Below are positions 1-64,000 of a stretch of 64,000 bases of DNA, in pieces. The stretch's first letter is position 1, and every line of letters starts with the position of its first letter. The translations under genes and the position numbers were made by a program. The stretch lies in the IMG/VR virus record IMGVR_UViG_3300037882_001770, positions 248,001 through 312,000 of that record, one strand, 5' to 3'. Below the pieces are notes generated by a model. That model did not search any database. It had not been told where the DNA came from and saw nothing but the letters and a program-made list of their open reading frames with translations.

Positions 1-773
1 ACGGATCGTATGATCTGCCAAATTACGCCAATCAAAATCGCATGAAATTGTTGCCTATAGATATTGTGTCTGGTAAGGTAAGTCAAAAAGAAAAAGCAAA
101 TTTGCCTAAGATAAAATTGCTATTGGAGCAAGTTTACAACAGTCGAGAACATCTTGAAATTTTAACCATCACCGGCGGGGAGCCATTTCTAAACAATCTG
201 CTACCAGAGATATTAGAAAAATTTAAAACAGTTCCTAGAATTGATTTGTTTACTGGTCTTGGAGTTAACACCGAACGATTTAAAAAAATATTATCTGTGG
301 TATCACAATACAAAAATATCAACTTGTGCATCAGTGCCGAATCTACAGAAAAAAATTACGAGTTTAACCGCTACGGCATGACTTGGCAAAATTTTCAAGA
401 ACGATTAAAAATTATTCAAGATCTTGGAATCAAATTTGAATTCCACTGCACTATCTCTAATCTTACAGTGTTAGGGTTCAAGGACTTTTATAAACTCTAC
501 AAAGATGTCAAACTACATATAGACTTTGTGCATCACCCCGATTTTATGTCAGCCAGCAACTTAGATCCTGCATCCAAACAACAAGTCATAGATGATTTAT
601 TGCCATATCAAGACGATGTAAAAATCCAACAGATATTACAAACCGTAATCAGCGATCATGTAAATAACGATCATAGGGTAACTATGGCCACGTGGCTAGA
701 GCAGTTTGCTAGTCGTCGACAACTTGATTTAAATTTATACCCAAAAACTTTTTTAGATTGGCTAAAACAATGA
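1..773 (+). CDS. Radical SAM-family protein, 5' truncated
   Basis: Frame is open upstream of ATG 42 to the window edge; ITGGEPFL motif typical of radical SAM barrels; the CxxxCxxC motif is not in the window. Confidence 0.65.
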   Translation, partial: GSYDLPNYANQNRMKLLPIDIVSGKVSQKEKANLPKIKLLLEQVYNSREHLEILTITGGEPFLNNLLPEILEKFKTVPRIDLFTGLGVNTERFKKILSVVSQYKNINLCISAESTEKNYEFNRYGMTWQNFQERLKIIQDLGIKFEFHCTISNLTVLGFKDFYKLYKDVKLHIDFVHHPDFMSASNLDPASKQQVIDDLLPYQDDVKIQQILQTVISDHVNNDHRVTMATWLEQFASRRQLDLNLYPKTFLDWLKQ

Positions 774-1069
774 GATATCTATTACTAACTTATTATACCA
801 AACCCAATGGTCAAATCGATGAGGTTATGACAGTTGCTAACAAATTAAAAACCAGAGACTGGCAGACCTGTAACATTATTCTGGACTTCAAGGATCAAAA
901 AGTATTGTTGTCCAGTGTCAAAGGTATGACCTCCACTAAAGACTGGGACACTGTTGTTGCTTATTATTACAAGCATTATACTCGCACAATCGAACGCATG
1001 TTTGAAGAAAACGGGCACCCTTTAAGTATTTTAGTGGACCAACGCAAAACAACAGAGGTTGACCAATAA
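770..1069 (+). CDS. Hypothetical phage protein
   Basis: ORF MRYLLLTYY with ATGA overlap on the previous stop. Confidence 0.6.
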   Translation: MRYLLLTYYTKPNGQIDEVMTVANKLKTRDWQTCNIILDFKDQKVLLSSVKGMTSTKDWDTVVAYYYKHYTRTIERMFEENGHPLSILVDQRKTTEVDQ

Positions 1070-1087
1070 TCCGATTTCATGTATAAT
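1059..1087 (+). promoter_or_regulatory. Sigma70-like promoter
   Basis: TTGACC-N17-TATAAT upstream of the HAD gene. Confidence 0.7.
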
Positions 1088-1093
1088 AATACT

Positions 1094-1705
1094 ATGAAAT
1101 CGAAATTTAAGAACTTAGATCGTTTAATCCTAACTGATTGTGACGGTGTATGCCTTGACTGGGAGTGGGCCTTTAATGTTTGGATGCAGGAGCATGGATT
1201 TACCGAAGTTGATGGTAGCAAGTTCAGCTACGACATGAGTATCAGGTATAACATACCTAGGGAACAAGTAACCAAGCTGATACGCATTTTTAATGAAAGT
1301 GCCGCAATTGGTTTTCTACCAGCTATGCGTGATTCGGTGTATTACATCAAACGATTGCATGAAGAACACGGATTCCGTTTCCATGCTATCACTAGTCTGA
1401 GTTTAGATCCTAATGCTCAAAAACTACGTGAAATGAATATTCACAAGTTATTCGGTCCGACTGCATTTGAAAGAATTGTATGTTTGGATACCGGTGCACA
1501 CAAAGACGAAGCACTTGAGGAATATGAAGGCACTGGATGCTTCTGGGTAGAAGACAAAATTGAAAATGCCGAAGTTGGATACCGAGCAGGATTAAAAAGT
1601 TTGTTGCTCGAACATGGGCACAACATGAACCATGAGTGCCCATACCCGATTGTGAAGAACTGGAAACAGATCTATCACATTGTTACTGACTACTCCGAAG
1701 CGTAA
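1094..1705 (+). CDS. HAD-superfamily phosphatase (5'(3')-nucleotidase-like)
   Basis: LILTDCDGV (DxD motif I) and WVEDK (motif IV); start chosen downstream of the promoter -10. Confidence 0.75.
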   Translation: MKSKFKNLDRLILTDCDGVCLDWEWAFNVWMQEHGFTEVDGSKFSYDMSIRYNIPREQVTKLIRIFNESAAIGFLPAMRDSVYYIKRLHEEHGFRFHAITSLSLDPNAQKLREMNIHKLFGPTAFERIVCLDTGAHKDEALEEYEGTGCFWVEDKIENAEVGYRAGLKSLLLEHGHNMNHECPYPIVKNWKQIYHIVTDYSEA

Positions 1706-2436
1706 AGTTTTAGCACAGAATCAATAATTCTGTGTCGCTGTATGTCCTTGTTGTCCAAATGACAAACTGCGATTCCTTTTACACCCCCTTCCTCTAATCG
1801 TGAACAAAGGTCCATTAAACCATTGTTGCCGCGATTACGATCGGCCTGTTCTACGTCGCCCGTGATTACAATTTTTGAGCCTTCGCCGATACGGGTCATC
1901 AGCATTTTTACCTGATTAGGTGTTGCATTTTGCATTTCATCTGCAATAATAAAACTATTTTTGAATGTGCGGCCACGCATAAAAGCCAATGGTGCAATTT
2001 CAATTTTCTGCTCTTCTATCATTTCTGCTATATCTTGTGGACGATAGTATTCACGCAAAATATCAGTTAACGGACGAACCCAAGGATCCATTTTTTGATT
2101 CAAATCGCCTGGCAAAAAGCCATGCTTCTCATCCTCTACACCCACTGCTGGGCGTGTTAGTACAATACGGTCTACTTCACCTGCTCTAAATGCTTTTACT
2201 GCTGCAAGCATGGCCAAATAGGTCTTTCCTGTTCCGGCCGGTCCTGCGGTGACCACAATATGTTGATCAACACTCTGCAACGCCAATACCAAACGTTCTT
2301 GATTGCGTGAACGAGGCACGATCTCAATAGACTTTTGTTTTTGCGGCTTTGTTTGATCAAATCTTATGGTGTTTTCATGTGGTGTCATAATGATGTTGTT
2401 ACGACGTTGTGATTTTGCTGCTCTATTTCTACTCAA
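1690..2436 (-). CDS. phoH: PhoH-family ATPase
   Basis: GPAGTGKT Walker A, RGRTF, IIADEMQN, GDVEQAD; TTG start with GGAG RBS. Confidence 0.95.
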   Translation of the reverse strand: MSRNRAAKSQRRNNIIMTPHENTIRFDQTKPQKQKSIEIVPRSRNQERLVLALQSVDQHIVVTAGPAGTGKTYLAMLAAVKAFRAGEVDRIVLTRPAVGVEDEKHGFLPGDLNQKMDPWVRPLTDILREYYRPQDIAEMIEEQKIEIAPLAFMRGRTFKNSFIIADEMQNATPNQVKMLMTRIGEGSKIVITGDVEQADRNRGNNGLMDLCSRLEEGGVKGIAVCHLDNKDIQRHRIIDSVLKLYASE

Positions 2437-2487
2437 AGTAAACTCCGTTGTAGTTAAGGTAAATTGACAGCAGGTTGCTGTCTAAAG

Positions 2488-2493
2488 TATTTA
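2488..2493 (-). promoter_or_regulatory. Late-promoter-like TAAATA for phoH
   Basis: CTAAATAC on the minus strand ~50 nt upstream of phoH; GACAGCA/TGCTGTC hairpin at 2466-2482 in the leader. Confidence 0.45.
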
Positions 2494-2606
2494 GATGTTA
2501 TTTTGAAAAGTTTTATAGGTACTAATATCCGAAATCTCCAAGCTAAGTATTAAGCTAGGCTGTAAAATACTGCAAATTCAAAATAGTAACACTATTCAAC
2601 TTACCA

Positions 2607-2612
2607 TAAATA
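2607..2612 (+). promoter_or_regulatory. Late-promoter-like TAAATA
   Basis: TAAATA 5 nt before ATG 2618; motif recurs before many genes in the window. Confidence 0.6.
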
Positions 2613-2617
2613 CTCAT

Positions 2618-3193
2618 ATGGGCAATAACAAAACAATCGATCATGAAATTTTTAAAAATGGCGAGGACTATTGGCAAGTAGCTGAAAATATCCGCGATAT
2701 CTATCTGAGCGAAGGTAGTTTGCTTAGTCTATTAGATTTTGAACGTGTGTTGGATGAGCTAGATTTGTATGCTTTTAAAAATTGGTCTATCGGTGAGCTG
2801 GTGCAAGGCCCAACAGTTGGAAAATATCGTGTTACATGTATATTCATGTGGCCTGAGAAACTAATGCCAGATCCACGTGGTGCTCGCAGACTACTGCCAT
2901 TTGATTGCGATGTTAAATTTAAAAAAACCATGATGAAAGTACCGATAAAAATCAGCGATCCCAGTGACTATCGCGACGGCACAAAAAAAGCCAGAATAGT
3001 TGAAAAGAAAGTTTGGTTGGTAGAAATCACCATGCCCAAGAGTTTAATGAGCGATATTCGAACAGGTTCAATTGAATTAGAAGACCAGGATATTGATCTG
3101 GCAGATTTAGATAGTGCATATGAGCAGGATCTAGATCAAGAAGAATACAAAAACAACAACGAGCAAAATGCACAACAGCAACCAATTATTTGA
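2618..3193 (+). CDS. Hypothetical phage protein
   Basis: 191 aa ORF after TAAATA; acidic C-terminus. Confidence 0.7.
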   Translation: MGNNKTIDHEIFKNGEDYWQVAENIRDIYLSEGSLLSLLDFERVLDELDLYAFKNWSIGELVQGPTVGKYRVTCIFMWPEKLMPDPRGARRLLPFDCDVKFKKTMMKVPIKISDPSDYRDGTKKARIVEKKVWLVEITMPKSLMSDIRTGSIELEDQDIDLADLDSAYEQDLDQEEYKNNNEQNAQQQPII

Positions 3194-3716
3194 GAGTTTG
3201 GGATATAAAGAATTAGAAGGCTTAATGAAGCCTTCTATTCACGTGGACGAATTTAGTTCAAAAATGGGCGATGATGATGACATTATTGTGGTCAGTTTCT
3301 TTGTACGTGATTCTCAGGCTGCTAAAGATTTAATGAATTGGTTTGAAAAGGGTTACGATTTTGTAATTGATGCCGACAAGTCACCAGGTGAAATCAAACC
3401 CAATCGCTATTTGGTCTACGTAGAGATTCGCCGTCGTAGTACAGCTGGCGCACAGGTCGAAACCATAATTGACGATCTAGGAACGTTAACAGAATTTGAC
3501 TCTAACGACTGGATCATGCACTACAAAGGTAAAGAAGTTCCATTTAGCCGTGACACATTTGATTCCACTGTGCCATTGAGTCCACGTGCTTATCGTGAAC
3601 GCTATGACAAAGATCTTAATGAAGTTCGTACATCGGCCGGACTTCCAGTAAAAACAATTTACAAAAAAAACGATCCTGAATTACAATCTATCCAAAGTGC
3701 TGCTGGTATAATTTAA
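3168..3716 (+). CDS. Hypothetical phage protein
   Basis: 182 aa ORF overlapping the previous gene. Confidence 0.7.
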   Translation: MHNSNQLFESLGYKELEGLMKPSIHVDEFSSKMGDDDDIIVVSFFVRDSQAAKDLMNWFEKGYDFVIDADKSPGEIKPNRYLVYVEIRRRSTAGAQVETIIDDLGTLTEFDSNDWIMHYKGKEVPFSRDTFDSTVPLSPRAYRERYDKDLNEVRTSAGLPVKTIYKKNDPELQSIQSAAGII

Positions 3717-3804
3717 CCAGTTTGATATCAAGAAGATAGCACCCAGCAGGTAAATCTGTTGGTTCAATCCCCCAATCATTAAATAACACAAATTAAGGAA
3801 CACA

Positions 3805-4644
3805 ATGCCACAACGTATATTAATCATGGGGTTACCAGGATCAGGAAAAACAACCTTAGCTGGTACACTTAAACAATACCTAGAGGAGCACGGAGAAATT
3901 AGTTACGGACGTGCTCTTGGTGAACACATTGGCGATTTGAATGCCAAGGTAACTTGGTTTAATGCAGACGATATTCGTCGCAAGTACAACGACTGGGACT
4001 TCAGCAACGACGGACGTATTCGTCAAAGTCTGCGCATGTTCCAGTTTAGTATGGAGGCTAGTGGTGAATATGTTATTTGCGACTTTGTTGCACCACTGGT
4101 AGAAATGCGTAACAACTTCAAAGCTGACTGGACCGTTTGGGTAGATACTATACGTGAAGGTCGTTATGCCGATACAAATGCGGCGTTTGTTGAACCAGAC
4201 CAATACGACTTCCGTATCACAGAACAAAACGCAGAAAAGTGGGCTGAGTTTATTGGTAGTCATATTATTGAAAATCGTCGACGACCCACTTTTGATTGGC
4301 AGAAGGAAACAGTACAAATGTTGGGCCGATGGCAACCATGGCATGCCGGACACAGAGCCCTGTTTGAACGTGCTATTGCCAAGACCGGCCAAGTTGTAAT
4401 ACAAATACGTGATTGCCAAGGCTGGCAAGGTAGCAATCCATTTGAAGTAGAGAAGGTCAAAGCATTTATCAGGCGTGACTTGGATCCTATCTATCAAGGA
4501 CAGTATGAAATACAGGTAGTACCTAACATTGTAAACATTACCTACGGACGTGATGTAGGCTATAAAATTGAACAAGAATCATTTGATGAAAGCATCACCA
4601 ACATTAGTGCTACAAAGATTCGTGAAGAACTAGGACTAAAGTGA
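3805..4644 (+). CDS. Fusion of an APS-kinase-like P-loop kinase and an HxGH nucleotidyltransferase domain
   Basis: N-terminal GLPGSGKTT, NADDIR and DFVAP (CysC-like); C-terminal GRWQPWHAGH. Confidence 0.75.
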   Translation: MPQRILIMGLPGSGKTTLAGTLKQYLEEHGEISYGRALGEHIGDLNAKVTWFNADDIRRKYNDWDFSNDGRIRQSLRMFQFSMEASGEYVICDFVAPLVEMRNNFKADWTVWVDTIREGRYADTNAAFVEPDQYDFRITEQNAEKWAEFIGSHIIENRRRPTFDWQKETVQMLGRWQPWHAGHRALFERAIAKTGQVVIQIRDCQGWQGSNPFEVEKVKAFIRRDLDPIYQGQYEIQVVPNIVNITYGRDVGYKIEQESFDESITNISATKIREELGLK

Positions 4645-4844
4645 GCGACACAACTCGAAGAAGTTTAGTAAAAACCATTAGTTGGCGTATTACAGGTAGT
4701 GGCGCTACATTTTTGATTTCTTACGCAATTCTTGGTAATGTAACAGTATCTGGCACTATTGCTGCTATACAGTTAATTTTTAATACTGTTTTGTATTTTA
4801 TTCACGAACGAATTTGGAACAAAATCTCCTGGGGACAACGATAA
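4641..4844 (+). CDS. DUF2061-like small membrane protein
   Basis: RSLVKTISWR...YFIHERIW pattern; GTG start. Confidence 0.75.
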   Translation: MSDTTRRSLVKTISWRITGSGATFLISYAILGNVTVSGTIAAIQLIFNTVLYFIHERIWNKISWGQR

Positions 4845-4871
4845 ATATTGGTATCAGAAGGAGCCAATATC

Positions 4872-5489
4872 GTGGAAATCACACAACAACAACTAGCCCA
4901 AATAATCCCAAAAAATCCCTATATCCAGCAATGGTGCGATGCTTTAAACAAATTGTTGCCAGACTATGGCATCGACACTCCACAACGTGTGGCTGCCTTT
5001 TTAGCACAGTGCGCCCACGAGTCTGGCGGATTTGTGTTCTTAAAAGAAAACTTAAATTATCGTGCAGAGAGCTTGATGCGTACCTGGCCAAAACATTTTC
5101 CTACCATGGATGTTGCCGCGCAGTATGCACGTCAACCCGAGCGCATTGCCAACCGTGCCTACGCTAACAGGATGGGTAACAGCACAGAGGAATCAGGCGA
5201 CGGTGCAAGATATCTTGGGCGTGGACTTATTCAACTCACTGGTCGCAACAACTACGAAGCCTTTGCTGAAAGCATTGAAACACCAGTAGAAGAAATTCCT
5301 GCATATTTAGAAACTTTTGAAGGTGCTGTGCAAAGTGCCTGCTGGTTTTGGGAAACCAATAATCTAAATCAGTTTGCCGATACTGGTGATATTAAAACCA
5401 TGACTCGTCGTATCAATGGTGGCTTAATTGGCATAGAAGATCGTGAAAAACATTATGCACATGCTCTTCATGTGTTTGGTGATCACTGA
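4872..5489 (+). CDS. Glycoside hydrolase family 19 endolysin
   Basis: FLAQCAHESGGF, ENLNY, YLGRGLIQLTGRNNY, TRRINGG; GTG start after AAGGAG. Confidence 0.9.
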   Translation: MEITQQQLAQIIPKNPYIQQWCDALNKLLPDYGIDTPQRVAAFLAQCAHESGGFVFLKENLNYRAESLMRTWPKHFPTMDVAAQYARQPERIANRAYANRMGNSTEESGDGARYLGRGLIQLTGRNNYEAFAESIETPVEEIPAYLETFEGAVQSACWFWETNNLNQFADTGDIKTMTRRINGGLIGIEDREKHYAHALHVFGDH

Positions 5490-6100
5490 TGTGGCAAATA
5501 CAATGGCTCCTGCAACTGATACCTGATGGCATATTTGTTTGGTTGACTTATCTGCTGTTTGCGGTAGGTGTAATACTATATGTGGCCAGCAAATTGGTCA
5601 GCTGGATCCCACTCATGGGCCAATATCGTTTTCCTGCAGAATTAGCAGGTGTCGTGGCGCTTGTCATTGCCGCTTATTTCTACGGTGGCGCCAGTTACAG
5701 AGAACAGATAGCTGAAATAAAACAACAAGTTAAAATCGCAGAAGAAAAATCACAGCAAGTCAACACTGTGATTGAAACCAAAATAATTGAAAAAGTAAAG
5801 GTGGTCAAAGAAAATGTATACATTACAAGAGAAATTGTTAAAGAAGTGGCGGGGCGGCAATTGGATGCTCAGTGCAGTCTGCCTCAGTCTACTATCAGCC
5901 TGCACGACAGTGCCAGTCGTAATGAAGTTCCCCAGCGTGCCGCCGCAACTGATGGAACCCCCAGCGGCGTTGAAGCCAGTCGGCTCCTCGACCGAGTCAT
6001 TGAAAACTACGGTGCCTGTCACGAAAACACAGAAAAACTAAAGGCCTGGCAAGAATGGTATAACAGCCAACGCGAGATCTACGAAGGTATTGGAAAATGA
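5489..6100 (+). CDS. Rz-like inner-membrane spanin
   Basis: N-terminal TM helices, coiled-coil periplasmic part, directly after the endolysin, carries an embedded lipoprotein ORF. Confidence 0.7.
   Translation: MWQIQWLLQLIPDGIFVWLTYLLFAVGVILYVASKLVSWIPLMGQYRFPAELAGVVALVIAAYFYGGASYREQIAEIKQQVKIAEEKSQQVNTVIETKIIEKVKVVKENVYITREIVKEVAGRQLDAQCSLPQSTISLHDSASRNEVPQRAAATDGTPSGVEASRLLDRVIENYGACHENTEKLKAWQEWYNSQREIYEGIGK
5814..6041 (+). CDS. Rz1-like outer-membrane spanin lipoprotein embedded in Rz
   Basis: Alternative frame inside Rz; lipobox LLSAC then a Pro-rich mature part (FPSVPPQLMEPP); start could be 5865. Confidence 0.7.
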   Translation: MYTLQEKLLKKWRGGNWMLSAVCLSLLSACTTVPVVMKFPSVPPQLMEPPAALKPVGSSTESLKTTVPVTKTQKN

Positions 6101-6498
6101 AACGAATACTTGTAGCCTTTTTTGCACTTTCTCTGACCAGTTGTGCTCTTTGGGACGCCTACATGATGGCTCCCTATGATGCCAATGAATACCTGCAGAT
6201 CACTGAGATCCGGGCCACAGCTGGACAGTACAGGCGACAATGTGATAACCCTATCTTGGCCGTTGCTAACGCACAGGCCATGGCCAACCGCACAGATCTG
6301 TTTGAAAAATATGAGGAACTGATTCCTAGAAATGACAATGGCTTCCGTGCATCACAGGCACTCAACGAAATAGCCCAGGGACTCAACACTGCCTACGCAA
6401 AAGGCCCTGTGAGTCCAATGTTTTGCAAATTAAAATACAACAACATCGAGCACAATGCCGAGCTTATACAAAGGGTAACAGCGGGCAGACCGCGTTAA
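6097..6498 (+). CDS. Lipoprotein of unknown function
   Basis: MKRILVAFFALSLTSC signal and lipobox. Confidence 0.7.
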   Translation: MKRILVAFFALSLTSCALWDAYMMAPYDANEYLQITEIRATAGQYRRQCDNPILAVANAQAMANRTDLFEKYEELIPRNDNGFRASQALNEIAQGLNTAYAKGPVSPMFCKLKYNNIEHNAELIQRVTAGRPR

Positions 6499-6514
6499 TA
6501 ACAAGGAGAAAATA

Positions 6515-6775
6515 ATGAGTTGGTCGCAATGGGAAACCGAAGTATTACACATCTTAGACAATTCTGATGACGAAAACACTAGAATGGTGGCCACCGCTAC
6601 CAACGCTTATGGCGAAGAACTGCGTGCCGGCAATATCAGTCAATCCGAATACGCAGAACTGTTGCGAGATCTACAACGTCAGATCACCATCACCGAAAAC
6701 ATGTCACAATTTGAAACCAAACAAAGGTTAAATACAGCTATAACTGCCCTGATCAATGTGGCCTCAGCAGTATAA
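6515..6775 (+). CDS. Hypothetical protein
   Basis: AAGGAG RBS, 86 aa ORF. Confidence 0.65.
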   Translation: MSWSQWETEVLHILDNSDDENTRMVATATNAYGEELRAGNISQSEYAELLRDLQRQITITENMSQFETKQRLNTAITALINVASAV

Positions 6776-6814
6776 TAGTAGCACATTATAATAATAAAAA
6801 TAAAAGGAGCCGAT

Positions 6815-7270
6815 ATGCCAGCCGAAGAAGTCAAAAGCGAAAGTGCAAAGAAAAACGAAGATTGGATGAATTCAAAATGGCGTCCAGCCATGGGTTGGAT
6901 GTACATGTTGGTGTGTATATCTGATTTTGTATTGTTTCCAGTATTATGGAGCTTGATCCAAGTGGTCGGTGACGGTAAAGTAGAAACACAGTGGAGTCCG
7001 ATTACACTCCAGGGTGCAGGACTATTCCATATGGCTATGGGTGCTATATTAGGTATTGCGGCGTATGGTCGTACACAAGAAAAACTAGGCGACAAAGCAG
7101 GTGCAACCATGTCAGCGCCAACGTTGAGTGCTCCAGCACCGGCATTTGGCAATGTTCCACTGGGCGGTAATGCCATGAGTACTGCTCCTGCATTTGGATC
7201 TAAACCAGCAACAAACACACCAACACCAACATTTGGTGCGCCAGTACAACCGGCACACCCAGAAATTTAA
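6815..7270 (+). CDS. Holin-like membrane protein (GTA 3TM-holin-like)
   Basis: WRPAMGWMY...DFVLFP...ILGIAAYGRTQEK pattern in lysis context; Pro/Ala-rich tail. Confidence 0.7.
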   Translation: MPAEEVKSESAKKNEDWMNSKWRPAMGWMYMLVCISDFVLFPVLWSLIQVVGDGKVETQWSPITLQGAGLFHMAMGAILGIAAYGRTQEKLGDKAGATMSAPTLSAPAPAFGNVPLGGNAMSTAPAFGSKPATNTPTPTFGAPVQPAHPEI

Positions 7271-7282
7271 AGGAGACTTATT

Positions 7283-7402
7283 ATGTTAGATACATTATTT
7301 TGGATAGCGATAGGAGCATTTGTAGGTTGGAATTTTCCACAACCGTTTTGGGCTAGAATGATTCAGGAAAAAATCAAAGCAATGGTTAGTAAGGAAAAAT
7401 AA
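7283..7402 (+). CDS. Small membrane protein (39 aa, missing from ORF track)
   Basis: AAGGAG RBS; MLDTLFWIAIGAFVGWNFPQPFWARMIQEKIKAMVSKEK. Confidence 0.65.
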   Translation: MLDTLFWIAIGAFVGWNFPQPFWARMIQEKIKAMVSKEK

Positions 7403-7403
7403 A

Positions 7404-7655
7404 ATGAAACTACTTAATATTACAGCCTGTACAATTATTGCGGCATTGGTAGCTTTTACAGCAACGCCAGTCTGGGCAGCCGACGCACCAAAATCTGAAA
7501 AAGTTTGCAAAACAGATCCTAACACTAAAAAAGAAACATGTACCAAAAAGGTTTGCAAAGTTGACCCTAAAACCAAAAAAGAAACATGCAAAACAATTAA
7601 GATACACGAAAAGTTAGAAGGCACCAAGGTTCCAGAAAAACCAACCAAAAAGTAA
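7404..7655 (+). CDS. Small secreted Lys/Cys-rich protein with an internal tandem repeat
   Basis: Signal peptide ending VWA-A; two copies of KVCKxDPxTKKETC (48 nt period). Confidence 0.7.
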   Translation: MKLLNITACTIIAALVAFTATPVWAADAPKSEKVCKTDPNTKKETCTKKVCKVDPKTKKETCKTIKIHEKLEGTKVPEKPTKK

Positions 7656-7684
7656 TTGCCAGCACCTCGAGCAGACAGTATAAT
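7656..7684 (+). promoter_or_regulatory. Sigma70-like promoter
   Basis: TTGCCA-N17-TATAAT upstream of dnaJ. Confidence 0.6.
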
Positions 7685-7711
7685 TAATATGCTGTCTGCT
7701 TTTTCTTTTAT

Positions 7712-8500
7712 ATGACCAATCATTATCAAACTCTAGGCGTTGACCGCAGCGCTTCCCCAGATGAAATTAAACGAGCTTATCGAAAGTTGGCCAGCCAGCA
7801 TCACCCCGACAAAGGTGGTGACACTAAAAAATTTCAAGAAATACAAACAGCATATGATGTACTAAGTGACCCGCAGAAAAAGTCTGCCTATGATAATCCT
7901 GCAGCCCAGACTTTTTCTGGGTTCGGTAATCAACCATTTGATTTTGATACTATTTTTGACATATTCGGTGCTAGATTTAATCATCCACATCAACAACCAC
8001 GTGGGCGCACACAGGCACGCATGAGTCTATGGATTACTCTATTAGACGCGGTGCAGGGCGGGAGACGTACTATCAGTATCGGCACTCAGCAAGGAACCCA
8101 GGCAGTAGAAATAGAAATTCCAATTGGGATCAATGACAGTGACTCTGTACAATATTCTGGTATTGCGCCAGGTGGTGGCGACTTGATAATAACGTATCGC
8201 ATACATAACAATCCTAAATGGCAACGCCAGGGATCTAATCTCATAACCGAACAAATGATCACTATCTGGGATTGCATACTAGGTGGTCAGACCATGTTGC
8301 GAGATATCGAAGGCAATCAATTAAACTTAACAGTTCCAGCAAGAACTCAGCCCGGCACAATGCTACGACTTCGTGGTCGCGGAATTCCACAGAGGCAAGG
8401 ACCAACTGGAGATCTTTTGGTTAAAATTGTTGCACACATACCTGACCAAATTGACCCTGAATTGCTGACTATGATTGAGCAAACTGGCAATAAAAACTAA
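7712..8500 (+). CDS. dnaJ: DnaJ-class chaperone without zinc finger (CbpA-like)
   Basis: J domain with HPD, G/F-rich linker, C-terminal GDL domains. Confidence 0.9.
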   Translation: MTNHYQTLGVDRSASPDEIKRAYRKLASQHHPDKGGDTKKFQEIQTAYDVLSDPQKKSAYDNPAAQTFSGFGNQPFDFDTIFDIFGARFNHPHQQPRGRTQARMSLWITLLDAVQGGRRTISIGTQQGTQAVEIEIPIGINDSDSVQYSGIAPGGGDLIITYRIHNNPKWQRQGSNLITEQMITIWDCILGGQTMLRDIEGNQLNLTVPARTQPGTMLRLRGRGIPQRQGPTGDLLVKIVAHIPDQIDPELLTMIEQTGNKN

Positions 8501-8509
8501 CTATATTAC

Positions 8510-8538
8510 TTGCACTTAAAAGTGATATAATATATAAT
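8510..8538 (+). promoter_or_regulatory. Sigma70-like promoter
   Basis: TTGCAC-N17-TATAAT upstream of clpA. Confidence 0.65.
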
Positions 8539-8568
8539 GTAACGTAGCAATCACCATTCAAGGAACTC

Positions 8569-10848
8569 ATGCAAAATAATCCCGAAATTGAACAAATTAT
8601 CGAATCTGCGGTCCGCATTGCAAAAGATAAACAGCACGAATACGTACTGACTGAACATGTGTTGCTGGCCATGTTGAAGTATGCGCCGTTTCGCAAAGTC
8701 TTGGCCAAGTATGGAACCACTGTGGATTTGTTTGAACAGGAATTAGAAAGTTATCTTGACAGCCTAGTTAATCTTGTCAAGGCAAATGCCAACTTACAAC
8801 CTAAAAAAACAAATGCACTCGAGCGTTGTTTCAACCGAGCTCTTACTCAGGTACTGTTCACTGGACGTAGAACAATTACCACAGCAGATTTATATCTGGC
8901 CATGATGAGTGAAACAAACAGTCATGCACACTATTTCTTGTTGAAGTATGGCGTAAAGAAAAACGAGTTTGTTGAGTTTTGGCAAAAACACTACAATCAC
9001 AATGATATTAAAATTACCGACCAACAGGCTGATGAAATTTTAACTGAGCACTGTACTGATTTAACCAAGATGGCGCATGAAAATCAACTTGAGCCAATGA
9101 TTGGTCGCAGTAGTGAACTAGATGAAATGATCACAGTGCTGGCTCGCAAGTTCAAAGCCAACGTGCTTATGGTTGGAGATCCCGGAGTAGGCAAGACAGC
9201 TATTGTAGAAGGCCTAGCCCAGGAAATCAATGCAGGACGTGTTCCTGAGTTTCTTAAAGGCTACGAAGTGTGGGGGCTCGAAATTGGCAGCTTGCTTGCT
9301 GGTTCAAAATATCGCGGCGAGTTTGAAGAAAAATTCAAACAAGTTATTAGTGCGTTAGAAGCCAAGAAAAATTGCATCTTGTTTATTGATGAGGCGCACA
9401 CTATGAAAGGTGCTGGCAGTTCTAGCAACAGCACACTTGATTTTGCAAACATGTTAAAACCGGCCATCACCAAGGGCAATTTAAAGGTGGTAGCCAGTAC
9501 TACCTGGGAAGAATTTTACGAATCGTTTGAAAAAGATCGTGCATTGATGCGCCGTTTCCATCGCGTAAGCATCGACGAACCCAACGACGAAACTACAGAA
9601 CAGATTCTAATTGGACTTAGTCCACGTTTGGAATCATATCATAATGTGTTGATTGACACAGATGCTATGACAGCCGCTGTGGAATTAAGTCGACGTTATA
9701 TTCATGATCGTCAAAATCCAGACAAGAGTATCGACTTGTTAGACGGTGCCTGTGCTAAGGAACGTGTTAAAGATATGGGCACAGTGACTATTACCAAGGA
9801 CATGATCATGGCTCAGCTCAGTAGGATCACAAATGTTCCGTTGGATCGTTTACAAAACGAACGTTCGACTAAAATTGTTGATTTAGAAAGCAACATCAAA
9901 CAGAAATTATACGGACAAGATGCCGCAGTCGACGCAGTATTGGATCGTGTGTACATCAACTTCTCTGGTATCGGTAACCAAACACGCCCAATTGCTAGTT
10001 TCTTGTTTTTAGGACCAACAGGTACAGGTAAAACAGAGCTTGCCAAATTGTTAGCCGAAAACTTAGACATGCAGTTGTTGAAATACGATATGAGTGAATA
10101 TCAAGAACGGCATACAGTATCAAGTTTGATTGGTGCACCCCCGGGCTATGTAGGATTTGATGATGGCAATCTAGGTGGCGGCAAACTAATCGCCGACATT
10201 AGTAAAAACCCATTTAGTATTGTGTTGTTTGATGAAATTGAAAAGGCGCATCCGGATGTGATCAATATCATGTTGCAGATGCTGGACGAAGCCAGACTTA
10301 CCAGTAGTAATGGCAAAACTGTGAATCTCAAGAACTGCATTATCATTATGACCAGTAATTTAGGCGCCAAAGACAACGAAAGTAACAATATTGGATTTGC
10401 TCAAAGTTTAGAAAAATCAGGCGAAGAAAATCGTGCAATGAAAGAATTCTTCAAACCTGAGCTACGTAATCGTATTGATCAAATTTGCAAGTTTGTTAAA
10501 TTGGACACATTGGCCATCAAGAAGATTGTGGTCAAGTTTACAGACCAGTTGCAATCCAGTCTTGCTGACAAGAACATCCGTCTCACTCTAAGCGAACCAG
10601 TGATTGATCTGTTGGCTGACAAAGGCTACGATAATAAAATGGGTGCAAGACCACTTAATCGCAAAATTGACGAATTGATACGAGTACCGTTGTCTAAGAA
10701 AATTTTGTTTGATCAATTGACCAACTGCAATATCCATGCAGTGATCAATGGTGATGCAATTGATTTTCAAATTACACCCATGGACGCTCAGCCCATAGTT
10801 GACAGTGAAGGATACATAGTTCTTGATCAATTCAAGCCCACAATCTAA
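8569..10848 (+). CDS. clpA: ClpA-like AAA+ unfoldase
   Basis: Two AAA modules (GDPGVGKT, GPTGTGKT), LIGAPPGYVG, IGF ClpP-docking loop, no ClpB middle domain. Confidence 0.9.
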   Translation: MQNNPEIEQIIESAVRIAKDKQHEYVLTEHVLLAMLKYAPFRKVLAKYGTTVDLFEQELESYLDSLVNLVKANANLQPKKTNALERCFNRALTQVLFTGRRTITTADLYLAMMSETNSHAHYFLLKYGVKKNEFVEFWQKHYNHNDIKITDQQADEILTEHCTDLTKMAHENQLEPMIGRSSELDEMITVLARKFKANVLMVGDPGVGKTAIVEGLAQEINAGRVPEFLKGYEVWGLEIGSLLAGSKYRGEFEEKFKQVISALEAKKNCILFIDEAHTMKGAGSSSNSTLDFANMLKPAITKGNLKVVASTTWEEFYESFEKDRALMRRFHRVSIDEPNDETTEQILIGLSPRLESYHNVLIDTDAMTAAVELSRRYIHDRQNPDKSIDLLDGACAKERVKDMGTVTITKDMIMAQLSRITNVPLDRLQNERSTKIVDLESNIKQKLYGQDAAVDAVLDRVYINFSGIGNQTRPIASFLFLGPTGTGKTELAKLLAENLDMQLLKYDMSEYQERHTVSSLIGAPPGYVGFDDGNLGGGKLIADISKNPFSIVLFDEIEKAHPDVINIMLQMLDEARLTSSNGKTVNLKNCIIIMTSNLGAKDNESNNIGFAQSLEKSGEENRAMKEFFKPELRNRIDQICKFVKLDTLAIKKIVVKFTDQLQSSLADKNIRLTLSEPVIDLLADKGYDNKMGARPLNRKIDELIRVPLSKKILFDQLTNCNIHAVINGDAIDFQITPMDAQPIVDSEGYIVLDQFKPTI

Positions 10849-11518
10849 AAAAGTTATCAAGGATCGATTATTTTATAATCGATTTGTGCATTGTATAAGT
10901 TTTAGCTTGCCCGAGATCAGTTGTCTCAAAGAGCTGGATCATCAACATATTGACCGCATGGTGGCCAAACGCAAAAGTTGGAGAGAAATAAGTCAGCAAC
11001 ACAACAGATTTCTCTCCAACTTGACGCGGACCTGGCGAGAAATAACTGATGACGATCTAGCAAATCTTCACAATTTGTGCGATGTGTTGTTGCAGGAGGC
11101 CATATCAGAATTTAAACTAGTGACCAGTATGAATCGAGGCTGGGTATATACCAACAATACAGATTTTTTAAACAAGATTGCTGAATTTCCTGCAATTCAA
11201 ATTTTAGGAATGTCGGAAGCAGTTATCACTAGACCCAAAAATACCATCAGTTTAAAAACGTCAAAGTATCAATATAGAAGTTATTTTAAACTGATTAAAG
11301 TCAGCCAACAACAAAAAAATCAACTGTTGAATTTTTTAGTCAATCAACAAGATCACATACGTATTAGCCCGGCGTTGCAACTATGGATCAATCAACCGTT
11401 TAATCGAATTCAGGATTACTTTTTTATTGATCACGATTCAGAATCCTGGTTAACCATGCTGAGTTTAGTACACCCAGGATTAATAAGAAAAACAATGGAA
11501 ATAATCCCGGCTAAATAA
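10823..11518 (+). CDS. Hypothetical phage protein
   Basis: 231 aa ORF; exact start uncertain. Confidence 0.6.
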   Translation: MINSSPQSKKVIKDRLFYNRFVHCISFSLPEISCLKELDHQHIDRMVAKRKSWREISQQHNRFLSNLTRTWREITDDDLANLHNLCDVLLQEAISEFKLVTSMNRGWVYTNNTDFLNKIAEFPAIQILGMSEAVITRPKNTISLKTSKYQYRSYFKLIKVSQQQKNQLLNFLVNQQDHIRISPALQLWINQPFNRIQDYFFIDHDSESWLTMLSLVHPGLIRKTMEIIPAK

Positions 11519-11524
11519 TACACT

Positions 11525-11692
11525 ATGGCAAAATTAATTGAACAAACCCTTATTATTACCGTCAGCAGGATGGTTCCAAATTCCAATGAGAATCCTGTAT
11601 TACCATTGAGTCCAGATAACCTGTCAGAAATTGCCAGCGTTGTAGAAGCATTGGCTGGTGACAACACCTTGGTAGAAATTACTCAGGCATGA
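11525..11692 (+). CDS. Small hypothetical protein (55 aa, missing from ORF track)
   Basis: MAKLIEQTLIITVSRM..., preceded by TAAATA, ATGA overlap with the next gene. Confidence 0.6.
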   Translation: MAKLIEQTLIITVSRMVPNSNENPVLPLSPDNLSEIASVVEALAGDNTLVEITQA

Positions 11693-12054
11693 GTTTGACC
11701 ACGCTTACTTTGCTGGATACCACAGTTTATGGAACTGCTTCAGGAAACTATGATGGCAGCAGTGAAGGCTTTTTTGGAAATTCTGTTGTTGCAGCCAATT
11801 ACTATGCCGGTCAAGGCAGTATACAAACCATGACTATTCGAGTCACTGGATTCAATGGTCTGATAACTGCTCAAGCCACTCTCAACGATGATCCGGCTTC
11901 GGCTGAATGGTTTGACGTTTATACGTACGGTGGCGACAGTGTACCACGTACAGATACTCATCCGGCCACCATCACTGGAAATTTTAGCTATATGCGAGTT
12001 GAAATTTCAGAATTCTCAGACGGCACTATCAATTCTATTACATTGGCTTACTAA
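11689..12054 (+). CDS. Hypothetical beta-rich, possibly virion protein
   Basis: Thr/Gly/Ser-rich 121 aa ORF in a late unit. Confidence 0.55.
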   Translation: MSLTTLTLLDTTVYGTASGNYDGSSEGFFGNSVVAANYYAGQGSIQTMTIRVTGFNGLITAQATLNDDPASAEWFDVYTYGGDSVPRTDTHPATITGNFSYMRVEISEFSDGTINSITLAY

Positions 12055-12068
12055 GTTTTAAAACACAA

Positions 12069-12512
12069 ATGAATAACAATTTGATTATTACCTGTAGCAT
12101 CGGCACCACCAATAAAACAGTGCCATTGGGCATTGAAGTTTGGTTGGATAATCGGCTTTTACTCAACATGGACCATGTGACCAATGTGAATGATTGTGCA
12201 TGGGAAATCGGCGACGCCGAATGTGATCACGAGCTTAAATTTGTGATGAAGAACAAAAGTCCCGAGCATACAAAAATTAATGAGCAAGGACAAATTGTTC
12301 AAGATGCCACGTTAACTATAGGCAATCTGACATTTCAAGAAATTGAGATGGAAAAGATATTCTTGGAAAAAGCAGTTTACACACATAATTTCAATGGCAC
12401 ACAAAATACCATCGACACCAAGTTCTACGGCGAAATGGGCTGCAATGGTACATTGATTTTTAAATTTGCTACCCCTGTATACAGTTGGTTGCTTGAGAAT
12501 ATGAATCCCTAA
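12069..12512 (+). CDS. Hypothetical protein
   Basis: 147 aa ORF. Confidence 0.6.
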   Translation: MNNNLIITCSIGTTNKTVPLGIEVWLDNRLLLNMDHVTNVNDCAWEIGDAECDHELKFVMKNKSPEHTKINEQGQIVQDATLTIGNLTFQEIEMEKIFLEKAVYTHNFNGTQNTIDTKFYGEMGCNGTLIFKFATPVYSWLLENMNP

Positions 12513-12524
12513 CTAAATATTACA

Positions 12525-13274
12525 ATGCGCACTATTGTAATATATCCAGGAAGATTTCACCCATTTCACCGAGGCCACAAGGCCAGCTACGATTATCTTG
12601 TTCAGCAATTTGGTGCGGGCAATGTGTTTATTGCAACTAGCGATGTGCAGGCTCCTGTTACCAGTCCGTTCAGCTACAGCGACAAGGTAACTATGATGTC
12701 TAAGTTAGGCGTACCCTCGGGCAGAATAGCGCGAGTCAAAAGCCCGTACCAGGCCACAGAAATTACCGGGCAAATTGATGACAAAGAGCACACTGCCTTA
12801 ATATTTGCTGTCAGTGAAAAGGACATGCAAGGCGACACAGCTAGATTTAAATTTGGCACAAAAAAGAATGGCGAGCCCAGTTACATGCAACCCATGCCAG
12901 TGGCTGGTAAATTGCAACCAATGTCAAAACATGCGTATGTGATGATCACACCCACAGTCAATTTCAAAGTCAAAGGTGCCGACGCCAACAGTGCCAGTCA
13001 AATAAGAAAATTATATCTAGACGGAAACGACGCGGACCGCGATCAAATCATTGCAGATTTGTACGGAGAAGTTGAGCCACACATTCGAGATATATTTGAT
13101 CAGCGGTTGGCAGTGACACAAAATACACAAAATTTAGTTGCAGAAGCAAGAATTAAAAATCCTGGTCGTGCTGTAGCATTGTTAGAAGCCATATCAAGGT
13201 TGGAAAAAACAGCCAATTATATCGAATTTGAAGACCTTAGTTTAGACTACATCAACGAAAAACTCAGCCGCTAA
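12525..13274 (+). CDS. HxGH nucleotidyltransferase (cytidylyl/NMN adenylyltransferase-like)
   Basis: YPGRFHPFHRGH and C-terminal SASQIR; TAAATA 5 nt upstream. Confidence 0.75.
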   Translation: MRTIVIYPGRFHPFHRGHKASYDYLVQQFGAGNVFIATSDVQAPVTSPFSYSDKVTMMSKLGVPSGRIARVKSPYQATEITGQIDDKEHTALIFAVSEKDMQGDTARFKFGTKKNGEPSYMQPMPVAGKLQPMSKHAYVMITPTVNFKVKGADANSASQIRKLYLDGNDADRDQIIADLYGEVEPHIRDIFDQRLAVTQNTQNLVAEARIKNPGRAVALLEAISRLEKTANYIEFEDLSLDYINEKLSR

Positions 13275-13276
13275 GG

Positions 13277-13333
13277 TTGCAAAAAATAACCATCACTGCT
13301 ATACTCTATTAAATATCAGACACTTTAATAGAG
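13277..13333 (+). promoter_or_regulatory. Overlapping sigma70 promoter, TAAATA and RBS-sequestering inverted repeat
   Basis: TTGCAA-N17-TATACT; TAAATA 13310-13315; perfect 10 bp CTCTATTAAA/TTTAATAGAG whose 3' arm overlaps GAGG. Confidence 0.6.
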
Positions 13334-13339
13334 GAACCA

Positions 13340-14200
13340 ATGTCAGACCAAACAACTCCACAAACAGCACCAGCTGGACAACAACAAATTCAAGTAAATA
13401 TTGACTTTTTGCGCACCACTCGCGTACATATTTGTATGCCATGTTATGGTGGCATGCTGACAGAATCAACATTTATGAGTTATATCAAGTGGTCAAACAC
13501 TGCCCGCCAATTGGGCATTGATTGGACCATGGAAACCATGACCAATGAGTCATTGATTAGCCGCGCTAGAAATACTCTTACATCCAAGTTCCTGCACAAT
13601 AAAGAATCAACACACTTGATGTTTATCGATGCTGACATTGGCTGGGAGCCATGGCACCTGTTGGTCATGTTGAATCGTGACGTGGACGTTATCGGCGGTT
13701 TATATCCAATGAAGAGCCTGCCAGTTAAGTGGTGTGTTAATGGATTTGACGGCGCCGAAGAAGGTCCAGACGGACTACAAGAAGTCAGCAAAACTGGCAC
13801 AGGATTTATGTTGATCAAGCGTCATGTGTTTGAAAAATTAGACCAACATCCGGCCACAAAGCCTTTCATTAACGACATTGGTTTGCCAGCAGAATTAAAC
13901 CCTTACATGAAAACCTACTTTGATACCGCAGTTCGCGAAAATCGTTACTACAGCGAAGACTGGACATTCTGTGAAAACTTCCGCGATTTGGGTGGTAAGA
14001 TTTGGGTGGACAAGCGTGTGTTGCTCAAGCATACAGGTACCTATGTGTTTGACTTTGCTACCCAAGACCAACTGTACAAGGACCTACATAGCCTGGCATT
14101 GACTAACAACGTAGCACTGCCCAGCACTGCTGAACCTGCACCTGCATCACCAGCCAAAGTGTTGGCACAGAGTAACAAGAAGAAAGCCAAAAGCAAGTAA
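13340..14200 (+). CDS. GT-A-fold glycosyltransferase-like protein
   Basis: ICMPCYGG, ESLISRARN, FIDADI (DxD), GTGFMLIKR, SEDWTFC. Confidence 0.7.
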   Translation: MSDQTTPQTAPAGQQQIQVNIDFLRTTRVHICMPCYGGMLTESTFMSYIKWSNTARQLGIDWTMETMTNESLISRARNTLTSKFLHNKESTHLMFIDADIGWEPWHLLVMLNRDVDVIGGLYPMKSLPVKWCVNGFDGAEEGPDGLQEVSKTGTGFMLIKRHVFEKLDQHPATKPFINDIGLPAELNPYMKTYFDTAVRENRYYSEDWTFCENFRDLGGKIWVDKRVLLKHTGTYVFDFATQDQLYKDLHSLALTNNVALPSTAEPAPASPAKVLAQSNKKKAKSK

Positions 14201-14217
14201 CGGTAAATACAGTTCAT

Positions 14218-17200
14218 ATGAATATTAATGAACTGGATTCTTTTCGTCTTTCTGATGCTGTAAAGTTTAATGATACATTAAACCCACGTCTGTGGGACAA
14301 GCAAGAAAAATTAAAGCCCGAAATCCGAAATCGTCTGTTGGAAATAGCCGACGATTTTCGTGAGTTTTTAGGCGTTACTAATTTACAACTCAAAGACATT
14401 ACAATATCAGGCTCTAATGCAGCCTATACCTACACCCCACACAGCGACATTGACCTGCACTTAGTGGTGGACCTGCCCGAAGCAGATCAAAACGAAGTGT
14501 ACCGTGAATTGTTTGACGCTAAAAAATATCAATACAATGATATGCACAATATCAAACTTGGTGGGCACGATGTAGAATTGTATGTTGAAAATGCCAACAA
14601 AAAACCAGTTAGTCAAGGCATATACAGTGTCTTGAACAACGAGTGGGTTGATATTCCGCAACGTAAAAAAGCCAATGTTGACGACATTAGCACTCGCAAC
14701 AAATACAATGATTTGAGTCAGCGCATTGATTCTGCTATTCGCAGTGGCGATCAAGAACAGATAGAAACACTCAGCAGCAAAATCAAAGAAATGCGTCAGA
14801 CTGGACTAGATCAGCACGGTGAATTTGGTCCAGAGAATTTGGCATTTAAAATGTTGCGTACTCAAGGCAAAATCAAAGAGCTATACGATGCTCGCAATGC
14901 GGCCAAAGACGAATTGTTGAGCTTGGATGAACGCAAAAAGAAACGCAAAAAGAAAGTTCGTTACGGATACGGCGGTTACTGGTATCCAGGCACAGCCTAT
15001 GCCGGTCAAGATCATTCAGCCGGAACCGAAGGTGGTGGTGGAGACGGTGGTGGTGGTGGTGAAAGCATCAGAGAATCTGCGGAAACCACCGACGAAGAAA
15101 TTCTTAAAGACTTTGTTGACTTTTGTGTCAAAGAATTAAAAATAGAAAATTTACCAATTATTAAATTACGACGTGATCCGCAATGGCCGGTGGTGCACAA
15201 AACCTTTGGGCGTTATAACGATGACAAAGAAATGCTGGAAGTGGCATTCGGTCAACGACACATTATGGATGTGCTTCGCACAGTGGCGCATGAGCTTACC
15301 CATCGGCATCAACACGAGCGTGAAGACGTTCCGGGTGATGCCGGTGAAACCGGCAGTCCTTACGAAAACGAAGCCAATGCCAGGGCCGGAGTACTCATGC
15401 GTGACTATGCCGGACTGCACCCAGAATATTTCAAAGTAGGACAAGCAGAAGAATCACACTGTGACGAAGTTGATGAAGGGCTCAAAGGTAAATTAGGTGC
15501 CATGGCTGCTGCGGCGTGTATCGCTGGCACCCCTGGATGTTCAACTACTGCTGGTGCTCTTAAAACTGCACAAGATGTTGGGCGCACTGCTCAGACTGTT
15601 AAGAACATGAGCCGTGCTGGTGTTCAAGATGAGCTTGGCCAAGAACTGCGTAATTTTCTTCGGGCCCAGGGCGGCGAACCTGGCAGTCAAAATCAAAGTA
15701 GATTGTACCAATTACAAAAGCGAGCCACACAAAAAGAATCAGCTAGTGGCTATATTCCCACAAAGAAACAAGCCAAAGATCCACGTTTCAGCATGGCACT
15801 TACACAGGATATCAAGCCTGGCCAACTGGGTAAAGAGGCAAACAAATTAAAATTAAAGACCGATCGTCAAGGCCATCCGCAAGTAGCTAGCCCCAATGGC
15901 TTGTTTGAAAAATTAAGTTTAGAATTAAACAAATTTAAAAAAGGTGAAACAGACGAAGACTATAGTCCAGACAATCCGCCCGGACCCGAGTTTAAGCCCA
16001 CTATGCCAGCAGGAACTCTGCGTGTAGATGTAAGCGATGTATATGATTGGTACAAATTAGGCCAACATATCAGCAACATGCAAGGCCTAGGCAAACATGA
16101 TTTTGGTCAAGGTCCTCCTGGTGCTATTGTTAGTTTTGGTGACGAAGATACCGAACATAAATTTATCCAAGATCTTGAAGCCACTGGGTTGGATATCACA
16201 GACATTGATCCTGCAGATCCAAAACAACCTGCTGGGATGCGCACCATCAAAACAGATCCTACATACAAGGTAGATGAAGTAATACAAGCTCCTGTAAACA
16301 AATATAAAGATGATAAACAGTATTATAATTTCATTATGGCCAAACATAAACTAGGCCGCCCATTAACACGTCAAGAACAAGAATATGTAAGAAGCTACAA
16401 AATGTTTAATCAACAAGTTGCAGAATCTGTTGACCAACTAGACGAAGTGGCCATGAGCCCCAGTGCCTTGGCCAAGTGGGCTCAAAGTCCAGAAGCCGAA
16501 GGCATACGTGCTGGTTTTGAAGCCGAACTGATCTTTCGCGATACTACCAATGACGACGATGATGATACCGAAATGGAGCCCGACTATGATTATGACGAAC
16601 GGCCTCGCAGTATATCGGATGTCATAGACTTTTTTAATGGTGGCGACTACGGTGGCCTGAGTGATAGACAAGAAGGTCGATTACAAGACGGTCTAGATCA
16701 ACAGTACATGGAGTGGCAAGACGAACGCATGTATGACGCCTGGCGTGACGAACGTGAAGACTTGATCCGTGAAGCCTGGTTGCGTGAAAAGCCCATGGTT
16801 GAACGTGTTCACGACTATCTAGTAGAAGGCATGGACATGGACGATCGAGAAGCTGATCGCATTCAAGCAGCCGGCGACGCGGCCCCACGCTTTACCAAAT
16901 TGAGTGACCAAGAGGCTTACAAACAAGCCAACCCAGATTACGCAACTTATTTGGAAGCCGATGAAGGCGCCGAAGAAATCCTACAAGAAGAAGTTGAGCA
17001 GACCATTGAGAAAGAAGATGGCTTCTACGACGAAGTCCTGGATGAATTCCGCGAGAATTTTTATACTGACGATGACTCTAGCTTCTTTCAGGATGTTGGG
17101 CTGGGTTACATGAGTGACATAGCGTCAGAATACAGCTTAGACTGGCCTTATCTGACTGGATCCGGCGGTGGCAACAACGGTGGACGTCGTGAGTGGGATG

Positions 17201-18855
17201 ATGTTGGCAACAGTTTACAAGATGCTATAGACATGCCGGTTCGAGTCAGCCAGGGCTATCACAGCATGCCACGCAAGGAAGGTCAATGGATTGTGGAACC
17301 TGACTCCAGTTTGAGTCCGGACGACAGAGAAGACTTTGGCTTGGAAATAGTAAGCCCACCCTTGCCCCTATTGACTGCACTGGAAAAACTGCAAGAAGTC
17401 ACCGACTGGGCCAACAATCCCTCAGAAGGCAATGCCTATACCAACAGCAGTACAGGCCTACACATGGGTGTCAGCGTGCCTTATAAAGGTGGCGATGTGG
17501 ACTACTTAAAACTGATCCTGTTCCTAGGTGACGAATATGTGTTGCAGAGTTTTGGACGTGAAGCTAATACATATACCAAATCAGCTATGAAAGCCTTCCG
17601 TGAAAACATTAGGTCAGGACGTGCTGATCCTGCAGGTGCCATGGCCCTGATGCGGAGCAACCTAATAGAGTTTGCCTATAGGGAAATACAAAAAGGTGTG
17701 GGTGGCGGCAAGTACACCAGTGCGCACATACAGGACGGCTATATTGAATTCCGTAGTGCTGGTGGTGACTGGTTGGCCGAGGAGTCAGCAGATCCCCAAA
17801 AGTTATCCAGTACCATGTTGCGCTATGCTAGAGCCATGCAGATAGCGGCCGACCCTAGTGCCGAACGTAGAGAGTTTGCCAAAAAGTTATACAAGATGGT
17901 GTCTCCCGAAGGTGATAGTCAACTAGCCCTGTTCAGTCAGTTTTCTGCAGGTGAGCTCACAGCAGAACAACTCAAGAAAAAGTGGGCTGAAAAGACCATT
18001 GGCACAGAAAAGAAAGCAAATCAACGCTGGAAGCTGTATCAAATGGCCGACGGCGGATGGCAACCGGTGTCAGGTGCTGAATGGAACGGCTACACTGAAG
18101 AGCAGGTCAAGAATGCTGTATGGAGCAAGTACGGGCGTGAAGCACTAGATTCCGGTGAATACAAGTTGGTCAACATGGGCGAGCAGGAGTGGGAAGTATA
18201 CCGTGTTGACACAGGTGAAACTCTCGAAGTGGTCAAAGGCAAGAGTCGAGGCGAAGTGGCTGATTCAGTGTATGACAAGTACGCAACCCAAAAGATTGGA
18301 TTCAATGTGCGTCCATATCAAGATCCTGCCACCATGACTCCAAGAGCCAAGTTGGCCAAGCGTATTGCAACCAAGAAACCAGAACCAAAACAAGTAGCCA
18401 ACCAAGCAACCAACGAGCGTGGCGTTCCTTATTGGGAAGTATATGACATTAGCAACGACCAGATTGTGATCCATACATTCCTAAGTGATACCGCAGCCGA
18501 CGCCAAAGTAGATGGAGCAAATTGGCTGAAAAGTTTTGGTGCTACACACCCCGAGTTGTTTGCAGTAAGACCCAAGATAAAAACCGCACAGGTCAAAGAT
18601 GTAGAACCTAATGTGGCACAGAACTTTGACAGTGCTCGAGACAGTGCCACCCTGCAGACCAACTTGCAAGGCAGGTCATCGCCGGATGCAACTGAAGTCC
18701 CTCGCAACTGGGAATTCGTAAATCGTATAAACGGTCAAGTTATTCATAATATGACAAATGCCAGCTATAACCAGGCCAATGTAGTGCAAGATAATCTTGA
18801 ACTTAGATATCCAGATGCAGACATATATTTGCGTAGTGTAGAGAGATCAAATTAA
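14218..18855 (+). CDS. Large polyvalent protein: Pol-beta nucleotidyltransferase + zincin metallopeptidase + amidoligase + repeated C-terminal modules
   Basis: ISGSNA...SDIDLHL (GS/DxD); VAHELTHRHQ...ENEANA; GFEAEL, EPDSSL, EIVSPP, STGLHMGVS, IEFRS. Confidence 0.75.
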   Translation: MNINELDSFRLSDAVKFNDTLNPRLWDKQEKLKPEIRNRLLEIADDFREFLGVTNLQLKDITISGSNAAYTYTPHSDIDLHLVVDLPEADQNEVYRELFDAKKYQYNDMHNIKLGGHDVELYVENANKKPVSQGIYSVLNNEWVDIPQRKKANVDDISTRNKYNDLSQRIDSAIRSGDQEQIETLSSKIKEMRQTGLDQHGEFGPENLAFKMLRTQGKIKELYDARNAAKDELLSLDERKKKRKKKVRYGYGGYWYPGTAYAGQDHSAGTEGGGGDGGGGGESIRESAETTDEEILKDFVDFCVKELKIENLPIIKLRRDPQWPVVHKTFGRYNDDKEMLEVAFGQRHIMDVLRTVAHELTHRHQHEREDVPGDAGETGSPYENEANARAGVLMRDYAGLHPEYFKVGQAEESHCDEVDEGLKGKLGAMAAAACIAGTPGCSTTAGALKTAQDVGRTAQTVKNMSRAGVQDELGQELRNFLRAQGGEPGSQNQSRLYQLQKRATQKESASGYIPTKKQAKDPRFSMALTQDIKPGQLGKEANKLKLKTDRQGHPQVASPNGLFEKLSLELNKFKKGETDEDYSPDNPPGPEFKPTMPAGTLRVDVSDVYDWYKLGQHISNMQGLGKHDFGQGPPGAIVSFGDEDTEHKFIQDLEATGLDITDIDPADPKQPAGMRTIKTDPTYKVDEVIQAPVNKYKDDKQYYNFIMAKHKLGRPLTRQEQEYVRSYKMFNQQVAESVDQLDEVAMSPSALAKWAQSPEAEGIRAGFEAELIFRDTTNDDDDDTEMEPDYDYDERPRSISDVIDFFNGGDYGGLSDRQEGRLQDGLDQQYMEWQDERMYDAWRDEREDLIREAWLREKPMVERVHDYLVEGMDMDDREADRIQAAGDAAPRFTKLSDQEAYKQANPDYATYLEADEGAEEILQEEVEQTIEKEDGFYDEVLDEFRENFYTDDDSSFFQDVGLGYMSDIASEYSLDWPYLTGSGGGNNGGRREWDDVGNSLQDAIDMPVRVSQGYHSMPRKEGQWIVEPDSSLSPDDREDFGLEIVSPPLPLLTALEKLQEVTDWANNPSEGNAYTNSSTGLHMGVSVPYKGGDVDYLKLILFLGDEYVLQSFGREANTYTKSAMKAFRENIRSGRADPAGAMALMRSNLIEFAYREIQKGVGGGKYTSAHIQDGYIEFRSAGGDWLAEESADPQKLSSTMLRYARAMQIAADPSAERREFAKKLYKMVSPEGDSQLALFSQFSAGELTAEQLKKKWAEKTIGTEKKANQRWKLYQMADGGWQPVSGAEWNGYTEEQVKNAVWSKYGREALDSGEYKLVNMGEQEWEVYRVDTGETLEVVKGKSRGEVADSVYDKYATQKIGFNVRPYQDPATMTPRAKLAKRIATKKPEPKQVANQATNERGVPYWEVYDISNDQIVIHTFLSDTAADAKVDGANWLKSFGATHPELFAVRPKIKTAQVKDVEPNVAQNFDSARDSATLQTNLQGRSSPDATEVPRNWEFVNRINGQVIHNMTNASYNQANVVQDNLELRYPDADIYLRSVERSN

Positions 18856-19436
18856 TGAGAGCACAAGAATTCCTTGCTGAAAACAAGCAAGCCACTGCAA
18901 AACAAGTGTTGGCCTATATCAACCAAACACACCACGAGCCCATGACCGCAAAGTTGACCACGGCTGTGCGGGCACACCCACAGTGGGAACTGCGTCAGGT
19001 TTCATTACAGAATCTCAACATACCTGATCAGGACTACGAAGATCCAGAACAAGAGCCCGAGAGTGACCCTTACGGTCGTGTTATGGCAGTTGATCCAGAT
19101 CATGCCAACGAATACAGCACTCGGGTAGTAGATCGACACCCTATAGTGATTGATGATCAAGGCTATATTATAGATGGTAATCACCGAGCTTGGGCCGCCG
19201 CAGAACTGTTAAATCGTGATTCTATATCAGCATGGGTGCCGGTTAAACAAGATATGACGGAAAACTTTGCTGATGGCAAGGTCAAAGGCAAAAGTCGTCC
19301 AGGGCGTGTAAAACGTAGTGGAGCTAGTTGCAACGGAAGCGTAACAGATCTACGAGCTCGTGCTAAACGTGCAAGTGGCGAAAAGGCCAAAATGTATCAT
19401 TGGTGTGCCAACATGAAATCAGGAAAGAAAAAATGA
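18855..19436 (+). CDS. ParB/Srx-like domain plus basic Cys module; CTS-like N-terminus
   Basis: MRAQEFLAE; PIVID...IIDGNHRAWAA; C-terminal ENFADGK...HWCANMKSGKK. Confidence 0.7.
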   Translation: MRAQEFLAENKQATAKQVLAYINQTHHEPMTAKLTTAVRAHPQWELRQVSLQNLNIPDQDYEDPEQEPESDPYGRVMAVDPDHANEYSTRVVDRHPIVIDDQGYIIDGNHRAWAAAELLNRDSISAWVPVKQDMTENFADGKVKGKSRPGRVKRSGASCNGSVTDLRARAKRASGEKAKMYHWCANMKSGKKK

Positions 19437-20863
19437 GATCAGATGAATTTATTTCAGAAAATTTAAAGAAGTGGTTCAAAGAAAAATGGGTGCGATTTGG
19501 CCCCGACGGCAAGATCCGTGGTGACTGTGCTAGAGGAAGCAGCGGCGAAGGAAAACCTAAATGTTTGCCACAATCAAAAGCACAGGCCTTGGGTAAAAAG
19601 GGTCGTGCTTCGGCCGCGGCCAAGAAGCGTAGGGAAGATCCTAACCCAGAGCGTCGTGGGCCAGCCAAGAATGTGGCCACCAAGGTTCGTGAGGATGCAG
19701 ACCAATGGGAATTACGCATTGTGGATCAGTGGGAAGACGACGATCCTGAAAGCTATGGCAAAATGGATGAGTATGAATTTGATGTGTTACACAATGGTCA
19801 AAGCGTAGGACGTGCTCGTGCTAACAATTATTTCGCCAATTTGTATGTGGACCTAGACAACGGCAAACACATTGAACTTACTCATCAAAAACATGAAAAT
19901 CATCCATTGATGAAGGAATACGAGCGTCTTGTCTGGGGCCTAGACGAAGGGCAAGACCTGGATGAAGCCTGCTGGAAAGGTTATCACAAAGAAGGTATGA
20001 AAACCATGTTTGGCAAACGCTACCCTAACTGTGTTAAAAACAAAAATGAAAGTTTAGAAGTGTACGTCAATCGTGGAGAATGCCCAGGTTGTGGCGGAAG
20101 CATGGTTGCCGAAGATCAAATTACAGAAAAACAAGATGCTTGTTATCACAAAGTAAAATCAAGATACAAAGTATGGCCCAGTGCTTATGCATCTGGTGCA
20201 CTGGTTCAATGTCGTAAAAAAGGTGCTAGTAACTGGGGCAACAGTAGCAAAAACGAAAGTGATGAACAAGAGCTAGATGAAAAATGGAGTCAAAAATACA
20301 AGAGTAGCATTAACTGTGCTGACCCCAAAGGTTTCAGCCAGAAAGCTCATTGTGCAGGTAAAAACGAAAGTGTGGAGAATATGATGGATGAACTAGATAG
20401 AATTTTAGAATTAAGTACAGGAATAAGTGCCGGCGAACGAGCCGAATTAAATGAAGAGTTTGATTTGATTGAATCAATTATTGACACCCTGGCCGATCGC
20501 AATGGTGTAGATGCAGAAGCAATTTGGGAAGACCTAGAAAGTCTTGATGATGATGAACTGTATGTATTTGCAGTTACCCAGGACCCTATCATGGAAGATT
20601 GGCAAAAAGCCAACAAGAAAGACAAGACAGCCGGAATGAGTCGTAAAGCGGTCAAGGCTTATCGTCGTGAAAATCCAGGTAGCAAACTACAAACCGCTGT
20701 TACCACTAAACCTAGCAAGTTAAAAAAGGGCAGTAAGGCCAGCAAGCGTCGCAAAAGCTACTGTTCTCGATCAAAAGGTCAAATGAACATGCACAATATC
20801 AGCTGTGCCAAGACTCCAGACAAAGCTATCTGCAAGGCGCGCCGTCGCTGGAACTGTGAATGA
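19433..20863 (+). CDS. Modular protein of short basic Cys-containing units; CTS-like N-terminus
   Basis: Likely start MRSDEFISE at 19433; Lys/Arg/Cys-rich units separated by acidic xxE linkers. Confidence 0.7.
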   Translation: MRSDEFISENLKKWFKEKWVRFGPDGKIRGDCARGSSGEGKPKCLPQSKAQALGKKGRASAAAKKRREDPNPERRGPAKNVATKVREDADQWELRIVDQWEDDDPESYGKMDEYEFDVLHNGQSVGRARANNYFANLYVDLDNGKHIELTHQKHENHPLMKEYERLVWGLDEGQDLDEACWKGYHKEGMKTMFGKRYPNCVKNKNESLEVYVNRGECPGCGGSMVAEDQITEKQDACYHKVKSRYKVWPSAYASGALVQCRKKGASNWGNSSKNESDEQELDEKWSQKYKSSINCADPKGFSQKAHCAGKNESVENMMDELDRILELSTGISAGERAELNEEFDLIESIIDTLADRNGVDAEAIWEDLESLDDDELYVFAVTQDPIMEDWQKANKKDKTAGMSRKAVKAYRRENPGSKLQTAVTTKPSKLKKGSKASKRRKSYCSRSKGQMNMHNISCAKTPDKAICKARRRWNCE

Positions 20864-21207
20864 GATTTAGCGAATTTGTTGCTGAACAATATCAGTCTCG
20901 TCCGGCTACATTTGCGGACGGAACACTGAGAATGAGCAAACACTTACAAGATCGTAGTGTGCAACGAGATATTCCTATGGCAAGTATAATGAAAGTTTTG
21001 CAGAAACTTGAAGCAGTACGTGGCAAAGATCTAGCAGCATTGCCGCCAACATCATTTATTGTTAAAACTCCTGAAAATTTTGAATTAGCTATTATCAAAA
21101 CTCAAAGCCTAACTACTAACAAAGTAGAATATATAGTAGCTACAGTTCGTCAACAACTAAGACCCGGAGCCGGACAACGAATTATATACCTGGAACAGCA
21201 ACAATGA
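20860..21207 (+). CDS. Hypothetical protein with CTS-like N-terminus
   Basis: MRFSEFVAE; SKHLQDRSVQRDI segment. Confidence 0.65.
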   Translation: MRFSEFVAEQYQSRPATFADGTLRMSKHLQDRSVQRDIPMASIMKVLQKLEAVRGKDLAALPPTSFIVKTPENFELAIIKTQSLTTNKVEYIVATVRQQLRPGAGQRIIYLEQQQ

Positions 21208-22148
21208 GAGCTCAAGAATTTTTATTAGAATATAGAGAGCCTAAAAGTAAACGTGCTCATCGTGGTGGAATAGATCTAGAAGCCTGGCAGGATGGCCTGC
21301 ACTTTCAAATCAATGCCACCAGCCACGGTCGTGAGCTGGGTCGTGTGGCGTTTGATGTTCAATTCCAAGGCAAAGATACAATTCTAGTAGCACAAGATTT
21401 AATGATACACCCAGAATATCGTGGACAAGGTATTGCCGCCGTCATGTATGATTATGCCAAAGAACTGGGCCATGTGGTTGAACGTAGTCCTGAGCAAACG
21501 GATGCCGGCAAACAATTCTGGGACAAGAATCGCGGCGAGGAAGGTCGTGTATGGGAGTCTGAGTTAGATGAAATAGCCCGCATACCGCAAGGTGACTTTG
21601 GCACACCTGGCACCATAGTTCCTCCTGGACCCGAAGTTGAGCGTAAGGAATTGCCCGGCGGGTCTGGACTAACCTACGGCGTAAACAAAGAAAACGATCT
21701 AATAGAAATTATGGTGTTTGATGGTGAGGATCTTGCAGGCGAACTTGACATAGTGTACACTCGCGGTCCAATGAAGACCTGGGCGGTGGATTCGGTTGCT
21801 GTGGAACCCAAGTATCGCGGTCGTGGTATTGCCAAGGCCCTGTACGGCATTGCACTCAGCATACTTAAACTACCGATCGAAGCTGGTCAAATACAAACTA
21901 GCTACGGTCAAAAAATGTGGCTCATGTTAAATAGTATACCCGGAGTTGAAATAGTAGGCGTAGCACAAGATCCAACCAAAGACTATCAACCCAGACCAGG
22001 AGATAACATTGTGCGGCAAAATGCAACATATACAACCTATACATTTCCAGTATCAGCCGGTCAATCCAGCATGCGCAGCCGTAGACCTGGTACAGGCATG
22101 TATACCAGACCCGATACCACAATGGTAGCAAGGTGGACAGGATCATGA
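21204..22148 (+). CDS. Tandem GNAT acetyltransferase with CTS-like N-terminus
   Basis: MRAQEFLLE; IHPEYRGQGIA and VEPKYRGRGIA acetyl-CoA motifs. Confidence 0.8.
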   Translation: MRAQEFLLEYREPKSKRAHRGGIDLEAWQDGLHFQINATSHGRELGRVAFDVQFQGKDTILVAQDLMIHPEYRGQGIAAVMYDYAKELGHVVERSPEQTDAGKQFWDKNRGEEGRVWESELDEIARIPQGDFGTPGTIVPPGPEVERKELPGGSGLTYGVNKENDLIEIMVFDGEDLAGELDIVYTRGPMKTWAVDSVAVEPKYRGRGIAKALYGIALSILKLPIEAGQIQTSYGQKMWLMLNSIPGVEIVGVAQDPTKDYQPRPGDNIVRQNATYTTYTFPVSAGQSSMRSRRPGTGMYTRPDTTMVARWTGS

Positions 22149-22354
22149 AAGCAAAAGAAATCTACGCAACATCAAAAAAACAAGCTACACAGTACAAACT
22201 TTGGGGAGCCAGTGTGTCTATCAAGCAGCCCAATTATGTTGGACGAATTGATGTTACAGTAACAGCCCCCAATGCTCAACAGGCTCGAGTACTAATGAAA
22301 GCTCAGTACGGTGTACAGGACTGGCAAGTAGGCAGTGTTCGAGAGATAAAATAA
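22145..22354 (+). CDS. Hypothetical protein
   Basis: MKAKEIYA..., ATGA overlap. Confidence 0.6.
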   Translation: MKAKEIYATSKKQATQYKLWGASVSIKQPNYVGRIDVTVTAPNAQQARVLMKAQYGVQDWQVGSVREIK

Positions 22355-22419
22355 GGGCTAGTGAGTTAACCGCAACTCCTACCTACATTCCCATGAAATA
22401 ATACACAGCTAAATACAGC

Positions 22420-22716
22420 ATGAATCGTAAATTTGTGCGTGTGTTAGCAGATGTATATTGTGACTGGGAAGGCCTGGCGCCCAACTATCGCGTTTACGTC
22501 AACGATGAATTATTTGCTGAACGCACATGGGTATGGACCAACGAATATTTAGAGGAAATGTTGCAGATTGAAGCACCAGTCGGTGAGTACAATATACGTT
22601 ACGAACTAGTTCCTCCACATTTGGCACATATCGAGGTAAAAAAGATATTTGTTGATTTTGGTCCTGGAACCATGATTGATAACCATACATTAAAGGTACA
22701 TGATGAGAGCCAGTGA
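22420..22716 (+). CDS. Hypothetical protein
   Basis: 98 aa ORF, TAAATA 4 nt upstream. Confidence 0.65.
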   Translation: MNRKFVRVLADVYCDWEGLAPNYRVYVNDELFAERTWVWTNEYLEEMLQIEAPVGEYNIRYELVPPHLAHIEVKKIFVDFGPGTMIDNHTLKVHDESQ

Positions 22717-22906
22717 GTTTATAGCAGAAAATGCCAGCGCAGGCGGCACTAGTAGTGGTAGTATAGCCACAGTGGCTGCACCACTAGGCGGCACCATTAG
22801 TAGAAATGGCGGGAGTTTCTTTACAGGCGCTAAATACTCTAACGACGCCTGTCCTAATACCCCGGACTGGATGAAGAAACAAAAAGGAAAACGACGTGTT
22901 AAGTGA
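22703..22906 (+). CDS. Small protein with CTS-like N-terminus
   Basis: MRASEFIAE-NASAGGTSSGSIATV. Confidence 0.65.
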   Translation: MRASEFIAENASAGGTSSGSIATVAAPLGGTISRNGGSFFTGAKYSNDACPNTPDWMKKQKGKRRVK

Positions 22907-23336
22907 TTTACTAAAAACTTATTTGGCAAGCACATTTGCCTATTACTTAAAAGCCCATATGTTTCACTGGAACGTTGAAGGCCCAGATTTTGGCGAATTA
23001 CACAAGTTTTTATCTAAAATTTATGAAGATGCATTTGATGCCATTGATCCCATTGCTGAATATATCCGTACCACAGAAGAATACGCACCTGGAAGTTTTG
23101 AACGTTTCCAAGAACTAAGCCAAATATCAGGACAAACTAAAGTTCCCCGGGCCCGACTAATGCTAGAAGAATTACTCGCAGATACACAAACCATGATTGA
23201 CATGAGTCGACAAGTGTTTGAGGCCAGCGCAGCAGAAGGTCGCGAGGACATTGCAAATTTTGCAGCAGAACGACAAAGTCAGCATGGCAAATACATGTGG
23301 CAGATGAAGAGTTATTTGAAAGATGCTAGGGCATAA
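22896..23336 (+). CDS. dps: Dps-family ferritin-like protein
   Basis: KAHMFHWNVEGPDFGELHKFL, DPIAEYIR, HGKYMWQM. Confidence 0.9.
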   Translation: MLSDLLKTYLASTFAYYLKAHMFHWNVEGPDFGELHKFLSKIYEDAFDAIDPIAEYIRTTEEYAPGSFERFQELSQISGQTKVPRARLMLEELLADTQTMIDMSRQVFEASAAEGREDIANFAAERQSQHGKYMWQMKSYLKDARA

Positions 23337-23339
23337 GGT

Positions 23340-24032
23340 ATGAGCAATCACAACGATATCTACAGCATAGTTGAACGTCTTAGAATTCTTGAAGAAGGCC
23401 TTGATGCTGATCAAAAAAGTGTAAATCAGTTGAGCGCAACATTCAAACCCAAAACAGTAGCAGTGCTTACAGCCAAGACTGATCCTAAAAATCCACTTGG
23501 TGGTAAATTGGTTGGGTCAGAAGGGGTAGAAGATCACGAAGAAGTGGTCGAAGCTGTTGCCACCGAAGACATTTTAGACAAGGTAAAAAACAGTTTTCAT
23601 GACTATTTAAAAAGTATCGAAAATGAAATCAAAAGCGATCCAGATCTCAAAGACAAGATAACCGCAGACTCAGATCTCAAAGACAAAGAAAAAAACAACC
23701 GAGATCTAGTTGCCAAGAAATCTAAAAAAGAAATTGACGAAGATCCCACCGAAGAAGAGCCAGTTACTGCTGAGCCACCAGTGGTTACCTCTCAAGAACC
23801 TGTAAAGAATCCAACCTATGCTGAATCAGCGTGTGTTAAGAGTATTACCATGGAAGATGGCCGTATTTGCGAAATTCACGGAAACGAAAGTACAGGATTT
23901 GAGATCCGTCACGGCAATCGTATTATGCCAAGTCGGTTTAAACATATCGATGATGCTACTATGGCTTTAGAAATGTTTAAAAACCGTCGTCGTACACAGG
24001 ACGAATCACAAGATTACATAGACGAAGCTTAA
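23340..24032 (+). CDS. Hypothetical acidic late protein
   Basis: 230 aa ORF with xxE-rich linkers. Confidence 0.65.
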   Translation: MSNHNDIYSIVERLRILEEGLDADQKSVNQLSATFKPKTVAVLTAKTDPKNPLGGKLVGSEGVEDHEEVVEAVATEDILDKVKNSFHDYLKSIENEIKSDPDLKDKITADSDLKDKEKNNRDLVAKKSKKEIDEDPTEEEPVTAEPPVVTSQEPVKNPTYAESACVKSITMEDGRICEIHGNESTGFEIRHGNRIMPSRFKHIDDATMALEMFKNRRRTQDESQDYIDEA

Positions 24033-24047
24033 AGAGAGAAAATAAAA

Positions 24048-26435
24048 ATGTTTGCCTTAGACTTATTTAACACGGACCACGAACGTCGCTTAACTGAAGG
24101 TGCAGTAGATACTTTAGAACAACGTAGAATCGACGACCTAGCTATGAAAATGGACGACCTTGTAGCTCGTGCAAAAGAACCAGCATACAAAAAAAATCCT
24201 GCTGCATTGGCCGCATTAATGAAAGAATTTCAAAAGTGCAAAGATGAGCGTGACAGCTATTACAAGATACGCGAAGCCGTTTGCAGTGAATGTGGTATGA
24301 GCGAAGGACAATGTGGGCACACCAACGAAGCCGGAATTCCGGGCAATATTCCAGTAGAAAAGATTCCAGGCAAGGAAGATCTACTCAAAGGCAAAGGCCG
24401 TAGTTATTACGAAGGCGCCGAAGACTATGCTGAGATCTACAGTCCAGAAGCTATTGCACTAGGAAAAAAATTCTGCGAACACTACAATATCACCGACGAT
24501 ACTGATGTGCAATTGGCAGTAGAAATAATTGACAGCTATATTGACGAATTTAAAGCAACCAACACACCAATTGATTTAAAGAAGATACGCAGCGGAGTAG
24601 CTGATGCATTTCGTCAGGTATATCGTGGTATGGGGCCAGGCCCATCATTTCGTAAAAAGTTCCAAGAAGCTCAAAAAAAAAGTCCCGAAACTAACCCGTT
24701 AGACCAGAAACTACAACGACTCAAGACACAAGCACGTAGACAGTTTCCACGTGCTCACAGTGACGAAGAAGCATTGCTACTCAAACTTCTGGACAAAGAG
24801 ACACAAAACGATCTAGCTAATCGTCGTACAGATGCACGTCAGGATACTGACCTCAAACAAAACTTTGCGTTTGATCAAGAACAAGAAGATGAAATTCAGG
24901 ATCTCCAGGCACAGACCGGTATCAAAGAACACGGTGGCGGCATTGGTCCACGACAGCACTGGCAAGACCTCATGCAAGAGCGTAAATTGTCACCAGGCGA
25001 TCCTGTTGTAGTTACCGGTCCCAACAAGTTTGAAGGCAAGACTGGTGAAATTAGTGAATTCAGTCCAAGTGGTAAGTTTGTAGTAGTTAACTTGTACAAT
25101 CACGGTGAACACAGCATGCACCTAAGCGATGTTACTTATAATGAATATGCTGACCAAGATGAAGATGATTGGTACGACGAAGATCAAGTTGAAGAAGATC
25201 AGGGTGCAGGACAAGTGGCTGTAAAGGCCGCAGATGATGCTGTAGTCAATACCATGGGCGAAGGCTGGAGTGATGCTATGCTTGCTCGAAGAACAGGCCA
25301 ACCGCGTACACCTTATTCAGTTTATATCAAGGGCAAGAAGTGGAAAGACTTTGCTAACGATGATCATGCTCGAGCAGTCATGGATAAACTAAAAGCCAAA
25401 TTCAAAGCTGAAGGACGTGATCCAAGTGTCATTACTATTGCTCCTACCGATATGTCAGAAGAAGAACAAAAACCAGAATTTGGCCAGTTCCCTCCAAAGC
25501 AGGAAATTACAATTGTTCCTCCAAAGAAATTAAAGTCTGGTGAAACATATCAGGATCGAAACAAATATTGGCAGTCACAGGGTCAAGCACCTATCTACAA
25601 AACAAACGAAGACACCGATCAAGCTAAACGAGTATTCAAAGACAAAGCCGGACGACCTGTAGGTGAGATTGGTATCGACCCAGAATCAAGCCCGGGCAAT
25701 GGCGAGTGGTATGTACATCACTATGCCACAGGTTATAGCGTTGTCGGATTTGACTCGGCCGCTGAAGCCAAACGCGAACTAATGTATGTTCACAAGCATC
25801 CAGACTCAGTCGAAGGACATCCATCGACAACAGAGCAAGGTGTGGCGGAAGCTGGCACAGATTATTCTAAGCGTCGGCAACGTGAACGTGATGTTGATTC
25901 AGGCAAGCCTGTAGCTCGTCAGCGCCAACCTCGAATGACTGACTATCAACGGCGTCGTGCTCAAGACAAGAAGGACATGGAGTTAGGCGAGGCATCTGGC
26001 GGAAACTATGAACAAATGAATTATAGAAACAGCCCGACAGATCCTTATGTTGTTTACGACCGAACCATGAAGGCTGTTATCTTAACAACTGATTCACTAG
26101 AGCAGGCTAAACAAGAAGCTATCGAGTGGGCCGAATATGACGACATTGATGTGTCGGTGATCAGCCGTGCTACTAAAAAATCTATTTTCCGTGTAAACGG
26201 GTATGCCGGTGCAGAAAAATATCTCAACGAAGAGCAAGACACTTCGGGTGTAGAACGTGCTATTTTAAATCGTATCATGGTAGCGCACACAGACTTGTTG
26301 ATGAAGTTTGGTCCTGAAAAAGTCATGCAGGCCGCTGAAGAAGTTGCTTACAACGTAGGCGATGTTGACGAAATTGGCACTAGCGATGTCAGTGCTTATG
26401 TCAATCAAGTCAAACAAATTCTAGGAGTAGTGTAA
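24048..26435 (+). CDS. Large modular late protein (KOW-like and Cys-pair units)
   Basis: 795 aa; LSPGDPVVVTGPNKFEGKTG (KOW-like), CSECG, acidic xxE spacers. Confidence 0.6.
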   Translation: MFALDLFNTDHERRLTEGAVDTLEQRRIDDLAMKMDDLVARAKEPAYKKNPAALAALMKEFQKCKDERDSYYKIREAVCSECGMSEGQCGHTNEAGIPGNIPVEKIPGKEDLLKGKGRSYYEGAEDYAEIYSPEAIALGKKFCEHYNITDDTDVQLAVEIIDSYIDEFKATNTPIDLKKIRSGVADAFRQVYRGMGPGPSFRKKFQEAQKKSPETNPLDQKLQRLKTQARRQFPRAHSDEEALLLKLLDKETQNDLANRRTDARQDTDLKQNFAFDQEQEDEIQDLQAQTGIKEHGGGIGPRQHWQDLMQERKLSPGDPVVVTGPNKFEGKTGEISEFSPSGKFVVVNLYNHGEHSMHLSDVTYNEYADQDEDDWYDEDQVEEDQGAGQVAVKAADDAVVNTMGEGWSDAMLARRTGQPRTPYSVYIKGKKWKDFANDDHARAVMDKLKAKFKAEGRDPSVITIAPTDMSEEEQKPEFGQFPPKQEITIVPPKKLKSGETYQDRNKYWQSQGQAPIYKTNEDTDQAKRVFKDKAGRPVGEIGIDPESSPGNGEWYVHHYATGYSVVGFDSAAEAKRELMYVHKHPDSVEGHPSTTEQGVAEAGTDYSKRRQRERDVDSGKPVARQRQPRMTDYQRRRAQDKKDMELGEASGGNYEQMNYRNSPTDPYVVYDRTMKAVILTTDSLEQAKQEAIEWAEYDDIDVSVISRATKKSIFRVNGYAGAEKYLNEEQDTSGVERAILNRIMVAHTDLLMKFGPEKVMQAAEEVAYNVGDVDEIGTSDVSAYVNQVKQILGVV

Positions 26436-26436
26436 C

Positions 26437-26541
26437 ATGCCATTATATCGATTCAAACATCCTTCTGATAAGACCTGGATTGAAATTGTAGCCGAAACTT
26501 TTGCCGAGGCATTAACAAAGTTAAAAGAATTGGCTAGATGA
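26437..26541 (+). CDS. Small hypothetical protein (34 aa, missing from ORF track)
   Basis: AGGAG RBS; MPLYRFKHPSDKTWIEIVAETFAEALTKLKELAR; ATGA overlap. Confidence 0.55.
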   Translation: MPLYRFKHPSDKTWIEIVAETFAEALTKLKELAR

Positions 26542-27173
26542 AGATTAGTGATTTTCAAATTACTGACCACAACAAGTTAGACACCATTCTGGTACGTCTT
26601 TGCGAAATGGTTGTAGAAGGACAATACAAAAAGAAACTAAATCTTGGTGTGGTAGCAGCTGCGGTTTTGGATCCCAACAACAACTGTGTGGTGGGCATCA
26701 ACTATCCCACACAGGACGGACGTCGTGTGCATGGCGAACGTGCGGCTATTGACAGTTATGTAGCTCGGTTTGGAGAGATACCGCCAGGCAGCATTATCAT
26801 CACAACCTGTAGCCCTTGCACCCAATCCATGGACGAACGGTTTGGCATCAATTGTAGTGATCTAGTAGATCAAGTGGGTGTGCATAAAGTGTATGCCGGC
26901 TACAAAGATCCCACACAGGATTTTGATAATAAACGATATCACATTGAAATTACCCGTAATAAAAAGATACAGGCCTTATGTAAGGCATTTGCCGACACCT
27001 TTTTGGAAGAATCATTAAATGAATTGAGTTTTTTAGGCAGTCCTTGCACTAAAGACTGCTCAGGACATCGTGCTGGTTATGCTTGGAGCCAAAGCAAAGG
27101 CGGTGTAGCAGGAAACAGTCCATTTAGTCCCAGCTTCAATAATGGTGCCAACCTGTTTGTAGCTGGTAAGTAG
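26538..27173 (+). CDS. Zn-dependent deaminase-fold protein with a C-terminal Cys module
   Basis: VHGERAAI (HxE) and TCSPC...C; second unit after LNE (CTKDCSGHRAGY). Confidence 0.75.
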   Translation: MKISDFQITDHNKLDTILVRLCEMVVEGQYKKKLNLGVVAAAVLDPNNNCVVGINYPTQDGRRVHGERAAIDSYVARFGEIPPGSIIITTCSPCTQSMDERFGINCSDLVDQVGVHKVYAGYKDPTQDFDNKRYHIEITRNKKIQALCKAFADTFLEESLNELSFLGSPCTKDCSGHRAGYAWSQSKGGVAGNSPFSPSFNNGANLFVAGK

Positions 27174-27177
27174 TTGC

Positions 27178-27822
27178 ATGAGTTTCCTGATAGCCAATAT
27201 ACCACCTGTAAAATGTTTTGTTCGCAGAGAGTTTCTATACAATCACGAACGTGGACACGGTGAGCTTGAGCCCTGCTACTGGGTCACAGCTAAGGCCATC
27301 AAGGGCCAGGCTTTTAGAATAGAGTGCATGCTGACCGAATACGGTGCCTTGTACGATAAATTGCCTATCAGTGCCTATGTATGGAAACCAGTCGAGCCCG
27401 ACGCTGTACTGGATCTAGACCACTTGCAGATTTGGGACTGTCTAGGTTATGACATTGCTGTGTTGGAAAAATCAAATCTACGCGGACTCAAGGTCAAATA
27501 CTTTGGCAAGGATAAACTGTTTCATTTTGGACAGTATCTGTTTACTATAGATTTTGCTGCACCCGACCATAACAGACTAGACGTTTCATTTAGTGAAGGC
27601 GTACAAGAACACAAGAGTTATAATTTTATTCGCCTGGATAATGGACAATTTGCCTGCCAGCCCAATAATCGTTGCTTGTGGTATGATGTGAGCCTAGTTC
27701 CGGCTGTGTTAAAGACACCCGACTTTAAGATACCCACAGACGTGTACTGCGTGGAGAATCAAGCCAAATGGTCTGCTGGTGGCGACGACTCTTGGTTTTA
27801 CCGTGGAACCGAAACATCATGA
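27178..27822 (+). CDS. Hypothetical protein
   Basis: 214 aa ORF, TAAGTA 5 nt upstream. Confidence 0.7.
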   Translation: MSFLIANIPPVKCFVRREFLYNHERGHGELEPCYWVTAKAIKGQAFRIECMLTEYGALYDKLPISAYVWKPVEPDAVLDLDHLQIWDCLGYDIAVLEKSNLRGLKVKYFGKDKLFHFGQYLFTIDFAAPDHNRLDVSFSEGVQEHKSYNFIRLDNGQFACQPNNRCLWYDVSLVPAVLKTPDFKIPTDVYCVENQAKWSAGGDDSWFYRGTETS

Positions 27823-27893
27823 ACCAATACCCTGTGTACCCGGAACAACAAGGTGAGGAGGATCGCCCAATCCTTCCATACTCACCTGTTTAA
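27819..27893 (+). CDS. 24 aa Pro/Tyr-rich micro-ORF
   Basis: MNQYPVYPEQQGEEDRPILPYSPV; ATGA overlap with the upstream stop. Confidence 0.45.
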   Translation: MNQYPVYPEQQGEEDRPILPYSPV

Positions 27894-27897
27894 AGAA

Positions 27898-27983
27898 TCA
27901 CCTTAGGACCGGTACTAGTTACCGTAGGTGTGCCGGCTGCTGGCATGGTCAAAACGATTCGCTACCGTTTAGCCAAAAGTGAG
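27898..27983 (+). ncRNA. Candidate multi-stem structured RNA
   Basis: CACCT/AGGTG enclosing CGGTA/TACCG; TGCC/GGCA; AAACG/CGTTT; possible TCAC/GTGA closure. Confidence 0.35.
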
Positions 27984-27992
27984 CAATTTTGT

Positions 27993-28020
27993 TTGACTTT
28001 CTTATTTTATACTGTATAAT
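27993..28020 (+). promoter_or_regulatory. Sigma70-like promoter
   Basis: TTGACT-N16-TATAAT. Confidence 0.6.
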
Positions 28021-28045
28021 AGTAACACTTACTCAGGAGAAATAG

Positions 28046-28309
28046 ATGTCTAACAATCGCGTATTTTCAGCAGATCAAACAACCAAACTTACTCAAATCA
28101 TCAATGAAGGCATGCAGGTCATGCATGAAATCGAAACTCTCACTGGCGGACTTAACGACACTATCAAAGCCATTGCAGAAGAAATGGAAATCAAACCCAA
28201 TATTCTTAAAAAAGCAATCAAACTTGCACACAAAGCAGAATTTGGACGTGAGCAACAAGACCACGAATTGCTGGAACAAATTTTAGTCACGGTAGGCAAA
28301 ACATTATAA
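28046..28309 (+). CDS. Small dsDNA-binding protein (T4 DsbA/GapR-like)
   Basis: Helical 87 aa protein, IKAIAEEMEIKPNILKKAIKLAHK, upstream of the polymerase. Confidence 0.5.
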   Translation: MSNNRVFSADQTTKLTQIINEGMQVMHEIETLTGGLNDTIKAIAEEMEIKPNILKKAIKLAHKAEFGREQQDHELLEQILVTVGKTL

Positions 28310-28333
28310 GTACTGTTTTACAACAGTCGAGTC

Positions 28334-28383
28334 GTTCCCGTAAGGAACATGAATCAAGGTTAGTGGACCATAAGCCACAGGAG
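28334..28383 (+). promoter_or_regulatory. Two hairpins in the DNA polymerase leader (possible translational operator)
   Basis: GTTCC/GGAAC and GTGG/CCAC directly before the AGGAG RBS. Confidence 0.4.
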
Positions 28384-28387
28384 AACG

Positions 28388-31045
28388 ATGAGTTATATTG
28401 ACGCACTTTTTGATCGTGAACACGATCGCATACATGTAGTTGAACGGCGAGATGGCAAGAGATGCTATCAGGAATATCCGGCCAACTACATTTTTTATTA
28501 CGAAGATCCCCGTGGCAAATTTCAAAGCATTTTTGGAACATCAGTCAGCAGATTCAGCACACGCAACAACAAAGAGTTTCGTAAAGAAATTCGCATACAG
28601 TCGGGCAAGAAATTATTTGAATCCGACATTAATCCTGTATTCCGCTGTCTTGAGGACAACTACAAAGGACAAGACGGTCCCAAGTTAAATGTAGCGTTCT
28701 TTGACATTGAGGTCGACTTTGACCCCGAACGTGGCTTTAGTCCAACAACAGATCCATTCAATGCTATCACTGCTATTTCAGTTTATCTGCAGTGGCTAGA
28801 GCAGATGGTCACTCTTGTTGTACCTCCAAAGCATATGAGTCGAGCTACTGCGGATGAAATTGCTCGAGAGTTTGAAAACTGCATTGTGTTTGAGCGAGAA
28901 GAAGAAATGTTAAAAACTTTCTTGGATCTTATCGAAGACGCCGATGCACTTTCAGGCTGGAATAGTGAAGGGTATGATATACCCTACACAATTAATCGTG
29001 TTACCCGTGTTCTGAGCAAAGATGACACCCGTAGATTTTGTTTATGGAACCAATATCCTAAAAAACGCATGTTTGAACGCTTTGGCGCAGAGAATGAAAC
29101 CTATGACTTAATTGGCCGCGTGCATATGGACTATATGCAACTGTATCGCAAATACACCTACGAAGAGCGTCATAGTTATAGTTTGGATGCTATTGCTGAA
29201 TACGAACTCCAAGAAACCAAGACTGTGTTTGAAGGCACCCTGGATCAACTGTACAACCAAAACTTCAAAAAGTTTATTGAATACAACAGGCAAGATACAA
29301 TGATTCTGGCCAAGCTAGATAAGAAATTAAAATTCTTAGACCTAGCGAACACACTGGCGCATGAAAACACTGTATTGCTACAAACTACCATGGGTGCTGT
29401 GGCTGTAACTGAGCAGGCCATTATCAATGAGGCACACGAACGTGGTATGGTTGTGCCCAATCGCAAGGAACGCTACAGTGATGAGGACACCCAGGCCGCC
29501 GGAGCTTATGTTGCCTTTCCAAAGAAAGGCATCCACGAATATGTAGGCTCGATAGACATCAATTCATTGTATCCCAGTGCCATTCGTGCGCTTAACATGG
29601 GACCCGAGACTATTGTGGGACAACTAAGACCCATAATGACCGAACGTTACATCAGCGACAAGATGCGTGGTGGGGCCAGCTTTGCAGCGGCGTGGGAAGG
29701 CTTGTTTGGCAGTTTAGAATATGAAGCGGTCATGGCCGCCGAGCCCGGTACAGAGATCACCATAGACTGGCAAGATGGTGAGGAGTCGGTCCATAGTGCG
29801 GCCGAAGTATGGAAGATAATTTTTGATAGTAACCACCCCTGGATGATCACTGCCAATGGCACTATCTTTACCTATGAAAAAGAAGCAGTTATTCCTGGCT
29901 TGCTAAAACGTTGGTATGCCGAACGTAAAGAGATGCAGGCCAAACTTAAAGAGTGTAAAAATGCGGAAGATGAAGAATATTGGGACAAGCGTCAACTTGT
30001 TAAAAAGATTAACCTCAACAGTCTCTATGGTGCTATTCTTAATCCTGGTTGCCGTTTCTTTGATAAGCGTATTGGTCAGTCCACAACTCTTACTGGTCGT
30101 GCCATTGCCCGGCACATGGATGCTTATGTAAACGAGTGTATCACAGGCAAATATGATCATGTAGGTGAGTCAATCATCTATGGTGACACTGATTCCTGCT
30201 ATTTTACAGCCTATCCGATTTTACAAAAAGAGATAGAAGCCGGTAACATGACATGGAATCGAGAAATTGCCGTACAACTGTATAATAGCATTTCTGATCA
30301 AGTTAACGATAGCTTTCCGGGCTTTATGGAGCAGGCATTCCATGTTCCACGCGAGATGGGCAATGTGATCAAAGGCGGTCGAGAGATTGTGGCCAGCAAA
30401 GGCTTGTTCATTACCAAAAAACGTTACGCTGTCATGTATTATGACAAAGAAAACAAGCGTGTGGACACACACGGTAGCCCGGGCAAGGTCAAAGCCATGG
30501 GTCTTGATCTCAAACGCAGTGATACTCCTAAGGTCATTCAAGAATTTCTAAGCGAAATCTTAAACGAGGTACTAGTGGGTGCCACACGTGAAAGTATTAT
30601 TGAAAAGATTCGCGAGTTCAAATACAAGTTCAAAGAGCGTCCAGGTTGGGAAAAAGGCAGCCCCAAGCGTGTAAATAATTTAACCAAGTATGGCAAGGAA
30701 GAAGAACGTCTAGGCAAAGCCAACATGCCGGGCCATGTCCGTGCAGCACTCAACTGGAACAATCTACGTAGAATGAATAGCGACAAGTACAGCATGCAGA
30801 TTGTCGACGGCATGAAAACTATTGTGTGTAAGTTAAAAGCTAATCCACTAGGTTGGACCAGCATAGGTTACCCCACTGATGAACAACATTTACCTCAATG
30901 GTTCAAAGAACTGCCGTTTGATGACAGTGAAATGGAAGCCACAGTAGTGGATCAAAAGATCAATAATCTGTTGGGAGTGCTGGAGTGGGATCTAGCAAGT
31001 GCCACCAACACAGAAAACACATTCCAAACCTTGTTTGAGTGGTAA
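28388..31045 (+). CDS. polB: Family B DNA polymerase (T4 gp43-like)
   Basis: Exo FDIE, GWNSEGYD, YNRQD; polymerase DINSLYPS, KINLNSLYG, YGDTDS. Confidence 0.97.
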   Translation: MSYIDALFDREHDRIHVVERRDGKRCYQEYPANYIFYYEDPRGKFQSIFGTSVSRFSTRNNKEFRKEIRIQSGKKLFESDINPVFRCLEDNYKGQDGPKLNVAFFDIEVDFDPERGFSPTTDPFNAITAISVYLQWLEQMVTLVVPPKHMSRATADEIAREFENCIVFEREEEMLKTFLDLIEDADALSGWNSEGYDIPYTINRVTRVLSKDDTRRFCLWNQYPKKRMFERFGAENETYDLIGRVHMDYMQLYRKYTYEERHSYSLDAIAEYELQETKTVFEGTLDQLYNQNFKKFIEYNRQDTMILAKLDKKLKFLDLANTLAHENTVLLQTTMGAVAVTEQAIINEAHERGMVVPNRKERYSDEDTQAAGAYVAFPKKGIHEYVGSIDINSLYPSAIRALNMGPETIVGQLRPIMTERYISDKMRGGASFAAAWEGLFGSLEYEAVMAAEPGTEITIDWQDGEESVHSAAEVWKIIFDSNHPWMITANGTIFTYEKEAVIPGLLKRWYAERKEMQAKLKECKNAEDEEYWDKRQLVKKINLNSLYGAILNPGCRFFDKRIGQSTTLTGRAIARHMDAYVNECITGKYDHVGESIIYGDTDSCYFTAYPILQKEIEAGNMTWNREIAVQLYNSISDQVNDSFPGFMEQAFHVPREMGNVIKGGREIVASKGLFITKKRYAVMYYDKENKRVDTHGSPGKVKAMGLDLKRSDTPKVIQEFLSEILNEVLVGATRESIIEKIREFKYKFKERPGWEKGSPKRVNNLTKYGKEEERLGKANMPGHVRAALNWNNLRRMNSDKYSMQIVDGMKTIVCKLKANPLGWTSIGYPTDEQHLPQWFKELPFDDSEMEATVVDQKINNLLGVLEWDLASATNTENTFQTLFEW

Positions 31046-31046
31046 C

Positions 31047-32111
31047 ATGAAGCTTAGTGAACTTGTTGCTCTTAAAACTTCGTTAGACCAAATGTCGAGT
31101 CTTGCCTCTAAAACCGAGGCCGGCCTGGAACTTGGAAAAATTTTACACCTGGTGGAAAATCAAACATTTAGAGTCAGCACATCACTGGAGGATCTGCAAC
31201 GCAAACAAAGTCAGGTCATGCAGTCATTTGATCAGTTTGAACAATCGCTAAATCTACTAACAGTACAGGTTAAACAGCTGATTGAAATTGAGGAGAAAGA
31301 ATGGTTTCAAGAAAGTTATCGCTTGTATGAGGAGGAAATGCGCAACGAGCACCATGATTATATTCTTAACCGTCGGCCACAAATTAAACCTGAGACCACA
31401 CTTAGAACTAGATTAACAAACTATGCCGATTGGCGCTACCCAGCAATGGTAATCCGACCAGGTCTTGAGGACTTTATCACTGGAATGGTCGGATACGATC
31501 CATTGTACATTGTTGATTTAAATAGGCACTTGCTAGGCAAAGTTCCTTTTCGATTTCCGCCCGAGTTTCAAAATAGATTACGGCCATATGTAATTGACGA
31601 AAGTCTCGACCACGAGATTCTCAAACAGGTTCCCGACAATCAGTTTGGCATGTGCCTTGCTTATAACTTTTTTAACTTTAGACCATTGGAATACATTAAA
31701 AAGTATCTAACAGAGATATATGTTAAGCTACGACCCGGTGGCGTGTTGATCATGACCTATAACGATTGCGATCGTGTGCCAGGAGTTATCTTGGCCGAAC
31801 AACGATATGCTTGCTATACTCCTGGGACATTGGTTGCTCAATTGGCTGAAAACATTGGATACGATCGTGCGTTTACCTGGAACGACAGCGGACCAATGAC
31901 TTTTTTAGAGATACGCAAACCCGGTGAACTGTCATCAATGCGCGGAGGTCAAACTTTGGCCAAACCGTTGACACGACCGCCTATGACACCAGCCGAAGAG
32001 TTGGCTAATCTACGAAAACGAGCAATCGAGTTACAACTGGACACTCCAGACAAGATTAGGTATGGATATTCGTTGGAAAAATTAAGAGCATTAATCAAAC
32101 ATAAAAAATAA
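31047..32111 (+). CDS. Coiled coil plus class I SAM-methyltransferase-like domain
   Basis: Start MKLSELV; FGMCLAYNFFNF...EIYVKLRPGGVLIM matches MTase motifs IV-VI; no clear motif I. Confidence 0.5.
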   Translation: MKLSELVALKTSLDQMSSLASKTEAGLELGKILHLVENQTFRVSTSLEDLQRKQSQVMQSFDQFEQSLNLLTVQVKQLIEIEEKEWFQESYRLYEEEMRNEHHDYILNRRPQIKPETTLRTRLTNYADWRYPAMVIRPGLEDFITGMVGYDPLYIVDLNRHLLGKVPFRFPPEFQNRLRPYVIDESLDHEILKQVPDNQFGMCLAYNFFNFRPLEYIKKYLTEIYVKLRPGGVLIMTYNDCDRVPGVILAEQRYACYTPGTLVAQLAENIGYDRAFTWNDSGPMTFLEIRKPGELSSMRGGQTLAKPLTRPPMTPAEELANLRKRAIELQLDTPDKIRYGYSLEKLRALIKHKK

Positions 32112-32120
32112 CCAAAACAG

Positions 32121-32154
32121 TTGCAAAATCTAAATAAACCCAGTATAATCAAAC
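32121..32154 (+). promoter_or_regulatory. Sigma70-like promoter with nested TAAATA
   Basis: TTGCAA-N17-TATAAT; ATCTAAATA in the spacer. Confidence 0.6.
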
Positions 32155-32168
32155 ACAAGGAGAATTAC

Positions 32169-32891
32169 ATGAGAGATCATCTTTTAGACTTAGTAGAACA
32201 CACGTTAAAATTAGGCTGTATTGACCTGGTTAAAATTACAGGCGACGACAAGTCAACTGTTATTAGCGGACTTGCTGAAGACCGCAGCGTAGTAGTAGAA
32301 GGTCAATACGCTGGACCGGTAGCAGAGTTTATTGGCACGTTTGGTATGCCAAACTTGACCAAACTTAATATTTTATTAAACTTGCAAGAGTACAAGGATA
32401 ATGCCAAACTCACAGTTACACGCAAAGACACTGGTGCTCCGGACGGTATCAATTTTGAAAACGCATCCGGCGACTTCAAAAACAACTATCGTTTTATGGC
32501 GGCCGAAATTGTCAACGAAAAACTTAAAACAGTCAAGTTTAAAGGTGTAAACTGGAATATCGAATTTGAACCTAGTGTTGCAAGTATTCAGCGTTTAAAA
32601 ATGCAAGCACAAGCAAACATCGAAGAACTCAACTTTCAAGCCAAAACAGAAAATGGTGACTTGAAGTTTGTGTTTGGTGACCACAGTACCCACTCGGGTA
32701 ATTTTGTATTCCAGACCGGTGTACAAGGACAACTCAAACGTGCATGGTCATGGCCTATCAAGACTGTAATCAGTATTCTTGATTTAACTGGCGACAAAAC
32801 ATTTAAAATCAGTGATGACGGTGCCGCAATGATTACTGTTAACTCAGGTCTAGCAACTTATAACTATATTCTCCCAGCACAGTCTAAATAA
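32169..32891 (+). CDS. Probable DNA polymerase sliding clamp (gp45-like)
   Basis: 240 aa alternating alpha/beta protein beside the polymerase; weak recognition only. Confidence 0.5.
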   Translation: MRDHLLDLVEHTLKLGCIDLVKITGDDKSTVISGLAEDRSVVVEGQYAGPVAEFIGTFGMPNLTKLNILLNLQEYKDNAKLTVTRKDTGAPDGINFENASGDFKNNYRFMAAEIVNEKLKTVKFKGVNWNIEFEPSVASIQRLKMQAQANIEELNFQAKTENGDLKFVFGDHSTHSGNFVFQTGVQGQLKRAWSWPIKTVISILDLTGDKTFKISDDGAAMITVNSGLATYNYILPAQSK

Positions 32892-32895
32892 GTTA

Positions 32896-34521
32896 ATGAC
32901 ACAAGACAATTTAACAGCCAAACAACTTGATTACGCTGTATTCTTGCCGGCCATCAGTGGTTTTTATGCTACCTTTGTAGGCAAACAACGTGATCCTGTA
33001 AACGGCCCATACGTGGATCCGGCTCGCTTACCAGCCGGCATTCCAGACATGGAAATGATGAACTGGCTCAATGATCAAAAGGGTATGTTTCCATACAAGT
33101 GGAGTCTGTATTCGGGTGGGCATGCCAACTTAGATCTCAACAAGCAAGACTGGTCCGAGGACATGGTCCGTAACAGAGATCCAAACACCTTGTTGCTAGG
33201 CGATTCGGGTGGATTCCAGATTGCCAAAGGCCTATGGGAAGGCGACTGGAAAGCCAACTCGGGTTGTCCCAAAGCACAGAAGAAGCGTGAAGCTGTGCTC
33301 AAATGGTTAGACAACATCAGCGACTACTGCATGACCTTAGATATACCGACCTGGGTCATTCACGATAAAAAAGCGTCTGCGGCCTGCCAAATTACTAATT
33401 TACAACAGGCAGTAGACGCCACCAAGTACAACAATGAATACTTTATGAAACACCGACGGGGCAAGGCCAATGGCGGTACTAAGATACTAAATGTACTGCA
33501 AGGCGCCGGACACGATGATGCTGATCGTTGGTATGATTTAATGAAAGACTACTGTGATCCTATCAAATATCCCGACACACACTTTGATGGGTGGGCCATG
33601 GGTGGTCAAAACATGTGTGATGTACATCTAGTACTAAAACGTTTGGTAGCGCTGCGTCATGACAATCTGTTACAAGAAGGCATACACGATTGGATGCACT
33701 TCTTGGGCACAAGCAAATTAGAGTGGGCGGTGTTGTTAACTGACATTCAACGTGCCATTCGCAAGTATGTTAATCCAAGTTTCACCATTAGCTTTGACTG
33801 TGCCAGCCCGTTTTTGGCTACAGCCAATGGGCAGGTGTATCATCACATTGACCTTCCACACAACGATAAATGGTGCTACAGGATGAGTCCCATTGCTGAT
33901 GATAAAAAATATAGTACCGACACTCGTCCATACGGCCAGGCAGTTGTAGCAGATGGATTGGTCGATCACTTTGATGAAAGCCCAATCAGTCAACAGTTAC
34001 AAATGAAGGACATTTGTATCTATAAGCCCGGGGTTAGAAAAACTGAGGCCGAACTCAACGGCGAAACATTTGATCCCAACAACATGAGTCACTTTCATAT
34101 TGCACCGGACTTGAACAAGATTGGCAAGAATGGTAAAACAAGTTGGGACAGTTTCAGTTATGCCCTACTTATGGGTCATAATGTTTGGACACATATCGAG
34201 GCTGTGCAACGTGCCAATCGTGCGTATGATTCGGGTACATGGCCAGCTATGATGTGGAATCAAAACGGCGATCATGCCCGATTCAAGGATATTGTGGATG
34301 CCATATTTGCCACACCCGATCGGGCAGAGGCCGAAGCCATAATCGAACACTATGACCGTTATTGGATGGACATTGTGGGCACACGTGGATTCAAAGGCAA
34401 GAAAGCCAAAAATGCCCGTGCTCAATTCAATGTGTTGTTTGAAGTAGAAGAAACCAACGATGGTGTTGACGGAGACGAAATCGAGTTTGATGAATCTAAA
34501 TTGGAGAATTTAAGTGTATGA
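32896..34521 (+). CDS. dpdA: TGT-fold guanine transglycosylase (DpdA-like)
   Basis: DSGGFQ, TLDIP, NVLQG, WAMGG, HFLG, FDCASP, HN motifs; que-pathway context. Confidence 0.8.
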   Translation: MTQDNLTAKQLDYAVFLPAISGFYATFVGKQRDPVNGPYVDPARLPAGIPDMEMMNWLNDQKGMFPYKWSLYSGGHANLDLNKQDWSEDMVRNRDPNTLLLGDSGGFQIAKGLWEGDWKANSGCPKAQKKREAVLKWLDNISDYCMTLDIPTWVIHDKKASAACQITNLQQAVDATKYNNEYFMKHRRGKANGGTKILNVLQGAGHDDADRWYDLMKDYCDPIKYPDTHFDGWAMGGQNMCDVHLVLKRLVALRHDNLLQEGIHDWMHFLGTSKLEWAVLLTDIQRAIRKYVNPSFTISFDCASPFLATANGQVYHHIDLPHNDKWCYRMSPIADDKKYSTDTRPYGQAVVADGLVDHFDESPISQQLQMKDICIYKPGVRKTEAELNGETFDPNNMSHFHIAPDLNKIGKNGKTSWDSFSYALLMGHNVWTHIEAVQRANRAYDSGTWPAMMWNQNGDHARFKDIVDAIFATPDRAEAEAIIEHYDRYWMDIVGTRGFKGKKAKNARAQFNVLFEVEETNDGVDGDEIEFDESKLENLSV

Positions 34522-34876
34522 TCTAATTTTTATCATGTTAGGTCTGTTGTTTATCAAGCACTGGTATGTTGATTTTGTTAATCAAAGCCAAGAGGAAATC
34601 AATAGCAAGAGCAAGTATGGTAGTCTTGATGGCATATCACACAGTGCCAAACACGGACTAGGAACCATATTTGTATTCTTGTTAGTAGGATTAGATCCTG
34701 CCTTGTCGGTGGCACTCGGTACTATCGATATGATTGTTCATTACCATATTGACTGGATAAAAATGAAATTTGGCACCAATGACATCACTACTAAAGAATT
34801 TTGGAGTCAATTGGGATTCGATCAACTTGTACACGCATTTACTTACATTGGACTGGTTTGGATATTATATGTTTGA
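34514..34876 (+). CDS. DUF3307-like membrane protein
   Basis: KHWYVDFVNQ...HSAKH...HYHIDW...DQLVH pattern. Confidence 0.7.
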   Translation: MYDLIFIMLGLLFIKHWYVDFVNQSQEEINSKSKYGSLDGISHSAKHGLGTIFVFLLVGLDPALSVALGTIDMIVHYHIDWIKMKFGTNDITTKEFWSQLGFDQLVHAFTYIGLVWILYV

Positions 34877-35045
34877 AAATCGTTTGACACATTTAGAAGA
34901 ATTACACCAGCAACTTAACAAACGGATTGACGGTATGGAAAGCACTGGAGTGTTCGAGGATGCAACCTTAGAGGTTTTGAAGAAACAAAGGTTGCATTTA
35001 AAGGACGAAATTGCTAAAATCAAACATCAACATAATTTAAAATAA
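34869..35045 (+). CDS. DUF465-like small coiled-coil protein
   Basis: HQQLNKRI...LKKQRLHLKDEI. Confidence 0.65.
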   Translation: MFENRLTHLEELHQQLNKRIDGMESTGVFEDATLEVLKKQRLHLKDEIAKIKHQHNLK

Positions 35046-35053
35046 GGCAGCAC

Positions 35054-35593
35054 ATGGACCGAATTGGACATGAGGAAGTAAATTTCTTTGTAGGAACTGA
35101 AGTAGAGCACACTCCGGCATTTGAACAACTCACACTGTTTGTGGTAGGACTGCAATCTATGACGGATGTCAATCGTCAACTAGAGAATTTAACTTCTTAC
35201 GCTGATCAGAGTCGCAATATCACTCATGTGTATTTTGGTGCCAATCAAAGTTTTCCTAATCCAGCATTTGACGATGCCGCAACATGGAATGCTTGGGAAG
35301 CCATGATTAACAATGTGTTGGCTCAGGGATTCTTTGCCACACTAGATTTAGATGTTACAGCAGTAGAAGGATTACTCGAAAGCAGTTTGGTCGAGCAAAT
35401 GAAATTTATACCAATGATTAGTGTTAAATTACCTTATATCAAACAACTAGGATACAATGCTACTCTTAAAATTGACGACAAAGATTTTAACGCAACAAAC
35501 CCAGGGGTCTGGTGCCACTCGTTACACGACTTACAAAAGCGTGAGGTGTTTACTGACTGGTCTAAATACACAAAGGACGAAGTTATCAAATGA
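35054..35593 (+). CDS. Hypothetical protein in the deazaguanine cluster
   Basis: 179 aa ORF with GTEVEH, HVYFGAN, WCH. Confidence 0.7.
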   Translation: MDRIGHEEVNFFVGTEVEHTPAFEQLTLFVVGLQSMTDVNRQLENLTSYADQSRNITHVYFGANQSFPNPAFDDAATWNAWEAMINNVLAQGFFATLDLDVTAVEGLLESSLVEQMKFIPMISVKLPYIKQLGYNATLKIDDKDFNATNPGVWCHSLHDLQKREVFTDWSKYTKDEVIK

Positions 35594-35916
35594 AAAATTG
35601 GCTAAGACAACGATTAATTAACATATTAGTTGATACTGATGATGGCGTTAAACAACCAAGACCTAGCAGAATCAGTCGTGGAAATATTAGTGTTACATTA
35701 GATGACGGATTGTGTGATGATAGCCCTAGCGGCATTGATCTTCCGGACCCTATTACCTTTAAAGTGCAAGCAGTATCAGGTGGAACAGTAGTTGAATCTC
35801 GTTGGTATGACTATAAGAAAGATGAGCATCGTGTCAAACTGCACATTATCACCCAGGATGAAAACTTATCTGAATCTATTGGCAAAATTGTAACCATGGA
35901 ACTACTACAAAAATGA
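35590..35916 (+). CDS. Hypothetical protein
   Basis: 108 aa ORF, ATGA overlaps. Confidence 0.6.
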   Translation: MKNWLRQRLINILVDTDDGVKQPRPSRISRGNISVTLDDGLCDDSPSGIDLPDPITFKVQAVSGGTVVESRWYDYKKDEHRVKLHIITQDENLSESIGKIVTMELLQK

Positions 35917-36377
35917 TACAACAAGAACGCGAACAAATTGAACGAATTAAATCAAAGGCAGAACGTAAAATCTGGGTTACATTCCGTCGAGAAGGAATCC
36001 ACTGTTATCCAGCAGCAGCCACTGATCCGCAATTAAATACCAACGATGAATACAATGTTGCGTTTCTCGCTAGCCCTCATCGTCATATGTTTCACTTCCG
36101 GGTGTGGATCGATGTCTTCCACAATGACCGAGATATCGAATTCATCCAGTTCAAACGCTGGCTCGAAAATCTTTACAGTGGAACCGGTCCCTATAATGAA
36201 GGTCGAGTTTTAGAATTGAACCATAAATCTTGTGAGATGATCGCAGATGACCTATATATACAGATAGCAGGTCGATATCCAGACCGTGCTGTGTGGATTG
36301 AAGTAGCCGAAGATGGTGAGAACGGTTGCCTCATTAAGTATGAACTTACTCACCCTAACCTCAGTATTAAAATTTAA
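35913..36377 (+). CDS. QueD-like T-fold protein, DpdL-type (putative CDG decarboxylase)
   Basis: LASPHRHMF (LxxxHRHxF in place of QueD CxxxHGH), SCEMIA, EVAEDGENG. Confidence 0.65.
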   Translation: MIQQEREQIERIKSKAERKIWVTFRREGIHCYPAAATDPQLNTNDEYNVAFLASPHRHMFHFRVWIDVFHNDRDIEFIQFKRWLENLYSGTGPYNEGRVLELNHKSCEMIADDLYIQIAGRYPDRAVWIEVAEDGENGCLIKYELTHPNLSIKI

Positions 36378-36388
36378 AAGGAAACATC

Positions 36389-36619
36389 ATGGGCAAGCCT
36401 GTACATCGCCTTAATCCCCGAGCAGTTGCTATTATGGACGATTTGGATAGCTTTTTAGCATTCTGTGTCGACTATGGCTACAGATATAACGAAAGTGATC
36501 TGTACAACTTTAAGAGCTATGCTTGGCAACAATACAACAAATTTAATCAAGGTAAAAATGCCAAGAACATGTGGGATGAAGATACTCGCAGATTCTCAGG
36601 ATATCGTCGCCATGCGTAA
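36389..36619 (+). CDS. Hypothetical protein
   Basis: 76 aa ORF with AGGA RBS. Confidence 0.6.
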   Translation: MGKPVHRLNPRAVAIMDDLDSFLAFCVDYGYRYNESDLYNFKSYAWQQYNKFNQGKNAKNMWDEDTRRFSGYRRHA

Positions 36620-37814
36620 ACTATTCTACATGGGCTTAGAGTCGTACGAGGCTCGGTATACACTACAACTGACTGAATGGAATCGCCGTGTGTTTGAACG
36701 GCGCGGCCTGGATGTGGTTTATGTTCCTGGCACTACTATCGATGACTCCCAAGCTATCTGCGTGGGTCAAGTGCTGGATGCACATGGTCGCAGTTACTTT
36801 GGCATGAGTCAGATGATGAACCTGGTTCAACTAATGCGAAATGGAGAAGTCACTAGTGAAGATGTTATCTACTTTGAAGACATGTTTCAACCCGGTATCG
36901 AGAGCTTGCCTTATATTATGGATCAAGTGCCTGTTACTCACCGTCCTCGTGTTTATGTACGTTGCCTTGCTCAGGCCATTGATCCAGATGACTTTGTTCA
37001 TGTATGGGGTATGGCTAAATGGATGGACCTGTACGAAAAAATGGTTAACGAATTTGTCACAGGTGTATTAGCAACTAATGAAGAGATGGTGGCTCACATG
37101 CGTATTGCAGGGTGGACTGCTCCTATCTACAATATTTCAGGATTGGCGTTTGGCAAAGCAGAAGTTCTAGAGCGTATAGGTGGCTCGCAAAATATCAAAC
37201 CCTTTGCAGAACGTAAACGTCGTGTCGGTTTTGCGGCACGTTGGGATCAAGAGAAGCAACCGGGTTTCTTCATGGACTTGATTGACATGTACGGTGAGTT
37301 AACTACGGAGCCGTGCGAGTTTGCTATATTCCAAGGCGGACCATTACGCAGTAACAATCCTGAATATGTAGAACGTGCCCGACGCATGGAGCGTGAAGGT
37401 AAACTTAAAATTTACGATAACTTAACTAAGAACGAATACTATGCTCTTGTCAACGACACTCGCGTATTGTTTAATTGTGCTTTACAGGACTGGGTGTCAA
37501 ACACAGTCTCAGAAGCAGATACACTTGGAGCAAATGTTTTATATCCTGCTTATCGTAGCTTCCCTGAAACTTTTGCAGATGACCCAAACCGGCTTTATGT
37601 TCCTTGGTCAATAGATGATGCCTATCACAAAATGCAAAACTTGTTACGTGAACCACATCATAACATGGGCTTGATCAGTGATTGGACTGATGGAACTGTT
37701 GATCGCATTGTAGACATTTTAGAAGGCAAGGGCGAGCAATGGAATCGTGCAGGCAATCGCTATCGAGATCATGTAAGCCAGGCCAAATACCATGTAAGGA
37801 AGATCGAATCATGA
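36612..37814 (+). CDS. GT-B glycosyltransferase
   Basis: Start MRKLFYMGLE; GFAARWDQEKQPG, LFNCALQDWVSNTVSEA, LYPAYRSFPE (GT4-like donor-binding region). Confidence 0.7.
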   Translation: MRKLFYMGLESYEARYTLQLTEWNRRVFERRGLDVVYVPGTTIDDSQAICVGQVLDAHGRSYFGMSQMMNLVQLMRNGEVTSEDVIYFEDMFQPGIESLPYIMDQVPVTHRPRVYVRCLAQAIDPDDFVHVWGMAKWMDLYEKMVNEFVTGVLATNEEMVAHMRIAGWTAPIYNISGLAFGKAEVLERIGGSQNIKPFAERKRRVGFAARWDQEKQPGFFMDLIDMYGELTTEPCEFAIFQGGPLRSNNPEYVERARRMEREGKLKIYDNLTKNEYYALVNDTRVLFNCALQDWVSNTVSEADTLGANVLYPAYRSFPETFADDPNRLYVPWSIDDAYHKMQNLLREPHHNMGLISDWTDGTVDRIVDILEGKGEQWNRAGNRYRDHVSQAKYHVRKIES

Positions 37815-38761
37815 AAGTTGTAGTTACTGGTGCGGCCGGGTACATTGGCGGAGAAACACTAATCAAGTTAGTCGATGCCGGACATGATGTACTGGCTATA
37901 GATCGTGTGATGCCACCAGGTAGTTTAATTTCGGTTCCTTGCCAATGGCACACTGGTGATTTTGCCAGTGAACTAGGAATAGACGCTATCAAGTTGTTTT
38001 GCCCTGATGCTATTATTCATTGTGCCGGTACTAGTTTGGTCGGACCAAGCCTAGAGCATCCAGAAGAATACTACAATAATAACTTTATTAAAACTAAAAT
38101 TCTATTAGACTATTTGGTCAAGAATCATGACAAACAAGTTAGATTTATTTTTAGTTCAAGTGCCGCAACCTACGGTAATCCCATCATGACTCCGGTTCAA
38201 GAAATTGATCCAACTGAGCCAATTAGTCCATACGGCCAAAGTAAGTTAATGATTGACTGGATGTTACAAAGTTATCAGCAAGCCTACGGATTAGACTTTG
38301 TGTCATTTCGTTACTTTAATGCTTGCGGTGCTGATAGTCAAGCCCGACACGGTCAGCCACCAGGAGCTACTCATATCATTGCTCGTGTGTTAGAATCAGT
38401 TAAAAATAACACTGACTTTACTTTGTATGGCACCGATTATCCCACTGATGATGGTACTTGTATTCGCGACTATATCCACGTGGAAGATCTAGCAGAAGCA
38501 CACATTATTGCTATAGACCAAACCATCCCCAGCGGTGTTTATAATCTCGGTACTAATGCCGGTAACAGTAATCTTGCAGTTGTACAATTAGCTTCGCAGA
38601 TAGTCAGCCGAGATATTCCGGTACTACACGGACCTCAACGAAAAGGTGATCCTGCTATCCTTACTGCTGATGCTAGCAAGTTTATGAGCGTGAGCTCTTG
38701 GGCTCCAAGATTTACGTTACATGATATTATTACCCACGCATGGGCCTGGTATAATAAATGA
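37811..38761 (+). CDS. galE: UDP-glucose 4-epimerase
   Basis: TGAAGYIG, FSSSAATYG, YGQSK, FRYFNACGA, DGTCIRDYIHV. Confidence 0.9.
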   Translation: MKVVVTGAAGYIGGETLIKLVDAGHDVLAIDRVMPPGSLISVPCQWHTGDFASELGIDAIKLFCPDAIIHCAGTSLVGPSLEHPEEYYNNNFIKTKILLDYLVKNHDKQVRFIFSSSAATYGNPIMTPVQEIDPTEPISPYGQSKLMIDWMLQSYQQAYGLDFVSFRYFNACGADSQARHGQPPGATHIIARVLESVKNNTDFTLYGTDYPTDDGTCIRDYIHVEDLAEAHIIAIDQTIPSGVYNLGTNAGNSNLAVVQLASQIVSRDIPVLHGPQRKGDPAILTADASKFMSVSSWAPRFTLHDIITHAWAWYNK

Positions 38762-39348
38762 GTTTCCAAGCATTATTTGATTTTGAATCTGCGCTAGCTG
38801 AATATACCGGCGCACCTTACGTAGTACTAACTGACGGTTGTACTCATGCTCTAGAACTTTGTTTTCGTTACGACAAAATCAAAGAAACTGCATTTACACC
38901 ATATACCTACTTGAGTGTCCCTATGCTTATGCATCACTTGGGGATCAAGTATGAATATCATAACCAAGAGCATAGACAAAAGTGGACAGGTGAATACAAG
39001 TTCGAATGTACACGTATCTGGGACTCGGCTCGTAGACTAGAACGCAACATGTACCACCCAGGACAAATGCAGTGCCTGAGTTTTGGATGGACCAAACCTC
39101 TACAACTGGGCAAGGTAGGCGCCATCCTTCTTGACGACGCAGAAGCACATCGCGTCATGAGTCGGCAACGGTCAGATGGTAGAGATCTACATGTGCCATG
39201 GGAAACCGAAACCGAATTGATCTTGGGTTATCACTATTGCCCCACTTTGGAACTATGCGTAAAGGGATTAGAATTATTACCCGTTATAGAACCCCGGTCA
39301 CAACCTGGCATTTATCCAGACTGTAGAAATATTTTGTTTACTACTTGA
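38758..39348 (+). CDS. Short DegT/DnrJ-like PLP aminotransferase
   Basis: GCTHALEL, WDSAR, SFGWTKPL (PLP lysine), GAIL; only 196 aa. Confidence 0.7.
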   Translation: MSFQALFDFESALAEYTGAPYVVLTDGCTHALELCFRYDKIKETAFTPYTYLSVPMLMHHLGIKYEYHNQEHRQKWTGEYKFECTRIWDSARRLERNMYHPGQMQCLSFGWTKPLQLGKVGAILLDDAEAHRVMSRQRSDGRDLHVPWETETELILGYHYCPTLELCVKGLELLPVIEPRSQPGIYPDCRNILFTT

Positions 39349-39373
39349 TAAAGATCTAAATAACTGTTATAAT
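39345..39373 (+). promoter_or_regulatory. Sigma70-like promoter with nested TAAATA
   Basis: TTGATA-N17-TATAAT; ATCTAAATA in the spacer. Confidence 0.6.
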
Positions 39374-39425
39374 AGCAACAAGACTGGTCATCCTCGACCA
39401 CAACAAATAACTCGGAGAAAATGCA

Positions 39426-40256
39426 ATGCCTAAATATGTTTCACCTGAAGAACAAAAGATAGAAGATTTAAAATCACGAAAATATGCAGACGAAGCGCCG
39501 TATCATCCTGGCTACGAAGATGCGGCCTTGGGACCAATCGCATTCGACGAAGACAAAGACTACAAGGAAGCTAATCTAGCCGATGCCATTAGATTTAACA
39601 TGCGGCGCGATAAGAAACGTTTTTGGGCCGGTGATAACATTAGTGATTATCTGCACGAAGGCGATAAAGAACGCCTTATCAATGAAGCTACGGTGGCTTT
39701 TGAAAAAGTGTTAGATACCTTGTTGATTGATCGTGAAACAGACCCTAACAGCCGAGGCACAGCACGTAGACTGGCCAAGATGTATTTTAACGAAATTATG
39801 GAGGGTAGATATGCGCCAGCCCCAGATGCAACAGCTTTTCCGAATGATTCAGAAGACCGCTATGAAGGTATGTTGGTTGTTCGTAGTGAGTTACGAAGTA
39901 TATGCAGTCATCACCATCAGCCTGTCAGTGGTGTTGCTTATATTGGCATCATCGCCGCCAACAAACTTATCGGTCTTTCTAAGTATACTCGGATCGCTCA
40001 GTGGTGCGCTCGCCGTGGTACTCTACAAGAAGAATTATGTAACGACATTGCAAGAGAAATAATGCGAGCCACAGACTCAGAAAACGTGGGTGTGTATGTA
40101 CAGGCCACGCATGGGTGTTGTGAAAATCGTGGTATTATGGCACATTCCAGTCTAACACAGACTACCGTGCTTCGAGGTTCGTTCCAAACAGATCCCGGCA
40201 CTAAAAAAGAGTTCATGGACAATATCAAACTACAACAGGACTTTGCGCCAAGATGA
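39426..40256 (+). CDS. folE: GTP cyclohydrolase I
   Basis: SICSHHHQP, GLSKYTR, QEEL, HGCCENRG. Confidence 0.95.
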   Translation: MPKYVSPEEQKIEDLKSRKYADEAPYHPGYEDAALGPIAFDEDKDYKEANLADAIRFNMRRDKKRFWAGDNISDYLHEGDKERLINEATVAFEKVLDTLLIDRETDPNSRGTARRLAKMYFNEIMEGRYAPAPDATAFPNDSEDRYEGMLVVRSELRSICSHHHQPVSGVAYIGIIAANKLIGLSKYTRIAQWCARRGTLQEELCNDIAREIMRATDSENVGVYVQATHGCCENRGIMAHSSLTQTTVLRGSFQTDPGTKKEFMDNIKLQQDFAPR

Positions 40257-40477
40257 ATACAGCAAAACAACTAGCAGACCAACTTATCACACGTGCCAAA
40301 AACATGCAGGAGTTTACGGTACTACGTGACTTTGACGACATTGTGTTTGATGGTGGGGTGATTCCATTTACCATCAATCACTGCATGGGTGAACAGGCTC
40401 GTATTATTGTGCCGGCGGTTACCCAAAAAGAAGCCGAGCAACAGGTCGATCGTTGGTTACGAGAACAACGTGCATGA
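40253..40477 (+). CDS. Hypothetical protein
   Basis: 74 aa ORF, ATGA overlaps. Confidence 0.55.
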   Translation: MNTAKQLADQLITRAKNMQEFTVLRDFDDIVFDGGVIPFTINHCMGEQARIIVPAVTQKEAEQQVDRWLREQRA

Positions 40478-40830
40478 CTATCAACGCTTCATCACCGTTT
40501 TTGTTTGTAGGCCCTAGTAATAATTCATATGTTGGCACTAATGGTCCTGGGGCCGGAATGGTTAGATACAATACCAACACACAGTCGTTAGAAGCGTTTG
40601 ACGGCAGTGTATGGATTCGAATTGCCAATGATCAAAGCGTTGGGTTGGTTAGTGATGCGGTAGATGCTATTCATTGGGCCAGAGACAAAATCATCAAAGA
40701 ACAACAGCTAAAAGAATTGGCTAAACAACATCCTGGCGTTTCCGACGCCATGCAACAGCTTCAACGAGCAAGTGAACAGCTAGAAATAATGGTTCATCTG
40801 GTCAACCAAGACAAAAACTCTGTTGTATAA
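40474..40830 (+). CDS. Hypothetical protein
   Basis: GMVRYNTNTQSLEAFDGSVW and a C-terminal helix. Confidence 0.6.
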   Translation: MTINASSPFLFVGPSNNSYVGTNGPGAGMVRYNTNTQSLEAFDGSVWIRIANDQSVGLVSDAVDAIHWARDKIIKEQQLKELAKQHPGVSDAMQQLQRASEQLEIMVHLVNQDKNSVV

Positions 40831-40847
40831 AGGCAACATCTAGCAGT

Positions 40848-40876
40848 TTGACTTAAAATTCCGTTTCTCTTATAAT
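40848..40876 (+). promoter_or_regulatory. Sigma70-like promoter
   Basis: TTGACT-N17-TATAAT. Confidence 0.7.
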
Positions 40877-40907
40877 ACTAGTATCGTAATAAATTCTAGG
40901 GTATAGG

Positions 40908-43418
40908 ATGAAGCGGAAATTGCTTTATACACTAATGTTCGGCTCAGTTATTGTGCTCACTGCCTGTGGGGGTGGAGGAGGGGGTGGAAGAGAGAGTGGA
41001 GGAGGAGGTGCTCCTGGTTCTCCACCGATCTATAATACTCCTAATCCATATCTCAGAGCCGAAGTCCCGTATTCTACCCCAGTGTTACAAGCAGTAGTAG
41101 ATCCATTGGTCAACGTGGCAGGTAATGGCTATAAATGGGCAGTAGCCGACACATTCTCGGCAGACATTGTCGGCACCGGTGGTCAAGATTTAATTGTTGC
41201 TGGTCGTATGACCCAACCGACTCCTATCGCAGAATGGGGCGACAATCGCATCAGCATGCTGAGCTGGCAAAACAATCAGCTGGTAGATAAAACAACGCAA
41301 TGGTTTCCAAATGATACCAATATTATATTAGGTACTGAGCCTAGTGTTAAATTTGCTGACTTTTTTAAAACAGGTCGCAATGACATGTTTGTATCAACCG
41401 GTACTGATATGCAACACTACGGTCCAACATATTTTTATCGCAATACCGGCACACAGTTCGAACGTCAACTATTAACCACAGCAAATATTTGGTCGCATGA
41501 TTCTGCAATCGGCGACCTTGACGGGGACGGGTACAAAGATATTGCTATTATTGACTACGGCACTAATACTACACTGGCCTTTAACAACCGAGTAAATGGA
41601 TTTAATGTATATACTCAAGCTCAAAACATAGTTAACGGTTACACCAACGTAGCCATCCATACCGGCAGTAGTATTGCTATTGGTAATTTTTTAGGCAACA
41701 GCCAAGGACAACTGATAGTAACTGATACTCCCGGTGCCAACAACAGTAGTCCTACAAAAATGTATTCTTGGGCGATCAATGCTCAAAATCAACTTAACTT
41801 TACAGAATTATCTACACTACCAACTCCTAGATTTGAACTGCCTAAATGGGCCGGGTATGGGTTTGCACCCGGAAGCCATAACGTTAGAGCAGTAACGTAC
41901 GATTTCAATGATGACGCCAAGCCCGATGTATTGATTTTCAGTCGACCTGGGCTTGGTACTGTAGATAACAAATGGAGCGAAATACAGTTCTTAAAAAATA
42001 GCGGAACTGGTGCATTTACTGATGTAACCGATGATACTCTAGTAGGTTATAATCATAGAACCTACACTACATATAATCCTAAATTTCTTGACTTAAACGG
42101 TGACGGGCGCGAAGACATCTTAGTATCCGGTGCAGATTTTACAGGGACTAACAATAGCACACAATTTTTATTAAAAAGTTCAGACGGCAAGTATGTGGCA
42201 GCATATCAAAACATTCTAACTGACTTTGCGACTCAGGCCAATTCAGTGCAAGGTGCCGACAACATGGGCAATACTGTAAATGTACTCAAAGCGCCCAATG
42301 GCAAACTATTTTTAGTTTCGGCAGTTAGTTTTATGAACAACGGCGATCGCCAACTTGCGGTGTACATGAGCGAACTTGGTAGTCAAAGTACTACAACTGC
42401 TCAAACAGCAATTAACTTAATTTTACAAAAATGGCCGTACATGACTGTGCCGGAGGCCAACGAAGTGTTGGCGCGAACTAGTGCTACATATTTTGGCGGA
42501 CGTGTAATTGATATAGATACTATGATGAATCCTGTTGGGTCATTAAGTATTCCTAACGCTAGAGGTTTGGCACCGATCAACGGATTTATTGCAGGAGTTA
42601 ATTTAGATTCTGGACAAGCGGTTGTACTTGATGAGCTTAAACGATCATACAGTATGAATATTCAGCCCATGAACATCATGCGTTTAAATGCGTTTCAAAT
42701 GAATATGGGACATAACGATCAACATAATCTTACTAGTCATGCTGAGTATCTGGTAAACGGACCTGTAATGACTTATGGTAACATTAGAGTCGGTAGCGAA
42801 AATCGAAACAACTTCACACACGGCGGTGCAAGCGACGGTCCAATGCTGGTTAATCAACAACTTACAAATTACACTCTTGGCCTTCCAAACATCTGGAGCA
42901 AAGGTAATTTTTCAGTTGGTACACAATATACTGTTCTTAATCAAAATCCGTGGCTTGCAATAGGCGGTGCTTGGGGCCAAATTACCAATTCAAACGTGCT
43001 TGATAATGTAGTAACCTATCGTAATAAAGGATTTAGTACGCAGGCTAGTTTGATGCACGTGACCACAAATATCACTCCCGGACTAGTAACCAATGTGAGC
43101 AACATGACTGGGGGATGGGCCGAAACCGGATATAGATATACTGACTGGAAAGGGCTTGGCGACATTGGCGTATATGCTGGTGTCAAACCGGTTGTGTTTT
43201 CGGGCAATGTTACAGCAAGAATTCCAACCAGTATTGACAACGCAGGCAACATAGTGTACACTAATAAAAACATGGCCATACAAAATCAAACCACTACATA
43301 TATCCGTGCTATGTACAGCAACATGCTAGACAAAAATACACAGTATCGAGTTAGTGGCATGGTGTTGTCAAGTGGTCAATATCGACTCATGTATGAACTT
43401 AGATGGTGGTTAGACTAA
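40908..43418 (+). CDS. Lipoprotein with FG-GAP/VCBS repeats and a beta-rich C-terminal domain
   Basis: Lipobox VLTAC plus poly-Gly; GDLDGDGYKD, DFNDDAKPD, DLNGDGRED repeats; aromatic C-terminus YELRWWLD. Confidence 0.75.
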   Translation: MKRKLLYTLMFGSVIVLTACGGGGGGGRESGGGGAPGSPPIYNTPNPYLRAEVPYSTPVLQAVVDPLVNVAGNGYKWAVADTFSADIVGTGGQDLIVAGRMTQPTPIAEWGDNRISMLSWQNNQLVDKTTQWFPNDTNIILGTEPSVKFADFFKTGRNDMFVSTGTDMQHYGPTYFYRNTGTQFERQLLTTANIWSHDSAIGDLDGDGYKDIAIIDYGTNTTLAFNNRVNGFNVYTQAQNIVNGYTNVAIHTGSSIAIGNFLGNSQGQLIVTDTPGANNSSPTKMYSWAINAQNQLNFTELSTLPTPRFELPKWAGYGFAPGSHNVRAVTYDFNDDAKPDVLIFSRPGLGTVDNKWSEIQFLKNSGTGAFTDVTDDTLVGYNHRTYTTYNPKFLDLNGDGREDILVSGADFTGTNNSTQFLLKSSDGKYVAAYQNILTDFATQANSVQGADNMGNTVNVLKAPNGKLFLVSAVSFMNNGDRQLAVYMSELGSQSTTTAQTAINLILQKWPYMTVPEANEVLARTSATYFGGRVIDIDTMMNPVGSLSIPNARGLAPINGFIAGVNLDSGQAVVLDELKRSYSMNIQPMNIMRLNAFQMNMGHNDQHNLTSHAEYLVNGPVMTYGNIRVGSENRNNFTHGGASDGPMLVNQQLTNYTLGLPNIWSKGNFSVGTQYTVLNQNPWLAIGGAWGQITNSNVLDNVVTYRNKGFSTQASLMHVTTNITPGLVTNVSNMTGGWAETGYRYTDWKGLGDIGVYAGVKPVVFSGNVTARIPTSIDNAGNIVYTNKNMAIQNQTTTYIRAMYSNMLDKNTQYRVSGMVLSSGQYRLMYELRWWLD

Positions 43419-43789
43419 TGGACTTAGAAGAAGCTCAACGATACGGAATAGCACCTTGGGACAACATACTCAAAGAAGACTTTCACGTGGTAGTGTATCT
43501 AGATCGATATCCTTGTACTGAAGGACATAGACTATATGTTCCTAGATACGACTCGGATATGTTGATGAATCAGTGCCTCACTGACGCTCTAAGAGATGGC
43601 CAGGCTATGGTTGCCGCAGGTGAGTGTGACGGATTCAACATTGGTATGAATTGGGGTACAGCCGCGGGGCAAACTGTGATGTGGCCACACATTCATCTTA
43701 TACCAAGAAGAAATGGTGATGTTGAAGATCCAGTGGGCGGAGTTAGAAATACCATACCCGGTAAAGGTAATTATAAAAAATGGAAGTAG
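43418..43789 (+). CDS. HIT-family nucleotide hydrolase
   Basis: GFNIGMN...AGQTVMWPHIHLIPR. Confidence 0.9.
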   Translation: MDLEEAQRYGIAPWDNILKEDFHVVVYLDRYPCTEGHRLYVPRYDSDMLMNQCLTDALRDGQAMVAAGECDGFNIGMNWGTAAGQTVMWPHIHLIPRRNGDVEDPVGGVRNTIPGKGNYKKWK

Positions 43790-43983
43790 CACTTACCGCG
43801 TTAATGGTAGGATTGTTGGGATACCAAGTAACCATGCCGTCAAATGAAAATGCCAAATACATGTTTAGTGTGCATCAGGATACCATTATAAAAATGAACA
43901 CCCAAGACGGCAGTATGGTAAAATGCAAATCAGATTTGACTTGTGAAGAATTTAAAACTGTATCCACTGAAACAAATAAATAG
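43780..43983 (+). CDS. Small membrane/secreted hypothetical protein
   Basis: Hydrophobic N-terminus, 67 aa. Confidence 0.5.
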   Translation: MEVALTALMVGLLGYQVTMPSNENAKYMFSVHQDTIIKMNTQDGSMVKCKSDLTCEEFKTVSTETNK

Positions 43984-44013
43984 ATTTACAGCGGCCTTTT
44001 GGTGTCACCCCGC

Positions 44014-44052
44014 TTTACAAATTCTGCCACCTATGCTATAATCTAACATAGG
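44014..44052 (+). promoter_or_regulatory. Sigma70-like promoter within an RBS-sequestering inverted repeat
   Basis: TTTACA-N17-TATAAT; CCTATG/CATAGG flanks the -10 and overlaps AGGAG. Confidence 0.55.
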
Positions 44053-44061
44053 AGAAATACA

Positions 44062-44586
44062 ATGGCAAAATATCTTTCAACAAAAACTTATGGTAACGAT
44101 CGCGGCTTGTCCTGCTGTTTCAGACAATGGCGCAGTACACACAGCCATTGCAGTTTGCTACATGGTTACTCAATTGGTATTAAACTGATCTTTGAAAGTG
44201 AAACTCTAGATGATCGTAACTGGGTCATGGACTTTGGCGGACTCAAAGCGTTCAAAGAATGGGCTGATTGGCAATTTGATCATACCATGTGTGTGGGGTC
44301 TGATGATCCCCATTTAGAAAAATTCAAAGCCCTAGCCGCACTAGGCAAACAGGCCGAAGGCGGCATAGTAGATCTGCGTATTGTAGAAGCGGTGGGCTGT
44401 GAAAAATTTGCAGAACTTGCTTATCGCACAATGCAACAAATATTAGCGGCATATCAAGAAGGTAGCAAGTGGCATCATCCTGACGGACGTGTATTTGAAG
44501 CACGTTACCCAGTTGAGATCGGTGTTAGACTGCGCTCAGCAGAAGTATTCGAACATGCCGGTAATAGTGCTATCTATGAAGGCTAA
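44062..44586 (+). CDS. queD: 6-carboxytetrahydropterin synthase
   Basis: HCSLLHGY, WVMDFGGLK, FDH, GCEKFAE. Confidence 0.9.
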   Translation: MAKYLSTKTYGNDRGLSCCFRQWRSTHSHCSLLHGYSIGIKLIFESETLDDRNWVMDFGGLKAFKEWADWQFDHTMCVGSDDPHLEKFKALAALGKQAEGGIVDLRIVEAVGCEKFAELAYRTMQQILAAYQEGSKWHHPDGRVFEARYPVEIGVRLRSAEVFEHAGNSAIYEG

Positions 44587-44615
44587 AAATTAAGATTTAT
44601 TTGCTTAAGGACTAA

Positions 44616-45509
44616 ATGACAAGACCGTTTAAAATTGCAGTATTGTTACCCACTCGTGGAAGGACTGATGCCTTGGCTCGTAGTATCATTAGCCTGTTTA
44701 ATCGAGCTGTGGACAAAAGCAGCATTCAGTTGATGATGATTTTTGATCACGACGACGATATAGGGTATGGATACTTTGAAAGAAAAATTCGGCCTTGGCT
44801 GGACGATCACGAAATCGACTATACTGCACTCGGAGTCGACAGCATGGGGTATGAGGGTCTTAATCGTTATTACAACACTATGGCAGAATCATGTGATGCT
44901 GATTGGTTTTTTATCTGGAACGATGATGCTATCATGGAAACTACTGGCTGGGATCAAATAATTACCAAAAACACAGGCGAATTTAAGCTGTTGGCTGTAC
45001 GCACACACAACGATCATCCTTACAGTATTTTTCCTATTATTCCTCGTGAGTGGTACGATCTATTTGGCTTGTTGAGCCGTCATCAGATGATCGACGCAGA
45101 GTTTAGTCAGCTTGCATACATGCTCAATATATTTGAACGAGTAGATATTTTTGTTACCCACGACCGTGCAGACCTCACCGGCAACAATGCCGACGAAACT
45201 GACAAAAAACGTGTGAGATTCGAGGGCAATCCAGAAAATCCGCATGACTTTCATCACACTCTCTACTCTAAGCAACGTCTTGTTGACGCAGAAACCATAG
45301 CACAATATATGAAGTCAATTGGCATGGACGTAGAATTTTGGACCAATGTCAAGGCTGGCAAACAGTATCCATGGGAACAACTGATCAAAAATGACACTAA
45401 CAAACAGATGAGACAATTTGGCGTAACAGTAGATCCTGTCACAAACAAAGTGGTTGCTATCAAACCAGACGATCATGCAAACATAGTAAGGCAACAAAAT
45501 GAATCTTGA
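44616..45509 (+). CDS. GT-A glycosyltransferase (GT2-like)
   Basis: LLPTRGR, FDHDD, FFIWNDD. Confidence 0.8.
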   Translation: MTRPFKIAVLLPTRGRTDALARSIISLFNRAVDKSSIQLMMIFDHDDDIGYGYFERKIRPWLDDHEIDYTALGVDSMGYEGLNRYYNTMAESCDADWFFIWNDDAIMETTGWDQIITKNTGEFKLLAVRTHNDHPYSIFPIIPREWYDLFGLLSRHQMIDAEFSQLAYMLNIFERVDIFVTHDRADLTGNNADETDKKRVRFEGNPENPHDFHHTLYSKQRLVDAETIAQYMKSIGMDVEFWTNVKAGKQYPWEQLIKNDTNKQMRQFGVTVDPVTNKVVAIKPDDHANIVRQQNES

Positions 45510-46734
45510 TATCATTACCAGTAAAAAAATTGATCAGTGCTTGATTACCAGTTTGCCAGTTACTAAAGTTTTAGATTTTGGTCAGCATTCTTATGCTGAT
45601 ACTTTTATTAGCCAAGATCAATATCATCTCAGCGAGCCAGTGTTTCCTTTACAGGTCATGCTGTGTCCAGATTCAGGCATGATACAGTTAGGATATGTCA
45701 GCAACGCCGAAGCAAGATATAATTTATACAGCTACAGTTACACTTCCAGTAATAGCAAAACTGCAAGAGATCATTGGGATCGTTATGCCGCCACTATTAA
45801 AAATACCTACGGGGTCAACGGACTAGTTGTTGAGATTGGCAGCAATGACGGATATCTAATTGGACAGTTTAATGGCGAAGCTACCACAGCACTTGGAGTT
45901 GACAGTAGCAAAGAAATGTGTCGTCTTGCCAAGAACAAAGGAGTCGAAACAGTACACGGATTATTTGATTTCGGTACTGCCCAGTCTCTAAAAAACACAC
46001 ATGGCACAGCAAAAATTATTATGGCCAATAATGTGTTTAATCATGCCAACGACCCGCTGGCATTTGCCAAAGCAGTTGGCGAATTGTTAGACCCAGAGTC
46101 AGGTGTATTTGTATTCGAAGTGCCATACTGGCTCAGTATGGTCCAAAGTGGCCGCTTTACAGATATGGTCTATCACGAACATCCTAGCTATTTTACAGTA
46201 AAGAGTCTTTGGAATTTGCTTAAAATTGCAGGGCTAGAAATTACAGATTATCAAATAGTAGACTACCATGGCGGAAGTCTGAGAGTACATGCTCGTTGTG
46301 ATACTGGTGCAGACATGCCAGACTTGATTACCCATGCAATACTTCAAGAACACGTAGCTGGAATATTCCTGCCAGAGTTTTATCAAAATCTTCAAAGAAA
46401 ATTTGAATTGCAACGAGCTGAATGGTTGTATAATTTTAATCAGATTTACATGACCGATCCCGATGCTGTGTTTATTGGCATTGGTGCAGCCGCAAAAGCA
46501 AACACCTGGCTAACCTGGCACGGCCTCAATGCTACCCACTTGCATTGTATTACCGACGCTAGCGAATACAAGCAAGGCAAATACACCCCGCTGAGTAGAA
46601 TTCCTATTTTAGGCGACAACGAGTTTGCCAATCATCCGGCTCCGTATGCGTTGATTTTAAGTTGGAATATTAGCGAAGGCCTCAAGAAATCCATACTAAA
46701 TATCAACCCCAACACAAGGTTTATTTCACAATGA
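45499..46734 (+). CDS. NDP-sugar C-methyltransferase-like protein
   Basis: VEIGSNDG, ANNVFNH, YHEHPSYF, HGGSLR, GAAAKANT, LILSWN. Confidence 0.85.
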   Translation: MNLDIITSKKIDQCLITSLPVTKVLDFGQHSYADTFISQDQYHLSEPVFPLQVMLCPDSGMIQLGYVSNAEARYNLYSYSYTSSNSKTARDHWDRYAATIKNTYGVNGLVVEIGSNDGYLIGQFNGEATTALGVDSSKEMCRLAKNKGVETVHGLFDFGTAQSLKNTHGTAKIIMANNVFNHANDPLAFAKAVGELLDPESGVFVFEVPYWLSMVQSGRFTDMVYHEHPSYFTVKSLWNLLKIAGLEITDYQIVDYHGGSLRVHARCDTGADMPDLITHAILQEHVAGIFLPEFYQNLQRKFELQRAEWLYNFNQIYMTDPDAVFIGIGAAAKANTWLTWHGLNATHLHCITDASEYKQGKYTPLSRIPILGDNEFANHPAPYALILSWNISEGLKKSILNINPNTRFISQ

Positions 46735-47138
46735 AACACTACAATATTCACAGCAACCAAGAGCCTGGTCTAGGTGTACATCAAGACGATCGCGGTACCA
46801 TTGCAGATATTTTTTATAAATTAAATGTAAATCACGGTTGTTTAATCAGCAATGCTCCCGGAGCAGTGCGTGGCAATCATTATCACAAATTAACAACACA
46901 GTACACCTTTATTGTAGCCGGCAGTTTGGAATACTATAGCAAATCTGTCGACAGTGACAAGCCAGCTCAAGTGCTATCAGCAAAGGGCGGGGATTTTATT
47001 ATTAGCGAACCAAACGAGATCCATGCACTCCGCGCTGGCGCACAAGGGTGTGTGTTTATAGCATTTGCTGAAGGCCCTCGTGGTGGTGAAGACTACGAAA
47101 ATGACACATTTCGAGTAGACTCAATTATTCCACAATGA
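46731..47138 (+). CDS. Cupin (sugar epimerase/isomerase-like)
   Basis: DDRG, RGNHYH, PNEIH. Confidence 0.8.
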   Translation: MKHYNIHSNQEPGLGVHQDDRGTIADIFYKLNVNHGCLISNAPGAVRGNHYHKLTTQYTFIVAGSLEYYSKSVDSDKPAQVLSAKGGDFIISEPNEIHALRAGAQGCVFIAFAEGPRGGEDYENDTFRVDSIIPQ

Positions 47139-47728
47139 AAAAAACTGTAGCGATTTTTGGAGCAAGTGGCGGCATTGGACGAGCTGTTAGGCAAGCCTTC
47201 CTGGATGCCGAATACACAGTTATTCCGGTCAGTCGTACCTTGATTGATTTTGCCGGTACTGATGCTGAACGTCAAATACAAGAATTTTTAAGTTTATCCA
47301 CACCGGATGTAGTGGTCAACTGCGTTGGAAAGTTTAGCAACAATGACGAGCCAGCCGGCCCACTCATGAACATAAACTTCAACAGCAATTGGGCAATAGT
47401 TCAACACTATTTAAAAAATCCACAGCCGGTTAGGGTTATTATTGTTGGGTCAAGTGCATACAAATCTGGCAGAAAAGATTACATGGTGTACAGCGCCAGC
47501 AAGGCTGCCCTATACAACCTATGGCAAGGTGCAAGAGATACGTTTGCTGAAACCGAAGTACGAGTCGACTTAGTTAATCCTGTAAGAACTCGTACCAAAA
47601 TGGTTGAACCATTTAACACAGAACTAGATTATCTGGAGCCACAAGAAGTTGCAAAATGTATTTTACAATTGGATCAATGGAACGATCCCAGCAGATGCGT
47701 AGACATAACTTTTAAGGATGCAAAATGA
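47135..47728 (+). CDS. Short-chain dehydrogenase/reductase
   Basis: GASGGIG, VVVNCVG, YSASK. Confidence 0.9.
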   Translation: MKKTVAIFGASGGIGRAVRQAFLDAEYTVIPVSRTLIDFAGTDAERQIQEFLSLSTPDVVVNCVGKFSNNDEPAGPLMNINFNSNWAIVQHYLKNPQPVRVIIVGSSAYKSGRKDYMVYSASKAALYNLWQGARDTFAETEVRVDLVNPVRTRTKMVEPFNTELDYLEPQEVAKCILQLDQWNDPSRCVDITFKDAK

Positions 47729-48498
47729 AAATAGGATTATTAGGACGCGGTACTGTAGGCAAAGCTGTCTATGAAGGGCTGGAATATCTAGGCCACGAAA
47801 TGAGTTTCTTTGACCCAGCCTACGAAGGCTCACACATTGAGGACGTGCTGTCAACTGACTGTGTGTTTATTTGTGTACCGACTGATCAGGCAGCCAACGG
47901 CGACTGTGATACCAGTATTGTAGACCGTGTGGTCAAAGATCTTGCTGAACGCAATTATACTGGATTGGTATCTATTAAAAGCACAGTAGTTCCTGGGACC
48001 ACCGAGCGTCTACAAAAAACCTACCCTGAGTTAAGATTAAGCATGGTTCCAGAATTTTTACGTGCTAAAAGTGCATTGGCTGATTTTGTATACAATCATG
48101 ACCTATTAGTTGTGGGCTGTAACAACAAAGAGGATGCGGAACTTCTAGTAGAAATCCACGGAAGTTTTCCTGAAAACATTGCTCGTGTAAGTCCTACTGA
48201 AGCCGAAGTGATCAAATATTTTAACAACGTACATCATGCTATGAGTGTGACCTTTGCCAACATCACATATGATGTATGCGACAAGCTAGGCGCCAACTAT
48301 ATGAATGTGTACAAGGCCATTACCAAACGTGAATGCATCAATCCTCATTACCTAATGGCCAATCCGAACATGCGAGGATACGGCGGGCATTGTTTGCCAA
48401 AAGATACCAGCGCATGGAACAACTTGATTCAAAATTTAGGATTAGACTTTGGATTAATTCAAGCAGTAATCAACGACAACGAGAAATTTAACAAATGA
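47725..48498 (+). CDS. UDP-glucose/GDP-mannose 6-dehydrogenase family, lacking the C-terminal domain
   Basis: GRGTVG, FICVPT, IKSTVVPGT, PEFL, AEVIKY, GYGGHCLPKD. Confidence 0.85.
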   Translation: MKIGLLGRGTVGKAVYEGLEYLGHEMSFFDPAYEGSHIEDVLSTDCVFICVPTDQAANGDCDTSIVDRVVKDLAERNYTGLVSIKSTVVPGTTERLQKTYPELRLSMVPEFLRAKSALADFVYNHDLLVVGCNNKEDAELLVEIHGSFPENIARVSPTEAEVIKYFNNVHHAMSVTFANITYDVCDKLGANYMNVYKAITKRECINPHYLMANPNMRGYGGHCLPKDTSAWNNLIQNLGLDFGLIQAVINDNEKFNK

Positions 48499-49406
48499 AA
48501 ATACTAGTAACCGGTGCCAGCGGCTTGTTGGGCACAGAAATCTGCCGCCAACTCAAACAAAACAAAAAAAATGTAGTATGGGCCATGGACAATCATTCCA
48601 GAAGCGAAAGCATTCCGCCCTGTGATAAGTTTATCGAAGTAGACCTAACCGCTGGCGATGTCGCGTATGCAGAGTTACCTATAGACTTTGATTATATCTA
48701 TCACTATGGTGCAATCAACGGTACTAAAAACTTTTACGAACGCCCAAATCAAGTATTATGGAACAACATGATTGGCGACTTCAATGTTTTTGAGTTTGCA
48801 GGCATGAATAAAAAACTAAAGAAACTAGTGTATGCTTCTAGTAGTGAAGTAGTCAGCGATGATCCAAAAAGCCCTGTACCAGAAAATACAAATATCACAA
48901 TCAACAATATTCACAACGCTAGATGGAGTTATAGACTGCCAAAGATATGTGCCGAGAATTACCTGGCCAACAGCAATTTGCCATATGTCATGATTCGATA
49001 TTTTAATGTGTACGGTGACAACAGCAAAGCAGGGCATTTTTTAGCAGACCAAATTGAGAAAATTCAAAACGGTGTATTCGAAATTATCGGGCCCAAAGAA
49101 ACTCGTAGTTTTTGTCACGTGGAAGACGCAGTAAGGGCTACAATTTTCTGCGCAGAGAACGCAAATCGCGAACTGTTTAACATTGGCAATGATCGAGAAA
49201 TCACTATCAAAGATGCTGCCCAAATTATTGCAGCTGAACTTGGACATGCTTCGCCTAAATGGAAAACCACTCCAGGTAAAGCCGGTAGTACACCAAACCG
49301 CAGACCAAACATCAACAAGCTCAAAAAGCTCATGAAGGATTACAAGCCCATGACATTTGAACAAGGCATCAAACAAATCATTGCCAATCGCGTTGACAAA
49401 AAGTAA
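48495..49406 (+). CDS. NAD-dependent epimerase/dehydratase (UDP-glucuronate decarboxylase-like)
   Basis: TGASGLLG, ASSSEV, RWSYRLPK, RYFNVYG, TRSFCHV. Confidence 0.85.
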   Translation: MKILVTGASGLLGTEICRQLKQNKKNVVWAMDNHSRSESIPPCDKFIEVDLTAGDVAYAELPIDFDYIYHYGAINGTKNFYERPNQVLWNNMIGDFNVFEFAGMNKKLKKLVYASSSEVVSDDPKSPVPENTNITINNIHNARWSYRLPKICAENYLANSNLPYVMIRYFNVYGDNSKAGHFLADQIEKIQNGVFEIIGPKETRSFCHVEDAVRATIFCAENANRELFNIGNDREITIKDAAQIIAAELGHASPKWKTTPGKAGSTPNRRPNINKLKKLMKDYKPMTFEQGIKQIIANRVDKK

Positions 49407-49422
49407 GTGCGTAGTGTATAAT
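49393..49422 (+). promoter_or_regulatory. Sigma70-like promoter
   Basis: TTGACA-N18-TATAAT. Confidence 0.6.
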
Positions 49423-49427
49423 AGTAT

Positions 49428-49961
49428 ATGAAAAAAATATATTATACCTGGCAAGATGTTGAGAAACAAACCCAAGAAATTCTACGCCAACTTCAGCGCG
49501 ATGCATGGATGCCCGACTATGTAGTAGGACTCACTCGTGGTGGACTAGTACCAGCTAATTTGATTAGTCAATACCTCGAGGTTCCAATGGAAACACTTAA
49601 GGTTAGTTTGCGTGATGATAACTCGCAACCAGAAAGTAATTTATGGATGGCCGAAGATGCTTACGGGTATACCATCCATGATCCTATGTGTAACGGTGAT
49701 GGCCGTAAGAATATTCTTATTGTAGACGATATCAATGATTCGGGTGCTACACTTAACTGGATCAAACAAGACTGGATGAGCAGTTGCATGCCAGTTGACA
49801 GCCGTTGGGATCATGTATGGAGCAATAATGTTCGTGTAGCTGTGCTAGTGGATAACGAAGCAAGCACCAGTGAATTAAATGTTAGTTATTCAGCTGTCGA
49901 CCTAAATAAGGCTGAAGAAGATTCGTGGATTGTTTTTCCTTGGGAAGATTGGTGGAAATAA
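49428..49961 (+). CDS. Type I phosphoribosyltransferase (Gpt-like)
   Basis: VGLTRGGL, ILIVDDINDSGATL, WIVFPWE. Confidence 0.9.
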   Translation: MKKIYYTWQDVEKQTQEILRQLQRDAWMPDYVVGLTRGGLVPANLISQYLEVPMETLKVSLRDDNSQPESNLWMAEDAYGYTIHDPMCNGDGRKNILIVDDINDSGATLNWIKQDWMSSCMPVDSRWDHVWSNNVRVAVLVDNEASTSELNVSYSAVDLNKAEEDSWIVFPWEDWWK

Positions 49962-49965
49962 ATTT

Positions 49966-50550
49966 ATGTTTTGCATGACCAAAGGTCCGCTGGCCTGGAT
50001 CAAGATAGCTAAAAATGCTTGTAGCAGTTGGCAGTATGCCTTGACTCAAGACGGGTGGTCACTTGAAAATCTATCTGACTATCAAGGGCGATGGCATGAA
50101 AAAACATGGTTCGCATTTTTACGGGAGCCATATGCTAGACATACCATGGGACTGGCAGAATTTTTAGACAGGAACAATTTGTTTTCTATTCTAGATCATC
50201 CAGCGTATTCCAAGGTGGTCTGTTCTGTACTGTGTGACGAGCATACCTACAGTGTGCACCATATGGTTCCACATGAACTAATACAACAAACCAACTGGTT
50301 TGTAATTGATCATGCGCATTTTGATTACGAAGAGTTAACTCGTCGTTTTTGTAAGTCTTATAATATTCAGATTCCGCCAATCCCCACCCTTAATCAATCC
50401 AGAGACGAGATTAAACAAATACGTAGTAGAATTGATCTTATTAAACAACAAAACCCTTCTGTGTTTGGATCGGTTGCAAAAAATTATCTTGAAAGAGATG
50501 TTTTTCTGTATGCAAAAGCCGACGGCAGTCAGTCAAAATTTGACGTGTAG
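49966..50550 (+). CDS. Sulfotransferase-like protein
   Basis: IKIAKNACSS and FLREPYAR resemble the 5'- and 3'-PAPS-binding motifs. Confidence 0.45.
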   Translation: MFCMTKGPLAWIKIAKNACSSWQYALTQDGWSLENLSDYQGRWHEKTWFAFLREPYARHTMGLAEFLDRNNLFSILDHPAYSKVVCSVLCDEHTYSVHHMVPHELIQQTNWFVIDHAHFDYEELTRRFCKSYNIQIPPIPTLNQSRDEIKQIRSRIDLIKQQNPSVFGSVAKNYLERDVFLYAKADGSQSKFDV

Positions 50551-50597
50551 TACACAGTTATGTTATACTGTTATATCAACTTATACCTATTAATATT

Positions 50598-51455
50598 ATG
50601 AAAATTAAAGTCAGCGAAATATTTTACAGTCTACAAGGCGAAGGTCGTTTTGTAGGAGTGCCCAGCGTATTCTTACGCACTTATGGTTGTAACTTTACCT
50701 GTTCAGGGTTTGGTTGCAAACCAGGAGAAAAGAGTGCAGGTGCAGACGAAGTTGCTAAAACAGTAGAGCTGTACAAAACATTTAACGACTTGCCTTTGGT
50801 AGAAACAGGGTGTGACAGCTATGCATCATGGCATCCTGCCTACAAGCACCTAAGTCCTACACAGACCACAGAAGAATTGGTAGAACGCATGCTGGCCCTA
50901 ACCCCTAACAATGCATGGCAACAAAACAACGGCAATGACGTACACTTGGTCATCACCGGCGGCGAACCCTTGTTAGGGTGGCAACGTGCTTACAAAGAGT
51001 TGTTAGAGCATCCACGCATGGCAGACTTAAAAAACATCACGTTTGAAACCAACGGAACTCAGGAACTACATGAAGATTTTAAATTGTACTTGGATTACTG
51101 GGCCTGCGACGGTGGAAGAGAAGTTACGTTCAGTGTAAGTGCCAAGCTGAGTGCCAGTGGCGAGAAGTGGGAGGAAGCTATTCGTCCAGAAATTGTCAAC
51201 AGTTATGAAGCTTACGGACATACATATCTTAAGTTTGTAGTAGAAACCGATGATCATATTCGTGATGCTATTCGTGCCACTGATGAATTTCGTGCCGGTG
51301 GATTTCAAGGAGTAATTTACTTGATGCCGCAGGGCGGCGTGGTCGAACCATACGATCGGAACAAGTTGCGCATTGCCAATATCTGCTGTGAACAAGGGTG
51401 GAACTACAGCCCTAGATTACACGTGGATCTCTGGGGCAACGGCTGGGGAAAGTAA
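50598..51455 (+). CDS. queE: 7-carboxy-7-deazaguanine synthase (radical SAM)
   Basis: EIFYSLQGEG, FLRTYGCNFTC...GCDS, ITGGEP, FETNG, PRLH. Confidence 0.93.
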   Translation: MKIKVSEIFYSLQGEGRFVGVPSVFLRTYGCNFTCSGFGCKPGEKSAGADEVAKTVELYKTFNDLPLVETGCDSYASWHPAYKHLSPTQTTEELVERMLALTPNNAWQQNNGNDVHLVITGGEPLLGWQRAYKELLEHPRMADLKNITFETNGTQELHEDFKLYLDYWACDGGREVTFSVSAKLSASGEKWEEAIRPEIVNSYEAYGHTYLKFVVETDDHIRDAIRATDEFRAGGFQGVIYLMPQGGVVEPYDRNKLRIANICCEQGWNYSPRLHVDLWGNGWGK

Positions 51456-51712
51456 TGTGGCCAGGATGGATAATGCCAATACCAGATCTTAGTATGCCAG
51501 ATCATTATAGCGACGAAAGATTTCTTGGTCGGGCAAACGTCGGACTTGAATGGTCATTGTGGCCACGACGATGTCATGTTAGCGGTAAGTGGTTGTGGCT
51601 TACACAAGCATATTGTGCCACGTATGTTGTTACTGGCCCCGGGGATCCTTGTTTTTGGTTCCGCTGGTACAGCCGTAAAGAAATGTTAGTATTAAAATTA
51701 AAAGGATATTGA
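51455..51712 (+). CDS. Hypothetical protein
   Basis: Trp-rich 85 aa ORF. Confidence 0.55.
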   Translation: MWPGWIMPIPDLSMPDHYSDERFLGRANVGLEWSLWPRRCHVSGKWLWLTQAYCATYVVTGPGDPCFWFRWYSRKEMLVLKLKGY

Positions 51713-51713
51713 A

Positions 51714-52094
51714 ATGAAATTTTTAGACAAACTTTTTAAAAAAAAATCAGAACCAAAATCAGAACCAAAATCAAAAAAGAAGTCTGAGAAAGAGCTTGCT
51801 ACAGAACGTGGTGAAGCATATTTTGAAGTTGTTAACATGGAGATCGATCCAAAGAACATCAATGCTGGTGCATTTGAATTTGATTGGAACGACAAGATGA
51901 TTGCCGATCTTGTCAGACACGGCTATCAGATGAATCCCAAAGACACCGATGCCGATATTGTGGATCGCTGGTTTACCGCAGTGTGTAGGAATGTGGTGCT
52001 AGAAACCTACGAGCAAGAGCAAGCTATGAATCCCGAACGTGATCGCGTGGTTAAAACACGCAACATCGGCGACGGGCGTAGCGAAGTTTCATGA
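51714..52094 (+). CDS. Hypothetical phage protein
   Basis: 126 aa ORF; FEFDWND motif. Confidence 0.65.
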   Translation: MKFLDKLFKKKSEPKSEPKSKKKSEKELATERGEAYFEVVNMEIDPKNINAGAFEFDWNDKMIADLVRHGYQMNPKDTDADIVDRWFTAVCRNVVLETYEQEQAMNPERDRVVKTRNIGDGRSEVS

Positions 52095-52726
52095 TTTTTT
52101 CAGAAGACAGCATGATATTTGTGGGGTGTAGTTATACCAGCGGAGTGGGGCTGGAGAATCGTCGAGACTGCTATAGCACTGTCATGTGCGATCGATTAAA
52201 CAAAAAAGAATTTAATTTTGCATATGGTGGTGCCAACAACTACAGTAGTTTTGACAAAATTTCAAAATTAAACTTGGCGGAAAACACCTCATTGGTTTTA
52301 CAAATAACACAGTTGGGTAGAATAAAATATTATGATTACGATCATCAAGCTATAAAAGATAGAGTTTTTTCTAGCCAGCCAGATCGCACATTGATGAGTG
52401 TATACCCTGACGAGTTTTTGATTTATGAATTAAATCGTTACCTTGAACTGGTCACACGATACACAAGAGCTGCCAAAATAAAGTTAATTATTTGGAGCAT
52501 AGCTGATTCATTTGACAACCGGATACATCATATGGTTTCTGACTGTGTGTCTCAATTTCAAGAATACGTCTATTTAGAAAGCAAGTTAGATTCACCTGGT
52601 TGTTATCGGGTTGACAACGGTACTGACGGCGTTGGAAAATCAATTGGATCAGGGCATCCTGGTCCCAAATCACATCAGTTAATCGCAGACAAGTTGATCT
52701 CTCATTATAAGGATTTATATTCATGA
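52091..52726 (+). CDS. SGNH-hydrolase-like protein
   Basis: VGCSYT, GGANN, GHPGPKSH. Confidence 0.55.
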   Translation: MIFSEDSMIFVGCSYTSGVGLENRRDCYSTVMCDRLNKKEFNFAYGGANNYSSFDKISKLNLAENTSLVLQITQLGRIKYYDYDHQAIKDRVFSSQPDRTLMSVYPDEFLIYELNRYLELVTRYTRAAKIKLIIWSIADSFDNRIHHMVSDCVSQFQEYVYLESKLDSPGCYRVDNGTDGVGKSIGSGHPGPKSHQLIADKLISHYKDLYS

Positions 52727-53199
52727 TATTCAATCACATTAAAAAACTCAAACATGACGGTAAAAAAATTGGTATTACTTTCAGCACCTTTGACATGTTG
52801 CATGCCGGTCATATTGCCATGCTGAGCGAAGCAAAGAATCATTGCGATTACTTGATTTGTGGATTACAAACAGATCCAACACTAGATCGGCCTGATACCA
52901 AAAATCAGCCCGTGCAAAGCATTGTAGAACGACAGATACAACTGGCCGCATGTAGGTATGTGGACGAAGTAGTTGTTTATCAAACAGAACGAGATCTGCG
53001 TGACCTACTGCTGATCCTGCCCGTGGATGTGCGTATCTTAGGTGTGGAGTATGAAGACAAGGATTATAGCGGAAGACAAGAATGCTACTCACGCGATATA
53101 GAAATTATATTCAATAGTAGAGATCATTCATTCAGCTCCAGCAGTTTGCGGAAACGTGTTGCCGAATTAGAAACGATCAAGGCGCTTAAACAGCAATGA
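52723..53199 (+). CDS. Cytidylyltransferase (TagD/RfaE-like)
   Basis: STFDMLHAGH, ERQIQL, SSSSLRKR. Confidence 0.9.
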   Translation: MIFNHIKKLKHDGKKIGITFSTFDMLHAGHIAMLSEAKNHCDYLICGLQTDPTLDRPDTKNQPVQSIVERQIQLAACRYVDEVVVYQTERDLRDLLLILPVDVRILGVEYEDKDYSGRQECYSRDIEIIFNSRDHSFSSSSLRKRVAELETIKALKQQ

Positions 53200-53825
53200 A
53201 CCTGTATGTAAACGGCGATAGCCACAGCTATGGAATCAATCTTGAACACACAGACAAGTTTGCCACTCTAGTGGCCAAGCAGTTTGATTTATCCGTTGAA
53301 AATCATGCACACATAGGCGCCAGCAACACTAGAATAATAAGAACAACCAGAGAATATCTGGCACAAGGCAATACTCCGTCTCTAATCATAATTGGCTGGA
53401 CCACGTGGGAACGCGAGGAGTGGTTGCATAACGGCACCTACTATAATGTAAACAGTTCTGGGCATGACGCTTTACCCGATGCCCTAGCTGACCAATACAA
53501 AGAATGGGTAGTCGAACAAACACAAACTGTGCTGGAAACAAAAAGTCAGCATTGGCACAACGAAATTTATCAATTGCACAGCGAGCTGGTGCAACAACAT
53601 ATTCCGCATGTGTTTTTTAATTGTATGTACAACTTTTTTAACTGTGACTCACGCAAAGAGTGGAACAATAACTATGTTGGACCCTATGACAACGAGTTGA
53701 GTTTTTATTGGTATTTGCATCGCCAAGGGTTCAAGACCGATGCTTGGTATCACTATTCTGCAGATGGCAATCGCGCCTGGGCCGAGTTCTTGATTAATTT
53801 TATTAGAAAAAATCAACTATTATGA
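53196..53825 (+). CDS. SGNH-hydrolase-like protein
   Basis: NGDSHS, GASN, IGWTTWEREE, WYHY. Confidence 0.6.
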   Translation: MNLYVNGDSHSYGINLEHTDKFATLVAKQFDLSVENHAHIGASNTRIIRTTREYLAQGNTPSLIIIGWTTWEREEWLHNGTYYNVNSSGHDALPDALADQYKEWVVEQTQTVLETKSQHWHNEIYQLHSELVQQHIPHVFFNCMYNFFNCDSRKEWNNNYVGPYDNELSFYWYLHRQGFKTDAWYHYSADGNRAWAEFLINFIRKNQLL

Positions 53826-54523
53826 TATTATATGTTAACGGCGATAGTCACACAGCTGCGGCAGAAGCAGTTAACCAACATGCATTTGCCGAAGATGACG
53901 GACAGTTGTTTTATCTAGGCCGTGCTCCTCATCCTGCTAATATCGAAGTCAGTTGGGGCAAGTTATTGTCGTTAACTCTCAAAGCCAGTTTTCATTGTGC
54001 TGCCGAAAGTGCTAGTAGTAATGCTAGAATACTAAGAACCACTAGAGATTTTGTCAACAGTTCAAACGGGTATGATGACCTACTGATAATTATTCAGTGG
54101 AGCACTTGGGAACGTGAAGAGTGGCTGCACAATGGTACCTACTACCAAGTAGGATCCAGTGGTATAGATGATATTCCACAAGAACTACAAGAAAAATATC
54201 GAAACTTTGTAATTGGCACTGATTGGGAATTTAAAACCAAACAAGCACACAAGGATATTTGGGAGTTCCATAACGAGCTGGAGAGAAAAGGTATCCGTCA
54301 TATTTTCTTTAATGGCAATAACCATTTTGGTGCTATTGCTGATCGTAAGGATTGGGGGAACAGCTACATTGGCCCGTATGACGCTGATAAAACCTATAAT
54401 GCTATAATCCGAGCAAAAGGTATCGACACAGTAGCACCCAATTCATGGCATTTTGGTAAGGATGGCCATAGCTTTTTTCACCGTTTTATGTTACAATACA
54501 TTAACAACAACAAGTTTATCTAA
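53822..54523 (+). CDS. SGNH-hydrolase-like protein, paralog of the upstream gene
   Basis: NGDSHT, SASSN, WSTWEREEWLHNGTYY shared with 53196-53825, SWHF. Confidence 0.6.
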   Translation: MILYVNGDSHTAAAEAVNQHAFAEDDGQLFYLGRAPHPANIEVSWGKLLSLTLKASFHCAAESASSNARILRTTRDFVNSSNGYDDLLIIIQWSTWEREEWLHNGTYYQVGSSGIDDIPQELQEKYRNFVIGTDWEFKTKQAHKDIWEFHNELERKGIRHIFFNGNNHFGAIADRKDWGNSYIGPYDADKTYNAIIRAKGIDTVAPNSWHFGKDGHSFFHRFMLQYINNNKFI

Positions 54524-54532
54524 GGCGGTTCT

Positions 54533-55558
54533 ATGAAGTATGTTTTGATTGACACAGCAAATCTGTTCTTCCGTGCTAGACACGGAGCATTCCGTGCTAG
54601 CGATTCTTGGGAAAAGGTAGGATTTGCCCTGCATGTTACCTTAATGGCTGCCAACAAAATGGCCCGTAGATTTGAAGCAGATCATGTGGTATTTGCCTTA
54701 GAAGGACGTAGCTGGCGCAAAGATCATTACAAGCCCTACAAAGCCAATCGTGCTGTGGCCCGAGCTGCTCTGACAGAAGCCGAACAAGAAGAAGATAAAA
54801 TGTTCTGGGAATCATATGATAGTTTGACTAAATACTTGAGTGAGAGGACCAACTGTAGTGTTATACGTTGTCCAACCGCTGAAGGCGACGATATCATAGC
54901 TCGCTGGATTGCTTTACACCCCCAAGACGAACATGTAGTAATTTCAAGCGACACAGACTTTGTACAACTGCTTGCTGAAAATGTCAAACAATACAACGGC
55001 ATTACCGACGAATTGCACACCATAGAAGGAATCTTTGATGCTAAAGGAAAAGCAGTCATTGATAAGAAAACAAAAGAACCCAAACGTATTCCAGATCCAA
55101 AGTGGTTACTTTTTGAAAAGTGCATGCGCGGCGATAGTAGTGATAATGTATTTTCTGCGTTTCCTGGTGTCAGAACCAAGGGCACTAAGAATAAAGTTGG
55201 ACTCCAAGAAGCGTTTGAGGACAGAGAAAAACAAGGCTACAACTGGAACAATATGATGTTGCAACGCTGGACTGATCCAGACGGTGCTGAGCATCGTGTA
55301 CTAGATGATTACGAACGCAATCGCACTCTAATCGATTTAACAGCACAGCCAGAAGAAATTAAACAGATAGTTGATTCTTGTATTCGTGAGCAAGTCAGTC
55401 ACAAAGACATTGGACAGGTGGGTGTGAGATTTATGCAGTTCTGTGGCAAATATGAATTGAATAAATGTAGTGAAAGCGCAGATAGTTTTGGACGCTGGCT
55501 GAATGAAACATACAAGGGAGTATTAAATGACACTAGTAGCACTACCAGTAGTAGATAA
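54533..55558 (+). CDS. rnh: RNase H / 5'-3' flap exonuclease (T4 Rnh-like)
   Basis: LIDTAN, YKANR, EGDDII, SSDTDFVQL, GDSSDN. Confidence 0.9.
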   Translation: MKYVLIDTANLFFRARHGAFRASDSWEKVGFALHVTLMAANKMARRFEADHVVFALEGRSWRKDHYKPYKANRAVARAALTEAEQEEDKMFWESYDSLTKYLSERTNCSVIRCPTAEGDDIIARWIALHPQDEHVVISSDTDFVQLLAENVKQYNGITDELHTIEGIFDAKGKAVIDKKTKEPKRIPDPKWLLFEKCMRGDSSDNVFSAFPGVRTKGTKNKVGLQEAFEDREKQGYNWNNMMLQRWTDPDGAEHRVLDDYERNRTLIDLTAQPEEIKQIVDSCIREQVSHKDIGQVGVRFMQFCGKYELNKCSESADSFGRWLNETYKGVLNDTSSTTSSR

Positions 55559-55976
55559 GCAGTATTGGATTTTAAAAGAAAACGATCGCAAGGTCGGAAA
55601 CGTGGAGGCCTGCGATGGCGGGTATCAAGTCAGGATCAACAATCAAGTAGCGCAATTCAAAACTATACGCATGGCAGCTCAGCGTGTAAACATTGAATTT
55701 GCTCCTGTGGTTAAAACAACCAAGACTCGACAAACCACAAACCTGGTGCATGGCTATCCTGCAGCAGGACGTGTGTACAATCCCATTTGGGACGTGCAAC
55801 AAAAATTACCATTGTTTACCAAGACCAACAAATCCAAATCTTGGTATGCAGCCGGTTGGTATCAGGTCAAGAAAGGTCGCAACTGGGCCACAGTTCAAGA
55901 TCCCAAATTGATTGTACTACAACGATATCCATACCACGGCCCATTTCACTCACAAGAAGAATTCACCAACACATGA
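55527..55976 (+). CDS. Hypothetical phage protein
   Basis: 149 aa ORF. Confidence 0.65.
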   Translation: MTLVALPVVDKQYWILKENDRKVGNVEACDGGYQVRINNQVAQFKTIRMAAQRVNIEFAPVVKTTKTRQTTNLVHGYPAAGRVYNPIWDVQQKLPLFTKTNKSKSWYAAGWYQVKKGRNWATVQDPKLIVLQRYPYHGPFHSQEEFTNT

Positions 55977-56341
55977 GCAATCCATTTTTAGATCAAGCTC
56001 GATTTATGCAGGCCTGCGACCAGTCAGTAGGTACTCAGGATTTGTCACAGTACCAACTGTATTGCAACCTAATCAAAGAAGAATTTGACGAACTGTGTGC
56101 CAGCGATAACATTGTTGATGATCTTGACGCATTGATTGACATTCTGGTTGTCACCATTGGTGCCATACACAGTCTTGGTGCCAATGCCGAAGGTGCTTGG
56201 AACGAAGTCATGCGCACTAACTTTGCCAAAATTGACCCGGTGACCGGGCGTGTACGCAAGCGTGAAGATGGCAAGGTACTCAAACCCGACGGATGGACTC
56301 CACCGGATCTGGCCCCATTTACTAAAATGCCCAATGTATAA
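55973..56341 (+). CDS. MazG-like all-alpha NTP pyrophosphohydrolase
   Basis: LIKEEFDEL...DALIDILVV...EVMRTNFAK...DGKVLKP. Confidence 0.85.
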   Translation: MSNPFLDQARFMQACDQSVGTQDLSQYQLYCNLIKEEFDELCASDNIVDDLDALIDILVVTIGAIHSLGANAEGAWNEVMRTNFAKIDPVTGRVRKREDGKVLKPDGWTPPDLAPFTKMPNV

Positions 56342-56468
56342 AGTATATTACTACCTGAGTGCCGGAACACACTCTGTCAAAACATTTGGAACATTCAGCG
56401 AAGCCAGTCGTTTTACCTGTTTGCTGCCTACAGGCAGCGTAAGCGATTTCTTCTTGGTCATGTCATGA
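56334..56468 (+). CDS. Small hypothetical protein
   Basis: MYKVYYYLS..., overlaps both neighbours. Confidence 0.45.
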   Translation: MYKVYYYLSAGTHSVKTFGTFSEASRFTCLLPTGSVSDFFLVMS

Positions 56469-56680
56469 GCATACACCTACAACGATTTGTTGATCGAGTA
56501 CGAGGATTTGAAGCCAGAGGCGCCAAAGACTTTACCATGAGCCTCAACGACGCCAAGGATCTGCATGCCGATATCACCAGACTGTTGATTGATTTACAAG
56601 CACTTAGAGAAAAAACCGCAGAAAAAGCCGCAGAACCGCAGGTGGTCGAGGTGCGTATGAATGGTGGCACATTCAAATAA
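56465..56680 (+). CDS. Hypothetical protein
   Basis: 71 aa ORF. Confidence 0.6.
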   Translation: MSIHLQRFVDRVRGFEARGAKDFTMSLNDAKDLHADITRLLIDLQALREKTAEKAAEPQVVEVRMNGGTFK

Positions 56681-56709
56681 TATAGGTATATTTTGGCATA
56701 AATAATTGC

Positions 56710-56997
56710 ATGTCGAGACCCAAGCCAAACGTATTGGTTGAACTTACAAACAAGAGCACTTACAAAACTGAGCAGGTACTAGCGTCAGAAGGTGTATGGG
56801 CAGTGTTTTATGAGTCAAAACCAATCAACCTCAAAACATCCAATTTCCTGGTACAGTATCCTGGCCCGAAGTACAAAAAGGTCAGTTTCAGTAATCCTGG
56901 GCATGCTATCAATCTGGCTCGGAAACTCAACACACAGTTCAAGACTGACCGGTTCACTGTGGTGTTGTTAAAGTCCGGCGACCAGATATACCCTTGA
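56710..56997 (+). CDS. Hypothetical phage protein
   Basis: 95 aa ORF, TAAATA 5 nt upstream. Confidence 0.7.
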   Translation: MSRPKPNVLVELTNKSTYKTEQVLASEGVWAVFYESKPINLKTSNFLVQYPGPKYKKVSFSNPGHAINLARKLNTQFKTDRFTVVLLKSGDQIYP

Positions 56998-56998
56998 T

Positions 56999-57367
56999 GT
57001 GCGAGACAAAAAGAAATTAACTGCTGCTCTAGTTGAACAACTGGATCCGGAGTTGGGTCTTAACTGTGAGCATGCTTACAACACTTGGTGGCACAATCTT
57101 CGTAACAACGGCGGCATGCGCTTGACCGCTGCAGGATATCGGGCATTTCAAGATCTGTTAAAAATTGAATACTATGTGTTTAATTTAAAACCATTTGATA
57201 TCAATTCAAAATTGATAGTGTCTATGGATCGTAAATTACAACAACCCTACTACATTGTCACTAAAAAAATGATACCCGTACAGTTGATGTTTTTTGGCAG
57301 TCGCGAAGCAATGATGGTAAATTTATATGGCGATTTAAAAAAGTTCATTGACAATTACACTCCATAG
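56999..57367 (+). CDS. Hypothetical protein
   Basis: GTG start, 122 aa. Confidence 0.6.
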   Translation: MRDKKKLTAALVEQLDPELGLNCEHAYNTWWHNLRNNGGMRLTAAGYRAFQDLLKIEYYVFNLKPFDINSKLIVSMDRKLQQPYYIVTKKMIPVQLMFFGSREAMMVNLYGDLKKFIDNYTP

Positions 57368-57376
57368 TGTTACACT
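57348..57376 (+). promoter_or_regulatory. Sigma70-like promoter
   Basis: TTGACA-N17-TACACT. Confidence 0.55.
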
Positions 57377-57424
57377 ATCAACTGCGGTATTGTTATCATG
57401 CGCCGCCACCATTTTAGGAAAAAT

Positions 57425-58609
57425 ATGTACACCGTCGAACAAAATGACAAGCTGGGTTTTTATCAATTTGGAGATAAGAAATTCCACAACAAAGTAACTG
57501 CGTTAATTGAAGGAACCAAAGCCAACCAATTTCCAGAATGGAATTTCAACAAACAAGTATTTGATCAAACCAATTGGACTGTAGAACCCCCAGCAGGACT
57601 GCAAGAGTTGTATAGACTGCGGGCACTACAGTTGCGCGAACAGTACGACTATATTAGACTAGAGTGCAGTGGTGGCGGGGATTCGGCCACTGTGGCCTAC
57701 AGTTTTATCAACAACGGAATACACCTGGACGAAGTGATCTTTAGATATCCCAAAACTGGTGAAAAGAATGCCACTGATGATCCGTTCAATACCAAACCCG
57801 AAAATACCCTCAGTGAATTTCGCTTTGCAGCCAAGCCCCTGTTGCAGTGGATTGCAGACCATAGTCCTGCTACCAAAATTGTCATACACGACTACAGTGA
57901 GGACATGCTCAAAAGCCAACACGATGAATCCTGGGTGTTTAAAACTAGAGATTATTTTCAGCCCGGGCACCCATTCAAACACACAGTAGATGCCTTGGAT
58001 GATCACAAGCGTACCTTGGATCAAGGGCGCAGGGTCTGCATGCTGTGGGGTGTTGACAAGCCCAAGATCTGCATCAAAGACAAAAAATGGTATGTGTATT
58101 TTATGGACGTGCAGGCCAATGCAGCCAATCCCGACACGGCGGGCTACAGCAACATCACCAATGAATATTTCTTCTGGACTCCGGATCTGCCCGAGCTGTT
58201 GGTCAAACAAGCACACATGATCAAGAACTGGTTTGACCTCGAAAGCAACAAGCATCTACAACACTTGGTACGCTGGCCCAACTACAGCTTTACACAACGC
58301 ACAGCCTTTGAACACATTATCAAACCGTTGATTTATCCTGACTATGATCAGACCACATTTCAAACTGCCAAACCCACCAACAGCTTTTACAACGAAATGG
58401 ATCATTGGTTTTATACCAATTTTCAAGAAACACATGCGTACCGCACATGGAAAGCTGGACTCAATTTCTTGACCAGCAATATAGATCCCAAGTATTTCAA
58501 CAATGAAATGGGACGTCCTGTGGGCTTTGTGGGCTTTATCAGTCCGTTTTATTATCTGGGTGATGCACATTTTGAAGATCCCGGTACCAATTTACACTTT
58601 AAATTTTAA
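57425..58609 (+). CDS. PP-loop adenine nucleotide alpha-hydrolase-fold protein
   Basis: IRLECSGGGDSATV (SGGxDS), WGVDKP; start after AGGA RBS. Confidence 0.7.
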   Translation: MYTVEQNDKLGFYQFGDKKFHNKVTALIEGTKANQFPEWNFNKQVFDQTNWTVEPPAGLQELYRLRALQLREQYDYIRLECSGGGDSATVAYSFINNGIHLDEVIFRYPKTGEKNATDDPFNTKPENTLSEFRFAAKPLLQWIADHSPATKIVIHDYSEDMLKSQHDESWVFKTRDYFQPGHPFKHTVDALDDHKRTLDQGRRVCMLWGVDKPKICIKDKKWYVYFMDVQANAANPDTAGYSNITNEYFFWTPDLPELLVKQAHMIKNWFDLESNKHLQHLVRWPNYSFTQRTAFEHIIKPLIYPDYDQTTFQTAKPTNSFYNEMDHWFYTNFQETHAYRTWKAGLNFLTSNIDPKYFNNEMGRPVGFVGFISPFYYLGDAHFEDPGTNLHFKF

Positions 58610-58611
58610 CA

Positions 58612-59910
58612 ATGGAGTTGTTGATCTTATTAACAGCTGGGTTAGTGACCGGCATACTGATTGGTTTGTTCCCGGTATTTCCTGTGTACGCTGGTGCATT
58701 TATTCTTTACTTGACCAGCGGCCTGTGGACTCCAGAACAGATGCTGTTGTTTTGGATTGTGGCCAGCATCGGCAGCCAATTTTTTGCCAGTGTTAGTGCT
58801 ATTACACTGGGCATACCAGGCGATGCCAGCAGTTTGGTCTATATAAAAGATGTTAAAAAATTATCACTGTTGGAACGCAATCAACTGCTGTGGTTGACCA
58901 GTCGTGGTAGTTTAATCAGCGGCATAATAAGTTTGGTCTTGGTCTGGGTGTTGTACTATGTGTACACCGCAACCGGTCAAACATTTTTGTTTTCCATTGA
59001 AGCCAAATTGCTATTACTGTATTCAGTTATATTTTTCTTTATTGTCACTAGCCAGCAAAAAATACTCACACTACTGTTAAGTATATTTGGTGTGTTGATT
59101 TCTCCGCAAAACAATTACAGTTTGCCCAGCGAATGGTTTCATTTTTCAACCTTGTTTCAAAATACCACATTCTTTATGCTGATATTGGCATTAATGATGA
59201 TTCCCGACATGCTGAATTATCGCACACTACAAATAGATAATAAAAATCAATATTCTACAATTCCGTCGCAGATGCCCTGGTGGTTGATATTAAAAAATTC
59301 CATACTGGGCTGTTTGGTAGGCTTGATCCCAGGCCCGGCTGCAGAGGTGGCTGCATCAGCTGCTTATTCGTCTACTAGAACAAAAAATACCAGTTTAAAA
59401 ATTGTAGCTGCCGAAACTGCCAATAATCCCGGGGTGGTCATGATGATCTTGCCGTTGTTGTTGTTGGGTCTGCCTTTTACTTCCAGCAGTTTGATAGTGA
59501 GCAATATCATGGACAGCAAAATGGTCGCGTTGCCCGAGCTGGCCAGATCAGCCAGCACAATTGTCACAGGATTTACTGTGTTTGATGTCATGATCATTAT
59601 GGCTGTCATGACCACAGTCATTTATTATGCACTGAGTATACAGTTTATTAATGTTTATACCCGACTGGTCAGTTCTGCATATGACAAATTTAAATGGGCA
59701 ATGATTGTGCTGGTGTTGGGTATGGTCGGCGCCGACATATACATACAAGAAATATCCTGGCTGGCCTATGCAACTCTGCTAATTTTTTATATTGCTGTAG
59801 GTCAGGTACTAAGGCACTTTCGCGTCAGCCCAGTGCCCATGATATTTGTGTATTTGTTAGGAGATCAGTTGATCTGGGCCACCGGCCAATTTTTAGCCAT
59901 ACACTTTTGA
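58612..59910 (+). CDS. TctA-like tripartite tricarboxylate transporter membrane subunit
   Basis: Multiple TM helices; ITLGIPGD, GLIPGPAA, AAETANN motifs. Confidence 0.75.
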   Translation: MELLILLTAGLVTGILIGLFPVFPVYAGAFILYLTSGLWTPEQMLLFWIVASIGSQFFASVSAITLGIPGDASSLVYIKDVKKLSLLERNQLLWLTSRGSLISGIISLVLVWVLYYVYTATGQTFLFSIEAKLLLLYSVIFFFIVTSQQKILTLLLSIFGVLISPQNNYSLPSEWFHFSTLFQNTTFFMLILALMMIPDMLNYRTLQIDNKNQYSTIPSQMPWWLILKNSILGCLVGLIPGPAAEVAASAAYSSTRTKNTSLKIVAAETANNPGVVMMILPLLLLGLPFTSSSLIVSNIMDSKMVALPELARSASTIVTGFTVFDVMIIMAVMTTVIYYALSIQFINVYTRLVSSAYDKFKWAMIVLVLGMVGADIYIQEISWLAYATLLIFYIAVGQVLRHFRVSPVPMIFVYLLGDQLIWATGQFLAIHF

Positions 59911-59913
59911 CCG

Positions 59914-59921
59914 TATAAATA
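59914..59921 (+). promoter_or_regulatory. T4-type late promoter TATAAATA
   Basis: Perfect TATAAATA 5 nt upstream of the structured element. Confidence 0.65.
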
Positions 59922-59926
59922 TTCCT

Positions 59927-60038
59927 GCAACGCCGGGTTCTTCCGACGTGGGATTTCAACAAGACGCTTGACATACGGATGTCTTTACTGTATTATTAAT
60001 ACAGAACGCCTGCCCTGAGTAGAGCTCTTCTACTAGCA
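59927..60038 (+). ncRNA. Structured leader element, copy 1 (riboswitch/cis-RNA candidate)
   Basis: Shares GCAACGCCGGG, CCGACGT, GACGCTT, TTTACT, AGAACGCC with copy 2; three stems covary. Confidence 0.7.
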
Positions 60039-60067
60039 TTAAAATTCATTAACTTAAAGGAAATTAA

Positions 60068-60898
60068 ATGAAACTTCGATTCATCGTGGCCTCTATATTG
60101 GCCGTAGCTGTATCCACCGCATCCGCTGATGTGATTGTCAACAACAGCAACAAAGCCAGTCCTGGCACAGTGGTAGCAAAAACATTTGAAACAGCAGTGG
60201 GCACCAACAAGATTGACTTCTTTCAAGCCAATACGTGTGAAGAGGCACAAGCAAAATTTCAGTCTAGTAAAAATGCAGTAATGATTTACAATGCCGACGT
60301 TGGAATTGCAGCCCTGGGCAAAGGATTAAAATGCCCACTGACAGCCAAACCAGAACAAACTGTGTTCATTGGAAAAAGCTATTTAAAAGTGTGTACCAGT
60401 GCCAAAGCGCCCAAAACACTAGAACAGGCCAAAACCATTGGCGCTGCCAGCGTTATTCTGAGCAAAGGACTTGTTGAGGACTACAACAGCAATGGATTAA
60501 ATCTCAAAGGTGTTCCCTACGGTGGCAGCGTAGGTGTATTGGGCGGACTGATCGCCGGTGACATCGATGTGGGCTTTGTGGCCAGCAGCATTGCCGATCC
60601 TGCAATCGAATCCGGACAAATCACTTGTGCATTGAGTACCGATCCGCGTCGTGCAGATTATGTGGCCAACAAGTACAAGTTAAAAGTACCGTCCATGCCC
60701 ATTGTCAAGGTATTCTACACCAACACCGACAATCCTGCATTTATTTCTGAGTTGCAAGCTGCCGTAAAGAAAGAAGAGTTTCAGGCATTTTTAGCAAAAG
60801 CCAAATACGATGATGTCAAAACTGGTAAAATTACACAAAAAGACCTTGATGCAGTGCAAAACTACATTACAGATTCGTATAACTACTACTGGAAATGA
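60068..60898 (+). CDS. Periplasmic substrate-binding protein (TctC/Bug-like)
   Basis: Signal peptide ending ASA-D; GVPYGGS...LIAGDIDVGF; follows the TctA-like gene. Confidence 0.6.
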   Translation: MKLRFIVASILAVAVSTASADVIVNNSNKASPGTVVAKTFETAVGTNKIDFFQANTCEEAQAKFQSSKNAVMIYNADVGIAALGKGLKCPLTAKPEQTVFIGKSYLKVCTSAKAPKTLEQAKTIGAASVILSKGLVEDYNSNGLNLKGVPYGGSVGVLGGLIAGDIDVGFVASSIADPAIESGQITCALSTDPRRADYVANKYKLKVPSMPIVKVFYTNTDNPAFISELQAAVKKEEFQAFLAKAKYDDVKTGKITQKDLDAVQNYITDSYNYYWK

Positions 60899-60919
60899 TC
60901 TAGGAGATAAATAAAACTA

Positions 60920-61025
60920 GCAACGCCGGGTCCCGACGTCGGAATTAACTGACGCTTACAGTAGATACTGTTTTACTAGTGTGATACACTAGAACGCCAG
61001 CCGTAGCAGAATTGTTCTGCAAGCA
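60920..61025 (+). ncRNA. Structured leader element, copy 2
   Basis: Same conserved motifs and stem positions as 59927-60038; TAAATA at 60908-60913. Confidence 0.7.
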
Positions 61026-61054
61026 ACAAATTAAATTAAACAGGAGTTCATTAA

Positions 61055-62011
61055 ATGAGCAAAACTACTAAAATCCGTTGGGTAATCGCACACGAGCCAT
61101 TGAGCCTTTTTGTACGTGCGGCGCATGATTTTGAAAAAGAAATCAACGCTCAACAAACAGCAGAAAAAATTGAAATTGAAGTAATGACACTGAGCGAATA
61201 CAGTGCCAAATATAACAACGGTGTTATGGTCACCAAACACGATTTGTTAGATTTGATGGAACAGGGCAAAATTGAAATGAGCCAAATGTACACCACTTGG
61301 TTGGCTGAACATTATGAAAATGATTTCTTGGCTTTTGAAATGCCTTACATTTTCAGCGATCACGAGCATGCTAGCCGTGTGTTGGAAGGCGAAGTTGGTG
61401 AAACACTATTGGCCAAACTCACAGACAACAGCAATGTACGTGGACTTGCTTACACATACTCAGGCGGTTTCCGTTGTTTGGGTGTAAACAAGCCAGTGAG
61501 CACCCTAGCTGATTTAACTGGTGAAAAACTACGTTCAAACCGTAACCCGGTGGGCCGTGCAGTGATCCGCACTATGAGTGGTGTTGAGCCATTTATTTGC
61601 GAAACTGAAGAAGCACGGGAACACGTTGCTCGTGGTGATTGCAACGGCAATGACACAGTTTACAGCCGTATCTATCCATTGAGCCAAAATGACGTAATTC
61701 AGTCAGTGGTAGACAGCAAGCACAGCTTGTTCCTGACCACAATGATCATTGGTGATCGCTTCTGGGACAGCCTCAGCTCAGAAGTACGTGCTGTGATCAA
61801 GACGGCTGCTATCCAAGCTGGTCGCAACGAAAGAACCACTACCATTGAAGATGGTCAGCAAGCTCGCGCTCGTTTATTAAGCGAAGGCAAGACAGTGTAT
61901 GAGCCTACCGCAGAAGAAACAGCGGCAATGAAAGCTCGCATGCAGGTAGTATATGATGAATTTGAAAATTCATTTAGCGACAATCTAATCAATCGTATTA
62001 AAACAGCCTAA
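61055..62011 (+). CDS. TRAP DctP-like substrate-binding protein without a signal peptide
   Basis: GKIEMS, FEMPYIF, GGFR, DLTGEKLRS, LFLTTMII; charged, non-hydrophobic N-terminus. Confidence 0.8.
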   Translation: MSKTTKIRWVIAHEPLSLFVRAAHDFEKEINAQQTAEKIEIEVMTLSEYSAKYNNGVMVTKHDLLDLMEQGKIEMSQMYTTWLAEHYENDFLAFEMPYIFSDHEHASRVLEGEVGETLLAKLTDNSNVRGLAYTYSGGFRCLGVNKPVSTLADLTGEKLRSNRNPVGRAVIRTMSGVEPFICETEEAREHVARGDCNGNDTVYSRIYPLSQNDVIQSVVDSKHSLFLTTMIIGDRFWDSLSSEVRAVIKTAAIQAGRNERTTTIEDGQQARARLLSEGKTVYEPTAEETAAMKARMQVVYDEFENSFSDNLINRIKTA

Positions 62012-62029
62012 TTGGCATGAAGTATCAAT

Positions 62030-62063
62030 AAAACAAGCACTGCTGGTCAGTGCTTGTTTTTTG
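62030..62063 (+). terminator. Rho-independent terminator
   Basis: AAAACAAGCACT/AGTGCTTGTTTT inverted repeat with T-run. Confidence 0.8.
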
Positions 62064-62128
62064 TCATAAATTATGGCACTGCTGGTTGCGCCATTAAATA
62101 GTAATATCATCTTTATTCTTTTTCCATT

Positions 62129-63412
62129 ATGAATTCATCTAAATCTTCTACTACACGTACAGTAGCGGCCAGCACCGTCGGCACCATTTTTGAATGGTAC
62201 GACTTTGTTATTTTTGGCTTGGCCACTGTGTTGGTTTTTAATAAACTATTTTTTCCCAATATAGATCCAGCATTGGCCTTGGTAGTTTCAATGTTGGCCT
62301 ATGCTGTGGGCATTGTGGCCAGACCCTTGGGTGGCCTAATTTACGGTGCCATCGGCGATCGCTACGGGCGCCGACGCATGTTGGTGGCCACCATGCTGAT
62401 CATGGGTGCCAGTACCTTTGCTATAGGTCTGTTGCCTACCTATAGCACCATTGGCGTATGGGCTCCTATCATGCTAATTGTGCTGCGTATTGTACAGGGC
62501 ATTGGCATCGGCGGTGAATGGGGCGGAGCCAGTGTGATGATTCAAGAATCTGCACCAGATCATCAGCGTGGCTTTTATGCCAGTTTTATACAGACCGGAC
62601 TACCTGCGGGCATGCTGATGGCATCGGGTGTGTTTGCTGCGTTGACCACTGTGTTGACCGAAGCTGAATTCCTAAGCTGGGGATGGCGTATTCCATTCTT
62701 ATTGAGTGCAGTGTTGGTGCTGATAGGCACAGCAATTCGTTATCAAATTCCAGAAACTCCGGTCTTTTTAGCCATGAAAAATGTTTCTAAGTCGCCCATA
62801 CGCGATCTTTTTGTCAAGCATCCCAAGACCTTGTTAAAAGGCATCGGTCTTAAAATAACAGAAAGTGTGTGGTTCTTTATAGTCACAGGATTTATAGTAG
62901 GCTATGCTGTTACCAATTTTGCTATACCTCGTGGAGATCTTTTAAAGATAATCATGGTCAGCAATGCCATCAGTATAGTGTGGGCCCTGGCCATGGGCTA
63001 TCTGTCAGACCAGATAGGTCGCAGAGCCATTTTCTTTTTTGGTGCGGCATTTACTGTCGTAATGCCATTTCCTATCTTTTACTTGGTCAGCACCGGAGAT
63101 TTTTATCTAATTGCAGTGGCCATGATTGCGGGGCAATGCATTGGCAGTACCACTATGTTTGCTGTGTTGAGCTCGTATCTACCTGAAATATTCCCAGCTG
63201 AAGTTCGTAGCACAGGAGCCAGCTTGAGTTTTCAAATAGGAGCAGCCATAACCGGAGGCCTGGTACCGGTATTAGCGGCCTGGGCGGTGGGTGTTTGGGG
63301 CACCAATTATGCAGTGTCCTTATTGATGATGCTGTTTGGCTTGATCACATTTGTCACTGTGCTCAATACCAAAGAAACTTATCAAACATCAATGACGCAA
63401 TTAAATGATTAA
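62129..63412 (+). CDS. MFS transporter, metabolite:H+ symporter family
   Basis: GTIFEWYDF, RPLGG...GDRYGRR, GGEWGGA, SDQIGRR, PEIFP..VRSTG. Confidence 0.92.
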   Translation: MNSSKSSTTRTVAASTVGTIFEWYDFVIFGLATVLVFNKLFFPNIDPALALVVSMLAYAVGIVARPLGGLIYGAIGDRYGRRRMLVATMLIMGASTFAIGLLPTYSTIGVWAPIMLIVLRIVQGIGIGGEWGGASVMIQESAPDHQRGFYASFIQTGLPAGMLMASGVFAALTTVLTEAEFLSWGWRIPFLLSAVLVLIGTAIRYQIPETPVFLAMKNVSKSPIRDLFVKHPKTLLKGIGLKITESVWFFIVTGFIVGYAVTNFAIPRGDLLKIIMVSNAISIVWALAMGYLSDQIGRRAIFFFGAAFTVVMPFPIFYLVSTGDFYLIAVAMIAGQCIGSTTMFAVLSSYLPEIFPAEVRSTGASLSFQIGAAITGGLVPVLAAWAVGVWGTNYAVSLLMMLFGLITFVTVLNTKETYQTSMTQLND

Positions 63413-64000
63413 TACCTTTGCAGATAAACCTGAATTCATTGGTACAGATCCTAGACAGCGTAGACCTGCCCATTGGCAATACACTGTGACCGCTGAATTA
63501 ATGACTCAGCGTCATGATGTGTTTTTTAAAAAGGCCCAGTTGGCAGGCGCCAGAGTATTGGACCTGGGATCGTGTTGTGCAGCCACTGGCGCATGGGTGT
63601 TAGATCGTGGTGCAGATCACTATACCGGAGTTGAATTACAAGAAAAATTCGTTGCCAGTGCTAGAAACAATTTACAACAGTATTATCCAGCCGATCGCTG
63701 GAGCATAGTACAAAGTGATCTAGAACAGTACATAGACCGTTGTGAACAGGAGTTTGACGTAGTGTTACTGGCCGGTGTGTTACACTGTTTGTTTGATTAT
63801 CATAAAATACTGCGCAAATTGACCAGTATTTCACAACAGATCATCATTGAATGTTTCCACCCGTATAATGGTCTTCGAGATCTTTATCCAGAACTTGACA
63901 ATGATCAGCGTTATGCATTGTGTCAGCAGTTGAGTCTGGCCCAGATAGCGGCTGAAACCGGCACCGCAGGTGAAAATGGTGGCAGTTGGGTATTTGACGG
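63405..64000 (+). CDS. Class I SAM-dependent methyltransferase, 3' truncated (missing from ORF track)
   Basis: My translation from ATG 63405: VLDLGSCCAATG, TGVE, FDVVLLAGVLH; open to the window end. Confidence 0.8.
   Translation, partial: MINTFADKPEFIGTDPRQRRPAHWQYTVTAELMTQRHDVFFKKAQLAGARVLDLGSCCAATGAWVLDRGADHYTGVELQEKFVASARNNLQQYYPADRWSIVQSDLEQYIDRCEQEFDVVLLAGVLHCLFDYHKILRKLTSISQQIIIECFHPYNGLRDLYPELDNDQRYALCQQLSLAQIAAETGTAGENGGSWVFD

What the first reader, a model, noticed from the sequence alone, without database searches (positions are those of the whole stretch)
59914..61054. Duplicated ~110 nt structured RNA with compensatory base changes, upstream of two solute-binding protein genes
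Two intergenic elements (59927-60038 and 60920-61025) each follow a TAAATA late-promoter motif and precede a substrate-binding protein gene. The linker blocks are near-identical: GCAACGCCGGG, CCGACGT, GACGCTT, TTTA, AACGCC-x-GCC and terminal AGCA. The stems differ in sequence but still pair. Stem A is GACAT/ATGTC vs ACAGT/ACTGT (4 of 5 pairs changed). Stem B is CTGTATT/AATACAG vs CTAGTGT/ACACTAG (4 of 5 inner pairs changed). Stem C is AGTAGA/TCTACT vs GCAGAA/TTCTGC. Invariant loops with covarying stems are the classic signature of a functional RNA, and neither copy contains a plausible ORF. I cannot match it to a riboswitch class I know. Inference: a phage-encoded riboswitch or protein-binding leader (three unpaired RACGCY motifs) that links transporter expression to a metabolite.
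Basis: partly seen in the sequence, partly recalled or inferred. Interest (0 to 1): 0.9.

Follow-up and report, generated by a model that had tools for sequence, protein, structure and literature searches.

The report
New structured leader RNA in jumbo phages
The two repeats are real copies of an uncatalogued, strongly covarying ~112-nt RNA fold found so far only in uncultured jumbo-phage contigs. It forms the 5' end of phage-promoter transcripts for nutrient-uptake and other accessory genes, and what it binds is still unknown.

Summary
Confirmed. Window 59927-60043 and 60920-61030 (+) are two copies of one ~112-nt element. A covariance model scores them 130 and 105 bits, and nothing else in the window matches. 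Two pattern scans of IMG/VR recovered 94 distinct relatives. In 85 of 94, TAAATA ends 4-6 nt before the element, and a start codon follows at a median of 139 nt.

Six helices covary (96.9% of cells paired, 25 of 31 pairs with double changes, 0 of 500 shuffles as high). Wobble statistics, the promoter and gene direction all point to the + strand.

There is no Rfam 15 match and no GenBank phage match. Representative genomes of 185,579 bacterial and archaeal species gave one hit, a 7-kb contig in a Polynucleobacter MAG.

Downstream genes are mixed but mostly transport-related (TctC, DctP, porins, TauD and others). I found no terminator and no conserved anti-SD, so a classical riboswitch is not supported.

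- A sequence-invariant helix motif, GACG/CGCC with an A.C mismatch, occurs twice per element.
- 60 of 94 leaders, including copy 1, carry a near-consensus sigma-70 promoter inside the fold.

Best guess: a leader specific to phage-promoter (late-type) transcripts that docks a trans factor to control stability or translation. It is a new member of a known kind.

The parts
59914..59921 (+). TATAAATA, a T4-late-type promoter motif. It ends 5 nt before copy 1, so the predicted +1 is about G59927.
   Evidence: TAAATA ends 5-6 nt before the element in 80 of 94 leaders. In the window it occurs 29 times on + against 8 on -, and about 20 of the + sites lie just before ORFs.
59927..60043 (+). Leader RNA copy 1 (class I).
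- P0: 59927-28 / 60036-37
- P1: 59930-36 / 59943-49, with C59933.A59946
- P2: 59950-52 / 60013-15 (GGG/CCC)
- Core module: 59963-60010
- PA: 59970-74 / 59979-83
- PB: 59988-94 / 59998-60004
- PC: 60019-23 / 60029-33
   Evidence: R1 hit of 130.1 bits; helices.
59968..59996 (+). Sigma-70-type promoter embedded in the core of copy 1: TTGACA 59968-73, a 17-nt spacer, then TATTAT 59991-96. The predicted +1 is about A60003, the start of AGAACGCC.
   Evidence: It scores 11 of 12. 60 of 94 leaders share it, with a TAnnnT conservation pattern.
60068..60898 (+). Secreted TctC/Bug-fold solute-binding protein, 276 aa. AGGA SD at 60058-60061.
60907..60913 (+). ATAAATA promoter motif, ending 6 nt before copy 2.
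60920..61030 (+). Leader RNA copy 2 (class II, no sigma-70 promoter).
- P0: 60920-21 / 61023-24
- P1: 60923-29 / 60933-39, with C60926.A60936
- P2: 60940-42 / 61001-03
- Core module: 60951-60998
- PA: 60958-62 / 60967-71
- PB: 60976-82 / 60986-92
- PC: 61006-11 / 61015-20
   Evidence: R1 hit of 104.9 bits.
61055..62011 (+). DctP-family solute-binding protein, 318 aa, without an N-terminal signal peptide. AGGAG SD at 61042-61046.
58612..59910 (+). TctA membrane subunit. Its stop codon lies 3 nt before the copy-1 promoter motif, with no terminator between.
62033..62062 (+). Hairpin plus T-run after the DctP gene, a likely end of the transcription unit. The consensus terminator scan did not list it.
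   Evidence: Read from the sequence only.

Best explanation
**What it is (about 0.9).** Both elements belong to an uncatalogued family of ~112-nt cis-acting 5' leader RNAs. The phages that carry it are uncultured jumbo phages of about 200-350 kb, distantly related to the Rak2/Atu_ph07 group. Their hosts are probably Betaproteobacteria.

**Shown.**
- The RNA starts at or within a base of the predicted start site of a TAAATA-type phage promoter.
- P0 pairs nucleotides 1-2 with the 3' AGC and closes a four-way junction of P0, P1, P2 and PC.
- P2 encloses a core module: GACGCUU, hairpin PA, UUUA, hairpin PB (starting CU), then AGAACGCC.
- All stems covary, while about 45 junction and helix-base nucleotides are nearly invariant.
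- The same 4-bp motif, GACG/CGCC with an A.C mismatch, sits at the base of P1. If the invariant blocks GACGCUU and AACGCC pair, a second copy sits at the closing helix of the core.
- A 22-36-nt A/U-rich spacer with an SD follows the fold.
- In 60 of 94 leaders, including copy 1, a near-consensus sigma-70 promoter lies inside the core.

**Inferred from that promoter.** Host-RNAP transcripts from it would start at AGAACGCC and lack the fold, so only transcripts from the upstream phage promoter would carry it.

**Mechanism (inferred, about 0.4).** The fold ties up the 5' end and presents the duplicated A.C motif as a docking site for a trans-acting factor. I think a phage or host protein is more likely than a metabolite. 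The factor would set the stability or translation of accessory, mainly solute-uptake, mRNAs during the phage-promoter phase of infection.
For: - **Family and placement:** (94 distinct leaders; TAAATA spacing of 4-6 nt in 85 of 94; start codon at a median of 139 nt, IQR 134-148).
- **Structure from a MAFFT-only alignment:** one search supports P1, PA and PB. The P1 base pair is AU 63, GC 17, GU 8, AC 0.
- **Structure from the model alignment:** one search gives 96.9% of cells paired, 25 of 31 pairs with double changes, 0 of 500 shuffles as high, and slid controls at 26-52%.
- **P0 covariation:** every leader starting with A has U at the partner position (5 in the MAFFT alignment; AU 5 at that pair).
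- **P2 covariation:** CAG/CUG, GGG/CCC and CGA/UCG.
- **Strand:** by my tally from the per-pair table, interior variable pairs show about 30 G.U against about 5 A.C. All genes and promoters are on +.
- **Invariant A.C positions:** 94-99 of 99 sequences.
- **Modularity:** tandem cores in L005, L167 and L011/L043, and core-only leaders in L096, L098 and L099.
- **Phage-restricted:** searches give one true hit among 185,579 species genomes.
- **Not a general leader:** about 20 other TAAATA sites in the window have 10-40-nt leaders.
- **Embedded promoter:**
- **No conserved SD sequestration:**
Against: - No partner protein is identified. The conserved neighbours (5'-3' exonuclease, metallophosphatase, RpoZ-like protein, MoxR-type AAA ATPase) are not obvious RNA binders.
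- The core closing helix never varies, so its pairing is untested.
- Conserved nucleotides sit in junctions rather than loops, which is also typical of ligand pockets.
- There is no transcript evidence at all. Both start sites and the timing are inferred from motifs.
- The covariation counts come partly from an alignment fitted to the model, and they count sequences rather than independent events.
Confidence: 0.45

Rival explanations
1. It is a riboswitch. The junction nucleotides would form a pocket for a small molecule, either a global signal or a carboxylate such as 2-oxoglutarate or citrate. Binding would change the translation or decay of the uptake-gene mRNA.
For: - The multi-helix junction has invariant junction nucleotides and variable loops.
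- Tandem core modules recall tandem aptamers.
- Many regulated genes handle carboxylates or use 2-oxoglutarate: TctC, DctP, TctA, TauD, Asp/Arg hydroxylase.
Against: - I saw no terminator, and there is no conserved anti-SD.
- The gene set is heterogeneous and includes porins, a desaturase, acyltransferases, a halogenase and proteins with no Pfam match.
- It is essentially absent from bacterial genomes, which is unusual for a sensor of a common metabolite.
- In class I, host-type transcripts would bypass the fold.
Confidence: 0.2
2. It is a passive 5' stabiliser or translation enhancer. The compact fold pairs the 5'-terminal nucleotides and protects highly expressed late mRNAs from 5'-end-dependent decay, as the ompA 5' UTR does, with no dedicated trans factor.
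For: - P0 pairs nucleotides 1-2.
- The leader length, a median of 139 nt, is close to the 133-nt ompA leader (own knowledge).
- Many targets are abundant envelope proteins.
- There is no expression platform.
Against: A stabiliser needs structure, not sequence. Here about 45 nucleotides and three A.C mismatches are invariant across leaders whose stems have turned over completely. Only a few of the many TAAATA-driven genes carry it.
Confidence: 0.2
3. Conservation is mainly at the DNA level. The promoter-plus-leader would be a mobile regulatory cassette or recombination site (like T4 PeSL or integron attC), or a nest of promoter signals, and the RNA fold would be incidental.
For: - Three pairs of leaders share at least 95% identical 5' halves but precede different gene families.
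- An embedded sigma-70 promoter explains TTGACA and TAnnnT in class I.
- The leaders sit in a variable accessory-gene island.
Against: - Compensatory changes occur in six helices, with G.U tolerated and A.C avoided on the + strand.
- The 34 class II leaders have no sigma-70 promoter yet keep every block and helix.
- No recombinase is among the 13 most common gene families in the flanking DNA of the loci (up to about 7 kb a side), 11 of which were scanned against Pfam.
Confidence: 0.07
4. The folded strand is the minus strand, either as an antisense RNA or as single-stranded DNA. On that strand the three invariant A.C mismatches become G.U (G.T) wobbles.
For: The minus strand of copy 2 folds with z = -4.3, against -1.7 for the plus strand. 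All three invariant mismatches would be wobble pairs.
Against: - At variable positions, wobble pairs favour the + strand (about 30 to 5; the P1 base pair has GU 8 and AC 0).
- A promoter motif at fixed distance, and every gene, lie on +.
- The two window spacers hold no reverse-oriented TAAATA.
Confidence: 0.03

Closest known systems
manA, wcaG and PhotoRC-II RNA motifs (Weinberg et al. 2010, PMC2864571)
   Same: They are orphan structured RNAs found by comparative genomics in putative 5' UTRs of host-like auxiliary genes of T4-like phages, and their ligand or partner is unknown.
   Different: The sequence and fold are unrelated; no Rfam model matches even at E up to 10. Those motifs come from marine cyanophages. 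This one starts at the promoter's predicted +1, has duplicated A.C-mismatch helices, and can contain a nested promoter.
Alternative-leader temporal control of T4 genes e and 49 (own knowledge: McPheeters 1986; Barth 1988)
   Same: One gene is served by two promoters of different classes, and the resulting transcripts differ in whether they contain a 5' RNA structure.
   Different: In T4 the long early transcript carries a simple RBS-occluding hairpin and the late promoter lies inside it. Here the phage-type promoter gives the long structured transcript and the host-type promoter lies inside. The fold is complex and does not occlude the RBS.
E. coli ompA 5' UTR stabiliser (own knowledge)
   Same: It is a long structured leader whose paired 5' end could protect an abundant envelope-protein mRNA.
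   Different: The ompA element depends on structure and is not sequence-invariant across distant taxa. It is not a multi-junction fold.
T4 gene 32 translational operator (own knowledge)
   Same: A 5' structured nucleation site is followed by an unstructured A/U-rich stretch that reaches the RBS, and it is bound by a phage protein.
   Different: The gene 32 operator is a small pseudoknot on a single autoregulated gene. Here a ~112-nt fold precedes many unrelated genes.
Polynucleobacter-1 RNA motif, RF01718 (PMC2864571)
   Same: It is a candidate cis-regulatory RNA from Burkholderiales and from fresh-water and estuary metagenomes.
   Different: The Rfam model does not match any copy tested.
T4 PeSL mobile regulatory cassettes (own knowledge: Arbiol 2010)
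   Same: A repeated promoter-plus-stem-loop unit flanks variable accessory ORFs in T4-type genomes. There are hints of exchange between leaders here too.
   Different: PeSLs are early promoters with a single stem-loop, conserved as DNA. Here six helices covary.

Membership tests
Any Rfam 15 family | Match to the family covariance model at its gathering score | tested here: not met
   The whole window gave 0 matches at gathering thresholds. The 59800-61200 region at E up to 10 gave only chance hits, isrK at 17 bits and mir-1910 at 15 bits. Seven related loci had no hit at the element sites.
Polynucleobacter-1 (RF01718) | Covariance-model match | tested here: not met
   It is not listed.
Riboswitch (as a kind) | Conserved structured domain in a 5' UTR, with covariation | tested here: met
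Riboswitch (as a kind) | Expression platform: a terminator/antiterminator or an SD-sequestering alternative pairing | tested here: not met
   I saw no hairpin with a U-run between element and start codon. Within the window leaders, the terminator scan lists only one minus-strand site. The SD pairs with the element at probability above 0.5 in only 17% of leaders.
Riboswitch (as a kind) | Coherent regulon pointing to one ligand | tested here: inconclusive
   The set is transport-dominated but heterogeneous: TctC 37, DctP 10, TauD 7, porins 6-8, and at least 8 other families.
Riboswitch (as a kind) | Direct, selective ligand binding | not testable with these tools
   This needs in-line probing or ITC.
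T4-type late promoter | TATAAATA-like motif about 6-7 nt upstream of the start site, on the coding strand | tested here: met
   TATAAATA lies at 59914-21 and ATAAATA at 60907-13. 85 of 94 leaders have TAAATA ending 4-6 nt upstream. The motif is strand-biased, 29 to 8.
T4-type late promoter | Use by a gp55-like sigma factor, and late timing | not tested
   No gp55 homolog was searched for and no expression data exist. TAAATA also precedes many other genes in the window, so 'late' is an inference.
Sigma-70 promoter (embedded) | TTGACA, then 16-18 nt, then TATAAT, with A2 and T6 of the -10 conserved | tested here: met
   Copy 1 scores 11 of 12. Among 60 of 94 leaders, T1 is 58, A2 is 57 and T6 is 60 of 60, and 53 of 56 score at least 10 of 12, against 0.7% of shuffles. 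Copy 2 does not meet it (8 of 12).
Integron attC-like single-stranded DNA site | A single imperfect hairpin with core sites, placed 3' of promoterless cassettes, with an integrase nearby | tested here: not met
   The fold has several helices, sits behind a promoter and in front of an SD, and no recombinase is among the common neighbour families scanned.
put-like processive antiterminator RNA | Promoter-proximal RNA followed by terminators that it overrides | tested here: not met
   No terminator was seen between 59927 and the hairpin at about 62033-62062.
tRNA or tmRNA-like element | Detection by ARAGORN or an Rfam tRNA model | tested here: not met

The most novel reading that the evidence does not exclude
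This would be the first riboswitch-like sensor class known only from phages. [quoted passage not shown] It would gate the stability or translation of phage-encoded uptake genes only on phage-promoter transcripts, while a nested host-type promoter supplies an unregulated early transcript.
Probability: 0.15. Interest if true: 0.85.

Novelty: new member of a known kind. Interest (0 to 1): 0.6.

Why it matters
- **A ready Rfam candidate.** It is a well-supported structured RNA family: about 100 distinct sequences, six covarying helices and no Rfam match. It comes from a little-studied group of jumbo phages.
- **Regulated host-like genes.** Host-like nutrient-uptake genes carried by phages (TTT and TRAP binding proteins, porins, 2-oxoglutarate oxygenases) appear to be placed under a dedicated post-transcriptional signal rather than simply expressed.
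- **Two unusual design features.** Invariant A.C mismatches occur in a duplicated helix motif. The DNA is also dual-coded, so the arms of two RNA hairpins double as the -35 and -10 of a host-type promoter.
- **Possible uses.** If a ligand or protein partner is found, the element would be a compact new regulatory part and a handle on infection-stage control in uncultured phages.

Tried and rejected
- **Third copy.** An exact GCAACGCCGGG at 11368 (-) has none of the remaining blocks, so it is a chance match.
- **Minus strand.** It folds better because three conserved A.C become G.U. I rejected it on variable-position wobble counts, the promoter and gene orientation.
- **Rfam.** Gathering and E up to 10 thresholds, in the window and in 7 loci, gave nothing.
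- **GenBank phages.** blastn with the region and with a consensus-like copy gave no match. tblastn with a phage TctC found no cultured phage carrying such a gene.
- **Bacterial genomes.** 5 pattern hits, of which only one is real by the model.
- **Leader peptide.** None is conserved.
- **Anti-SD or terminator platform.** Not found. The terminator scan lists only a minus-strand site inside copy 2.
- **tRNA-like.** ARAGORN found none.
- **Partner protein by neighbourhood clustering.** No obvious RNA-binding candidate.
- **Literature.** Searches for a prior description and checks of the 2010 and 2017 motif papers found nothing. The library is incomplete, so this is not proof.
- **Not done.** The metagenome scan (patterns loose enough to add diversity would give mostly chance hits) and a phylogeny-aware covariation test such as R-scape (not available here).
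Full report
**1. Observation**

The region holds TctA (58612-59910), then TATAAATA (59914-21), then element 1 from 59927. A 276-aa ORF follows (60068-60898), then ATAAATA (60907-13), element 2 from 60920, a DctP-family ORF (61055-62011), a hairpin with a T-run at about 62033-62062, and an MFS transporter (62129-63412). All sizeable ORFs in the window are on the + strand.

The two elements align with identical blocks and different, still complementary stems. The joint block patterns occur only at these two places, against 0 expected from shuffles. A covariance model finds only these two in the 64 kb, even with filters off.

The 276-aa ORF has no Pfam match. Its AlphaFold model (pLDDT 90.9) best matches TctC/Bug-family binding proteins.

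**2. A large family**

Scanning IMG/VR with GCAACGCCGGG-N(1-10)-CCGACGT gave 50 loci, of which 29 matches contain the rest of the element. L027 is the window's own contig, IMGVR_UViG_3300037882_001770 (317 kb); the window is roughly positions 248001-312000.

Together the two scans give 114 instances, 94 of them distinct. Many sit on contigs of 200-350 kb.

- TAAATA ends 5-6 nt upstream in 80 of 94 leaders, and 4-6 nt upstream in 85 of 94.
- The next start codon lies at a median of 139 nt from the element start, IQR 134-148. Most have an AGGA or AGGAG SD.

**3. Structure**

RNAalifold on a plain MAFFT alignment of 88 sequences recovers P1, PA and PB, with compensatory changes in 11 of 15 pairs.

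A model built with my full structure aligned 102 hits. On that alignment:
- 96.9% of cells pair.
- 25 of 31 pairs show double changes.
- No shuffle out of 500 reaches the observed values.
- Sliding the 3' partners drops pairing to 26-52%.

This alignment is fitted to the model, and cells are not independent events. However, P0, P2 and PC covariation is also visible in unfitted alignments:
- Every leader that starts with A instead of G has U instead of C at the partner position.
- CGG/CCG changes to CAG/CUG in at least four unrelated leaders, to GGG/CCC in two, and to CGA/UCG in one.

The architecture is as follows. P0 (nt 1-2 with the GC of the 3' AGC) closes a four-way junction of P0, P1, P2 and PC. 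P2 encloses a variable linker and the core module, which reads GACGCUU, PA (5 bp), UUUA, PB (6-8 bp, starting CU), then (A/U)(G/U)AACGCC. Loops vary, and the invariant nucleotides sit at helix bases and junctions.

**4. Strand**

The minus strand of copy 2 folds better (z -4.3 against -1.7). The reason is that three + strand A.C juxtapositions, invariant in 94-99 of 99 sequences, would be G.U on the minus strand.

At positions that do vary, the + strand is favoured:
- The P1 base pair is AU 63-68, GC 17-19, GU 8, AC 0.
- By my tally from the per-pair table, interior pairs show about 30 G.U against about 5 A.C.

With the promoter motif and every gene on +, I take the + strand RNA as the folded molecule and the A.C positions as a conserved special feature. 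One leader (L167) has C-G instead of C.A in P1.

**5. The duplicated motif**

- One copy sits at the base of P1. The adjoining pair there covaries A-U, G-C and G.U.
- The other sits at the closing helix of the core, followed by a second C.A.

The core closing helix never varies, so its pairing is neither supported nor contradicted (helix 4).

The core is modular:
- L005, L167 and L011/L043 have two cores in tandem inside P2.
- L096, L098 and L099 have a core alone behind a TATAAAT motif.

**6.

The consensus scan flags TTGACA-17-TATTAT inside copy 1 at 59968-59996, scoring 11 of 12.

Across the family, 60 of 94 leaders carry GCTTGACA, where the PA 5' arm GACAU is part of the -35. These form class I.
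- The spacer is 17 nt in 46 and 18 nt in 14.
- The -10 shows the classical TAnnnT pattern: T1 in 58, A2 in 57 and T6 in 60 of 60, with variable middle positions.
- T6 lies in the PB loop, where pairing imposes nothing.
- 53 of 56 score at least 10 of 12, against 0.7% of shuffled cores.
- The predicted +1 falls 0-2 nt before AACGCC. The phage-type promoter likewise starts 2 nt before the 5' AACGCC.

The other 34 leaders (class II, including copy 2) have no such promoter but keep all blocks and helices.

Two conclusions follow. The RNA fold is selected independently of the promoter. And in class I, only transcripts from the upstream TAAATA promoter would contain the fold.

**7. Context**

Downstream genes:

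| Family | Count |
|---|---|
| TctC binding proteins | 37 |
| DctP | 10 |
| TauD dioxygenases | 7 |
| Family of about 380 aa, no Pfam match | 7 |
| Porin_4 | 6-8 |
| Hexapeptide transferases | 5 |
| Family of about 200 aa, no Pfam match | 5 |
| Fatty-acid desaturase | 4 |
| DUF2061 | 3 |
| TctA, Trp halogenase, Asp/Arg hydroxylase, others | singletons |

- About 20 other TAAATA sites in the window precede ORFs by only 10-40 nt, so the long leader is specific to a few genes.
- Related loci carry Betaproteobacteria-type tmRNA and tRNA arrays.
- The only hit in representative genomes of 185,579 species is a 7-kb contig binned with Polynucleobacter.
- The window's DNA polymerase is 42-50% identical to those of Phosso, Atu_ph07 and Rak2/121Q-like jumbo phages.
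- No GenBank phage carries the element or a TctC gene.

**8. Mechanism**

Shown: a compact, sequence-constrained fold that begins at the predicted start site of a phage-type promoter, followed by an open A/U-rich spacer and SD.

Not found: a terminator, a conserved anti-SD, a leader peptide, or a coherent regulon.

The element is restricted to one phage lineage. It has a duplicated, occasionally triplicated, sequence-invariant helix motif. In class I it would be bypassed by host-type transcripts. Together these fit best with docking of a trans factor that acts while the phage-type promoter is in use, to control mRNA stability or translation. I put that at about 0.4.

A metabolite or ion sensor (0.2) and a factor-independent stabiliser (0.2) remain open. 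DNA-level and minus-strand readings are unlikely.

**9. Novelty**

There is no Rfam 15 match, and I found no description in the searchable literature. It works like the orphan auxiliary-gene leader motifs of cyanophages (manA, wcaG, PhotoRC-II) but is not a member of any of them. It is a new member of a known kind. Interest is moderate to high.

Noticed in passing
window 59968-59996; 60 of 94 related leaders: A near-consensus sigma-70 promoter (TTGACA-17/18-TAnnnT) is embedded in the RNA fold. The arms of hairpins PA and PB double as the -35 and -10. Its predicted +1 is at AGAACGCC.
   Followed up: yes
window 61055-62011 and its relatives (e.g. L037, L044, L066): The phage DctP-family binding protein starts MSKTTKIRWVIAHEP, which is the mature N-terminus with no signal peptide. 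It may act in the cytoplasm rather than the periplasm.
   Followed up: partly
window 58612-63412: There is a transport-gene island: TctA, a TctC-fold binding protein, a DctP-like protein and an MFS transporter. No TctB or DctQM partners were recognised. The 403-aa ORF at 57398-58609 upstream of TctA has no Pfam or PHROG match.
   Followed up: partly
window, 29 sites on + against 8 on - (list): TAAATA, often cTAAATA, is strongly strand-biased and sits 10-40 nt before about 20 ORFs. It looks like the general phage promoter motif here, so calling it 'late' is an assumption.
   Followed up: partly
L005 6161-6488, L037 11153-11522, L066 7699-8108, L152 6862-6987; tRNA arrays in L037 12234-13249, L005 and L039: Related phage contigs encode a Betaproteobacteria-type tmRNA and large tRNA arrays close to the leader-bearing genes. 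This points to a betaproteobacterial host.
   Followed up: partly
L053:1917-2162 and 31 other loci: A small phage protein of about 80 aa matches RNA polymerase omega/Rpb6 (PF01192, E 2e-11) and is conserved near the island.
   Followed up: no
L152 (CAYVBV010000094.1): A 7-kb contig binned into an uncultured Polynucleobacter MAG carries the leader and part of a tmRNA. It is probably a phage fragment, so it gives either a host hint or a binning artefact.
   Followed up: partly
window 8569-10848; 14218-18855; 28388-31045: The window also encodes an ATP-dependent protease-like protein (phrog_4871, E 3e-237), a 1545-aa ORF of unknown function, and a family B DNA polymerase 42-50% identical to those of Rak2/Atu_ph07-like jumbo phages.
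   Followed up: partly
L027 copy 1 vs L030; L006 vs L020; L052 vs L092: Leaders with at least 95% identical 5' halves precede different gene families. This suggests recombination within the leader, in the style of cassette shuffling.
   Followed up: partly
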